The translations under genes were made by a program, and so were the position numbers. DNA of 64,000 nucleotides from Lingula anatina (taxonomy: Eukaryota > Animalia > Brachiopoda): NCBI GenBank assembly GCA_051362555.1, contig CM120648.1, positions 19,650,587 through 19,714,586 on the forward strand. Direction: 5' to 3'. Of this stretch, positions 1 through 64,000 are shown piece by piece. How positions within the stretch are numbered: the first letter of the stretch is position 1; each line of letters opens with the position of its first letter. The notes beneath the pieces are model-generated. The model searched no databases. It was not told the DNA's origin and saw nothing but the letters and a program-made list of their open reading frames with translations.

Positions 1-4
1 ATGC

Positions 5-141
5 TATGTATCATGGGGGTGAGGGTGTTATCCTTTCCCCTGGGGCTGGGGCAGTATACAGCTGAAATGGTATGTATCATGGGGGGTGAGGGTGTTATCC
101 TTTCCCCTGGGGCTGGGGCAGTATACAGCTGAAATGGTATG
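5..141 (+). repeat. 67-bp tandem duplication of a ClC exon end (SFPLGLGQYTAEM) plus GTATGT donor
   Basis: Two near-identical units with donors at 70 and 137; the peptide matches ClC-2 TFPPGFGQFMAG. Confidence 0.8.
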
Positions 142-436
142 TTTTCTGGAAACAATTTACAGTAGGCAAGGGTTATCTCAAATGAAGCAAACAAATTACT
201 AGTTTGTCCGATTTACCAACACAACTTACCAAACACCCCTTTTCTCTATTAGTAATAGATACCTCAAAATGTACAGAGATTATGTTCAATCAACTCACTG
301 ACAAGTCCATTGTATTTTCAGTTATCAGATAAATTCATCTCTTTCCACAACTCTTGATAGTGCACCTGTCCTTTCAGTTAACTCACCTAGAAGTTAAATG
401 TAATTTCAGTTAACTTACTGATGAGAAGTCCAATGT

Positions 437-845
437 AGTCAGGATGGGAGAGCAGGTGTCTCCTATAGTCCCTGGAGGATATGCTGTAGTAGGTGAGTGT
501 ATGACTACATGGTATCCCAGTGAAGTCATGATGGGAGAGCAGGTGTCTCCTATAGTCCCTGGAGGATAAGCTGTAGTAGGTGAGTGCAGGCCCGTAGCCA
601 GCAATGTCAAAAGGGGGGTTCTTTTTCTGAGAAAGTGGACCTTTTTCTTTAAAAACTTTATGTACCTAGATCAAATTTTACCCAGAGTGGACCTTTTCCC
701 AGCAAAAAGGGTGGTTCTTTCGAACCCCCCGAACCCCCCCTGGCTACGGGCTTGGAGTGTATGACTACATGGTATCCCAGTGAAGTCATGATGGGAGAGC
801 AGGTGTCTCCTATAGTCCCTGGAGGATATGCTGTAGTAGGTAATA
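437..845 (+). repeat. 87-bp tandem copies of a ClC exon end (GECMTTWYPSEVMMGEQVSPIVPGGYAVV|G); first copy 5'-truncated
   Basis: Donor-like GT at 493, 580 and 840; copy 2 has TAT>TAA; a MITE sits near the start of copy 3. Confidence 0.85.
587..754. mobile_element. MITE with CAGGCCCGTAGCCA TIRs and 5-bp TSD (hAT5-like)
   Basis: CAGGCCCGTAGCCA ... TGGCTACGGGCTTG flanked by GAGTG/GAGTG. Confidence 0.85.
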
Positions 846-1178
846 TCATTTAACTCAGCAGTACTCTCTATCTGTTAAGATTCATATTAGAGTCCTCTAC
901 AAACCCATGATAGTAACTACAGGTATGAAAATTGATCACTTGGTCTAGTGTGTCAGTTATTTTAAATATTAGGGGAAAAATGAATATTATTATTATTATT
1001 CCAAACTGAGTTTTTCGGTTCATTATTTATTAATAAACCAGCTGTACATGTATCTTTATGCAGCAGCTATTGCTCTTTAGGCTGGCTGATATCGCATTGG
1101 AAAAAATGTCAGTGGTATGCTTGTTTCAATGTATTTTTGCTTTCATAATCATGAGGTGTGTGTTTATCATTTGTGTAG

Positions 1179-1276
1179 GAGCTGCTGCCTTGGCAGGAAG
1201 TGTAACCCACACCATTTCCACCTCTGTGATAGTGTTTGAGCTAACAGGACAGATATCCCACATTCTACCTGCTGTG
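1179..1276 (+). CDS. CLCN2: ClC-2 exon ([33 protein letters not shown])
   Basis: tgtag| ... |gtaaga; phase 1 to 0; strongly conserved ClC motif. Confidence 0.93.
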
Positions 1277-4200
1277 GTAAGACAACTGATTGTTTGATAA
1301 ATGTGATAGTGTTTGAGCTAACGGGACAGATATCCCACATTCTACCTGCTGTGGTAAGACAACTGATTGTTTGATAAATGTGATAGTGTTTGAGCTAACG
1401 GGACAGATATCCCACATTCTACCTGCTGTGGTAAGACAACTGATTGTTTGATATATGTGATAGTGTTTGAGCTAACGGGACAGATATCCCACATTCTACC
1501 TGCTGTGGTAAGACAACTGATTGTTTGATAAATGTGATAGTGTTTGAGCTAACGGGACAGATATCCCACATTCTACCTGCTGTGGTAAGACAACTGATTG
1601 TTTGATATATGTGATAGTGTTTGAGCTAACGGGACAGATATCCCACATTCTACCTGCTGTGGTAAGACAACTGATTGTTTGATAAATGTGATAGTGTTTG
1701 AGCTAACGGGACAGATATCCCACATTCTACCTGCTGTGGTAAGACAACTGATTGTTTGATATATGTGATAGTGTTTGAGCTAACAGGACAGATATCCCAC
1801 ATTCTACCTGCTGTGGTAAGACAACTGATTATTTGATAAATGTGATAGTGTTTGAGCTAACGGGACAGATATCCCACATTCTACCTGCTGTGGTAAGACA
1901 ACTGATTGTTTGACAAATGTGATAGTGTTTGAGCTAAAGGGACAGATATCCCACATTCTACTGGCTGACAAGATTGTTGGTCTTTGAAAAAATTTAATCA
2001 ATCAATTTTAATAATTAATTAATTAATCAATTTTATAAAACCAACACTTATTTTACATTTTTATGTACAGACACAGATGTGTCTGTACATATAGCCGTCA
2101 TCTGCGTCTGTTGTCGCCGTCGCTGTCGTCGCCGTCGTCGCCATGCGCTTTCACCGATAACACGATAAGTGGAAAACTGTTTTTTATTAAAACTTGAAAC
2201 TTACAGAATTGATGAATATTCATAATACGCAGGTCAAGTTTGAAAATCAGCATGATCGGGTGACTTGTAGGGAATTTATGCTGTTTTTTCACTTTTTTCA
2301 GCATATATGCAGCACCGTTAACACAATAAGTGGAAAATAATTTTACTTTTGGGCTTGAAACTTACAAAACTGATGAATATTCATAATACGCAGGTCAAGT
2401 TCGAAAATCAGCATGATCGGTCCATTTTTAGGGAAGTTATGCTGTTTTTTCACTTTTTTCAACATATATGCAATATTGATAACACAATATAAGAAAAACA
2501 GATTGACCAATTGTCATTATACTCACAGGAGTGGTCAATCTTACTAAAACACAGGTTGAGTTCGAAAATCAGCATAATCGTGCCATTATTTTAAAAGTTA
2601 TACTGCTTTTTCACATTTCCTCAGATTCAATTATTAGGCATGTTAACAGTCTCATTATTTAACTAATAAGATGCCTAAAAGTGTTTGTTTGATATTTCCT
2701 GCATCTTTACAACATTGTTAGTTGATTATGTAAAAATATTGGTAAACTTGTTATTATGTTTTACGTAATAAAGTGTCAAAAATGGAAATAAACTCATATC
2801 ATTGCAGTTTGTCAGATTCAATCATCCACTATGTTCAGAATCTCAGAATGTAGGAAATTGGTCTTTTAACACTGTTCTATTGATACTTTTTCCATCTCAT
2901 CAATTTTCTTAGGTGGTCATATAAAAATGGCAGTAAAGTGTTTATTTTGTTTTATGTTAAAAAAGTGTGAAAAATGGAAATAAACCCATTTCAGAACAGT
3001 GCTGTCTTGTTTACGTTTTGGCATTTTCAAGATATGACTTTGAAGATCCATGGGCCTGAAGACCTTTGCTATTCACATTTTCTGAATGAATATAATAAAA
3101 AGAAGTTAAAATCCTCAATTTTAGCCAAGGGACCATGAGGCAGTTCAGCCCCTGTTATGTGACTGGATTAAATTTAATGTTTAATTATATGTTTAATTAT
3201 AAATTTTAATATTTTACAATTAAAAATTGTTGGTCATTATGCTGTTAAACATTATGTAATATTGCATCCAAATTTGAAGAAACCCCTATTTTGGGCACTG
3301 CTCCCATGATGACCATTTAAGGAAAATCATGTCACTTACTGTTCTCCAACTTACAGGAAAGAAACATGGGACTAAAATACAGCTTCAGTAGGCAATGCAG
3401 TCTGTTTGGTTTTTTTTTTCTGGCAGTTAAACAGTTTTTTGTGAAAATTTAATTTTTCACATTTGGCATTTTCAAGTTGTGACTTTGAAGTTCTATGATC
3501 CTGAAGACCTTTGCTTGTCACGTTTTCTGAATGTCCATGTTACTAATATTTTATTAATAACATTTGATGGACATTATGCTGTTAAACATTATGTAATATT
3601 GCATCAAAATTTGAAGAAACGCCTATTTTGGGCACTGCTGATATGTAATGTTGCATCAAAATAGAAGAGAACACAATTTTTGGTGCTGCTGCCATGATGA
3701 CCATTATGGGAAAACCGTGTTACTTATGACTGTCAAACTTTCAAAAAAGAAACACAGGACTAAAATGCAGCCTGAGTTGGAAAAGCAAATTATTCTGTAA
3801 TTTTTTATGAAATGTTACATCAAAATTGACGAACATCTTTTTGCAGTGCTACTGCAAACATTATGAAAAGAAAACTTATTATTATTATTAACTTATGAGT
3901 ACTTATGATTTTTAGGATTGGCAGGCAGTTCAAATTAGAAAGCCAGGTCAATTGGGTTATCATTTATTATTGAATTTTATGCAATTTTGTGTGAAATTTT
4001 TATTTTTCTCATTCTGGCACTTTCTAAGTATAAACTTGAACTTTGATGGGCCTGAAGCCTTATGCTTTTTACCTTCGTCGGTGTTACCTGTTGTGCAAAA
4101 TTAAAATTTGATGTTGACTGTGCAGTTAAACATAATGTATTATTGCATCAGAATTGGTAGTCTCCTATTTTGTGCATTATCATTTTGTGCTTTTCTTAAG

Positions 4201-7200
4201 TTGTGACTTATGGGCCTGAAAGACCTTTGAGAGGGTCAGTCTGTAAATTTCCCTTGGGTATCACTTGGCTAATTTCAGTGTTATAAACTCATTTGCCTAA
4301 TTGATAGGCCATTAAATGAGATTACAGAAAGCACACTTGTTGATATTTCCCTGTAAACTCCCAAAGGTTAAGCTCTCTGCTAGATTAATAATAAGAAAGC
4401 AGTGATAATTATGCAGGTAAATTTTGTTTAATATTGCAAATAAGTTTTTTATATATATATCAAACTCAAAGGTTAAAAGTTTGAATGGCAGCTTCACAGC
4501 TTCATTGGAATTATATTTACCTCTGCCAAGGAGGTTATATTTTCACCCCTGTTTGTCTGTCATCAACATAACTCCAAAAGTTATAGACCAATTTTGCTGA
4601 AATGTTCAGGAACTGTCAGAAGTGGGCCAAAGAGGACAATAATCAATAATAATCAACAATTTCTGCCTTGGCAGAGGTCTGCACTCTCGGAGCGCTTTTC
4701 TAGTTTTGTTATGTTTTCCTTTATAATTTTTTCTCAAGCACTTGCATTTGTGACTTTTAACACTCATCCCCCTGAGGCTCTGACATTTCTCTATTTTCAC
4801 ATAAGCAGTTGTATTATTTTTTATGTCTTTCATCATTATGTTACTTATGTAATTGACTGTACAGTATTGACTGGTATCTATTTTTTTCTGTTGGAAGACC
4901 TTCAAAATGGAGGATGGATCAAAATAGATACTTTGGAATACTGTCAGAAAATATCTCTGGGTCCGCTCCTGTTATTGACCATGTTACCTGTTGTGCATGA
5001 TTTAAATCAGTGTTGACTGACAGTGCTATTATAAGCATTATTTATTATTGCATCAAAATTGACAAAATGACCTTTTTTGCATCTTTATTTTCTGTTTTTT
5101 TTTTGTTTTTTTTTGTCTGTACATTTGACAGCTTTGCTGCCTTGTCTATATATCATTTGTATACTCCAGATAGCAGTGTTGATAGCCAATGCAGTCGCCC
5201 ACAGTCTCCAGCCGTCCATTTATGACAGCATCATCCAGATCAAAAGGCTGCCTTACCTGCCCGATATCATCCCCACCAAGTCCAGGTAATAAGTGGTATA
5301 ATCCCCACCAAGTCCAGGTAATATGTGATATAATCCCCACCAAGTCCAGGTAATATGTGATATCATCCCGAACAAGTCCAGGTAATATGTGATATGATCC
5401 CTACCAAGTCCAGGCCCCCGTTTCACAAAGAATCTTAAATCCCTAGTCGACTAAGCTCGACTAGGAGTGTTTCACAAAGAATCTAACATCTTAGCTTGGG
5501 GTGCTTACCGTAGTCAACGTGCACGGGAAACTCTTCAAGAAAAGGAGGTGTAAAATTTCAAAACTTTCACAAGACATGATGTTTCATGGCCTCTTTCGGC
5601 CGAGAATGATCGCTTAACAATTAAAGTCAGCCAAAACACAAACAAAGTTTGTTTTTGAACTTTATTGATTAGTTTACTTCGATACAACTTCAAAGCAACA
5701 GTAAAACATTATCTTGTCTTGGAACACCGCTGTTGCACATCTAGCGGTCAAAAACATAAACAAAGGGGCCGTAGGGATAGTCCGAAGGTTCAATAGTCTG
5801 AAGGTTCATTGGTCCGAATGTTCACTATAGAACCTTCGGACCAATGAACCCTTGATTAAAAAATCGATGAAAATGTTACCACTTTTTGGACCAATGAACC
5901 TTCGGACCAATGAACCTTCGGACTATCGAGACGCCCCCTAAACAAACCCACGATCGGCTGGATGAAGGTGTATTTTATTTTTTATTTAAATGTTCAATAA
6001 ATGTCGGTGCAATTCAAGGACATTATAACACTATATCTTGAAGGAGGTATGTTCTTTCCAAATTTTTGTTGTTTATGCTGTAATTTACCGAGTTTTAGTT
6101 GAGCTTGCCGACTTAAGTCTCCTTCTGAGGAGGCTAGACATCGTCGACTAGCAGCTAAGAAAAAAATGACGTAAGCGACCTTTTAGATTCTTTGTGAAAC
6201 GGGACTTAGTGACGTAACGAGTTAATTACGTTGGTAACCAAGTTCTTAGTCAGGGGAACAGGCTTAAGTTTTTTTGTGAAACGGGGGCCAGGTAATATGT
6301 GACATCATCCCCACCAAGTCCAAGTAATATGTGATAGCATCCCCACCAAGTCCAGGTAATAAGTAATATCATTCCTACCAAGTCTAGGTAATATGTGATA
6401 TCATCCCTACCAAGTCCAGGTAATATATGTTATATCATCCTCACCAAGTCTAGGTAATATGTGATATCATTCCCTCCAAGTCTATGTAATATTTGATATC
6501 ATACCCTCCAAGTCTAGGTAACATGTGACATCCTCCCCTCTAAGTGTAGGTAATATGTGATATCATCCCTCCAGGTCTAGGTAATATGTGATATCATCCC
6601 CTCCAAGTCTAGGTAATATGTGATATCATCCCTACCAAGTCTAGATAATATGTGACATCATCCCCACCAAGTCCTGGTAATATGTGATATGATCCCCACC
6701 AAGTCCAGGTAATATGTGATATCATCCCCACCAAGTACAGGTAATATGTGATATCATCCCTACCAAGTCTAGGTAATATGTGATATCATCCCTACCAAGT
6801 CCAGGTAATATGTGATATCATCCCTACCAAGTCCAGGTAATATGTGATATCATCCACACCAAGTCTAGGTAATATGTGATATCATCCCTACCAAGTCTAG
6901 ATAATATGTGACATCATCCCCACCAAGTCCAGGTAATATGTGATATGATCCCCACCAAGTCCAGGTAATATGTGATATCATCCCCACCAAGTACAGGTAA
7001 TATGTGATATCATCCCTACCAAGTCTAGGTAATATGTGATATCATCCCTACCAAGTCCAGGTAATATGTGATATCATCCACACCAAGTCCAGGTAATATG
7101 TGACATCATCCCTACCAAGTCCAGGTAATATGTGATATCATCCCCACTAAGTGCAGGTAATATGTGATATCATCCCTACCAAGTCCAGGTAATATTTGAT

Positions 7201-7680
7201 ATCATCCCTACCAAGTCCAGGTAATATGTGATATCATCCCCACCAAGTCCAGGTAATATGTGATATCATCCCTACCAAGTTTAGGTAATATGTGATATCA
7301 TCCCCACAAAGTCCAGGTAATGTGTGATATCATCTCCACCAAGTCCAGGTAATATGTGATATCATCCCTACCAAGTCCAGATAATATGTGACATCATCCC
7401 CACCAAGTCCAGGTAATATGTGATATCATCCACACCAAGTCCAGGTAATATGTGACATCATCCCTACCAAGTCCAGGTAATATGTGATATCATCCCCTCC
7501 AAGCCCAGGTAGTATGTGATATCATCCCTACCAAGTCCAGGTAATATGTGATATCATCCCCTCCAAGTCCAGGTAATACTTTCAGTACAAAACATTTTTC
7601 TGTACGTGAAATATTCCATGTCAGATGTGTTATCATATCCTTCTTGCAGCCCATATTATGTACTTGAGAAGGACTTCATG

Positions 7681-7737
<57 letters not shown>

Positions 7738-9949
7738 GTCTGGTGTCTTTGCAGCACTCACAATGTGTTTGTGGAGGACTTCATGATCCGTGACATCAGG
7801 TTTATCAGCTATATCGCCACATACCAGGATGTGAAGAATCTGTTGGAGACATCCAAGTTAAGGACATTCCCATTGGTGGATGCCCCAGGTAGGGTACACA
7901 CACATGTGTAATGGCACTGGAGAAAGTTTGATTTTCTTCCTACAAATCAAACAGAGGCATGTCTGAAATCCCAATCAGGATGTGTTTTTATCCAGGGATG
8001 GAACCATGGTTCGTGGAAGCAGTGTTGAACCAGTCAGATTTTTAAAAATCAAAATATATGTGTGAAAACTCCTCCTCTAACCCTTATTTTGTCCTGTCTG
8101 TTATACCTTGAACATAGCACTGGCATATCAGGACCTCTGTGAGATTCCAAGACATGGGATTTATTAACTGAACATTGTACACTGTTCTGTAGTCTTCTTA
8201 CTTAGTGTTATATTCCAGTATGTCAGTTTTACATGATATTATCAGGTTTGAAAGCACCTTTCCTCTGATATTCCGATAAACTTTTTCATCAAACAGTTTA
8301 TAACAGTTATATATAAGACATTTATTTTTAGTATTTAGACCACTAACATATTGTTATATGTATACAATATAATGATATGTCATTCAGAAGACAATCAAAT
8401 CCATTATGTTGTGTATATTTCCAGAGTCCATGATTCTCCTTGGGTCTGTACAGAGACTGGAGCTGGAACTGCTACTGGAGGCTCAGCTTGGACGACAGCG
8501 CCGCCTGGCAGCAGTGGAAGAAGCATTACATAAACGGCAACAGGAAGAGGAGGAGAGGAAGAGAGCCAAGGAACAACTGGAGAAGAGGGAGTCCCAAGGC
8601 GATACCAAGGGACGCGACCAATGGCAGCCTGCAGTGGAGATATGTTGAACGCTGTGAAGGTCCACCGCCAGCCATCGGCCAGGTTTACGGTGACCCCTGC
8701 AGCCAGCAAGGTGGACAGTGGTGGACAGGTCCAGTTGAAGCTGGACTCCATGGTAAACAGTGTGTGTGTTTGTGGATTTGAATGATAATCATAGGGACCA
8801 TTCCACAGATGTTTGGAGCAATCTATCTCCCAGGGGAGCCTCACTTAATTACTATCGACTTAACTGGCTTAAATGTCTTTCAGGCCTAGTAAAGCTGTTA
8901 GGGTGTAATTATCTTTACCCCCTAGCTTATTTGGTGGGCTTGACAGACATTTAAGCCAGTTATTTCATAGCAATTTATTGAGACTTCCCTGGGAGTTAGA
9001 CCAATCCAGATGGTGTGATAATATATGTGAAATGATATTACTACATTATCTCTGCCATCATTCCAGCCACCAGAACAAACAGCTAATGGAGACACGCTGA
9101 AACCGCACAAGTACACCAAGGCACCACAGAGAGGGATATTAAAGAAGAGTCCCCGTCCCAGCCCCCGGGCTAGTCCCAGGGCCAGTCCTAAAGGAAGTCC
9201 TCAGTCTTCACCTCGCTCTAGTCCACCAGGGTCTGCCAAGACAAGCCCCACACCCAGTCCACAGTTAGGTTAGCCAGCTCTGGGATACTACACTGGTCTG
9301 AAAGTTAACTTTTGATGTATTAAGAACATGGCTAAGTTAAAGGACTGTCTAGAAAATATTCCAGTTTTTATTAAAATCACACTGCAATTTCTCAAAAAAA
9401 AAAAAAAAAAAAAGAAGGGTATAGTGTTTATAATTTGGTATAAAAAAATGAATGATCATGAATAATTATTTAGAATTACTGAATTAGAGTAATGTGATTA
9501 TTAAGTAATCTTTACATTAGCTTGATGCAAGATGAGGTTAAAAATTGCTTACATTTAAAAAGATAATTTTAACCCTCTATAACAGGTACCTATATAGTAT
9601 ATACACCCTTAGGTTTATTTACCATCACACTATTGTTTTCCATGTGCCTTTCTCTGTTTATTTTGATAATGAAGTTTGATTAATTTTGATTTTACAGAAA
9701 AGAAATTCAGCATTGGGCTGGCAAAGATTTTCAAATCTCGAAGTAAAGAAAGTATCGCGGACAGTACGGCTTCCGAAGATGATGAAGCTCAGGTAACTAT
9801 GGCAACAAACTGTAAACAGCATGGAATGTTTCAGTTTAAAAGTCAATATTTACAGGGTTCTGTATTCTACTTATGAAGGATTAACAGTAAGAGGACTCCA
9901 GTATATCTAGTTATATTATATTATGTATAGCACCGTGAATATCATAAGA

Positions 9950-10010
<61 letters not shown>

Positions 10011-10165
10011 TATTATACATAGCATCTTGAGGGTAGTGGCTAAGTTTACATTTATCTATTCATCTGTGTTTAATGTTATTTTTGATTTATTTATATCTTT
10101 TTGCATGTGCTGTAGGTCTTTGCATACATGAAGTACCAGTTTGAAGTGAATAGTTAATACTTGAA

Positions 10166-10230
<65 letters not shown>

Positions 10231-13200
10231 ATAGAGTGACCATGATGTAAGGTTTAAAAGTGTGATACTGATACTTGGGTCATCCAGACACCATTAAACT
10301 ACCTGAAGGTCAACATGTCAACATACCTGTATCTACCCAGGCTTGTCAACTGTTTGCCCTCTGAGTCAGTACAACAGTTAGTGTGTGGTATTACACCATT
10401 AAAACTACCTGAAGGTCAACATACCTGTATCTACCCAGGCTTGTCAACTGTTTGCCCTCTGAGTCAGTACAACAGTTAGTGTGTGGTATTAAGCCTGGGC
10501 TAACAGCCAACTGCCGTATGCACTGTACACTTAGTGTTATATACAGCATATAGTTTCATTCTCATGGTCTGTCTGATTTGGTGAAATGTTGATATTAACT
10601 GTAAGTGAAATGGTCTGGGTATTATTTGAATGATTGTCTGCTTTTATATTATATTTCACTATTGACAGGATTCCTCCCTATATGAGTTGTATGTATGTTA
10701 TCATATTATATTTCACAATTGACAGGATTCCTCCCTGTATGAGTTGGACCCTGAGTCTGACAGGTTCTTACACAGGCGTGGCAAACATGCCCATGTAAAG
10801 CTGGTAAGAAGATGGCTGCTGCTTAACAAACCACTTTTTATTTGATCATGTGACTTGTTATCTAGTCATGTGACCACAGCTTTTGACCACATGTTTTGCC
10901 ATTGTTTCACAACTTTTGACTGCAGTGTGTAGGTAATTTAATTTTTGTAGCAGATTGCTGTGAGTGTGTTTTATCATAACCCATTTTATGTTTGTAGTTT
11001 CAAGCAAGTCTGTTGCCATTGTGTGGCTTAGTTTTAGTTTTCTTATATGGTAAAATTTTCAGAGCTCCCCTTGTGTCTGTAAGTACAGCTTGATGATTGC
11101 AGTTGTCAAAGTTGCAGGTTGTTATCAATTTTCTGTATAGATTTTGCTAAGAATAAGATTGGAATGCTGTTATTTTGCTGTGATCATTTTTGAGGATGAG
11201 ACAGAAAGGCATGACTACAGGTAATGTTGTTATAGATAGACTTAGGAAACTATAGAGAAATACACCTTTACTGCTGATTGAAAAGAACAGAACCCAATTG
11301 TCAAAATGTAATGAAAAGTAGATTCTAATCATTTTGTAGGGGTGTTCTAACAAAAATAGCATCTGCACCAAAAGTTGCTTCTGTTTTGATATTTTTTTCT
11401 GCTCGCAGTGAAAACCAATATGTTTTGTCTACAAAATCATTTACATTTGGATTGAAACATATATTCTTGAGACTCTGACTGCTTGGATTGATATACAGTT
11501 TTATTTTGTAAACAATTGTATTATTATTTTCTTTCTTGTAATCAATTAATAGTCTTCACATCCAAAAGAACTTCAGAGCAACCCAAGATGAGACACTAAA
11601 AAAACTGGACTGGTTTTCTGACTGTTCATGTAGTTCGAATCCCATAAATATGTCTGGCATTTTAATAAATGACACATGCAGATATCAAAGAACCATCACA
11701 AGTTAGAGCACATTTACTCTCCCTGTAGGTTGCCACCTTGGTGCAGAGGATCGATTTGTGAGATCATGTCCTCAGTTGTTGTTCAGTGATGGTGGTAATA
11801 GTATAGGGGTGGTGTTATCATGTAAACTGTTATGAGGGGAATTGTCCAATGGCTGCTGCCCAATTGAATTCAATGGATGAACACTGATTTATAACATTCT
11901 TAACAGATGATATTGTGCAAACAATTCTGTTGGGAAGTATAAAATGGCATATGAACAAAAACCAGTTGAAAATGAAGATGAACATGCACTGACGTTGACA
12001 GGGGTCAGCTGCTATCTGCTTTCTCTGTGCACCAGCTTATAATATTACTAGTTGTACATATTTGGGGAAGTTCCTTAACTGACTGCCACTCCCCCCCCCC
12101 CCCCCCCCCCCCCCCCCCCACTCCTGCACAATGGTTATCTTCATCTGACATCTACTAATGTGACTATCATGTTTCTTCCTACTGTCTATACTTTCCTGTG
12201 TACAGCATAAATACCTTGCATGTTGAGGCCTGGTGGCCTAAAATCTTATGATTTATGGTGGTTCATCCATTGGCATGCTTTAAAAATATGTCTTTATGTA
12301 TACTAACACCTTTATTATTTGATTTCAGTTGTCAAGAAATACCCTTCCTCCTTACATTCTCTTTAAATTTTATAGTACAGGGATGGGAGCATCCTCCTTC
12401 AAATTTTGAATTACAGGGATGGAAATTTCCCAAGGTTTTAGCAGAAAAGACAACTACATTTTGTTAGAAATGCTACAAGAGTAGGAGACGTCAGTGTTGA
12501 AAAGTAGGTGCAGGTTCCTTTCTCTCCAAACATTGTTTGTTCCCATCCCTGTACATGATATGTAGCAGTTAAAACACCATTAAACCAGCACTTTGATGTG
12601 CAGCATATTTAAGACACCATTCCCAGAGCCTATCGCACTAACTTTGGATCGGTCTAGGGGGATTCCCACTAAATTGCTATCAAATTTAACAGCTTAGATG
12701 TCTCGCACACCCACTGATGCTGTTAGGGGGTAATAAACTCATTAAGCAGCTTTAGCAGATGTGCCAGACATCTAAGCTGCTTAAGCTGAAAGCAATTTAG
12801 GGAGAAACCCCTTGGAGATAGTTCAATCTTCTAAGATCGATCTAGGCATGGTAACCCAGTCTTATACCTTATTAGTCAACTCTGTTATGTGCATGTGCAG
12901 CATATTTAATATCCTATCAGTCAACAATGTACCTTGTACCTTGATAGCATGTGCATGATATCCATACCCTTATATTTGCTGATCACATTATTGTCAAATA
13001 CACAATTTTCCAAATATTTATTTCAAAGCAAGGCTTCAAGTGATGGATTGTCATATGCACATATTTATTGTTGATGTTTAAGGAGGCTCAGTATGTAGAT
13101 CAGTATTATTTACAGTGGTTTTCTATTAATATTGGGTTGAAAGTTACATTGCACTTGCTGTTTCTTAGATAGTTTGATTTGCAGTCAACAATTTTAGGTA

Positions 13201-16200
13201 TTACACTCTCATAGATGTAATCAACATTGATACAACTTATCTGTTCGCCAAAATTTTTTTTTTCTCAAGAAGTTAGGTTTCTTGGCTACTGAAATGAGAG
13301 TGTAAACCTAGTATTTGTTGTCATGGTAATTCTTTCTGTTGCATGTTTTTCTTCATTTTCCTTTCCCTGCATTTTCTCCACTAGAGGTCTCTTCTAGACG
13401 ATTTCCCCGAGCAATATACTGACTCTGTGCGAAGTGGCAAAAGTGTTCAATTTAATGTCATGGACTTACAAGAGGTAAGTTTAATGTCATGGGTTTACTA
13501 GAGAAAATGTTAAAGTGATGAACATACAGGTAAGTCCTGAACCATGCTTTCATAAACAAAATAAACAGAGGCTGGCAGATCTGCTGCACTGTGGAAATTA
13601 TACTTTTGAAATACTGCCACTACCCATGTCAGTAATTATCAGTGATGTTTTTAAAAGTAATAAATATTGTTATGTGTCAGTTACTGCATCCCAGAGCTAA
13701 TAATGATATCATGGAGGATAAAGGGGTCCAGTCAGGGTCAGGGGGAGATCAGAGGTGAAGTGAAGGTCAGGGCAAGGTCAGAGGTGAAGTAAAGATCAGG
13801 GAGAGGTCAGAGGTAAAGGTCAAGAAATTGTCATTTGTCCATCACAAGATCAGTCTTGGGTCAAGAGACCCAGAAATGTGCCAAAAGAAGTTATATTGAA
13901 ACAGTCATTTGACAACTGGGATGTAAAGCAGTTGTTTCTTTATGTATAATATTATTTATTAATTATGATTTTATCGATATGAATATTATTTCTTTAATTT
14001 TTTGGAATTTTATAGGCTTACCATATATTTCATAGTTGAAGGCTAATTTTAAGGTTGCTTTTTAGAAGTGACTTAGTAGACATGCTTTTCTTGCTAGTTT
14101 ATACATGTATATATTTTAGATGTCTAGCTTTCCTATGGAATATTATATCACTTGTGGTGATACTCTAGTAGTATTATACCCCAGACACTGGTTTAGGGGT
14201 GTATGGACTACAGGTTGGCTGTCTGTTAAGTTTGTCCATTAAAATTGCTTGACTTGGTGAATACATCACATAACAGGTCAGCAGATTGTATAACTGAAAT
14301 TTTCAGACTTTTTTAAGATGAAGAAAAGGTAAATGATGTTAGTGAATTTTATGGATATTTCTTTGTATTACGGTAAGTTGATTTCGGAAATGCATCAAGT
14401 AAGGTGTGATGTGTGGTATATTTGATATGTTTATCAAGTGTGTGTTGTGTTTAGAATTTATTTTGTCATGATTGTAGAACTTGCAGTGATGAGAGCCTTA
14501 GTGTCTTCACTAGAACAGCTTGCAGTGAACTGACACATGGTTACATACTATATTGACTTTAGAGAGTATCTAGAACCAGTTTCAGAAAATGACTTAAAAG
14601 TTTGCTTTTCTTTAAAGTCTTTATTGCATTCAACATAAATTCTGAATTAAAGACGAGACTTTTAACTTAGCTGAAATCACCCTACCTGGTTAACAATAGA
14701 ATGTTATTTTAAAACCCGATATTTTATTTGAAAGGTATAGGTGATGAGATCAATAACCTTTATAAAGATGTTGCGTAGTTTATGTATTAAAATGGCACAT
14801 TTCTATACTTCAAAAATAACTGATTTCAAAAAGTTATCATTCTGTCATTGGATTATTTCTCTTCATTTGCAAGCCTCCACAGAGAGTGATAGATTTGAGT
14901 GAAGAAGAGGTAAAGTACCAGTAGCATGATGTGTGCTGTGTTCATTTATAAACTGACATCAGAGAAGACTTACATCCGCTGTGTTATGTTAGAACAATTA
15001 AGTAGTTTTTCTTCAATCAACAGCTAATATTTGGCAGCGAATATTGCCTCATTCCATGATGTAGATACTCTTGAGAGACAATGAAATATTGGAGGTAATT
15101 ATTAGCTGCCAGTATTCACTGGTCATTGAAGAAAAATGTCTTTATTCTTAAACTGACATATTGTTAATGTTGTTTAGTTCAGTCAAACCCAACCAAAGAA
15201 TTTAAAACCATGTTCAGAAGAGGCAGATGAAGGCGGTTATTTTGACAGAAGCTTCGAAACCAGAAAGAAAGTGATGAAGTGTATAATATGCCAATTTATA
15301 TGCTGCTTCTTTAAAAATATATGTTACATTTTGTTTACTTATTGATGTCAGGGGCAGATAATAAGGGTTGAAATGTCAAATAATAGACATAAAGTGTGAC
15401 CTATACCATCCCATCCCCAGGCACAAATAGTAGTTAAGATGTGAATTATGGTTTTATCCTAGATATTCAATATTAGTACTTGAACCTAACTCACACTGCT
15501 TCATTTTGACAGCCTTAAGTCATGCCAAAAACTATAAGTATAATAGTATAAATATTTCACAACTGTCACTGTGAATGAAAATCATAATATTTAATCAATA
15601 ACAAAAATAAAAAAATAAGTCTTGAGATTCAATTTTTTAAAAAACTTACATAAAAGTGTATCACATTCTACTGAATTACAACTTTATAGGCTAAGAATTG
15701 GTTAAATTCCTTCTTGGATCACTATAAGGCTTTTGCAGTTAAGATGGAAGGCTTTATTATATGAAGCAGGGTCTGGCTCTGTAGATATTAATGACAACCT
15801 GTTTTATTGCTCTCTATAGATGTAAAATGACACAGTTGGTATTACACTGGGCCTGGGTCTGTAAATTCCATTGCTGGTCAGTTTTATTTCTTCCAGTAGT
15901 CATGAAATAGCACAGCTCTCAGTGGCAGATATTAAGAGGGGTGTTAGGGGGGTCCTGACCCCTCCCCTCCCCTTCGATTACTGAGAAAAAAATCACACCT
16001 ATAATTCCTCTTGAAATAGGAATTTTGTGTAGCTTAATCATAGTTTTAAACTATACCAGATGTCACCATTCACCAAATAAAATACCAAAATATCAGTGGG
16101 CCCCGAACCCCACGTCAGCAGGGGAAGGGGAGACTTCAATTCCATGGACTACCCCCTTCAAATAATTCTGGCTTCGCCCTTGGCTCTTATTGCACAGTAA

Positions 16201-17749
16201 TGCACTGCTTGTAGTGCTCTAGATATGGTTAGTCTCTTCCTCCTTGCAGTGTTGCCATTTTGTATAGCCTGATTAAAGCTCATCTTATATGACAATGGCA
16301 ATGAACAGTTTCCTAAATTTGAATGATTCTTGATAAGTTTAGTCTTGTTCTGCTTACTGCTAACATTAGATTGGATTGCTGTCCTAATTTTGGAGAGCAC
16401 TGTAGATGGTCATGATAGTGTCATTGTTTTGACATGGTGTGACATTTGTTTGACAGTGTTGTGACATTGTATTGATGATAGTGTGATGTTGTTTGGGTGT
16501 AGTGAGACATCTTTACAAGGTTTTTTTTTAAAAACATGGTGTGACATTGTTTTGACAGTGGTGTGGTATATTTGGACATAGTGTGACATTGTTTTGATGT
16601 TAGTGTGATGTTGTTTGGATGTTTTGACATTTTTACAGTTTTTTTTTTCTCGGACATGGTGTGACATTTTTTGACAGTGGTGTAATATTTTTGACAGTAG
16701 CATGACATTGTTTTGACACTGATGTTTATTCTGTAGCAAAGACAGTGGGAGGAAGAGCAGTTGAAATGTCAGGTGAAGTTTGAAGAGGCTCAGATAAACC
16801 CCGCCCCCTTCCAGCTAGTGGAGAGGACTTCCTTACAGAAAGTAAGATGAAAAAAAAACAGAACATTTAGAAAATGCATGGCTGGTTTTCAAGAATGTTC
16901 ATTTTATCCGCATCTCTGTCTTTTACATAAATAAAACTTTCCAAAATTCAATAATGACTGGGGAATTGAAAAAAGAGAGGATCATTTAATCAAAAAAAAA
17001 TTTAGCATCAATGCAGAGGAATCTTTCGAAGTGTTTCAGCTTATTCTTGGAAGAAATGGATCCATCATAATGGCATGGGAGAACTGAATTGTACATGCAT
17101 TCTTTACAGTACCTAAGTAGTTAAGACTTCACCATTTCACTTCTTTCTCACTATGTGGTTGTGGCTATGTTTCAGGTTCACTCTCTGTTCTCACTGCTAG
17201 GCCTGAACCATGCCTATGTCACCAATACAGGGAGGTTGGTAGGAGTGGTTGCACTTAAAGAGGTAAACACACATCAACTTGTTACTATCATAACTATATA
17301 ATACTGTAAACTTGAACCATGCCTATGTCACCAATACAGGGAGGTTGGTAGGAGTGGTTGCACTTAAAGAGGTAAACACACATCAACTTGTTACTATCAT
17401 AACTATATAACACTGTAAACATCAGAATTGCTGCTATTTGGCACTAGAAAAGTAAATGCTTAATGTGTTTAAAAGTTGTTACAGTATTACTCAGCCTTTG
17501 TTAAATCTTGTGTGACCCAAGTCTTGTGTAAGGTGTTACACTCTCAAAGTATAGGTCAGAGAATGATGGAACAAGTTTAACAAATCACAGCATGGGGTAA
17601 TGCAATCAGCCTGCATTTTGTGCTTGCAGGTGAGGAGGGCCATTGAGGGCCAGGTAGAAGAAGACCATGAACTGATGCGGACACACAAGCATGGCAATAC
17701 TGTGGAACTGGAGATGGAAGTGAGGGAACGGTCGGATAGTGAGGTTTGA
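1179..17749 (+). CDS. CLCN2: ClC-2-type voltage-gated chloride channel, 3' part (C-terminal TM helices, CBS1, long linker, CBS2); possibly defective copy
   Basis: GT-AG exons 1179-1276, 5170-5285, 7755-7888, 8425-8752, 9067-9268, 9698-9792, 10726-10803, (13385-13474), 14874-14909, 16737-16841, 17176-17262, 17630-17749. They translate to ClC-2 hallmarks [96 protein letters not shown]. Phases are compatible except for a frameshift inside 8425-8752. Confidence 0.93.
1225..1961 (+). repeat. 77-bp tandem array (about 9.5 units) of exon 3' end plus 5' splice site
   Basis: Units start at 1301, 1378, 1455, 1532, 1609, 1686, 1763, 1840, 1917; about 52 nt exon plus 25 nt intron each. Confidence 0.95.
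2061..5145 (+). mobile_element. Helentron-associated non-autonomous element (HINE/DINE-1-like), copy 1
   Basis: 5' ATGTACAGAC..GTCTGTACAT hairpin, (GTC)n-like microsatellite, about 160-bp internal tandem cores, 3' subTIR GTCTGTACAT plus stem-loop GACAGC-TTT-GCTGCC, T-rich insertion site; similar copy at 34869-37650. Confidence 0.85.
4517..4705 (+). mobile_element. Small HINE nested in the larger HINE
   Basis: TTACCTCTGCCAAGGAGGT ... CCTTGGCAGAGGT plus GCACTCTCGGAGCGC hairpin and CTAGTT end; also present at about 36858-37094. Confidence 0.7.
5170..5285 (+). CDS. CLCN2: ClC-2 exon ([38 protein letters not shown])
   Basis: ctccag| ... |gtaata; phase 0 to 2; contains the central Tyr motif SIYDSII. 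Confidence 0.93.
5414..6288. mobile_element. PIF/Harbinger-type non-autonomous element
   Basis: TIR GCCCCCGTTTCACAAA / TTTGTGAAACGGGGGC, CAG TSD, subterminal TTTCACAAAGAATCT repeats. Confidence 0.85.
5765..5938. mobile_element. Nested MITE with 8-bp TSD
   Basis: GGGGC...GCCCC ends, inverted GTCCGAAGGTTCA subterminal repeats, TAAACAAA duplicated on both sides. Confidence 0.75.
7683..7735. repeat. (AT)n microsatellite; others at about 9953-10008, 10170-10226, 34275-34312, 36779-36810, 49251-49291
   Basis: Direct inspection. Confidence 0.95.
7755..7888 (+). CDS. CLCN2: ClC-2 exon, CBS1 ([13 protein letters not shown]...TFPLVDAP)
   Basis: tttgcag| ... |gtaggg; phase 2 to 1. Confidence 0.92.
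8425..8752 (+). CDS. CLCN2: ClC-2 exon ([11 protein letters not shown]... / ...PSARFTV...LDSM) with a net 1-nt frameshift
   Basis: ttccag| ... |gtaaac; entry frame stops at 8646-8648, while the exit frame that joins the next exon is shifted. Confidence 0.8.
9067..9268 (+). CDS. CLCN2: ClC-2 linker exon (GILKK, SP-rich)
   Basis: ttccag| ... |gttagc; open frame; resembles the xILKK motif of invertebrate ClC-2 linkers. Confidence 0.8.
9698..9792 (+). CDS. CLCN2: ClC-2 linker exon ([16 protein letters not shown]...)
   Basis: tttacag| ... |gtaact; phase 1 to 0. Confidence 0.75.
10288..10490. repeat. About 100-bp intronic tandem duplication
   Basis: ACACCATTAAA..GTGTGTGGTATT present twice. Confidence 0.85.
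10726..10803 (+). CDS. CLCN2: ClC-2 linker exon ([26 protein letters not shown])
   Basis: gacag| ... |gtaaga; phase 0-0; acceptor duplicated 57 bp upstream. Confidence 0.75.
12612..12862. mobile_element. Tourist-like MITE family (other copies about 24892-25106 inverted and 48255-48513; diverged relatives near 8795-9010 and 57198-57395)
   Basis: Imperfect TIR AGAC..TTCCCA, TAA/TTA flanks, internal palindromic structure, multiple copies in the window. Confidence 0.8.
13385..13474 (+). CDS. Candidate alternative ClC-2 exon ([30 protein letters not shown])
   Basis: Long pyrimidine tract plus ctag|, strong |gtaagt, 90 nt phase 0-0, open frame. Confidence 0.6.
14874..14909 (+). CDS. CLCN2: ClC-2 36-nt exon ([12 protein letters not shown])
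   Basis: ttgcaag| ... |gtaaag; resembles the P.ERV.D motif preceding CBS2 in invertebrate ClC-2. Confidence 0.75.
15920..16182. mobile_element. MITE with CAGTGGC-type TIR and 5-bp TSD
   Basis: CAGTGGCAGA ... TTCGCCCTTG flanked by GCTCT/GCTCT; related left end at 26237. Confidence 0.7.
16410..16725. repeat. Degenerate minisatellite (TGTGACATTGTTTTGACA-like) abutting the acceptor
   Basis: Recurring GTGTGACATTGTTTTGAC motifs. Confidence 0.8.
16737..16841 (+). CDS. CLCN2: ClC-2 exon, CBS2 start (QWEEEQL...[16 protein letters not shown])
   Basis: ctgtag| ... |gtaaga; conserved motif. Confidence 0.93.
17176..17262 (+). CDS. CLCN2: ClC-2 exon ([29 protein letters not shown])
   Basis: tttcag| ... 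|gtaaac; conserved CBS2; 109-bp junction duplication follows (17204-17420). Confidence 0.93.
17630..17749 (+). CDS. CLCN2: ClC-2 terminal exon (VRRAIEG...SEV*)
   Basis: ttgcag|; xRxAIEG motif; TGA at 17747-17749. Confidence 0.85.
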   Translation: MRRAIEGQVEEDHELMRTHKHGNTVELEMEVRERSDSEV

Positions 17750-18039
17750 ACTACATCAACTCATCAGATAGTGAGGCGTAAATAATAATTGCTCATGGTC
17801 AGTTTGGGACAGAAAGGAAAGTAAAGCACATGGAAACTGAAATATTTTATCAGGACATGAAATATGCCAGAAGACAGTGAAGAGAACATTACTAGGAGCT
17901 GTGTACCAGTAGAGAGAGAGGAGAGTATGAACTCTTAACATTGGTGCTGTGGTCAGAATACTTGGTGTTTACCATGTACCCCCCTCTCACTGCTGACATA
18001 CTGCATTTAGAGAGTTATCAAAATAAAGAACAAAGAGAT

Positions 18040-18325
18040 ATGGCATGTCATGATAGTCCATGACTTGACAGTCAGTGTCATGGTAACCATTGCCATGACA
18101 ATATGCCATGACAGTCCATGACCTGACATTCAGTACCATGGTAACCATTGCCGTGACAATATGGCATGACAGTCCATGGCCAGACATTCAGTATCATGGT
18201 AACCGTTGCCATGACAACATGGCATGACAGTCCATGACCTGACATTCAGTACCATGGTAACTGTTGCCATGACAACATGCCATGACAGACCATGTCGTCA
18301 TATACAGTGACATGGTAACCATTGT
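18040..18325. repeat. 58-bp tandem repeat downstream of the ClC stop codon
   Basis: CATGGTAACCATTGCCATGACAA...TTCAGTAC period 58. Confidence 0.85.
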
Positions 18326-18569
18326 TTCAGTTCATAATAATGCCAATATCATTTTATCCATGTTAAATTTATTTGGGTGCTTAAGTAAATAAATACATTG
18401 TAACTACTGGTGTATGGGGGTGGGGGGGGTTCATGCCAAGGCAGTCCTTTTGTACCCAGAGTTTAAGAGTTTACTGTAGACTGACCTGTGTAATCATCAT
18501 GTCTTCCAGAAAGGGAGGGGAGACATGATGATAATACAGCTTACTGGCAGTTTACTGTAGACTGACCTG

Positions 18570-19256
18570 GGGCCGGTTTCACAAAGCAGTAGTTAGTTAG
18601 AACAACTAACTACTGAACTACCTCGCTAACGAGCAAACCTAGCGATTTTCGAGGGGTGTTTCACGAAGCAGTCGTTAACTCATCGCTAAGTTCAGTCGTA
18701 AAGTTCGGTCGTTAGTTCTCTCGTTACTCACCGTAGTCTCGAAACCGTCTGCCGGAAGTGGAACTCTTGCGTAAAAGTGTCACGAAAGCACTAACTCTCC
18801 AATTTTTGGTGGCTGGAAATGCATAAGAACGTCTGCTTTGAGGTCGTCGTAAAGGATCTCCACCACCTTTTTGCCGCTCTTTTTGTCACAGCTAGGCGCA
18901 ACCTCTCGTAAATTGCATCATCGTGTGTATATTCTAATAGATTCTGCCTTTCATGAAAACGTCGTAGTCTACGTTGCTGTCTGGCGGTACGGATAGCAAG
19001 AAAAGTAGCCGCCATATTGGATACAAAGACAAACGACAGACAACGGTAACTAAGCAACCTTTCTATTTCATTCATTACGCATGCGTACGATGAAACTCTA
19101 GATTTAGCGACTGGTCTGACCAGTCGTTAAATATCCAAGGCAACAACGAGACAATAACGAGCGAGAGAACTAGCGACTGCTTCGTGAAACGGCACTATAA
19201 CTAGCGATAGGCTAACTACCGATCGCTAACTAACTACTGCTTTGTGAAACCGGCCC
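18570..19256 (-). mobile_element. Harbinger internal-deletion derivative retaining the transposase N-terminus
   Basis: 31-bp perfect TIR GGGCCGGTTTCACAAAGCAGTAGTTAGTTAG, CTG/CAG flanks; minus-strand MAATFLA..RRFHERQNLLEYTHDDAIYERLRL resembles Harbinger/HARBI1 N-termini; inserted in one copy of an 81-bp duplication whose twin shows the empty site. Confidence 0.85.
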
Positions 19257-19961
19257 CAGTGTAATCATAATGTCTTCCAGAAAGGGAGGGGAGACATGAT
19301 GATAATACAGCTTACTGGTAGTCTACTGGAAACTCCAAAACTCTGGATGCCATTTTAGTCATATATTTGTATATATATATTAACATTACCATATTTTTTA
19401 TATCTCTTTTTGTACAGACTGCATTATGATTTAAATTAGCTTTTTGAATGGTCAAATGATCCCTTGTTTTCCTTGTTCTGTTTATTTCAGTCATTGGCAT
19501 ATTATCATTATTCATAAATTTCAATTATCACAAAACAGATACAACTGTAACAGTGAATTTCCCTCTGGGGTTTAACTGTTGTTTATATTTAACAAAAAGA
19601 AACAGCACTATGCTGTCAAGTGCAAGGAGCCAAGTTGTTTTAAAATAGGTTGTTCTATTAAAATAGACAGAACTGTTTTTATACGCTGTGGTGTACAGTG
19701 TTTGTCCACATAAATAGAATTCCTCTCTCTTCTTTAGAATGTCAATTTAATACTTTTGATTTACAAACATATATTATCTCTATCTTATAAAGTATAAGGG
19801 TGTGTGTATGTGTGTGATCATTTGTGGGTGTGTAACAGTATAAGAAACGTTGTGCAGCATAAGATTTCTTAAAACTACAAAGCATCTCTGTGCGTCTTGA
19901 TAGCCTTATGTATAAAGTTGGAGCCATGATATGTAAAAAATGAAGTCATCTTTTTCAGATA

Positions 19962-20100
19962 TTCTAGTCTTACATACAGTATGTAGTATTGGACCAGAAT
20001 ATCACTTGTTCTAGTCTTACATACAGTATGTAGTATGGATCAGAATATCACTTGTTCTAGTCTTACATACAGTATGTAGTATTGGTCCAGAATATCACTT
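19962..20100. repeat. 46-47-bp tandem repeat, 3 copies
   Basis: TTCTAGTCTTACATACAGTATGTAGTA..CAGAATATCACTTG. Confidence 0.9.
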
Positions 20101-20652
20101 GGTTGTTGCGGGATTTTGTACTTTTTACTATTCAGTCAGAAAAATTTCATTAGCATGGTGGGCCTCATATAATATGCTTACAAACTTCAGCATTGGTTGA
20201 TCAAAATTTATATTGTTTATGCATCAATTATGTGCATATGTTATTGTTTATACAGAATGAAGTTAATCCAAGCCTGATATGCGTATATATTAGTGTTATG
20301 CAAGGTGTATTTAATAATAACGAACAGCAGTATTAACTACAGACTTCAGTGCAGTGATTTAGCTGGCATTATACCAGGAAGTTTATCAACAATTCTGTCT
20401 TCTCTGTAATGCTGAGATTTGAGACACAACTGTTGACCTTTGCAATTAATGAAAAATAAATATATTTTTCTTGAAATACAAGCTATTGTCTGTCTTGATT
20501 GACAGTAGACAAAGTTGTACATATATTCTGTAAAGAAGTTGGATGAAAATGACCACTACTGGTAAGATCCTTAAAACATTACTTTCCATTTGCAATTGAA
20601 AAACGATTCCGTATAAACTTTTGTAGTTCTAAGGTATAAGCTAGGGTGATAT

Positions 20653-23576
20653 TTACAAGACTGAAAAGCTTTTAAGCATCAATTTATCAGCAAAATTTGG
20701 AAAAAGTAACCTTAAAGATATAAATATTTTGGATGGTATATCTGTGCTAGTGTATACTTCATATTGCCTAGTAACAGTTGCCTTGGTGATCTCCAAGGCA
20801 ACAAGTTCTGATTGTACTGGCTGTATGGAGTTGTGCCAGTCACTGCCAAACATGCCTACGAATGATTTCACCGCTCTCTCCGTCCCTGAAAAGATAGGGT
20901 TTGATTAATAAAATGTAGGTAGAAAGACCAAGGAAATATTTAGTTGTAATCAATTAATTATTGTTTTGAAATAGAAAAATGATGGATTTAAGTTGGAAAT
21001 TAGGATTACTGGAAGAGGGCACTGAATAGGTGAAAATACAACCTCTTTCATATCAAATTCACATGATAGATATATTTTATGAATGTACATATGAACCAAG
21101 CATCGGTGGAGTGTGGATTCCCAGTAACACATAAACCACTTCTACTAGTTTCTTATACGGCTCAAATAAAATCAACATGACAAGGGATAAACTGAATAAA
21201 TCACTCGTTCTGCCAAAAAAGAGCTTTAGACTGCTCCTTTCTTTAAATTTTTGGTCAAAAACTTTATCTACTTTCCTGACCTAGTTTTCTGCCACATTGA
21301 TATACAGCAGCAAATCCATTCAGATATGATTTTTCGGGTAAAATTAAAAAGTGTCTTTTGGTTATCATCTTAGTTATACTACTAAAAACTATATGCTGGC
21401 AATTTGATTAGCTTTTATAGCAAAATGTGCCAGAATTTAAGACTGAAAGATTTATTTACTCCTTTATTCCATATGCACCTTTAAATCGTGGAACGCAACT
21501 TATTTTGTTCTATGTTCAGTAGTTTCAAAGCTCCAACAGCAAACATGAAGTATTTTATTATTACGTGTATAATATTGTAATGCTATCTGCATGTTTTGTA
21601 CAACTTCAAAACGAACTGGAAATTTAGCAATAAAATAACATTTGTTTCATTATTAAAATTTTATCAACATTCTTTGGTACCACCAGCATTCCAATCACAT
21701 GCAAGCACTGGTAAATATATAGGCACTTTGTACGTGTGAAATAAGAATAACAATAATAAATACGATAACATTAACACATACAAATCACGCTGGACTACCA
21801 AAAATTACATAAATTTACTTGTACTTACGTGTAGCGCCTACCATACACAAGGTGACGGATACCCCAGAGTTATAGAGAGCCAGTTCCTGTACTTACGTGT
21901 AACGCCTACCATACACAAGGTAACAGACACCCCAGAGTTATAGAGAGCCAGTTCCTGCCTGAGGACGCCAAAGAACCCCTGGAGAAAGTACTTAGTGGCG
22001 GTGTACACGGCTGTATATGGAGTGGCGGTAACTCCTGAAATAACAGCGTGGTGTGAATTAGTACATACGCTGTAGTGACTTATTACTTATTATTATTATA
22101 TATACAGTCATCCAGAGGAAACAGTTCAAGTCTTATGATGTTTACTGCTATGAAATACGCACACGGGTCTGGAAGAAATACAACAGTGGTAAAAAAGGTT
22201 GTCCCACCCCCGGTTTCATGTGCTTTTATTTATAAATGATCACATCACAGGAGTTAATTGCTATAAATTGTGTTTTTCATTCCAGATACCATAGCTAACT
22301 TGATTAGTGGTAAAGAAAATACAAACTAGCGGTGAAGATACCAACATTTAATACCATTTATTCACATTTATTACGTGTACCCCCTCAAATCCGACGTTTC
22401 ACTGTGATTTTCACAGAGGTAAAGTAATGCATGTCCATTAAATTGAAATGACACCACGCGCTAGCGCTAGCACATGAAAGCTTTTGACCAATGTTGTATA
22501 TACCATAAAACTAAGAAGAGCTAGGTCGTGATTATTTCAAATGAATTCAATATTAAATCAAAACACTCAACCTGTCTGAAAAGGTCTTCTGCAAGAATGT
22601 TGTTCGAGACTGAACAAACGGTAATTTTTTTTCATCTTCTTGTTATTTGAGACGTTTTATTTCAAGTGATTGACAGGCAGACGACATACCCACCCGCAGT
22701 AGAGGAGACCACTGAAAGGTGACCACGACTATTAGTCAACAGAGGTAGTGCATGGGACGCCAGATGAACAAATGACCGGAAGTTAACGTCCATACTGGTG
22801 GTCAGTCTCGTGAAGTTATCCTCTGTCCCCAGCCACGGCTGGACGTTAGGCGATATAGCATGGTTCAAAACCAGTATGTCCAGCCCGCCGAGTTTATTTT
22901 CCGTAAACTCGGTGTATGAAAAAAACAACAATGTTTTTATAATATTTAACCAAACGTTTATTGCAATTCTAGAGACATTTTGCAGTTGTACACACTTTAA
23001 TTGCTGTACTGTTTTCACTGTTCGTTTAAAATTGCTTTTGTTTAAAGGCAAGGAGTTATGTTTAGGTCACAAAAGTCGTCACGCCTGTTTCCATGAATAT
23101 TATATTAATGATAAAAAACTAAACTTGGCATCCAATTGCTCATTATTCAGACATCTTCTTGTATATTTGACAATACTGTATGTAATTCACAACGTTCACA
23201 TTGTTCAGGACCCATATACTGTAACCCCTCTACCCATGATGACTGCCGAAATTGATAATGCCAAAAGTTTAGCTGGGTCCCCGATCTTAATTGCCCTGAG
23301 TGTCAGAGTCACTGTGAAGCCAGTTTTGCTGATATGGGTTATATATGAAATCAAGATCGAGCTGCAAAACTGAAATCTAGAACCTAGGGTAGATCTTAGC
23401 GTCCTTCTGTGGAAAATCCTTCTGTGGGAAATCCTTCTGTGTGTGTGTGTGTGTGCTATGTACCTTGATAACCCTAGCGGTCTCCTCCATGTCTCCCAGG
23501 TCAATGTGTGTGTGTGTGTGCGTGTGTGCGTACTGTGTACCTTGATAACCCTAGCTATCTCCTCCATGTCTACCAG

Positions 23577-23624
<48 letters not shown>

Positions 23625-24737
23625 CTTGATAACTCTAGCTGTCTCCTCCATGTCTCTCAGATCAGCTACTGTGTACATATGGTTAGACTCAGGTGCCGGA
23701 GATAACTTTTTACACTCTGCTATGACCTGAAATCGTTATTATGGAAAGATGCAACTGACACTCAGCTGATTGTTCAAATAGCTAAATTATAGAGCAGCTT
23801 TTGTAAAGGAAAATAAAATCGTTAATAAAGTATATTGTCTAAGACACGAAGTCCGAAGCTGTTATTTGAAGGTTGACCTTCCCTCACTTATAATTTATTA
23901 CCGGCAACTGACCTTTTTTAAGAGGTTTTCTCTGCGCGCCGTTAAAACAAGATTTGCTCCCATCTTGGCGAAATGGTACGCCACCTGTTCTCCAATTCCA
24001 GAGGACGCCCCGGTAATGAGCACTCTCTTGCCTCTCACCATGGCTGTGATAAAACTGATATGCTTATATCAGCCTATTATCATTTTGATTTCTGTTACAA
24101 ATCTGGCAATTTAATAACGCACCGGTAGGCCTGATTTAATCCATATGTAATGACAAATATGTGGCTTTATCTTAAGCAGACAACGTAGATATTGTGGTAA
24201 TGGCAATTTCATAGATATTAAAAAAATCATATGCCATAACAAAGTTCTATGTGGCTTTATCTTGGGCAGACGTCGTAAATATTATTTTGGAGACTAGGAT
24301 AGAAATAGTACGAAATCCATGCGCTATCACTCTTCTTTTCGGATACTGATATCCACTGGTTGCGTAAGCAGGTTACAGCCAACACGTACCAGCCATTAAA
24401 ATGGAATGCTAACGCATGGATTCCATACGTTAGGATCGAGAGAAAGAGAGAGTGGTACACAAAAATATGATCGACTGGCGTATTTTCAACCTCACCAAAC
24501 TAAGTTGGTCTGCCCTAAGTCTTTAATCGTTTACTCACATACTGATCACAAGTGTCAGTCCCGTGTCCACATGGTAGAGTACAGTAGACTATATGAACAT
24601 GTACATCAGACTTAGATAAGGACCGGCAAAGACCGTTCATGCTCACCGGGATCGAAATCATCCACGTAGAGGCTGGCGATGTAGACGGCAGTCACAGTGA
24701 GGAGGACAGCAAACAGTGTTTTTGTCTTGGAACCCAT
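20653..24737 (-). CDS. HSD11B1L: 11-beta-hydroxysteroid dehydrogenase 1-like short-chain dehydrogenase (about 302 aa, 6 exons)
   Basis: complement join 24647-24737, 23913-24043, 23625-23726, 22694-22907, 21897-22034, 20653-20885. N-terminal hydrophobic anchor plus DDFDP, TGASSGIG, TARR, LGGLDILVLNH, VNFRSF, VSSTAG, YTATK; all phases consistent, no stops. Confidence 0.92.
21822..21957 (-). repeat. 68-bp duplication of HSD exon 5 end plus GTAAGT donor
   Basis: Second ELALYNSGVSVTLCMVG-like segment and donor at 21827-21828. Confidence 0.9.
23440..23665 (-). repeat. Three copies of HSD exon 3 end (DMEE.ARVIK|GTAC) separated by (CA)n
   Basis: Copies near 23463-23503, 23540-23580 and the true exon end. 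Confidence 0.9.
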
Positions 24738-25645
24738 ATTGAATTTTTTTTATTTCTGAGACGCGACGACCTCTGCAAACCCCACTGACCTTTTAATGTC
24801 CCCACTGCACACACTGCTGGCAGCATTAAGTGTAATACCAGTACATAAGGTCAGCATTAGCATCCCTGCTTTGGCCAGGTCAGTACATTTAAGACTGGGT
24901 TCCCATACCTAGACTGATCTTACAGGATCGATCCATCTCCACGGGGTTTCTCGCTAAATTGCTGCTAAACAATAGTTAATTACCCCCTATCAGCTTCAGT
25001 AGGTGTGACAGACATTTAAGCCGCTTAAGTTAATTGCAATTGAGTGAGAATCCCCATGGAGATAGTTCGATCCAAAGTTAGTACAATAGGGTCTGGGAAT
25101 GGTCTCTTATACCAGTACACAAGCTCGATGGTTGTGTTGTAGCAAGTTCATTTTATTTGTATGCTATCATTACTGTAGAGTAAAATAACATAAAGATGTT
25201 CTGGGTGATCTGTCTTTTCCTGATATGCGAGGTAGGTGATCAAAATCTTAAGGGAAAACAGAAGCTTTATTTGTTTTTCAACATTATTCAAGGTTGCCTA
25301 CTAAATGTGACGATGGTATTGACTTCTGTCTTTTGCTGACAAATACGACTCAGTTATAGTCGTTCTTATTCTTTATTTACTACGTCCCTGTTGTTACTCG
25401 CGCCGCTTCCAACATTTCTATTTCTACCTCTTGCAATCTTTAGCGGCCTTCTCTACGTTTACCTTACATCATAAATACCATAAGAGCATGTCAATCAACT
25501 CAAGTTACTCTACAAAACACTCCCCGCTCCTGTCAATTACTAACATTACATAAATTGCATCAGTTATTCTAACAGATAGAGGGGCTTGTAAATAAAAGCG
25601 GCCGTCAGCGGCTAAGTTTTGAAGATGAAACTGGTGTATGTCTTA

Positions 25646-25941
25646 GGGAGCATACACATCGAGAAGAGCCGAGGTCTAACAAGGCCGCGACCTACATGAA
25701 AGGGAAACCGCTTAATCCTGTAAGGTTCTCTCCGCCTCTCACACGGCTCCCCACTCGGCGGCCCTCGACCGGTTGAATTAACCCGAGATTTAATTAGTGT
25801 GCCCCTGCAGGGACGACGCATGGGGAGGCGTGTGAGAGGCAGAGACCATTAATGGATCAAGCGTTCTTCCTTTCATGTAGAACCGCCATAATTAGATCGC
25901 GGCCTTACTAGACCTCGGCTCTTCTCGATGTGAATGCTCCC
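25646..25941. mobile_element. Tourist/Harbinger-like MITE
   Basis: About 45-bp TIR GGGAGCAT.CACATCGAGAAGAGCCGAGGTCTA..AAGGCCGCGA; TTA TSD. Confidence 0.85.
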
Positions 25942-27058
25942 TTAAATTGTTACTTTTGGTGTGCATTAGGAGACATAAAGGACACACACGTCATCAAAGG
26001 GATTTAATCTCGGCTCCGATGTTTAATTGCTAGGCCCCTGCAGCAACGGCGCATGTGGAGGCGGGGAGACCGTCGAGAATCAGCGGCAGCTCTTGTGAAG
26101 TGTGGTCGACCATATTTAGTCGGCGGATCAGTTAATACTCGGATCATCTTTTCTGAATGGAGCCTTAATCTGTGTTTGTTATTCAACTTCTATTGAAGTG
26201 TCTACACTCATATTTTGTTACTTACATCATAAGATACAGTGGCGGATTTAGAGGGGAGGGTTAGGGGGACCTAACATCCCCCTTCCGTTTTTCAAAAATA
26301 ACACTATTATTCCACCCTTGAAATTAGAGTTTTAACTTGCTGATTTATAGTCAACCTTTTCAAATGGAACCGTTTGACCTTCAAAACACCAAAATATTTT
26401 GAGGCACTTTAGCGGGCCCAAACTAAATCTCAGCACAAAACGAAGTCACAGAACGTTCCGCGCTGTCTTCTAAAACAAGGCCTCGTGTACGTCGTTAACT
26501 TCAACGCTGCGAGCATAAGACCATGCTCGGGGACTAGCGTTGCGCGAGATGAAATAATACGGCATCAGGGTTATCGATTGTAATTACCAATGTAAACATG
26601 CGCAACCACACTGGCCCTCTGCGTGATTAGGTAGAAGGTTTTTATTTGATTTCAAATCTACCAATGAATCTTCTGCGGCTCCGTGTAATTCCACTGTCTT
26701 AACACAGCTAGCTTACCGCGGTACATGTATAGCCTTGTACGCGGGTTTTTATGCAGTATTTTTTCTAGACTTTTTTCCTGAAAATTGCATTAAGAAGTAA
26801 AACGTATATTAGGTGGGCGGGTGGGTCTGGCACAGTGCTGTCGTTGGCGTGCACGGGTGCAGGTTACAACAACGACCTGGCCCTGCAATCGAGAAGGCAA
26901 GGGAAAAAGTCGATGGTTTAGAATAAGTGATCGATTTGACACTGACAGCAAAATTATTACTGGTCATTATCTTAAAGTATTCCTTTCTCTTCAAATTTTG
27001 CTTTAGAATATTAGAGTTTACTATTAAGATTGATTTAGATTCTTTGGATGGTCATAGT

Positions 27059-27532
27059 CAGGGCCGTAGCCCCGGGGGGTGGGGGGGGGGCATGCGCAGG
27101 GGCAGCTGCCCCCCCCCCCCCCCGGGATTTGAGGTGCAAAAAAAAAAAATAATCGCAAAGGTAAAAAAAAAAAATTGCAAAGTTGGTATAAAATCTGTGA
27201 GAAAATGCACTCATGGCCACTAGACAATCATTCAACAATGTGTTTACAAAGGTGTATTGTTTTTAGTCAACTCAGTTCATGCCTAAAAGTCCAATTGGCG
27301 TGTTGTGTTGAAAAAGTGGCTGTACTTATGGCAAAATGAACCCACAATTTCTGACTTCTGATTGAGCAATAAGTAACAGTTAAAATGCACCAGAATGCAG
27401 TATTATACATACAGTTTTTAAAAATTTTCCACACCGTGGGAGTGGGACAGCCCCTCCCACACCCTCCCCTCTCGGGTGCTTTGCTCCCTCGTGTCCGCTT
27501 ACTGCCCCCCCCCCCCTCAGGCTACGGCCCTG
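27059..27532. mobile_element. MITE with CAGGGCCGTAGCC TIR and 5-bp TSD (hAT5-like)
   Basis: Perfect 13-bp TIR, ATAGT duplicated. Confidence 0.88.
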
Positions 27533-28017
27533 ATAGTTCTCTATCCTTGACCAGCTACGCCACAGATCAAACTTGAATGGAGTCAATAGCTAATCCTGCA
27601 TGGCGGCATGCATGTCATACTGCCCTTTCAACAAAAGCAAGAAGTGTTCTTATTTTTTTCAAAAGTCACCCCCCCCCCCCCTTCAAAAAAATCCTGGAGC
27701 CGCCCCTGTCATAGCAAAAAAGTAATCTATCTTGGAACGCTCCGTTTTCGGATTTTCAATACAGGCCTTCCCAACTACCAGACTCGGCACATAAGGATCC
27801 TGAATTAACCGGTATATCGGACCACACTACCCGTTTTCAAGGTGTGTGTCAGATCGCATTTCGGAGTATCACACCCCAGAACAAATTTTGTAGGACGACC
27901 GCGGGCTCATCCACACTCGGCTGTCGCCTTGATTAGAGCTCGTGTACAAGATGAACTTTAACAACGATGATGAAAATACTATGTTTGCAGACTGGCGATG
28001 CGCGGGTTGGCGGGTCA

Positions 28018-28290
28018 GTCACGGCGCAGTCGGTAGCGTGCTTGATTGCAAAAAAAAAAAATAATAATAATAATAAATAAATAAAAATAACAGCAAACCA
28101 TGGTAACGGCAAGTCACGAGTTCAAATCCCAGATGACGCATGTCAGTTCACCACAATGTTCAACGAGCTGGCCCCGCAATCGAATACGAATGCAGGTTCT
28201 CGTGGTCTGAGATGTCGTTTTTGTTTCCAACTTCTTTCCCATCTCGACGCTTTTCCTAATCATAATGCCTCGCTTTAGAAGAAACGGCAG
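28018..28290 (+). mobile_element. Probable tRNA-derived SINE (degenerate)
   Basis: A-box-like CGGCGCAGTCGG and B-box GAGTTCAAATCCC separated by an A-rich expansion. Confidence 0.4.
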
Positions 28291-28944
28291 GACAGGTCAG
28301 AAAATGGCACCACAGGCCACAGGTACTACAGGCCAGTTGTTAATAGATGGCGCAGCGAGCAGTTTTTAGAGGACATTGTGTTTTCGGTGCAAAGATGAAA
28401 AAAACCACTTTCGTCAGGGTTTATAATTGTATTTTTTATGGATTATACAATATATTTCTATTTTTTTTCTTTTTACCTACACAGTTTGGTAAAATGTTTT
28501 TTCTCCTTGATTAAATCGGCTTATAGAAATTTAAATTAAAATTGTTTTGAAAAAATTAATGTAATTTTGAATTTTTACAAGTGTTAATTTCTATAAACAT
28601 GTATGTTCAAGCTCTATTTAAATAAAAGAAAAAAAATAACAGGAATAAAAGTTTAAGCAGAGTTTCGTTTTGTTGATATCGAATAAGAATTAAAAAAAAT
28701 TATGGTGGATATTTACTGGTCGTTGATGCTGTTTCCCCTCTCTAGCTCTGACTTGAAGAGTGACAAGCCCCCGAGTGTCCAGACCCCGAGGCCCACGCTA
28801 AGGAGGCGAGGGCCATTCCCTAAAAAGGCCCCCCCGGAAAATAACCTGTATCCGTCCCTGCGACCCCCCTTTCAATGAATCCTGGATCCGCGGGGAAGGG
28901 GGGCATGAATGCCTGTCAACTCCTGCCTTCGCTTTCTATAATGA

Positions 28945-29460
28945 TCTCTCTACCCATGTGGAATCAGTTACATTTAGGAGAAAACGACACAGCAGGCCAA
29001 GAAATCGTTTACGTTAATATTTTTGATACTGTCTTTTTTTCTCTCTTACAAAGATTCGTAAAAATATTGTCTCCTAGACGTATCTGTTAAATATCCCGAC
29101 TTTTCTTTCTTTTTTAAATTATATAATCTTATATAGAAATTAAAAAATGAGTTAAGGAATTAAAGCCGAAAACCTATTGAATGATCAGAGAGAGAGAGAG
29201 AGTGTGTGTGTTTTGCCTTACAACTCTTACCACCGCTGTCAAAAATAAACTCTCCAGCCGTGTGGTATCAATTATATTTGGGAGAAAAGGACACTACAGG
29301 TCAGGACATCTGTTACATTAATATTTTTGATACTTTTTTTCGCTTTAACAAAAACTTGTAAAAATTGTGTCTCCTTGACATACATGTATCTGTTAAATAT
29401 CCCACTACAATATCCCCAAGTTATATAATCTTATAGGCCTATAGAAATGAATTAAATGAT
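28945..29460. repeat. Diverged tandem duplication, period about 300 bp
   Basis: GTGG.ATCA.TTA.ATTT.GGAGAAAA.GACAC..TTAATATTTTTGATACT..TATCTGTTAAATATCCC present twice. Confidence 0.7.
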
Positions 29461-30158
29461 TACCCATGATACGATAGCTTTCTGTAGGCCTAAGATAAGA
29501 GAGAGAAAGAGAGAAGCGGGGCAGAATTTTGCTGGAATTTTTGGTGAACTTGGCCTGGATGTGGTGTGAAACAATGGACATCGGACACATTTCATCGGAC
29601 TTGAAGAACAAAACTAACAATCACAAAGCAAGCACGAACGTAATCTCCTCTCACGTGGTCAAATGCACCCGCCGGTGGACCACTGGTGTAGGGCCTACTG
29701 CTGATGGTTAGCTGGTGGCAGATTGCCATTGGTAATGTAGCTGGTGACCGGTCCACCGGTGAGCCATTCGCGATTTTCTCATCGTATTGTAAAGTGTAGA
29801 TTTTTTTTTTTTAAATACGCGTATGCGTATTGTAATAACGTTACCTCATTTCGGCGGAAGTGTTTTGTGTTTTTTCCTTTGTTCACTCATTTGGGAGTGC
29901 GCAATTTCCAAGCATTTCATTGGCCTATAAAAAGTGTCACCCCCTGCAGAGTAATGAAAGTTATAATGCCTGGGTCTACTCTTAATATGACTATTGAGTA
30001 TAAAACCGCTGTACTATGGAATTGTATTCTTTTTTTTTTTTTTTTTTTTTTTTGTGAATTTTGATGTTTATAAAATGATACCAGGAGCATATCATTCCAG
30101 AGTCATTTATCTCCCCCGAAGTATTGGTTCACTTCTATTGTCCAGTGTGTGTAACAAA

Positions 30159-30201
<43 letters not shown>

Positions 30202-30374
30202 AAATAAAAGAAAAATAAATCAAAATAAAATAAAAGAAAAATCACTGTTACAGGTGATAATTGTGATGAGAAATATTAGTTTTATGCATATCTATTTTAT
30301 CTGATATTAAATTATTATTTTCCAGTTACCTTTGTACGGCATTTCTTTTGTGCGTCTATAGTTTTGCTGTGAAA

Positions 30375-30525
30375 AAAATACCGGAACTCGTGTTGCGCAA
30401 AGGATTATGGTCTATATGAATGAGGCGCCATTTTCTTCAACAACCAGGAAGTAACAGGACGGAGATTGTGGGATAATGTTGAACATATTTGACAAAGAAA
30501 GAGATATGATCTGACCGACTTGTAG
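30375..30525 (+). promoter_or_regulatory. Putative promoter / 5' UTR exon of the NHL-ROCO gene
   Basis: ETS-like CCGGAA and CAGGAAGT, YY1-like CGCCATTT, TTGCGCAA palindrome; donor-like AG|GTATAT at 30526 and acceptor TTACAG| at 30620 before the ATG. Confidence 0.4.
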
Positions 30526-30633
30526 GTATATGGAGCAAGTGTTTATGTTACTGTGATCTCCAAGCTGCAGCACCAGAAGTGAACATAAAGTTTAGCAATC
30601 GCTGACAGAAATATTACAGGATCTACTGTCGGA

Positions 30634-31555
30634 ATGGAAGCCATGTTAGGGCAGTCTAGACGAGGTGTAAATCCAAGATCAGGACAGGTGACAGTACAGA
30701 CACAACCTCCATTAGCTGGACAGGAAACAAATACAACATTAGCTACACATCCTAATGTTTTCTTAGAGAAGGCAGAATGTGTGCGTTCCTTCAGTGCTAA
30801 ACTGGAAGATGATAGAATAACTGACATAACTGGGTTAGCCATAGATAAGGAACACATGTTTGTTGTGGATAGATATAACAACAGAACAAAAGTATTCACA
30901 CATGAAGGACAATTTAAGTTTGACATTAAAGTAAACATACCATGGGATGTGGCTGTGTCACAGACTGGTCACCTGTATATAACATCATGGGGTGACAGAT
31001 GTGTCCAAGTGTACTCCACCAGAGGTCAGCAGGTGACAACCATGGGTCAGGGTCTACTGGAGTTACCACGGGGTATTACACTGAACAGACAAGGTCATGT
31101 GATGGTTTGTGACAGTGTAAAGAAGTCCATCTTCACATTCCATGCAGACAGTGGACAGCTCCTGAACACTATTCCACTCAGTATGTGTGAATACCCAGAG
31201 TACATCACAGTGAACAGTGTGAATGATAACATTGTGATATCAGACTTGGACTGTGTACATGTGCTGTCACCTACTGGTGATCATCTGTACCAGTATGACG
31301 ACAGCAGAGAAGGCAGTGGACTGAGTTCACCACGTGGAGTGTGCACAGACAGCTATGGTCACATCTTCATTGCTGACTTTAGTAACCACAGAATAGTGGC
31401 ACTGAGTCCACAGGGACAGTTTATCAGATACATTGTCACTATGGATGATGGGTTGAAGGATCCCAGTGCAGTGGTCATCAACCCTGCTGGTGAACTGGTG
31501 GTGGGAGAGGATGACGGCAATGTTCATGCATTCCAGTACATTGAACTGAAACAAG
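30634..31555 (+). CDS. NHL-repeat (TRIM2/3/71-type) beta-propeller exon
   Basis: Repeats [50 protein letters not shown]; ends at strong phase-1 donor AAG|GTGAGT. Confidence 0.9.
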
Positions 31556-32404
31556 GTGAGTAACATGTATTAACTGTGGATAGATATGTTTATTATGTAA
31601 AAAATTAGAAAGTTTATTAGTTTTACAATGTTTTTATCCATGAATATGTTTGCCTTTATTTCAATAAAAAAAACTTTTAAGCAAATTTAAATTCAGTGAG
31701 CACACAGCTGTGCTTTAGTAAAAATGTATGTAGAGTGGAGACATTTTCTATAGTTAATACTTTACTGTTACTGACAAATTTCTATGAACCCATTATAGTG
31801 ATTAGGATTTTGAATAATGATGAAGAACTCTTTTTAATGGAATTTATAGTATGCTTTATTTGTATTTTTATTAAGTCACAAGAAAAACATCTTACATTGT
31901 TTAATCCCTGAACTTCTTGTCCATTTGTCAGTAAAGAACAAATCAAGTCTCACAACAGAACAGTCCAATTCTTCATATTCTTCATCTTGTAGCTGTTCAT
32001 GAAAGCTTAGATATACCTCAATATATCTCAAATGTACTTTGTCAAGTTTCTCAATGTCTTACCACTTCTAGATTCAAAGACATTTCATCACCAGTTTGTT
32101 GTTAACACACACAAATAAATTAAATGTTGAAGTACTTTGGATGATACCTTATTTTCCTGACTTTATGGATTGTTGTTTGCAAATAAAACTAGCAGACGAC
32201 CATTTTTCATGAAATGGAACTACTTTTTACAGGAAGTAGTGTATTCATACACAACAGTGACCTTGGGTTTGGAATACAAAAAAATAGTACATGCATTCAT
32301 ACTGTCACAGCATGCAAATTATAATGAAATATACAAAACTAAACACATTTTTATGTAACACAAGTTAAATGCATTTTTATTTATTAAAATAATTTATTTA
32401 TTTA

Positions 32405-32447
<43 letters not shown>

Positions 32448-34265
32448 CTGGATAAAAACATTGATGAAATGGTTTTGACCACCTTTTTGGACTTTTTAAA
32501 CTTCATGCTGATAGACCCACATATTTATGTCAAAGGCCCGGACTGAATCTAGTCCCATGCATAAAAAGCCCAGACCCCATGTTTATTACGCCCTGGCTGG
32601 GCCCATTCTTTATGGTGTTTGTTTTGTTAACAGCATAGTGGGCAAGTTAATTGACCAAGTTAATTGGCCAAGCTGCCAGTTTGTTTGTATGGCATGTGCG
32701 GGGGGGGGGGGGGGGGGGGTCTTATAGAATAATAAAATCAGACAGAATATGCTGTGATTCCTAAATAAAATAGATGGGGGGGGGGGGGGGTAGGAGACAC
32801 CAAGGGGCTTATGATTATAAATACCATAGCATTAATAATAATGGTTACATATGCACAACTCCTTCCTTATGTTTAAGTCATAATATGATAAATTCATCTT
32901 ATTATCATGTTGGTGTAATATTTGGCCTTATCAAATATGTTTTTCATTGCATTTAACAAAAATAAGTAAAATGTGTACAAAAGCCTGTTTCAGCAAAATG
33001 GTTAAAATAAATTTTTACTCAGAACATATCTTTGGAAGAACCTGCTAGAGGAGAAGACATATGTTGTGGGAATTATACACCAATATCATATTCACCATAA
33101 ATCATTGACATAAAGAGCTAGTGCATCATATTTATGACCTAAGTTGAAAATGACCCATTATCAGCGGGCGATGTCGATGAGCCAGAAACAACAGAAATGC
33201 CGTTCAGTTCCAAAATCAGAATAGTTGCTTTATTGAATTTCACTTAGATTTTTATTACAGATTACTAGTCAAAATAACATTGTTTCATGTTTATTTCTTT
33301 GACTTTCCACTGAGAAACTCTGGAAGATAACTTTCACACACACCTAATGCATGCCAGCACATCTTCAGCTTTTGACTTCATTCAAGTATGTGTGAATAGA
33401 ATACTTCCACAGTCCCTCAGCTTTACACCTAAATAACCTTATCATAATTAATCTCCTGCTCAAATAAGTTTTGCGCCTCAAAACTTTCACAATTAAAATT
33501 AAATAATCTATTTCCAATAAAATTCTATATCATAACAGTTAAATCATTTTATTTAAAATCATGCTTAATTAAAGATACCTAAACATTATTTAATCATATC
33601 ATATTCTGTTTATATAAAACTTCTCATTACTGTTAGTATGCACACACAAAAAAAAAATTTGAATTAATAAAAAAATTATAAAGTAACATTACATAATACT
33701 CATTCCCTACAGCAAATATACTAAAATTTAACATAACATATCTTAGTTGTATTAATTGGCTATATACTTCTAATTAATACTCCTTCAGTCCTTTAATACA
33801 TATCTCTAAAAAAAATTAACACTAGTTAATCAATTATGATTACTTCCATCTTGTAATCATTATCTTATTTTAAGATAAAATTTATAATCCATTAAAATAT
33901 TTTTAAGCATACATATAAATATATTGTTTATATTAATAAGTTGTCATTCAGTCAATATTTCAGCACAAATAATCATTTAATGTTTATGTAGTATGAAGCA
34001 ACATAACATTTTCACTTAATAAAAAATGTTAATCATTTGCTTACTTATATATCCATATCAGTATCATACAATAAAACTATCATTTAAACTACTCAATTTA
34101 TTAGTAACACTTAAGTATCTTCAGTTCATTCTGTTAAATTGTACCATTTAATATATATTATCCGTTATTGATCAAGGATATTTACTCTTCAACTAATAAT
34201 ATTCACTTCCCATTTCAATAACATTTTAATGATTCCTGTTACAAACAAACCAAAAAAAAAAAAAA

Positions 34266-34314
<49 letters not shown>

Positions 34315-36776
34315 AGTGAAAATACATGCAAAAATATGTGGGTAAATAAAGAAAAATGTTAGTTATAACATTGATAAGCTCATTAAGTTCTATTTAAACT
34401 GAATAATAAATTTATAATTCATTACTTGTTATAAATGTTGTTTAATAGTGAAATAAAACAATTATATAGAAAGTTTAAAAAAATACTAAATCTACTTAAT
34501 TCCTTAACATGACATTAAACAAAACAATATGGCACAATTAAATTTGACTAAATGTAATATATATTTATTACAAACAAAAGCTAGGCATAACAAAACAAGT
34601 GCAGATGAAGCAAGTATTTGAGTAAACCATCCTCCTTTTGTTTATTTACATTAAAACAATCTAATATTGGCACAATGCTAATTTCTCTCCTCTCTTAAAA
34701 AAATATTTATTCAATGATAAACCAGAAATTGATCATGCAGAAAAATGATTCTGGCATCAAAATTTTCTTGGAATATTTTCATTATTTTAAAGTATTTCCA
34801 GCAGTTTATTTGAAACTAAATGGCAAGATAAGAACTTTTTTTTTTTTTGTTGACTTGATTGATAATTTTTATGTACAGACACAGATGTGTCTGTACATAT
34901 AGCCGTCATTTGCGTCTGTCGTCGCCATCGTTGCTGTCGTCGCCGTCGCCGTGCACTTTTACCGATAACACGATAAGTGGAAAACTGTTTTTTCTTTTTG
35001 TTTGAAACTTACAGAACTGATGAATATTCATAATACGCAGGTCAAGTTCGAAAATCAGCATGATCGGGTCACTTATAGGGAATTTGTGCTGTTTTTTCAC
35101 TTTTTTCAGCATATATGCAGCACCGATAACACAATAAGTGGAAAACCATTTTACCTTTTGGCTTGAAACTTAAAGAACTGATGAATATACATAATACGCA
35201 GGTCAAGTTCGAAAATCAGCATGATTGGGTCATTTTTAGTGAATTTAGGCTATTTTTTCTCTATTTTCAGCATAAATACAGCACCGATAACACGATAAGT
35301 GGAAAACCATTTTACCTTTTGGCTTGAAACTTACAGAACTGATGAATATTCATAATACGCAGGTCAAGTTCGAAAATCAGCACGATCGGGTCACTTATAG
35401 GGAATTTATGCTGTTTTTTCACTTTTTTCAGTATATATGCAACACTGATAACACAATATAAGAAAGACAGATTGGCCAATTGTTGTAGAAGTTATGCTGT
35501 TTTTTCACATTTCCTTACATTCAATTCTTAGGCATGTTAACAGTCTCATTATTGAACTAATAAGGTACATAAAAGTGTTTGTTTGACATTTCCTGCATCT
35601 TTACAACATTGTTAGTTGATTTTGTAAAAATGATGGTAAACTTGTTATCATGTATTGTGTAATAAAGTGTCAAAAATGGAAATAAACTCATATCATTGCA
35701 GTTTGTCAGATGCATTCATCCACTATGTTCAGAATCTCAGAATGGAGGAAGTTGGACATTTAACACTGTTCTATTGATACTTTTCCCATCTCATCAATTT
35801 TCTTAGTTGGTCATATAAAAATGGCAGTAAACTGTTTATTTTGTTTTATGTTAAAAAAGTGTTAAAAATGGAAATAAACCCATTTCAGAACAGTGCTGTC
35901 TTGTTTACATTTTGGCATTTTCAAGATGTGACTTTGAAGTTCCATGGGCCTGAAGACTTTTGCTAGTTACATTTTCTGAATAACCATGATACTAATATTT
36001 TATAATTAAAAATTGATGGTCATTATGCTGTAAAACATTATGTAATATTGCATCAAAATTTGAAGAAACCCCTATTTTGGGCACTGCTCCCATGATGACC
36101 ATTTAAGGAAAATCATGTCACTTACTGTTCTCACACTTACAGGAAAGAAACATGGGACTAAAATACAGCTTCAGTAGGCAATGCAGTCTGTTTGGTAAAT
36201 TTTTATGGCAATTAAACAGTTTTTTGTGAAAATTTAATTTTTCACATATTGGCATTTCCAAGGTGTGACTTAGAACCTCCACGGGCTTGAAGACTCATGC
36301 TAGTCACATTTTGTGAAAATCCATGACACTTATATTTTATTATTAAAAATCGATGGTCATTATGCTGTTAAGCATTATGTAATGTTGCATCAAAATAGAA
36401 GAAAACACAATTTTTGGTGCTGCTGCCTTGATGACCATTATGGGAAAACCGTGTTACTTATGACTGTCAAACTTTCAAAAAAGAAACACAGGACTAAAAT
36501 GCAGCCTGAGTTAGAAAAGCAGTCTAATTGGCTTCTTTTTCTGGAAGTTATACATTTTAGTGTAATATTCATTATCTTTTTGGCATATTCATTGTGGGAC
36601 TCGGAGCTCCCAAGGACATGAAGCCAAATGGTAATCATATTTTCTACATGTCCATCCTATTTATAGTCAATAAACAAAAATTGGTGATAATTATTCTCTA
36701 ATTTATTATGTAATGTTACATCAAAATTGACAACAATCTTTTTGCGCTGCTACTGCAAACTTTTAATCTTCCAGTT

Positions 36777-36812
<36 letters not shown>

Positions 36813-39800
36813 AACTGGAAGATTAAAAGTTTGAATAGCATCTTCATTGGAATTATATTTACCTCAAGCTCTGCCAAGAGGGTTATATTTTCACCCCTGT
36901 TTGTCTGTCATCCACATAACACAAAAAGTTATGGACCGATTTTGCAGAAATTTTCAGGAACTGTCAGAAGTGGGCCAAAGAGGACAATGATTAATTTTTG
37001 GTGGTGGTCCGGATCAATAATCAATCAATTATCAATAATAATCAACAATTGCTGCCTTGGCAGAGGTCTGCACTCTCAAAGTGCTTTTCAAGTTTTGTTG
37101 TTTTCCTTTATTATTTTTTCTCAAACACTTGCATTTGTGACTTTTAACTCTCATCTGCCTGGGGCTCTGCACATTTTCTGTATTTCTACATAAGTTGTAT
37201 TGTTTTTTATGTCTTTAAACATTATGTAATATTATTTTATGCACTGTCATCATTTTTCAAATATTGAGACTTTCATAATGTGAATTTGAACTCTCATGGT
37301 CCTGAAACTGTAATCTTATTGTAGGGGTGGATTGAGACCATCTTCTGGGTCTTCCGGAAGACAGTCAGATTATTAAGTTTATATTGACTGGTATCTATTT
37401 TTTTCTGTTGGAAGACCATCAAAATGGAGGATGGATCAACATAGATACTTTGTAATACTGTCAGAAAATATCTCTGGGTCTGCTCCTGTTATTGACCATG
37501 TTACCTGTTGTGCAAGATTAAAATTCAGTGTTGACTGACAGTGCTATTATAAGCATTATTTATTATTGCATCAAAATTGACAAAATGACCTTTTTTGCAA
37601 CTTTATTTTCTGTTTTTTGTCTGTACATTTGACAGCTTTGCTGCCTTGTTATATCTCCCCATTCAAAAATTAATTGTTGGAAAATCTCCTATGTCAATAT
37701 GGTTTCATATGTGACATTGTAATTGTTTGGCTAAAACGTTTTGATGGGCAAAATAATGAACTGCTCTTCTATAGTCAATTCAATAGCAAGACAATTCTTT
37801 GAACTTTTCTTCCTTTTACATACCCCAATCAAGACGGCAATAAGTAAAATAAACTGAGAAACTCTGGAAGATAACTTTCACACACACCTACCCAGCGGGC
37901 AAATCAACATTGAATCAATGTTGAATCAACGTTGATGGTCAACGTTGAAACTATGTTGATATGACGTTGACTATGAAAGTTGACTCAATGTTGAACCATC
38001 AAGGTTGAATCAACCTTGGTCTCAATGTTGAATCAACGTTGATGGTCAACGTTGAAACTATGTTGATATGACATTGACTATGAAAGTTGACTCAATGTTG
38101 AACCATCAAGGTTGAATCAACCTTGAGGTCTCAATGTTGAATCAACGTTGATGGTCAACGTTGAAACTATGTTGATATGACGTTGACTATGAAAGTTGAC
38201 TCAAGGTTGAACCATCAAGGTTGAATCAACCTTGCGGTATCAATATTGAATCAACGTTGACGGTCAACGTTGAAACTATGTTGATATGACGTTGACTATG
38301 AAAGTTGACTCAAGGTTGAACCATCAAGGTTGAATCAACCTTGAGGTATCAATGTTGAATCAACATTGACGGTCAACAAGTTGACTCAACGTTGAACCAT
38401 CAAGGTTGAATCAACCTTGAGGTCTCAATGTTGAATCAACGTTGATATGACGTTGACTATGAAAGTTGAATCAACGTTGAACCATCAAGGTTGAATCAAC
38501 CTTGAGGTATCAATGTTGAATCAATGTTGACAGTCAACATTGAAACTATGTTGATATGACGTTGACTATGAAAGTTGAATCAACGTTGAACCATCAAGGT
38601 TGAATCAACCTTGAACCATCAAGGTTGAAACAACCTTGAGGTATCAATGTTGAATCAACATTGATGCCTCAATGTTGAATCAATGTTGAAATAAAGTTGA
38701 ATTTGAAAATTGAATTAACGTTGATATATCAATTAGGCTATCAGGATATTTGATTGAAATTTGCCTGATGGCTGAAGGTGTTCTCCAAGATATCAAGTAT
38801 TTCTTGAAATAAAAAGACTCAGATCTGAAAAGGGGGGGAAATTAGGAAAATTACCTACAAAAAAAGGTAATTTCGGAAGAAAAGGGGGGGGGGGGTCCAG
38901 ACCCCGGGGCCGGCCCCTGTCTCCACCTATGGGTCGTCAGATTCTTTTTAAACTTTCCAGTTTGATGCTCAGTGTTACGGACCAAAACAGCCCGAACATA
39001 AAAAAACACAAACAACAACTAACTTAACTATGAATATAATATATTACAAACAATGAACATACACTACATAAACTAACTACATGTAATACTATCATGTTGC
39101 ATAAACTTTAACATTTGTCAAATACAGTTAAATTCTAACAGATTCGTAGACAGTTAAGTTTTGAAGACGCAATGTCACAGTTTTACGAGTCCTTTTCTGT
39201 TAAACGTTCCTCCTGATAGTGTGGGGTTTTGAAGACACAATGTCACCATTTTCCATGTCCTTATCTGTTGAACGATCCTCCTGATAGTGTGGCCTCACAA
39301 AGTACTGTTAATAAAGTACAGTTTTTGTACTGTAAAAGTGTTACACACTGTCCACACTCACGTGTTGCATCAGTTCATGTTATCCGGAGTCTCGCACTTA
39401 ATAACAGTCCCGCACTTCATTTACATTATACAAGTATGCAGGCACATACGATAATTCCTCATAAAAATTAAACAACAAATTAGCTTTACTAAAATAATTA
39501 TAACGTCACATCAGGTAGTTAAGATAATTTTAAGAATACAAAAACAAAGGGTCACCAGTCTAATTTTTTTTCTCACAGCTAACTTAAATTTCCAGAAAAA
39601 CAGGCATTTTTGGCTTTTTCAAGCTTTTTCTTCAACCTTGAGTAAAATTTTGTCAATTTGCCATAAAGTAAGGCTGGTGACCCTATGTTTTTTTTTCTTT
39701 TTCTTAAAGATAACCTGTGGAAAGTTTAAAAAAAAAACTGACGACCGCTTTTTTCACAAAATTAATTTTAATGAAAAAGGGGTAAAACAAGCGTTTTATG

Positions 39801-42800
39801 AGGGGTAATTACCCCTATGCATACCTCTCTAGTGAGATAATCATTTAAAACTATTATCAAGGTTATGATTAAGGTTATAAAGTTAAGGTTGGCCCAATGT
39901 TGAGATCCAGTTGATATGTCAACATTGACAAAGGGTTTACAAACACAGGTTGATTCAATGTTGAAATCCTGTTGATCTATCAACATTGAAAACTGATTGA
40001 CAAAGAAAGGTAAAATCAATGTTGAGACCCTGTTGATCTATCAACATTGACAATTGGTTGACAAGAAAAGGTTGATTCAATGTTGAAATCCTGTTGATCT
40101 ATCAACATTGAAAATTGATTGACAAAGAAAGGTTAAATCAATGTTGAGACCCTGTTGATCTATCAACATTGACAATTGGTTGACAAGAAAAGGTTGATTC
40201 AATGTTGAGATCTTGTTGATCTATCAATATTGATGGATCAACATCATCTCAACCTATCCTCAATGTTGAATCAACGTTGAGTGCCCGCTGGGTAATGCAT
40301 GCCAGCACATCTTCAGCTTTTGACTTCATTCAAGTATGTGTGAATAGAATACTTCCACAGTCCCTCAGCTTTACACCTAAATAACCTAATCATACCATCG
40401 TAACAGCTAGAAATAGGTACTTTTTGGACACATAATTGGCCATATTTTTGTAAATTGTAGTCTGATTATTATAATTCTTTTTTTATTTTGCTCCTATGAA
40501 CAGTGTCTTTGATATCAGTCAATCAGCAATCTCTAATCATAAATTGTTAATTTATCAGACACTTGTAACATTAACCATATTTAATTGTTCACCCTGATGG
40601 GTAAGTATGGAAAAATTGTCCTTTACCCCAGTAAATTTTTTTTTTTTTTTTTTGGGGGGGGGGGGGGGGGAGGGCAAAATAAACAGTTGTTATCTCTTTA
40701 ATTTGAGGATGTTATTGTACAATAACAGTACAATTTACAACATCTGCACAGTGCATGTGTCCTGCCAGATACCAGTAATGATACATTACAGATGTGTATG
40801 CCACTGATAACTACCATGTAAAACTAAAATAGAAAAATAATTATTTTGGAGATTTGAGGACATAAGAAGTTCAACTTGGAACCAGCTATGGGAATGATAG
40901 TCCGGTGGCTTAAGGAAAAAATCGTGACACGGCGGATAAAAGCACCAAATTTGGCATGTAGTTACCTTTTGACAGTATAAATCAAATTAGAGCCGTAGCC
41001 CTCTCAAACAGTTTACCGTTTGGTCAAAAAATCCAAAATGGCCGCCAATTTATAGAATTCTATAGAAATATGTACATACCTATGTTGATTTTTATCAAAT
41101 AAATTATTTCCCCAGAGTTTTCCACACCCTTATTACCCATTTTATTCATATATGTCTGATAGCAAACAAGTTCCCTTGGACTTTTTGAAAAAATCCAAGA
41201 TGGCTGTCATATGCCATACAAACAGCCATAGGAATACTAGTGCACAACTAATACCAGCTAGAAAGACACGTTGTCCACTATCAAATTAAGTCTGTTTCTC
41301 AGATTTTTGTTACCCATATGTTTTGTTACCACATATGTTTGTGGTGAGTAACTACGAAGTGTTCTTGGGCATTTTGGAAAATCCAAGATGGCTGCCATGT
41401 GCCACAAGAATTCTAGTATACGGGGGATTTAACTAATGGCAACTGAAAAGATTAATTTTCCACTATCAAATTAAGTTTGTTTCTGAGTTTTTTCCACATC
41501 CATCCACACAATATGTATGTGGTGAGGAACTAACATGTATTCTTGGGCATTTAGAGAAAATCCAAGATGGTCGCCATATGTCATAGGAATACTGCTAGTA
41601 TTACAAAGGGTTGGAAATAATGCCAGCTAGGAAAAACATAATTCATTATCAAGTTCAGTTTATTTTTTCAGTGTTTTACACATTATTATTACACTGTGAT
41701 ACATATCTAGCAGGTAATAAATGTGCATAAGATGGCTGTCATTAGCCATAGGAATACAACTGGAATAACAAGTACTACCAGGGTGAAATTGTGTTTGCTT
41801 ATCAAGTTTTGCCCATCCTTATTAGTCCTATGATATATATCTGTTGGGTAAATAGTGTGCATCCTTGGATATTTTGAGAAAATCCAAGATACATGTATCT
41901 TCAATTTGACATGGGAATACTAATGGGTGGGTTTCAATTGCTGCTAGAGAGGCATATGGTTCACTATACAATTACATTCCCATGGGTTTGTTTTAAAAAT
42001 AATATATTTTTTTCATTCCATTTATTATTACCCCTATGATGTATACCTGGTCTGTAGCATGTGTGTATCTTTGGGTATTCTGAAAAAAAATCAAGATGTC
42101 TGCCTTTTGTCATTAGAACATTCGTACACATAATCAAATAATGCCAGAGACACACTTAGTACAATTTAAATGTAGTTAACTTTAGATCGTATTTAAATGT
42201 TTTTCATATCCTATTTATCCTTATGAAAGGTTCTGTGTGTGTAGAAAGTGTATGTATCCTTGAGTACTATTCGGAGAAAACCCAAGATAGCTGCCAGTTG
42301 TCATAGGAATATATCATTCAAATGCACATAGGTGTCAATTAATGGAACAGTTCAGACATTGATTCCAACATGAAATAAAGCCGTTCAAACATGTTGACAT
42401 CCTTATTAACCTTACTCTATATAAATCTGGTGTGTAGCAAGTGTGCATCTTGCGTATTAAAGAAAATTCAAGATTGCTGCAATTCACAATAGGATTAGTA
42501 GGCCTACAGTCAACTACTTCGGGTTCAATATAAAATGAATTTTGTTTCTTGGTATTTCCCACATTCTTTTTGGACTCTGAGATATCTATCTGGTGGGTAA
42601 CAAGTGTGTACCCTTAAGTATTTTGACAAAATATCATGATTACCCTCATTTGCCTTAGAAGTGCCTAAAATCCAATGCACCAGCTTTCCTATGGGGAAAA
42701 GAAGGCCATCTTGGATTTCCCCAAAATGATCAAATATAGACATTAATTACCTAACAAATATGTATCATGGGTTAATGATAATAATAATAACAATAATAAA

Positions 42801-43626
42801 AATAATTAACAGAATAACAACTGAATTCAGCTTCATTTTATATGGAAGCCTATCTCTCCCAGGTATTAACTGAACCCCACCTTCTATGGCTAGTGGCAGC
42901 CATTTTGTTTTGTTTTGTTTTCAAAAAGGACACATATAACATTCTCATCACATATATTATGTGGATTAAAAAGATGTGGAAAATACTCAGAAACAAACTT
43001 AATTTATTAATTGATATCATATCTCCATTGCAGAAGAAGTCCTATGTGTATACTAGTATTCCTTTGATATGGCGGCCATCTTGAGAATAAACGTTAGTTA
43101 CTTACCACAAATATATTATTTGTGTAATAAGTCACTCAGAAACAAAATTAATTAGATAGTGGGCAATGTATCTTCCTATAGTTGGCATTAGTTGAAAACC
43201 CTTGTACATGTTCTAGTATTCCTATGCCATACAGCGGCCATCTTGGATTTTTCAAAAAGTCCAAGGACACTCGTTTGTTATCTGACATAAATGCATAATA
43301 TGGGTAATAAGGAAGTGGAAAACATTGAGAAAATACTTTATTTGATACAAATCAACATAGGTATGGATATATTTCTACAGAATTTCATAAATGGCGGCCA
43401 TTTTGGGTTTTTTGGCCAAACGGTAACTTTTTTCCGTGGGCTACGGCTCTAATTTGATTTAGTATGTCAAAAGGTACCCACATGCAAAATTTGGTGCTTT
43501 TATCCGCCGTGTCACGATTTGGTCATTTTTTTACCCTAAGCCACCGGACTATGACAGATGCATGGCTGTGTACTGCATTTCTTGTTAAACATTTTTAATC
43601 ATTCTCATACCATCTTTATTTTTTTC

Positions 43627-43661
<35 letters not shown>

Positions 43662-46600
43662 CTAGGTATTTTTTTCTTTTTTTGTGGATCTGAAATATTC
43701 CATTTTAAATATCCACTTTGTATTTGAAACAATATAGTGATGTTTGGTTGAGTTTTGTAGCAGAACTATGACTGAAAATGCAGCTTTAATGTTTCAGATC
43801 AGTTTTCAGAGGAAATCAATAGACAAGACCCACTACTGCAAGAAGCATATCAACGAGCATGTAAGGATGGCTTTGAAAGAGTGAAGAGGGCCAGGGTGAT
43901 GCTACTGGGCCATTACGGTGCAGGTAAAACACACCTGAGAAAAAGGCTACTGGGAAAGGAATATGATGAAGATAAAGATCCAATCACTAATGGTATAGAA
44001 ACTGACTACGTTCTTGTAAAGGAGGGTTGGAATTCAGATGAAGCTGGTAAGAATAACTGTACAAGAATTAAAAAGTGTTTCAATATTGAAATTCATTTAC
44101 TTCATATATTTCAACTCTTAATATATGACTTGAAGATTTATTAATCTGCAAGGACAATTCTTTCAATTCCTCCTTGTTTATCATTTATTAACAGCAACTA
44201 GATCACCTCAATCTCTTTGTATTTCATGACAAATAATAAAATTATTATTTTAATTTATAGAGTGTCATGGGCCAGCAATATCACATTTGCTTGCTGTTAA
44301 CACGAGAAAGATACATGAGGAAATCCGGGCAAGTCATGCAGGTAATTCCTGAGTGTACAACTAACTACTAGAACTAGAACATGTTTACAGTATATGTAAA
44401 GTGTTGACATGATTAACTGCAGAAACATTTTCTAATTTGAAACAAGAAAGTAATTAATCATAAAAACTTAAGATTGTATTATAAATATATGATATGCATA
44501 TTCTTAGAATAATTTTAATGAACATTTGATTAATTTGAATTTTTGAATGAATTATTGTAGAGTTACAACCCTTGGGTCAAGTTGTGCAGGCAACTAATGC
44601 ACCAACATCAGAGAAAGTGGAGAAATGTAAGTACTATGATACTCAAAATATAGAGATGTAGTGGTATAAAACTTGCGGGAACATGAGATAGCTCAAGTCA
44701 GTAGTTTCTATACATGGGATAAACAAAAAGAAGAAACAATTAGAAAAGAAGAAAAAAATTGATCGAACCATATGTTTGTTAGTGTTCATTCAAATGTTTC
44801 TTAGTGTTCTTTCTTTTAAAAAAAGGATATTATGACAAAACATCAGTCTAAGCAAATACTTTGGAGTGATCATGAATAATGTTATCTTGAAGTACTCTGT
44901 AGAAGAATCCCAATTGTGATGATATCTTTGTGTGTCAGAATGCCATTTAGAACAATCCTTAGTCTGTTTCCATTTTACAGTGTACGAAATAAGGACCGAC
45001 CGGCAGCCCGGGACGGCTCAGTTATCACCCGGGCGGTCTCTTTCCAAAAGTTGCCAGTCCGTCGGTCTGGCCATTTTCTGGCCTCTAAAATAATTGTAAA
45101 TCAAAATGCAAGTTCATATTAAGCAGATTTGGTTGAAATAAAACGAAAACAATGAGGCTTACCCTTCAAGAAATCGACACTCGCAACAAATGAACGAAAA
45201 CCGAAAGTACATGCTTATTCACCGTTTTCCCGACATGCCTAGCGCAAAGACCCTTCACCGTGTTATGAAACGTCTGATACAAAGTATCAAACGCGTCATT
45301 AATATGCTTGTTTACGAGACAAGTTACGAACGATGTGTGGTCATTCAAGTTCATACAATCTCGTCTAATTACGCAGTTTAATGTTTGCTTCTTCTATAAT
45401 CTGTAATTATAATTGTACGATGTCTTTCTCATAAAAAAATTTAATTGAATGACGTCACAACGCACGTGGATTGCGCCTAAGTCGTAGTCAGGATTACCCC
45501 TGTCGCAGTCTACCCTCTGTAGGCCTAAGTATTTTGGTGCTAATAATGAATGTGATGCACCAGCACGTAAGAAAAGAACACAGGAAGGTATCACACAATC
45601 AAATAAAGTGTATGATGACACCAAAGCAGGGCTCCATAGGTAAAAATTCAGTTCGGACAAGAGAATTGGCAGGGTGAGCTGTCCGACGGACAGGTTATGT
45701 TTTATTAGAACTTAAGAACAAAAATCTTGAAAAATAATTTTTTGCTGCATACTAACGTCTTCTCGTCTCTTCCTGGATTGCATTGAAAAGAGTGACCTAC
45801 ATTTGGTACAAAACACGTGGTCCCAAAACGAAGTCTAGCAAACTTACCGCCAAATTATGAAAGTGAACACCTTCCAGGACTTCACAACTTCAAGACAAAA
45901 TTTATTCACATAACAGGCTGACTACTGAATATTTATTTGTTTAAAAATCAACGTGCTCTAGTAACAAAGACCGTTCCTAAAATAGAAACTACACAAGTAC
46001 TGGGTACAAAAGCCAGATTGGACTGGATGTATCTAGTTTGTTGTCAAGGCAACATACTGCCTGTCAATCAAATGTGTTGCACGCTATCTCCTTACAACTA
46101 TTTTAATTTGGAGAGTCAAACTTTGGGACTGAAGATCTTGTTGAACTGTTGTTTATTTGCATAACCTGAAATTTTGTCAGATGTTTAATTTAATGACTCT
46201 AGCACCACCTGTGTTATTTACAGTTCAAAATTTAGTGCTGGAATTTGATAAATTAGCAATGCTATTACATACCAGTGTGGTATTGATGCAAGGAAGAAAA
46301 TTAGTAATAAAAATATGAGAATTTATATAAATAAGAAGGGGGGATCTTTTAAAGACTGATTTTATTTAATTCAATCTGTATATTTAAAAAATCAAACACA
46401 TGTTACCCCTAAAGAAACCAAATTGTTATTATAAATAACAATTTAAAAACTTTAAAATTAGTGATATTTATATAAGTAAACTATTGTACAATGAATATTC
46501 TTCAATTTTAAATAAAATTTATTCAAATATAAATTTTGAATATTTTAATAAAAAAATATAACACTGCCCCCCCCCCCCCCCACCTCCAGCTCAGTATTTT

Positions 46601-49248
46601 TTTAAAGACTTAGTTAAACTTCATGTGATAAGACTGATAGTTAAAAGGTCAAACTTTTTTGCAAGACCTATCGAAGTGTATTTGCACCATTGGTTTCTAG
46701 TCAACAACCAGAAAGATTTCATAAGTATGCCCATGGAACATTTGTAACAAGCGGTTCATGCAACTAGACTGATTATGACAGTCACAGTGAATCAGAATTT
46801 TCTGATTTGGGTTCAGAGCATAACGTTTCAGATGCTGTCAGGGAAGAATCTACTTGAATAAATTCACATTGAGACTAAGAGTCCTTGTTTCAATATCGTT
46901 CTTGCCTGCAATTGGTTTAATCAGGTAATTTTCAAAAAAAATTCAGGACTGGCTACTTTTGGTCAGGGCTGGCTACTTTTCAAGTTGCCAGCCCTGCTGT
47001 CCGGCTTCAAATTTATACGAATTTCATACCCTGCATTTTATATATTTATTTATTTATTATTACATTTTGTTATTTAACTATTACACCACAACCCACTTTA
47101 AGTACAAATGGCAGTGATGGATCAAAATGCATACTGATTGTAAGAAAAAATACTGAATATTTCATTTACCCACATCATCTTATCTTGTTATATATATGTT
47201 GTACCACACAGATACATTAGTCCTTTACTTTTTTTCTTGAAAAGCCACATCGAAGTCTCCAGAAATGCAGTCTGATGTTATTCAAGAGAAAATTATAGCA
47301 GGTATATCAAACATTATACAAATATGAAGAAAAGAAAACCATTAAAATACGGGGCACACCTCCCCTCACAATAGAGGACACCTCTGCTCACAATAGGAGA
47401 ATGTGTAAGGGGAGACAACTTAATTGGCTGTCAGACCAGAAATGGCCTTACTCATGTTTTAAGATCATGTAAGACTATTTGTGATCTTAATTTGCACTTT
47501 AAGACCAAATCAAGCCCACTAGTGGCACATGAGTATTATGACGGAGCATAAAGATTACAAGTTGCATAGTTATATGAGATCTTAATTTTATAGGTTTTTG
47601 GTGGATAATGCATAAAGATGCACACTGCACAAGTAGAAAAGATCTAAACGTGTATTTAATTTGCATTGTTTCTCTCTTTTTATGGCAAGTTGCTCCAAAA
47701 CTTGAAGATGAGAACACTTTATCAACAGGTGGACAAATTTCGGCATCACAGGACAAGGAAAGGGGTACAGTAGGGTTTTTCACATCTTAGAAATTTGTTG
47801 CAATTATCTTAACCCATAATAAACTGCTATCAATATGTAATGACAGAACATTATGCACAGTAAGGCAGGTAGTCTATTTCCCCTGAATCAAAAGTAGTAT
47901 AACAATAAGACAAGACATATTACCATGCAGTTTTCTACTGGGTATCTATCTGTACTACAAATTTTGTTAAAATATCCTTGTCTACTATAAATATGGCAAT
48001 TTTTTTTTATTCTCAATGCGTCTCACCCACATTAGCATAGTATGTTATGGCATAAGGTAATGGCTTCATCATTTCAAACTTGGAATTAATGAATTTAGCA
48101 GATACTGTATTTTTTAAGTAACAAATTCTAAAATTAGAACATTCATATTTAATGGTAACAACACAATTGAAAAGCAGACACCCTAACAGTTCTTTTCTAT
48201 ACAGTAGAAGCACCAAAATGCTACATTAGAAATTGTCATTTATTTCAAAATTATAGGACCATTCCCAGACCCTATCATACTAACTTTGGATTGATCTATC
48301 TCTTACGGGATTCTTGCTAAATTGTAATTAGCTAAAATGACTTAGAAGTCTGTCACACCTACTGAAGCTGACAGTGGTAATTAACTATCCCTGAGCAGCT
48401 TTAGTAGGCATTCGAGACATCTAAGCTGCTTAAGCTTAAAGCAATATATAGTGAGAAACCCCTTGGAGATGGACCAATCCTGTTAGATAGATCTAGGTAT
48501 GGGAACCCAGTCTATGTCTCTGTTGAAATGATCAAGCCATCACCGTGTAAACCCCTCTAGCTTTTATACTGTAGTTCTTACAAGTAATTGATTAGATTTG
48601 TGTGTATTCATTTTTAATACTGAAATATGTAAACTGTGTATATTTATATTTTTAGAACATCAGCCCAGCCCTATTAGTTCCAAGGAGGCTTTGTCCCATT
48701 TAAAAACAGAGGAGAGTATGGAGCTCCCGCCTGATGTCTTAACACATTTGACAGAAAGCTCATACGACATTGAAAATCCACCAGCTCGTCTAGCAGTCTG
48801 GGATTTTGGAGGGCAAAGTGTGTATTACAACACCCACCACACTTTCCTTTCTTCCAGAGCTATTTACATTCTTGCCATTGATATGAGCCTTGCTTTAACA
48901 GACAGGCTTGACGACCAATGGCATGGTGCTGAACACTTCTCAGGAACTATTCTTGGTAAGGAATCCGCCAGCTCACAATTGTGCTTCAGTTAGTGAGTAT
49001 ATAATTAATATTCAGTTGTACAAGTGTTTCATCAAATCATTTTAGTACCAATTGTGTTGCTGTATACCAGCTAGCAGATATGAAATGGTGATTGTAGTTA
49101 AAATTCTTAAATTGAATCTGGTTTGCTCAAAATTAATATATGTCTCAGTAAAATTTGGTCTTGTTTATCTATTTATATAATTGTTGTTTTCACGTAGCAT
49201 TTTCAGGGCTTGCTTGGGAACAAAGCACTATTACTAGTAAATATTACT

Positions 49249-49296
<48 letters not shown>

Positions 49297-51230
49297 CCAT
49301 AGAATACTCATATTTCATCATTTTAGTGAGACAGCTTTCTATACTCAAACAGATCAAACAGCAAAAAGTGACAGTAAAGTACATTTTGAAATGTGTCTGA
49401 TATATTTCCAGACTTTACTTATTACTGGATAGATGCAATCCATACTTATGCGCAACAGCAAAACATGAGTGAAGATGGGGTATCTTCCCCCCGAATAATC
49501 ATTGCTTGCACACATAAAGACAAATACCTGGAAAATGTTCCCAAAGAAAAGGTAGGCATTAGTACTGAAACAAACAAAAATAATAATAATAATAAATTTA
49601 TTAATTAAATTAAACTGTTTGTTCTTAAAAAATAGTTATGACAATTGACTGATAAAATATGTGATTGAAGCTTGCTTGCAGTGTGTTGATAAACTGTTTC
49701 TCCCATTCTCTTACAGCATGAAGAAGAAATAAATGCATACTTTGATAAATTGCGGCAGCATATACAACAGAAGAGAAGTGGTGTGCATGTTGATCCTCGT
49801 TTCTTTGCAATTGACAACACATGTCAAGATGAAGATCAAGAAATATCTGATCTCCGTCGATATATTATGAAAATTGCTGAAAGCCAAAAATCTTGGGGAG
49901 AGAAGAATCCAATAAGATGGATTAGATTAGAAGAAGATCTTCAGCTGCGACGAGCACCCGAGAAACGAGGAAAAAGGTGGATAAGGTATGAGGAGCTGCA
50001 AAATTTAGCTCTTAAAGTTGGAATGCAGGATGCCATTGAGCTGAAGTCATTCCTCCAGTTCCATCATGACATTGGAGATCTTATGCACTTTCAGACTGAT
50101 GATCTCTCTGACACTGTCATTTTGAATCCAACATGGCTGATAGATGCATTCAGGTCTATTATAGCAGTTGATAAACACCATGTCAAAGCCAAAGGGACTC
50201 CTTATTGGTCTGCATTAAAGAGGGGCATCTTAGATGAAAGACTTCTGGATGAGCTATGGGGAGATGATAGTGAGTTGAAGTCCATTGTAATCGGTGTTAT
50301 GGTACAATTCAACATTCTTTTGCAACAGGATGTCAAGCCAGGTACAACAGAAAAGCCTACTTCTCGACAGTTCTATGTGCCCAGCTTACTTCAGGTATGC
50401 AAGAATCCAGAATCTGGGGTTGGCAGTGAAGGAACACTATTCATACAAGGGAAAGAGAACTTTATGCCACATGTGCTTTTCAACCGTCTCACAGTGAAGT
50501 TAGTCCAAAATGACACTTCTACAGGAAGAAAAGGTTTAAGAAGAAGAGGTGACTTTTTCCTCATTAAAAATGAGCTGTACTATGATTATGCTGTATATGC
50601 AATCGATCCACGCAGAGGAGCGCGTTGTGCTTTGAGAAAGTCAACAAAAACCTCTTGCATTGAACTAATTCCCTTATATCCCCCAGCAACAAAGTTTGAC
50701 AAAACAATCCGAGGGGCATATGCTAAGTGGAAGAACCATGTTTTGATGCAAATTCAGCATGTTAAGCAGACCGTCTGCCCAAATTTGCGACTAGAATGGT
50801 GTGTCAGAGACCCGAGAAAGCCAAAAGTCAGAGAGGAGCTGATGGCAATAGATCCGAAGGAGTCTGATCTCACAGCATGTGGGCTACCTGAGGATTCAGT
50901 GTACAGACTGTGGTTTATGCCAGACTCGAGTGAGAAGGTAAGTCATGTAAATATATAATGGAAGCGTGGCTCAGTCATAACTTCAACATGAATATTAAAT
51001 GTATTTTTGTGACAGAAATATATTTGATTTTAAATAAATGAATGCTCAAAGTATTTGATCACTGGGTTTCTTTTATATTGGATATTTTAATATTTAAAAA
51101 TGTATCTTTGTGAAATGTATTTTGTTTGTAAGTAAATGGGTAGTCTATCTATCTGATTACTGGTTTTCTTTTATTCAATAGGAGCATGGTGTTACTGAAC
51201 CCTCCATGAGATTACCAAGTGATGCTGGAG
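30634..51230 (+). CDS. ROCO-family GTPase with N-terminal NHL beta-propeller (NHL-Roc-COR; C-terminus not resolved)
   Basis: join 30634-31555, 43798-44046, 44261-44341, 44561-44626, 47245-47301, 47690-47764, 48656-48955, 49412-49551, 49717-50937, 51182-51230; all phases compatible (about 1050 aa open). G1 GHYGAGKT, G2 TNGIE, G3 WDFGGQ..YY.TH..FL, G4 THKD, COR P..WI.LE / L.F.HDIGD / VILNPTWL / FYVPSLL. Confidence 0.75.
33230..34720 (-). mobile_element. Heavily decayed L1/Tx1-like LINE ORF2 3' remnant (probably continues to about 37850, split by the HINE)
   Basis: Minus-strand fragments EDV.HAL.VCE (zinc-knuckle-like), FYWK, K.KGG; TTTATT near the left end. Confidence 0.4.
34869..37650 (+). 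mobile_element. HINE copy 2
   Basis: Same termini and body as 2061-5145, with a different number of core repeats and an internal deletion. Confidence 0.87.
37891..40292. mobile_element. EnSpm/CACTA-type (CCC-ended) non-autonomous element with long subterminal TCAACGTTGA arrays
   Basis: TIR CCCAGCGGGCA / TGCCCGCTGGG, TA TSD; empty site visible in the paralogous segment at about 33309-33440. Confidence 0.85.
40898..43551. mobile_element. Academ-like non-autonomous DNA transposon with long TIRs
   Basis: TAGTCCGGTGGCTTA ... TAAGCCACCGGACTA, imperfect TIRs of several hundred bp, TGA 3-bp TSD, many AATCCAAGATGGC motifs. Confidence 0.8.
43798..44046 (+). CDS. Roc GTPase exon with P-loop ([13 protein letters not shown]...TNGIE)
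   Basis: tttcag| phase 1 ... |gtaaga; Roc-type leader [11 protein letters not shown]. Confidence 0.9.
44978..47033. mobile_element. hAT-like non-autonomous element with 7-bp TSD
   Basis: TIR CAGTGTACGAAAT / ATTTCATACCCTG; CATTTTA on both sides. Confidence 0.75.
48656..48955 (+). CDS. Roc exon with G3 ([25 protein letters not shown])
   Basis: ttttag| ... |gtaagg; canonical Roc motif. Confidence 0.92.
49412..49551 (+). CDS. Roc exon with G4 (YWIDAIH...IIIACTHKD)
   Basis: ttccag| ... |gtaggc. Confidence 0.9.
49717..50937 (+). CDS. Roc G5 plus COR domain exon
   Basis: ttacag| ... |gtaagt; 407 open codons with COR motifs. Confidence 0.92.
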
Positions 51231-52105
51231 GTAAATAAGATGTTAAGAACATAAAACTATTCTAACACTCTAAAAATAATAAAAAAACATCCTTTTTTAT
51301 GTACAGACACAGATATGTTGCTGTCTGCCTTTGCTGCTGCAGTTAAGGACAGTGACCATTGAAGTTAAACCATGTCACTTACTGTTCTCATACTTACAGG
51401 ACAGAAACATAGGACCAAAATGCAGCTTCAGTCTGGAAGTTATACAATTGTTTGCGAAATTTCATTTTTCACATGTTGACATTGTCAGGATGTGACTTTG
51501 AACTTCCATCAGCTTGAAGACCGTGCTTTCTGAAGACTCACACTTTCTGAATATTCATAACAAATGCATTTTATTATTCAAAGTTGATGGTCATTATGTT
51601 GTTTATCATTATGCAATATTGCATCAAAATTGAAGAAACCCTATTTTGGGCACTGCTCTCATAATGACCATTAAGGAAAACTATGATTCATATTATTTTC
51701 AAACTTACTGAAAAGATTCATCCGACTGAAACGTAGCATGATTGGGAAAACCAGTCTGATTGCATTCTTTTCTGGAAGCAACGCAGTTCTTTATGAAATC
51801 TTCATTTTTCATATCTTGGCATTTTTAGCATGGGGTTTGTAACTCCCACGGGCATGTAGACGACTATTAACCAAACCTCCAAATGTATAGTAGATAATCA
51901 AAATTTGGTGTTGATTATGCTTTTAATTATTATGTAATATTGTATCAAAATCAACAAAAAATACTTTGTGTACTGTCACCACAAATGTTAGAAAAAGAAA
52001 ACTGTTATTAAGTTTTACCTTACAAAAATAATTCTTAGGATTGATATACAGCTCAAATTGGAAACCAGCTTTATTGGATTATCATTTTTATTGAATTAAT
52101 GCAAT

Positions 52106-55100
52106 TTTTTTTTTTTTTTTTTTTATGCGTTTATTCACTCAAAGAAAAAAAAAAGAAAATATACATATATAATGAAATATTTAAACAGATAATCAAAGAT
52201 TGAATGCATGTAAAACAATGCTGATGATAATTACGGTAGTTAAATACTAATAGATAAATAAAAAGAGCGTAAATATATAGAAATACTCTCACTCACTCAT
52301 CCATCCATGCATACTACGCGTGAGCTACGTATCGGCAACTATAACATATTTAATGAAATGTTTAGACAGGTAATCAAAGATTAAATGCATATAATACTGA
52401 TGGTAATTACGGTAATTAAATACTGATAAATAAAAAAGAACATAAATATATAGACATACTTTCACTCACTCATCCATCCATACATACTACACGTATACAT
52501 GCTTGTTGTGAACTACATAGCGGCAACTATAGCGTACTAGAGGTGAAAATTTTAACACGTTATGGTAGGAATGCGTTTCCATTTTGTATTAAACCTATCT
52601 TCTTTTCCTGTCTTTATAGCAATGTATTTTTCTATTTTTTTCTTCTGGCTAAGAAAATGCAGAAACAGTTCAAAATCATAGACTGATGGATTTTCTGAAT
52701 TTTTGTTTATGAATTGTTTAGCCACAATAATACAGAAATTTAAAGCTTTTACGCGCTGGTCGCTTGACAGACACCCGTGCATTATAGTTTTTTCATTTTT
52801 TCTGAAGTGTATGGTATTATTCGGAATGTTCCACCAGTTTTCAAATGCAATCCAAAAATTTCTTGCGCGTACACATTCCACAAAACGATGTATTATTGTT
52901 TCTTTCATATGGCAGTTAGTACATCCTGGGCTAGTAACTATTTTCATTTTGAACAGTGTAGAATTTGTGTACAGCACATTGTGAATTATTCTGTATTGCA
53001 TTACTTGTAGTTGAGTTTCTTTGACAGACTCAAATGGTATTAAGAAAACTCTCTGCCAATCATTTTCACTTATGCCTGATTTGATAAGATGCAAACTTGC
53101 TGTGGGTAGATTTATTACATTTCTTTCTATTAGCTTATCGTAAATGGTTTTTGTAGAGGCAAGAGTCCATACTATCTCATCTGAGTCTGTGTTGTCAACT
53201 GTTTCTGCATTTTCCCGAAGTTTACGTAACCATGATATCGGAATTGATTTTTTTACTTTTTCGTATTCTAGAAAATTCAGCAGCTTAATGGCGAAGTTGT
53301 GTTGATTTATTATTTCTTCTAATGATATAAATTCACCATTAATATTTATGATATCTTGAATATAATTTACTCCGGCTTTTGACCAATGCCTTAGATATAT
53401 TGACTTTTTATTTACAAGTATGAATCTATTATTCCATATTATCTGTTTCTTTATATCGGAGGCATTATTAGGGTCTGTTTGTATTAAATCACTCCATGCA
53501 TCTAGCATGGCTACGTAATAAGGTGGCATGTCCGAAATGTTAATATTCTTAAGTTCATAATTACAACTGAAAATGAGTTTTCCTCCCACACTTCTTAAAT
53601 ATTTCAGTATGTTTATAACCCACGGATCATCGTTGTCAGCTAACATTATGCGCTTAACCATTGAGGCCTTCAGAGACCGCACGTGCGATGGCACATGTGT
53701 CAAATTTAAACCACCTTTACTCTTTGGGGCTATTAATGTATTCTGCTTTAATTTTGTTTTTTTGTCATTCCATAGAAATTTTTTGAATAAAGCATCTATC
53801 CTCAAAATAATATCATTTGGGGTCTCAAGAACTGTATTAGCATAAACCAGTTTAGCCAGACCCAATGTTTTCAGTATTTGTATCTTTCCAATCCATGTGA
53901 GGTCTCTGCTGGACCAAAGGTTAAGCAGCTTTTCAATTTGATCAACTTTACTATCGAAGTCTAGAAACCTACAGCTTTCGTAATCATAAGAGAAATGAAT
54001 TCCGAGAGCTTTTATTGGTCTATCTGGCCATAGCAACCCGAGGGGCTTTTCGTTGTTGAATCTATTGCTTCCAAGCCACAGGGCTTCGGACTTGCTCAAG
54101 TTTAGTTCTAAACCAGAAATTTGTTTGAATTCAGATATTAATTTCAATGCGTTTTTAGCGGACCTAACATCATTTAGAAATAGCGTTGTATCGTCGGCAT
54201 ATTGGCATAATTTGTGTTCATGACGATCAATAGTGATTCCCCGTATGGATGGATCTGCGCGTATTGCGCAGGCTAGTATTTCTACGGCCAGCACGAATAG
54301 AGGGCCGGACAGTGGGCACCCTTGTCTTACACCTCTTGTAATTGAAAAGAATCGCGAGGAATATCCGTTGTTTGTAATACAACTGGAAGCATTGGCGTAC
54401 ATAATGTCAAACCACTGAATGAAGTCAGGGCCAAAGTTAAATATTTTTAGGCATTTTTTTATAAATTCCCATTCAATGCAATCGAACGCTTTTTTAAAAT
54501 CTAAGAAAATCGCCATCCCTTCTTTATTTTGCCTTTTTGTTGAGTACATAAGATCCCAGATGAGTCTTATATTTTCACCGATATATCTTTTTTTAACGTA
54601 CCCGGTTTGGTTTTTGTTGATAATGGTTGGTAAAGTCGTTTCCATTCGTTTTGCAAGTGCTTTTGCGGCTATTTTGTAGCTTACGCTTAGCAAAGAAATA
54701 GGTCGCCAGTTTTCCAAACGGTGTCTATCCTTGTCTTTTTTGGGAATTAGTGTTATTATGCCCTGTCGTTGGCTAATATTTAACTGACCAGTTTCAAAAG
54801 CAAAATTTAAACAGTCTGCAATTTCTTCTCCTAATTCTTCCCAGAATTTCATGTAAAATTCTGCGGAGAGCCCATCAACACCCGGGGTTTTATTCTTCTT
54901 TTTTGTAAGTTCTTTGAGTGCGTTTTTGCACTCGTTGATGGTTAGCTTTCCTTCACATGAGATTTTTAGGTCGTTTGGAATTTGGGGTATGTTTTGTACA
55001 TTGAAAAATTTGTTTGAGATTCTCTCGTTAATGGTAGTGTTCTGTGAGGTGTACAAATTTTCATAAAACTTTTCCTGTTCTTGTAGAATATCTTTATCAT

Positions 55101-55637
55101 TAGTTACTGTTAGTGTATCACTAATTTCCAGTTTTGTAATTGTATTTCTGACTCGATTCCGTTTTTCCAAGTTGATAAAGTAATTTGTATTGCGTTCGCC
55201 CTTTTCGTACCATCTCACTTTACTACGCATTATTGCACCTTCAGTTTTAGCTTCTAAGATTAAATCATGTTCAGTCTTAAGTTTTTCTAATTCTTTAGCT
55301 TTTTCTTTATTAAATTGATTGTCTATCTCGGCCTGTAGCACGTTGATTTTTTTCCAAATGTCTCTTTCATTTTCTCTATGTTGTTTAGATTTTTGCTTTG
55401 AAAATTTTATTGAAAACTGCCGTATTTCCATTGTTATCATATCAAATGCTAAACCACGGTCCTCTAAGTAATTGTATCTGTTTTTTGCTTCATTAATTAC
55501 ATTTTTCATTTCGTTAATATATCTTTCGTCTCCTAGTAAAGTATTATTGTGTTTCCAAAACCCTCGCCCTCTAACTGTCACATCTTTTGTCTTTAAAAAC
55601 AAAGATATTGCATCATGATCAGTGTAAGGTGCGTAAG
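52106..55637 (-). mobile_element. 5'-truncated L1/Tx1-clade LINE with intact RT
   Basis: 13-bp TSD GAATTAATGCAAT (52093-52105 / 55638-55650), AATAAA plus poly(A) tail, truncation inside the endonuclease near its TDH motif. Confidence 0.95.
52552..55602 (-). CDS. LINE ORF2 (end of APE, reverse transcriptase, C-terminal CCHC)
   Basis: 1016 aa open; PGVDG, NWRPISLL, LDFKKAFD, GVRQGCPLS, YADD, CTNC..ETIIHRFVEC. Confidence 0.95.
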   Translation of the reverse strand: MFLKTKDVTVRGRGFWKHNNTLLGDERYINEMKNVINEAKNRYNYLEDRGLAFDMITMEIRQFSIKFSKQKSKQHRENERDIWKKINVLQAEIDNQFNKEKAKELEKLKTEHDLILEAKTEGAIMRSKVRWYEKGERNTNYFINLEKRNRVRNTITKLEISDTLTVTNDKDILQEQEKFYENLYTSQNTTINERISNKFFNVQNIPQIPNDLKISCEGKLTINECKNALKELTKKKNKTPGVDGLSAEFYMKFWEELGEEIADCLNFAFETGQLNISQRQGIITLIPKKDKDRHRLENWRPISLLSVSYKIAAKALAKRMETTLPTIINKNQTGYVKKRYIGENIRLIWDLMYSTKRQNKEGMAIFLDFKKAFDCIEWEFIKKCLKIFNFGPDFIQWFDIMYANASSCITNNGYSSRFFSITRGVRQGCPLSGPLFVLAVEILACAIRADPSIRGITIDRHEHKLCQYADDTTLFLNDVRSAKNALKLISEFKQISGLELNLSKSEALWLGSNRFNNEKPLGLLWPDRPIKALGIHFSYDYESCRFLDFDSKVDQIEKLLNLWSSRDLTWIGKIQILKTLGLAKLVYANTVLETPNDIILRIDALFKKFLWNDKKTKLKQNTLIAPKSKGGLNLTHVPSHVRSLKASMVKRIMLADNDDPWVINILKYLRSVGGKLIFSCNYELKNINISDMPPYYVAMLDAWSDLIQTDPNNASDIKKQIIWNNRFILVNKKSIYLRHWSKAGVNYIQDIININGEFISLEEIINQHNFAIKLLNFLEYEKVKKSIPISWLRKLRENAETVDNTDSDEIVWTLASTKTIYDKLIERNVINLPTASLHLIKSGISENDWQRVFLIPFESVKETQLQVMQYRIIHNVLYTNSTLFKMKIVTSPGCTNCHMKETIIHRFVECVRARNFWIAFENWWNIPNNTIHFRKNEKTIMHGCLSSDQRVKALNFCIIVAKQFINKNSENPSVYDFELFLHFLSQKKKIEKYIAIKTGKEDRFNTKWKRIPTITC

Positions 55638-58600
55638 GAATTAATGCAATATTTGTGACTTTTTCATTTTTTATTCTGGTGTTTTCAAAGTTTTTACTTG
55701 AACTCTTATGGGCCTGAAGCCTTTTGCATGTTACAAATTTTACTTACATCAGTATTACTTGTTCTGCATAATTGTGCCACTAGAGATACACAATTTAGGC
55801 TTTGTAAGTCCTCCGGTCTAGGTGTGGCCATCGTTACAATACACCCTTGTCCTTGCAATATTAAATGCTAAATATCTCCAAAACCAAAGGAATTATGGGA
55901 AAAAATTATATAAATGGCTGACTGAAAGTCATATGTAGAGATTTCAAATAGGCCCTTGGATTTGACCTTTTACCTTAATTTCAAAGTCAAACATGCCAAA
56001 CTTTTCTAAAAATGATAATTTTTTACAAATGAAAATTTTATTTGTGCCAATTTTTGGAAAAAACTACACAGACACAAGCTTTAATATTTATGGGCAGGTG
56101 TTCCACTTAGGTCATCTTTCATGTTCTTGAGTTTGGGGTCAATCGGTGCATTTTCATGGGAGAGGCAGCCTTTAGATACTGAAACTGACAACTAATCCTG
56201 TATCCATAAATGTTAGAGACCTCTGTTTTTTCAGAGCTTGTCAAGCGCAACATTGAAATTAATTTTCCTTTTTTGTTTGTTTCCATACAGTTTACAAGTT
56301 ACACTTTATCAAAAAATGCAAGGTCGCAATATTCAGTGGTGAAAATAAAATGTGATATAACTCCAAGACTAGAAGAGATACGCCCATAATTACTCTTGAA
56401 CTTGAATAGTAAGTCATTTACTGGCAGTCTAAATGTGACATTGAAATTGACCTTTAACAAACTTTTCACCATGAACTGAACAAGTTATCCATCGCATAAT
56501 ATTTGATATATCTCCATCAGTAGGACACATACTGTTGAAAAGTGGTGTACTTTAAAATTTTAGCACGTCATGATTGTCCTTTTGTTACGTCTGCATAACA
56601 AATTAGCCTGGGAATGGCGACTTACTGAAAATGAGTACATGTACGTTGCAGGTACATGTAAATTTCTATTGAAAAATATTTACTGTGGCTTGAACTTGTA
56701 TATTTTAGAAAGTGAATAAGCATTTGTTCTTCTGTCCAAAAGAGAGCATGTTTTACCAATTTGCTGTCAAGAATTCTTACCACCACAGCCTGAATACAGG
56801 ACACAATTTTTAACAAAACCAAAAATGCATATGCCTAGGGATGGACTATAATGCGAAAAATTCATTTACAAATACAAAATTCGCTTAATTGAAAAATGAT
56901 GGTCAGTGTATCATGGTTTTTATTTTCAATTGTCAGTCTCTGTGAAAAATCTGGGAAGTTGGTAGCGCAAATTTACTCCCATGAAGCACAATCTAATAAC
57001 TTTTAATGTTCATTTTTGCCCTCCTTCAAGCAAATAAATGCCCTCGTTCACTCTAAAAAGTTTCAAATTAAAATTAATATTCACATTAGGTTCTATGGTC
57101 CATCATTTCTACCTACCTTAAACTGGTGGTTACATCCCTATATGTCCCTGCACCAATATTCCCCCACACCAATACCCCCCCCCCCCCCACCAAGGGCGCA
57201 TTCCCATAGATTTTACATCGATCAACCCCCGTGGGGAGTCTCACTAGATTACTGTCAAATAATCAGGCTTAAATGTCCGTCCCGCCTACTGCAAGCTGTA
57301 GGGGGGTAATTAACTTTCGTGCCCACTCGGCTGACAGCTATTTAGCGTGAACCCACAGGGAATTGGATCGATCTAATCTCTGGGAATGGGGTCCAATATT
57401 CTCCCGCATTTTTGATAGGGGAAGCAATGATATGGGGGAGTAGCGGTGCGCCTACATCGGCAGTTTTACTGGGGATGTATCGATGCGGGGATCCATCAGT
57501 GTGAGGGGATTATTGGTGTATGTGTGTGTGTGTGGGGGGGGGGTATTGGTGCAGGGGAGTATCGACATGACCCCGAACTGGTTTGATTCATGAATATCAT
57601 GTGAACAAATGATACATGTCTTAAGTTCAGTGTGATCACAAATAAGGTTTTCAGTTTATTGAGGCAACGATTGTATGGAAAAAAATATAGCTTAAATTAG
57701 ACGCGAGACTTCGCCTGACCTATTTCATTGGAAATCCCGCCATTTTATCACGACGGTAAAAGACAGTTGGAGTGAATTGTGCGGCCAGTTTCAAATTGCA
57801 TCAAAACTGGGGGTAAACTATATTTGAGGATAATCATGAGGTAGGTATAGATTTTCAACAAAAGTCAGAAATTATACTGAATACATTTTTTGTCAAAAGT
57901 GTACACTTTCCCCTCCAACATCAAGATCAAGACCACATGTATACATACGGTAAATATCTAAGTTGCAAGTTATGGTACATACAGTGTATCATGTATATAC
58001 TAGTAGTTTTGTTAATAGGGGTATTGTTTATTCTGCACTGTGTGACCTACCCCAACTCATTCACATCAGTTCTGTCAATATACATACTTAATTTTGGCAA
58101 GTCTGAATAATGATACGAAGGCAGTTTAACAGCACGAACACCTGCCAAGATTCATTTGATAAGTATACTGGGCACATGCTTAATCTTCAGTGACACTCTT
58201 TTAATTGTTATACAGGTACATATCAAAGTAATTTAATTTCACCATGCAAATCTGCAGTAGAAAAGAATTGGGAACCATCATGGTTTCCTGGAAAGCATCA
58301 TTATGTAATTCATTGTAAACTTTGTTGTAACGGTACCTTACGTACCATAAATATATGGATGAGTGGTGGTCTACTGTAGTATGTCTTGACAAGTGAAAAT
58401 GTTTATCTTTAACCATGGTCCCCAATAATTTATGTTGTAGTGGTGATTTTTTTCCATTGCAGGTAAAAACGAAGAGTTTCATGCAAGTAACAGAGAAAAT
58501 GGGTGCTACATAATTTGAAAGTGATCATGGTGATATCAATCAACCTTTCAGATATTGTTGTTTATGTATTTGTTTCCGTATTTCTGTTGATAGAGATATA

Positions 58601-60208
58601 AAATATATATTTACTGAGTATTTGGACAGGACTAAGGACACTAAAGGTACATACTGTATACATATTCATATGTAATGTATACATATATATACTTTATGGT
58701 CACTATAATTTTTCAATAATAGTTGATTATTGCTGCAAACCAGTAGCCGATGGTTTACCACTTAATTGTTGGCTTATAATATTCAAACAGAAGGACAGAT
58801 AAAAGAAAGAAAAGGGAAACGGGCATTTTGTAGTCTTGTATGTATTAAGCATGCCCTCTCAAAGATTTATGAGCAAAATGTTGTAAAAGAACTAGGCAAA
58901 ATAATATTGTGAGTAATGTTGAAAATGACACTTCATTTTGAAATTATATACCTTATCAGACTTGATCACAAAGCTTCAATATGTTTTTGACATTTTTATT
59001 TTCATTTCATTTCATATAGTAGAACTAGTATTCACTGTGACAAACAAAGTACATTTGTTTTTAAAAAGCTGGTTGTACTTGATAATCAATGCAAATTAAA
59101 TATACTGGTACTGGTACATTTGTTGAAATATTTTTAATTTGCCAAATGTCTATAGTCATTCTTTAACATAAAACAAACATGGTGCATTTAAATCATTGAT
59201 GATACAATATATGGAATAGATTATAAAAACATGATGCCTTGGTTTTGAAGGTAGATATATTACTATAATCATGTTAATTTTAATTATCATTTTTCTACTA
59301 TTATAACTTTTATATAATTGATCAACATGTTTCAATATGTTGTATATGTTGAATAAAGAATTTTTAAGAAAGATATATTCATTAAAAATACTTCTATGCC
59401 AATGAAAATGAAGTAAGCAGTCCACTTACCTCATCAATCTCACATGTCACACAGATAACATATGGTATATACAAGCCAATTTTACTTTGCTCATTTACCA
59501 CTGAAAATTTGGACCAAATCCTTAGGTACTGTTTTTGTACAAATATCAGTCATAACACAGTACATTAAATTGGAACTAAAACTAAATTGTGAAGGAAACC
59601 TAAACAGAAAGTATCATATATCATTATAAAAAAAAGAATTGACGACCATGTTTAAAACAAGTAGTCGCCAAAGTGGAAATAGATGAAAATGTAATAAATA
59701 TTCAGCTGGGCTTGTCTTGACGGATGCATGAATTTGACACCATTTTCCCACTAAAACAGCTGAAGCATTTGTTTAAGAAGATAGATTTGAATAAAAATTT
59801 AGCCACACAATTTTTCTAGTTTGGGAACTTTAATGAAAGTTATGATGTTGTCCAGGAAAAATGCCACCTAAACTGGGTCAAATCAAACATTCCCAAATGA
59901 AATATTACATGGATATGAAGCTTAAATACCCAATTAATATACCATCTGATTGGAAGTATTAGATATTTACTTCTGCTGATAATATTATTTTCGGTTAAAT
60001 TTTGATAGTTTTTACAAAACAAATGCTTTGATTTTACGCCGTGACAGTGTGTGTCCTACTGTGAAACTGGCAATCTTACTGTGACCTTGACATTAACCTT
60101 TGGCCTACTATTTCCATGAACTGAACTTTGCTAATTTTTCATCCCTTATATCTCCAAAACTTACCCAGATATGCCAATAGATACCACTGAATTTGAATAG
60201 GAACTCAT

Positions 60209-60312
60209 CCCAGACAGCCTCAGTAATCTGGCCCAGATCTGGCCCAGATCTGGCAACGTCTGGCAATATCTGGGCCAGATTTTGCCAGACACTTGCCAGA
60301 TCTGGGCCAGAT
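60209..60312. mobile_element. Left end of another CCC-ended (EnSpm-like) element
   Basis: CCCAGACAGC followed by tandem TCTGGCCCAGA subterminal motifs; other end not found. Confidence 0.45.
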
Positions 60313-60520
60313 GAAAAAAGCACAAGCTTATCAAACTGATACAATTCGTTGAGTGATTTTATTCGTGATGCGATTTATTTCGAAGGCATCAACACTGGCG
60401 ACGAGGATTAACACTAGTGCAAAACTGTGAGCCAATTTTCTTTGAGAAAATGGAGGAAAAATGTGAAAATACGAAATTCGAACCGTAGGCCTACAGAATA
60501 AAGTGTTTATGCGAGCTATC

Positions 60521-61470
60521 TGTCTTCCGTTCGAGGCTCGGGTGTCCTCTCCTCGCACCGAGTGTCCTTATTTAGCTCTGCTCTGCGTCGCCAGATCCGC
60601 TCTCCGTGTTCACAGGTCGAAGCTCCTTGTGTAACTGTGTGGGTATATGGTCGTAGAAAGGTGTGTAGGTGAGTCCGCACCCTCTCACGTCGTGGCTCGA
60701 ACTGCTCTTAGTCTACTAATATACTGCACTCCCGCCAGGTGGTGTAGACTCATCTCCGTAGTTCGGGGAGTGCTTCCGGCACAATCACAACACTCCTCCC
60801 CTCTTTATTTGAAAGAGATGAGTTTACTTCAAGTTTTTCCTGATAGAATCATTCAAGCAGTTCCTTAGCAATTCCAGCGGTGCTCACCTGAAATTCTTGA
60901 AATATATACAAGTTTAAAAGATATTTACACAAAGAAACGGTACATGTACAGATTTACAAGGGAGTCCCCAAAAACAAAACAAATGACTCCAATATGAACA
61001 AAGTTACTTTACATATTTACAAAGACTGAGTCTACAAAAACAAAAATGACTCCAGCATGGACAAAAATAATTATTTACACAGGAATCCACAAAAACAAAA
61101 CAAAAGATTCCTGTAATTCAGAGAACACAATTGACAAATTCTGAGAATGACGTCTCATGGCTTCAGCCATTCCAGCATGACAATATTATAACTGTCACAC
61201 AGGCATCACTCTTGATTCATCACTGTGACTGTGACTCTGGGAATATTTACAATCCAAGTGAATGATCATTAGAGGATAAAGTCAAAGACAGTTAAGGACC
61301 AATATCTGTCGTATGACAATTATCTGCATGACATACGCGTCACACACTCTTGATCTATCACTAAAGATTGAAGCTCAGTAACGATATAATATCTGTCACT
61401 ATGAGCTAAGTGTAGTGATGTAAAATCTCCTACACTGTTCTTTAGAGTGCAACAATATAAATCTGTTACA
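60521..61470 (-). mobile_element. Candidate solo LTR
   Basis: TGT...ACA termini (minus strand starts TGTAAC), near-TSD CTATC/CTATA, minus-strand AATAAA near 60805. Confidence 0.35.
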
Positions 61471-62230
61471 CTATACGGTAACCACAGTACAGATGTTGCC
61501 CATATAGGTTAAGATCACTGGTTAGATAACCGTTTAGTCTCTTTCTCTGGCTACAACCAAACCATGCAACTAGACATTATCCCAGTGGCTGCAGCATGTC
61601 CTTACAGTACCATCATCCAAGTTCACTTCACACATAAAGAGACAACCAGTATCCCTACCCCTTTAAATAAAAAGTAAGGCCAAATGTACATATAGCTACC
61701 AGACAGAGATAACAGTCAACTAATCAAAATCCATTCAATCTCCAGGGTTTAGATTGTAATTCTATTTCGTTTCTATACAAATGAGGTCATACGAGATTCC
61801 CGTTTTATGCGAGAGCACATGCGCACTTGCGCATATCTTCACTTCCGGTTTCTTGTCGAGCGAGCACAGCACGTGAGGCCAGAGAGCGGCACAAAACTCA
61901 ATGAATACTATGGCTGATAAGGTCGGAAATAGACCAAAAGTTACAAAATGCCGCAGGGCCACAAAAATCTTCCGACGGGAAGTCAAAAGAAGTGGTGACG
62001 CATCACAATTTCTAACACGGAATCAAACATTGACGCAGAATAACGTTAATGAGAGAAATGAAAATGGCGTGTCAACGAGTACCGATAATGCCACGACTGT
62101 GGTGGGAAAATCAGTGCAGCATTAGAATAAATAACTGGCTCACTGAAGAATATGAAACGTAATATTTAGAAGCAAATGGAGGATTTTACAAAACAAAATC
62201 AGGTATGAATATCCTTCTCATGTTTATTAA

Positions 62231-62481
62231 GAAGAGTAAATGTCTGACGACACGTCTGTGTTTACTAGTAGTGAAGAGTAAATCTCTGACGACACGTCTG
62301 TGTTTACTAGTAGTGAAGAGCAAATCTCTGACGACACGTTAGTGTTTACAAGTAGTGAAGACCAAATCTCTGACGACACGTCTGTGTTTACTAGTAGTAG
62401 AAAATATCTGACGACACGTCCGTGTTTACTAGTAGTGAAGAGCAAATCTCTGATGACACATCAATATTTACTAGTAGTGAA
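62231..62481. repeat. 42-bp tandem repeat (about 6 units)
   Basis: TCTGACGACACGTCTGTGTTTACTAGTAGTGAAGAGCAAATC. Confidence 0.9.
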
Positions 62482-62779
62482 GTGCAGAATTCAGATTACT
62501 GGTTGATATGGCAGACGCTGCCCATGAAGTTGATACATGTAAGATAAATGATAATAATGAAAATAAATTAGAGGAATAATTTTACCAGGAAAATGATGAA
62601 AAATTGTCTCCTTCTAACTGTGATGGTTTGAAACCAATAATAATAAATGAGGGAAAAATGGCCTAGCATCTGTCGTGATGCTGAATCATAAGATTGAAGG
62701 TTTCACAGAGTGAACATTTAGTTAAAAGGGTGATTCCTCCTTGACACTTGAAATAAACAAAAAAGAAAGAAGTTCATAA

Positions 62780-64000
62780 AGAAAAGATTGATGTTTTTAT
62801 AACAAGAGATGACGCATCTATTAGAGACACAGCAAAAATATTAGAAAAATATCAATGTCAAGTTTGCACGAGTCTGTTATGGACAGTTGCATTATAGGAA
62901 CTAGAGAGAGGAAAAATTAAAGCATTAAAAGAAAATAAAGATGATTATGAAGCTGTAATGGATTTTACAGATAAAGGAAGTAGACCTAGAATGGCGGTCT
63001 AGAAATATTTTTATATGCAACATGTAAAATTAATCATGGCAATGCACAGATTGAAATTCAATCGAATGCTACTCCTTTAGCATGGTTAGATGAATGTAGA
63101 AATATGAGAATTGGTGGATTCTTTACTGAAGAATTTTATTCTGTCATGATAATTTTAATGCATTTGATTTGCTTGTTATAAAATGGCATTACATGCCTTA
63201 ATTCAAAATATCGAAGGAAAGATATGATAATACTACTGCAGTTGCATATATTACACGTGAGGTTTTGAAATCCTCATGATTAATTTGTGATGAAATAGTA
63301 TCACAAATAGAGGAAAAAAAAATCATTACATTGAAAATGATATATGGCTTACTGCTAATTATTTGCCTGGAATATAAAATGTAAAGGCATATAAGGAATC
63401 AAGAAATGTGAATATTACAACTGAATGGTCACTAAATATTATGTATTTAAAAAGTGACAGATATATTAGCTATGCCACATATAAATTTTATTAGATCAAG
63501 ATCAAATAGCAAATGAGGAATATTTGCTGCTTGGAAACCAGAACCTGGTACTGAATACAACAATGTTTTTGATATCTTAGGAGAATGTATTCCTCCTTTT
63601 CAGTCTGATGCTCAGGATAATCAAGAAGTTCTGGGAAAGATCAGGCAGATGCTTAAGTTGTGATACCTTTATGGTTGACGCAAGCATGGCTCAATTAATT
63701 TAAAGGAAATATTCACTAGAAGATATTCCTATTCTTTTACTGCCAGCAACAACAGTATTAACATCTTTTCTCACCAGAAAGGGGTGACACACCCAATAGG
63801 AGACTGTATGAAATTTTTGGCATGCAATGTATCACGAAAACTGTCAAGTCAGATAGAATTACAGAGAAAGCTATTGAAGTCATATTTAAAGCATGTAAAA
63901 TCATATTTAAAGCATGTGCAAAAAACCACTATTCAGTCTATATTAAAAAATGAAGAATGTTTTCAAATAAAGTGAAGGTCGTTTTGAGTATAGACCAACT
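62780..64000 (+). mobile_element. Decayed DIRS1-like tyrosine-recombinase retrotransposon (RT end, RNase H, MT-like domain)
   Basis: Frameshifted fragments GQLHYR, LERGKIKAL, DNTTAVAYI, IWLTANYLPG..N..A.KESR, TEWSL, WKPEP, PPF. Confidence 0.75.

What the first reader, a model, noticed from the sequence alone, without database searches (positions are those of the whole stretch)
30634..51230. NHL beta-propeller fused to Roc-COR: an unusual ROCO architecture
Seen: the NHL ORF ends at a consensus phase-1 donor, and the next recognisable coding exon, 12.2 kb downstream across transposon-filled sequence, is a phase-1 Roc exon with no own start nearby. The join is open through all G motifs and COR. 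Known: ROCO proteins (LRRK, DAPK1, MFHAS1) usually carry LRR, ankyrin, kinase, WD40 or death domains, and NHL propellers bind RNA or proteins in TRIM-NHL proteins. Inference: exon shuffling replaced the usual sensor with an NHL domain from an expanded TRIM-NHL-like family, giving a candidate innate-immune or RNA-sensing GTPase switch.
Basis: partly seen in the sequence, partly recalled or inferred. Interest (0 to 1): 0.7.

Follow-up and report, generated by a model that had tools for sequence, protein, structure and literature searches.

The report
Hypervariable NHL-sensor Roco GTPase family
This lamp-shell (brachiopod) DNA has ten exons that read in frame as a six-bladed NHL propeller joined to an LRRK2-type Roc-COR GTPase; its relatives vary almost only on one face of the propeller and attach it to different back ends, so it is likely a member of an untested family of intracellular immune sensors built on a GTP switch.

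Summary
Confirmed. Ten GT-AG exons (30634-51230) read as an open 1053-aa NHL-Roc-COR protein. It is 91% identical to an uncharacterised Lingula anatina RefSeq model with the same exons, and three RefSeq models carry this NHL-to-Roc join. The NHL exon defines a family of about 11 loci. It forms one clade against the species' TRIM-type NHLs, and its start codon sits where TRIM genes have LEAMLG. It is grafted in phase 1 onto two different Roc GTPases and a Q-rich tail; RNA reads show the join to the second Roc type. Among nine paralogues, highly variable positions lie on the loops of the ligand face (26 of 70) and never on the opposite face (0 of 52), while Roc and COR-A stay 95-99% identical. 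That face has no conserved basic patch, so RNA sensing is disfavoured. Bivalves also carry propeller-Roc-COR proteins with CARD, Death, TIR or HEPN tails. Best reading: an NLR-like sensor-switch-effector immune receptor built on a Roco GTPase. Reads across this locus's own junction were not obtained, and no effector exon lies in the window. The architecture is in databases but I found no description in print.

The parts
30430..30633 (+). Transcribed 5' leader of exon 1 (family reads begin about 30430-30456); holds two short uORFs; last codons resemble the TRIM-NHL linker (…[11 protein letters not shown] vs …ISTVGLEAMLG)
30634..31555 (+). Exon 1 CDS: 40-aa disordered leader + six-bladed NHL beta-propeller; phase-1 donor
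   Evidence: pLDDT 87, 24 strands; TRIM3 NHL E 8e-21
31556..43797 (+). Intron 1, 12.2 kb: tandem arrays (34961-35458, 37902-38702, 39895-40233), dispersed repeat, inverted-repeat element 40912-43527; no coding exon found
43798..44046 (+). Exon 2 (phase 1-1): helix alpha0, G1 P-loop GHYGAGKT, switch I (ITNGI)
44261..44341 (+). Exon 3 (phase 1-1), start of the low-confidence insert in Roc
44561..44626 (+). Exon 4 (phase 1-1), insert
47245..47301 (+). Exon 5 (phase 1-1), insert
47690..47764 (+). Exon 6 (phase 1-1), insert
48656..48955 (+). Exon 7 (phase 1-1): G3/switch II WDFGGQ
49412..49551 (+). Exon 8 (phase 1-0): G4 THKD
49717..50937 (+). Exon 9 (phase 0-0): end of Roc, COR-A and predicted COR-B
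51182..51230 (+). Exon 10 (phase 0-1): linker; in paralogues a ZU5 module follows; no further exon found in the window
52552..55743 (-). LINE-type reverse-transcriptase ORF (1063 aa) lying downstream of exon 10, possibly inside the next intron

Best explanation
These ten exons read in frame as an NHL propeller fused to a Roc-COR GTPase with intact nucleotide-binding motifs, and the protein likely works as an NLR-like intracellular immune receptor: a fast-diversifying propeller face would bind a ligand, and the Roc-COR unit would pass this on to a swappable C-terminal effector. Steps. (1) Shown: the architecture, the paralogue family and the one-face hypervariability. (2) Inferred origin: a 5'-truncated copy of a Lingula TRIM-NHL gene gained a start codon at the LEAMLG linker and a phase-1 donor at its end. 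It was then spliced onto at least three back ends: Roc type A (this gene), Roc type B and a Q-rich tail with a weak CARD-like hit. (3) Inferred mechanism, by analogy with C. tepidum Roco and LRRK2: ligand binding would shift the GTP/GDP-linked monomer-dimer cycle through helix alpha0 and switch II, and so release or cluster the effector. In type-A paralogues the module after COR is ZU5; this locus's effector lies outside the window or is missing. (4) The ligand is more likely varied foreign or damaged proteins than a fixed RNA motif.
For: Open 10-exon model, 91% to RefSeq LOC106168600. Same join in 3 RefSeq models; NHL-to-RocB in 2; NHL-to-Q-rich tail in 1 locus. Nine reads in run X4 continue past the exon-1 donor into letters that I read by hand as FNERLRRLCE, the RocB exon-2 start. 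Depth drops from 19-27 to 1.4 past the donor in stranded run X4. The exon-1 family is one clade, 99/96, against 20 other Lingula NHLs. Columns with 4 or more residues among 9 paralogues: 26 of 70 on d-a/b-c loops vs 0 of 52 on a-b/c-d loops (Fisher P 5e-8; entropy test P 6e-10). Propeller identity 77-87% vs Roc/COR-A 95-99% in close paralogues. 27 of 29 displayed coding read variants are non-synonymous. Related invertebrate Roc-CORs carry Death, CARD, TIR, HEPN, caspase, GT4, trypsin or OTU tails. Kaur et al. 2021 describe the same variable-sensor/AP-GTPase-COR/variable-effector logic in bacteria (PMC8195603 section 15).
Against: No read was laid across 31555-43798 or on the Roc-COR exons, so splicing and expression of this locus are not shown. 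At 31528 none of the 19 X4 reads carries the window's base, so the reads there come from paralogues or other alleles. RefSeq models can be chimeric: two family models run into an Endonuclease V and an EXS gene. Four RefSeq models stop just after exon 1. No effector exon was found in 51231-64000. No codon-based selection test was possible. Human TRIM NHLs also differ at the top opening without a known receptor role (PMC9634614 passages). The read variants mix paralogues, and only 40 of 360 rows were shown. No functional or infection data exist. The model of the full-length paralogue has pTM 0.55 and does not show how the NHL packs on Roc.
Confidence: 0.62

Rival explanations
1. The fused gene is real but works as an RNA-binding regulator, like Brat or LIN-41/TRIM71, with the GTPase gating RNA control.
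For: The propeller folds like RNA-binding NHLs (Brat, LIN-41). TRIM56's NHL-like domain is linked to antiviral RNA binding (PMC9634614 passage).
Against: The closest folds are TRIM2/3, for which Brat-like RNA binding is judged unlikely. The 26 variable top-face sites have no conserved basic residue: K+R ranges 3-7, D+E 1-7, and this copy is net acidic.
Confidence: 0.1
2. The gene is real, but the variability reflects relaxed selection and gene conversion in a young duplicated family, or non-immune roles such as self-recognition or endogenous partner diversity.
For: Family members are young and mosaic: the window shares COR-B residues 913-931 with P0228/P0230 but other parts with P0003. Surface loops tolerate change.
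Against: The equally exposed opposite-face loops are almost invariant (mean entropy 0.07-0.15 vs 0.90-1.29). Changes are radical and repeat at the same position in each of six blades. All G motifs are intact.
Confidence: 0.18
3. At this locus the NHL exon is expressed alone (read-through ending ELKQGE-stop), or the Roc-COR part is a decaying copy cut off by transposons, so the fusion protein is not made here.
For: The intron is 12 kb and repeat-filled; a LINE lies after exon 10; no effector exon is found. Four RefSeq models are exon-1-only. The join of this locus is not shown by reads.
Against: 1053 codons are open with canonical splice sites. The same join is in three paralogous models. Family reads almost stop at the donor. 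No other first exon was found in the intron.
Confidence: 0.1

Closest known systems
AP-GTPase (Roc)-COR counter-invader proteins of bacteria (Kaur, Iyer, Burroughs, Aravind 2021, PMC8195603; section 15 and passages read)
   Same: Fast-evolving N-terminal repeat sensor, Roc-COR core, variable C-terminal effector, several paralogues per genome.
   Different: Their sensor is LRR and the hosts are prokaryotes; 'NHL' occurs 0 times in the main text. Here the sensor is an NHL propeller taken from an animal TRIM family and moved as one phase-1 exon.
Brown-algal LRR-ROCO candidate immune receptors (Teng et al. 2024, PMC11378527; abstract and section 14 read)
   Same: Expanded ROCO family, exon shuffling and diversifying selection in the sensor, immune role proposed but untested.
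   Different: They shuffle single LRR exons. Here the whole sensor is one exon, diversified by substitution on one propeller face and grafted onto different back ends.
Group 1-3 Roco proteins: CtRoco, MFHAS1, LRRK1/2, DAPK1 (PMC6337361 and PMC4104024, passages read)
   Same: Roc G1-G4 motifs, alpha0 helix, COR tandem; sequence hits (4wnr E 8e-16, 3dpu 5e-11) and fold hits (3dpu, 6hlu, LRRK1, LRRK2).
   Different: No LRR, ankyrin or kinase; N-terminal NHL; insert of about 130 aa inside Roc on four small phase-1 exons. 'NHL' occurs 0 times in the main text of PMC4104024, and no passage with it was returned for PMC6337361.
TRIM-NHL proteins (TRIM2/3, Brat, LIN-41/TRIM71; PMC9634614 passages read) and the Lingula TRIM-NHL expansion
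   Same: Six-bladed NHL fold (TRIM3 Z 35.7, rmsd 2.3, 258 aligned); 60-69% identity to the closest Lingula TRIM-NHLs; same loops vary in those TRIMs.
   Different: No RING, B-box or coiled coil; the propeller is N-terminal and feeds a GTPase instead of an E3 ligase.
Unnamed bivalve propeller-Roc-COR proteins (Sinanodonta, Potamilus, Saccostrea) and Aplysia ROCO-TIR proteins (PMC9334734 passages read)
   Same: NHL-like propeller, then Roc-COR, then CARD, Death, TIR or HEPN; their Roc-COR clade is sister to the Lingula type A (UFBoot 96).
   Different: Their propellers are other, divergent NHL-like subtypes; the Aplysia paper lists LRR, Neuralized, MBT and EF-hand partners, not NHL, in the passages seen.

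Membership tests
ROCO family | Roc domain with G1-G4 motifs | tested here: met
   Pfam Roc 42.7 bits on the 91%-identical paralogue (cut-off 27); [17 protein letters not shown] in the window model
ROCO family | COR domain directly after Roc (COR-A and COR-B) | tested here: met
   COR-A E 8e-19 on the window ORF. COR-B has no Pfam hit, but the paralogue model aligns to CtRoco RocCOR over 714 columns, TM 0.69 by target
ROCO family | GTP binding/hydrolysis and nucleotide-dependent dimer cycle | not testable with these tools
   Needs purified protein
Described Roco groups 1-3 | N-terminal LRR (groups 1, 2), or kinase with death domain (DAPK1 group) | tested here: not met
   No LRR, kinase or death hit in the window ORFs or paralogue P0003; anything beyond exon 10 is unknown
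NHL propeller domain | Six four-stranded blades with NHL repeats | tested here: met
   Pfam NHL E 4e-20; 24 strands in the model; top Foldseek hit TRIM3 NHL
TRIM-NHL proteins | N-terminal RING, B-box, coiled coil | tested here: not met
   tblastn of three TRIM paralogues matches only 30622 onward; reads start about 200 nt upstream with no upstream joint listed
RNA-binding NHLs (LIN-41/Brat type) | Conserved basic top surface | tested here: not met
   No conserved K/R among 26 variable top-face sites; this copy 4 K/R vs 7 D/E. Sequence-level test only; no electrostatic map
NLRs (STAND receptors) | NACHT or NB-ARC ATPase core | tested here: not met
   Core is a Roc GTPase; the claim is 'works like', not 'is'
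AP-GTPase sensor-switch-effector conflict proteins | Rapidly evolving N-terminal sensor | tested here: met
   26 of 70 vs 0 of 52; 77-87% vs 95-99% identity
AP-GTPase sensor-switch-effector conflict proteins | Variable C-terminal effector | tested here: inconclusive
   ZU5 in type-A paralogues and a different tail in P0052; none found for this locus inside the window

The most novel reading that the evidence does not exclude
Lophotrochozoans have an undescribed NLR-equivalent receptor class in which hypervariable NHL propellers are captured again and again from each lineage's own TRIM-NHL expansion and plugged, as a single exon, onto Roc-COR GTPase switches with death-fold, ZU5, TIR or HEPN outputs. 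In Lingula the capture took one new start codon and one phase-1 donor, and the same sensor exon now serves at least three back ends.
Probability: 0.45. Interest if true: 0.8.

Novelty: new variant of a known kind. Interest (0 to 1): 0.6.

Why it matters
How invertebrates without antibodies recognise diverse intracellular pathogens is an open question, and so is what switches on a Roco GTPase in nature. This family offers one constant Roc-COR core with a panel of natural sensor variants that differ at about 30 positions on one face. That makes ligand-gated Roco activation directly testable by swapping one exon. It would also add NHL propellers, known mainly as RNA or substrate binders of TRIM ligases, to the list of diversified immune sensor folds, and it catches a domain-shuffling event with its footprints still readable.

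Tried and rejected
No RNA holder was listed for exon 1 in the run index; nine 2026 runs were offered by species label only. The exon-1 read-through ORF is not in the protein collection letter for letter. Another first exon, or a RocB or Q-rich exon, inside intron 1: none found (tblastn; 0 of 46 ORFs with Pfam hits). Effector exon in 51231-64000: paralogue tails gave no hit better than E 2 there; 2 of 39 ORFs had weak transmembrane-family hits below cut-off, taken as chance. The trypsin-like look of the P0052 tail (recalled His/Asp/Ser motifs) got no support from Pfam, PDB or BLASTP against a Trypsin_2-bearing Roco. The CARD hit on P0004 is below cut-off (E 0.0085). VIA-align listed only propeller matches, so it is inconclusive for Roc-COR. 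Literature: 8 searches found no paper describing NHL with Roc-COR; one search returned 0 papers. The Lingula genome paper has 'NHL' 0 times in the main text and its one held supplement. The Lingula immune-gene survey (Gerdol et al. 2018, recalled) is not in the library and could mention this family. The supplementary architecture tables of PMC8195603 were not opened. PMC12373286 had no occurrence of the terms. The first two searches of earlier scan notes found nothing. No complex prediction was run.
Full report
1. Observation. The window is animal DNA. An ORF from ATG 30634 encodes NHL repeats (Pfam E 4e-20). Three later ORFs hit Roc (E 5e-4, 6e-7) and COR-A (E 8e-19). Ten exons (30634-31555, 43798-44046, 44261-44341, 44561-44626, 47245-47301, 47690-47764, 48656-48955, 49412-49551, 49717-50937, 51182-51230) all have AG/GT ends and give 1053 codons without a stop. 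Introns 1-7 are phase 1. G1 GHYGAGKT (345), G3 WDFGG (532) and G4 THKD (617) are present. Intron 1 carries tandem arrays, dispersed repeats and an element with long inverted ends, 40912-43527. None of its 46 ORFs of 55 aa or more hits Pfam.

2. Is the join real? A search for longer relatives of exon 1 returned Lingula anatina RefSeq proteins as the top 22 of 48 hits, so the window is inferred to be Lingula. LOC106168600 (P0003, 1064 aa; NHL, Roc, COR-A) maps onto the same ten exons and is 966 of 1060 identical to the model. LOC106157232 (P0069) and LOC106163476 (P0228) have the same join, with Asp at the junction as the window predicts. LOC106157232 is numbered next to LOC106157231 (Roc-COR-ZU5) and both lie on a 571,818-base contig, so they are probably one gene split in two models. 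RNA reads from four runs were laid on exon 1 at 90% likeness: 26, 403, 389 and 339 reads. The stranded run X4 is in the sense direction. Reads start about 30430-30456. Depth falls from 19-27 to 1.4 past the donor. Nine X4 reads run on past 31561 (agreement 0.67) into letters that read, by hand, FNERLRRLCE, which is exon 2 of the second Roc type (P0002, P0067). So an NHL-to-Roc splice is seen in RNA for a paralogue type. For this locus it is not shown: no reads were laid on the Roc-COR exons, 54 loose-end rows were not displayed, and at 31528 all 19 X4 reads carry another base. RefSeq joins can be wrong: P0051 and P0234 run into Endonuclease V and EXS genes. I put the fused transcript at this locus at about 0.9.

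3. The family. Twelve stored proteins begin MEAMLGQS; two are isoforms, so about 11 loci, some possibly alleles. After exon 1 come Roc type A in 3, Roc type B in 2 (about 43-48% identical to type A in the matched exons), a Q-rich tail with a sub-threshold CARD hit in 1 locus, donor read-through in 4, and one partial. In a tree of 29 near-complete Lingula propellers (fragments left out), the 9 exon-1 rows form one clade (99/96) against 20 others, most of which carry RING/B-box. The bootstrap had not settled and the root is a midpoint. Type A and type B carriers are mixed within the clade, with weak support. TRIM paralogues have …ST[VAD]GLEAMLGQV… where the window has …[12 protein letters not shown]…. 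A TRIM-type read end shows GGA CTG GAA GCC ATG against the window's GGA ATG GAA GCC ATG, one base apart. No RING/B-box relic is found upstream. Inference: a truncated TRIM-NHL copy gained a start and a phase-1 donor and became a portable first exon.

4. One-face hypervariability. The AlphaFold2 model of exon 1 (pLDDT 87) has six four-stranded blades and matches TRIM2/3 NHL best (Z 35.7 for the paralogue model). Among 9 complete paralogues, 191 of 307 columns are invariant, while 33 have four or more residues, recurring at the same places in each blade. With loops classed from the DSSP order, d-a and b-c loops hold 26 such columns of 70 and a-b and c-d loops 0 of 52 (Fisher P 5e-8). The cut-off was chosen after seeing the data; the cut-off-free entropy test gives P 6e-10. 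That d-a/b-c loops form the top face is recalled propeller topology; PMC9634614 (passages) places ligand binding at the top surface. Twenty TRIM-type NHLs show the same bias (entropy 1.58 and 1.99 vs 0.63 and 0.95). Against P0003 and P0069 the propeller is 87% and 77% identical, while Roc exon 2 is 98% and 95%; COR-A is 98-99% in four close paralogues and 78% in the more distant P0052. Of 29 coding read variants among the 40 rows displayed (360 in all), 27 change the residue; one scores as a stop alone but pairs with its neighbour to give Tyr. This is suggestive only. The variable sites are rich in aromatic and charged residues with no conserved basic patch, unlike TRIM71/LIN-41.

5. The wider picture. 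A search of 1.84 billion representatives with P0003 listed 150 rows, 74 of them Roc-type. Six of the 74 have an N-terminal propeller by local HMMs. They are named as Sinanodonta, Potamilus and Saccostrea proteins and end in CARD, HEPN, Death or TIR. Two more Sinanodonta cases came (P0054, P0058). Only the Saccostrea one matches the Lingula NHL profile well (domain E 3e-12). The Sinanodonta-type propeller groups with mollusc clusters of which 24-32% carry Pfam NHL (scores 0.93-0.95), which is a lead. The other 30 Roc rows scanned (36 of 74 were scanned) have ankyrin, LRR, Neuralized, SH2, Macro, RRM/KH, Bcl-2, EH, TAZ, DED/OTU or unassigned N-termini, with Death, TIR, caspase, GT4 or trypsin tails in many. 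In a Roc-COR tree of 42 rows (3 of 44 chosen proteins dropped for lacking the anchor motif or length), Lingula type A is sister (96) to a clade that holds the bivalve propeller forms along with SH2, RRM, EH and ankyrin forms. Repeated capture fits the distinct propeller subtypes, but one ancient fusion with later sensor replacement is not excluded.

6. Mechanism. Shown: fold, motifs, family, variability pattern. From literature (PMC6337361 passages): helix alpha0 links the N-terminal repeat domain to Roc, and nucleotide-dependent oligomer changes in CtRoco are relayed through switch II. Inferred: the propeller sits in the LRR's place, binds a variable ligand and biases the GTP cycle, which controls an effector after COR. 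Type-A paralogues carry ZU5 there. For this locus exon 10 ends in a phase-1 donor, a LINE follows, and no effector exon is found up to 64000; read-through would end two codons later. The full-length paralogue model (pTM 0.55) matches CtRoco, LRRK1 and LRRK2 folds but gives no reliable domain packing.

7. Comparison and novelty. It is a ROCO member by Roc and COR. It is not a member of the three described Roco groups, of TRIM-NHL or of NLRs. It is laid out like the bacterial AP-GTPase conflict proteins of Kaur et al. (PMC8195603 section 15) and like brown-algal ROCO candidates (PMC11378527 abstract and section 14). Aplysia ROCO-TIR proteins have been noted (PMC9334734 passages). Eight literature searches found no description of NHL-Roc-COR; the library lacks most subscription papers, including the Lingula immune survey I recall. 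Earlier scan notes on bacterial and protist WD40-Roc-COR proteins point the same way; they are unchecked and not counted as support.

8. Verdict. A real gene of a small, young, expressed family; a new variant of the Roco sensor-switch-effector theme. Interest 0.6; immune-receptor reading 0.62.

Noticed in passing
window 22662-23735 (- strand): Exons of a short-chain dehydrogenase/reductase gene (adh_short E 2e-7), divergently oriented upstream of the NHL-Roco gene.
   Followed up: no
window 52552-55743 (- strand): Open 1063-aa LINE reverse-transcriptase ORF (RVT_1 E 9e-36, zf-RVT), apparently 5'-truncated, 1.3 kb after exon 10.
   Followed up: partly
window 30476-30514 and 30530-30556: Two short upstream ORFs (12 and 8 codons) in the transcribed leader of exon 1; they could damp translation.
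   Followed up: no
window exon 9, model residues 856-1037: COR-B, the dimer-forming half in CtRoco, is more variable among close paralogues (86-89%) than COR-A (98-99%) and is mosaic: residues 913-931 match P0228/P0230, not P0003. It may set dimer specificity or reflect gene conversion.
   Followed up: partly
P0049, P0050, P0229, P0233, P0234 (ZU5 tails): The ZU5 ends in QFCKH, with Cys where self-cleaving ZU5/FIIND domains have Phe-Ser (recalled motif); self-cleavage untested.
   Followed up: no
P0052 residues 760-1027: A more distant type-A paralogue has a different tail with trypsin-like His/Asp/Ser-looking motifs (recalled); no database support.
   Followed up: partly
Lingula TRIM-NHL proteins P0005-P0022, P0072-P0087: The parent TRIM-NHL expansion (30 or more models) shows the same top-face variability, so these E3 ligases may themselves be diversified sensors.
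   Followed up: partly
window 34865-37618 vs 2057-5100 and 51432-51825: Copies of the same dispersed repeat, 75-98% identical.
   Followed up: no
P0095, P0106: Unnamed Roc-COR proteins ending in a caspase domain, one also with an N-terminal Bcl-2 domain.
   Followed up: no
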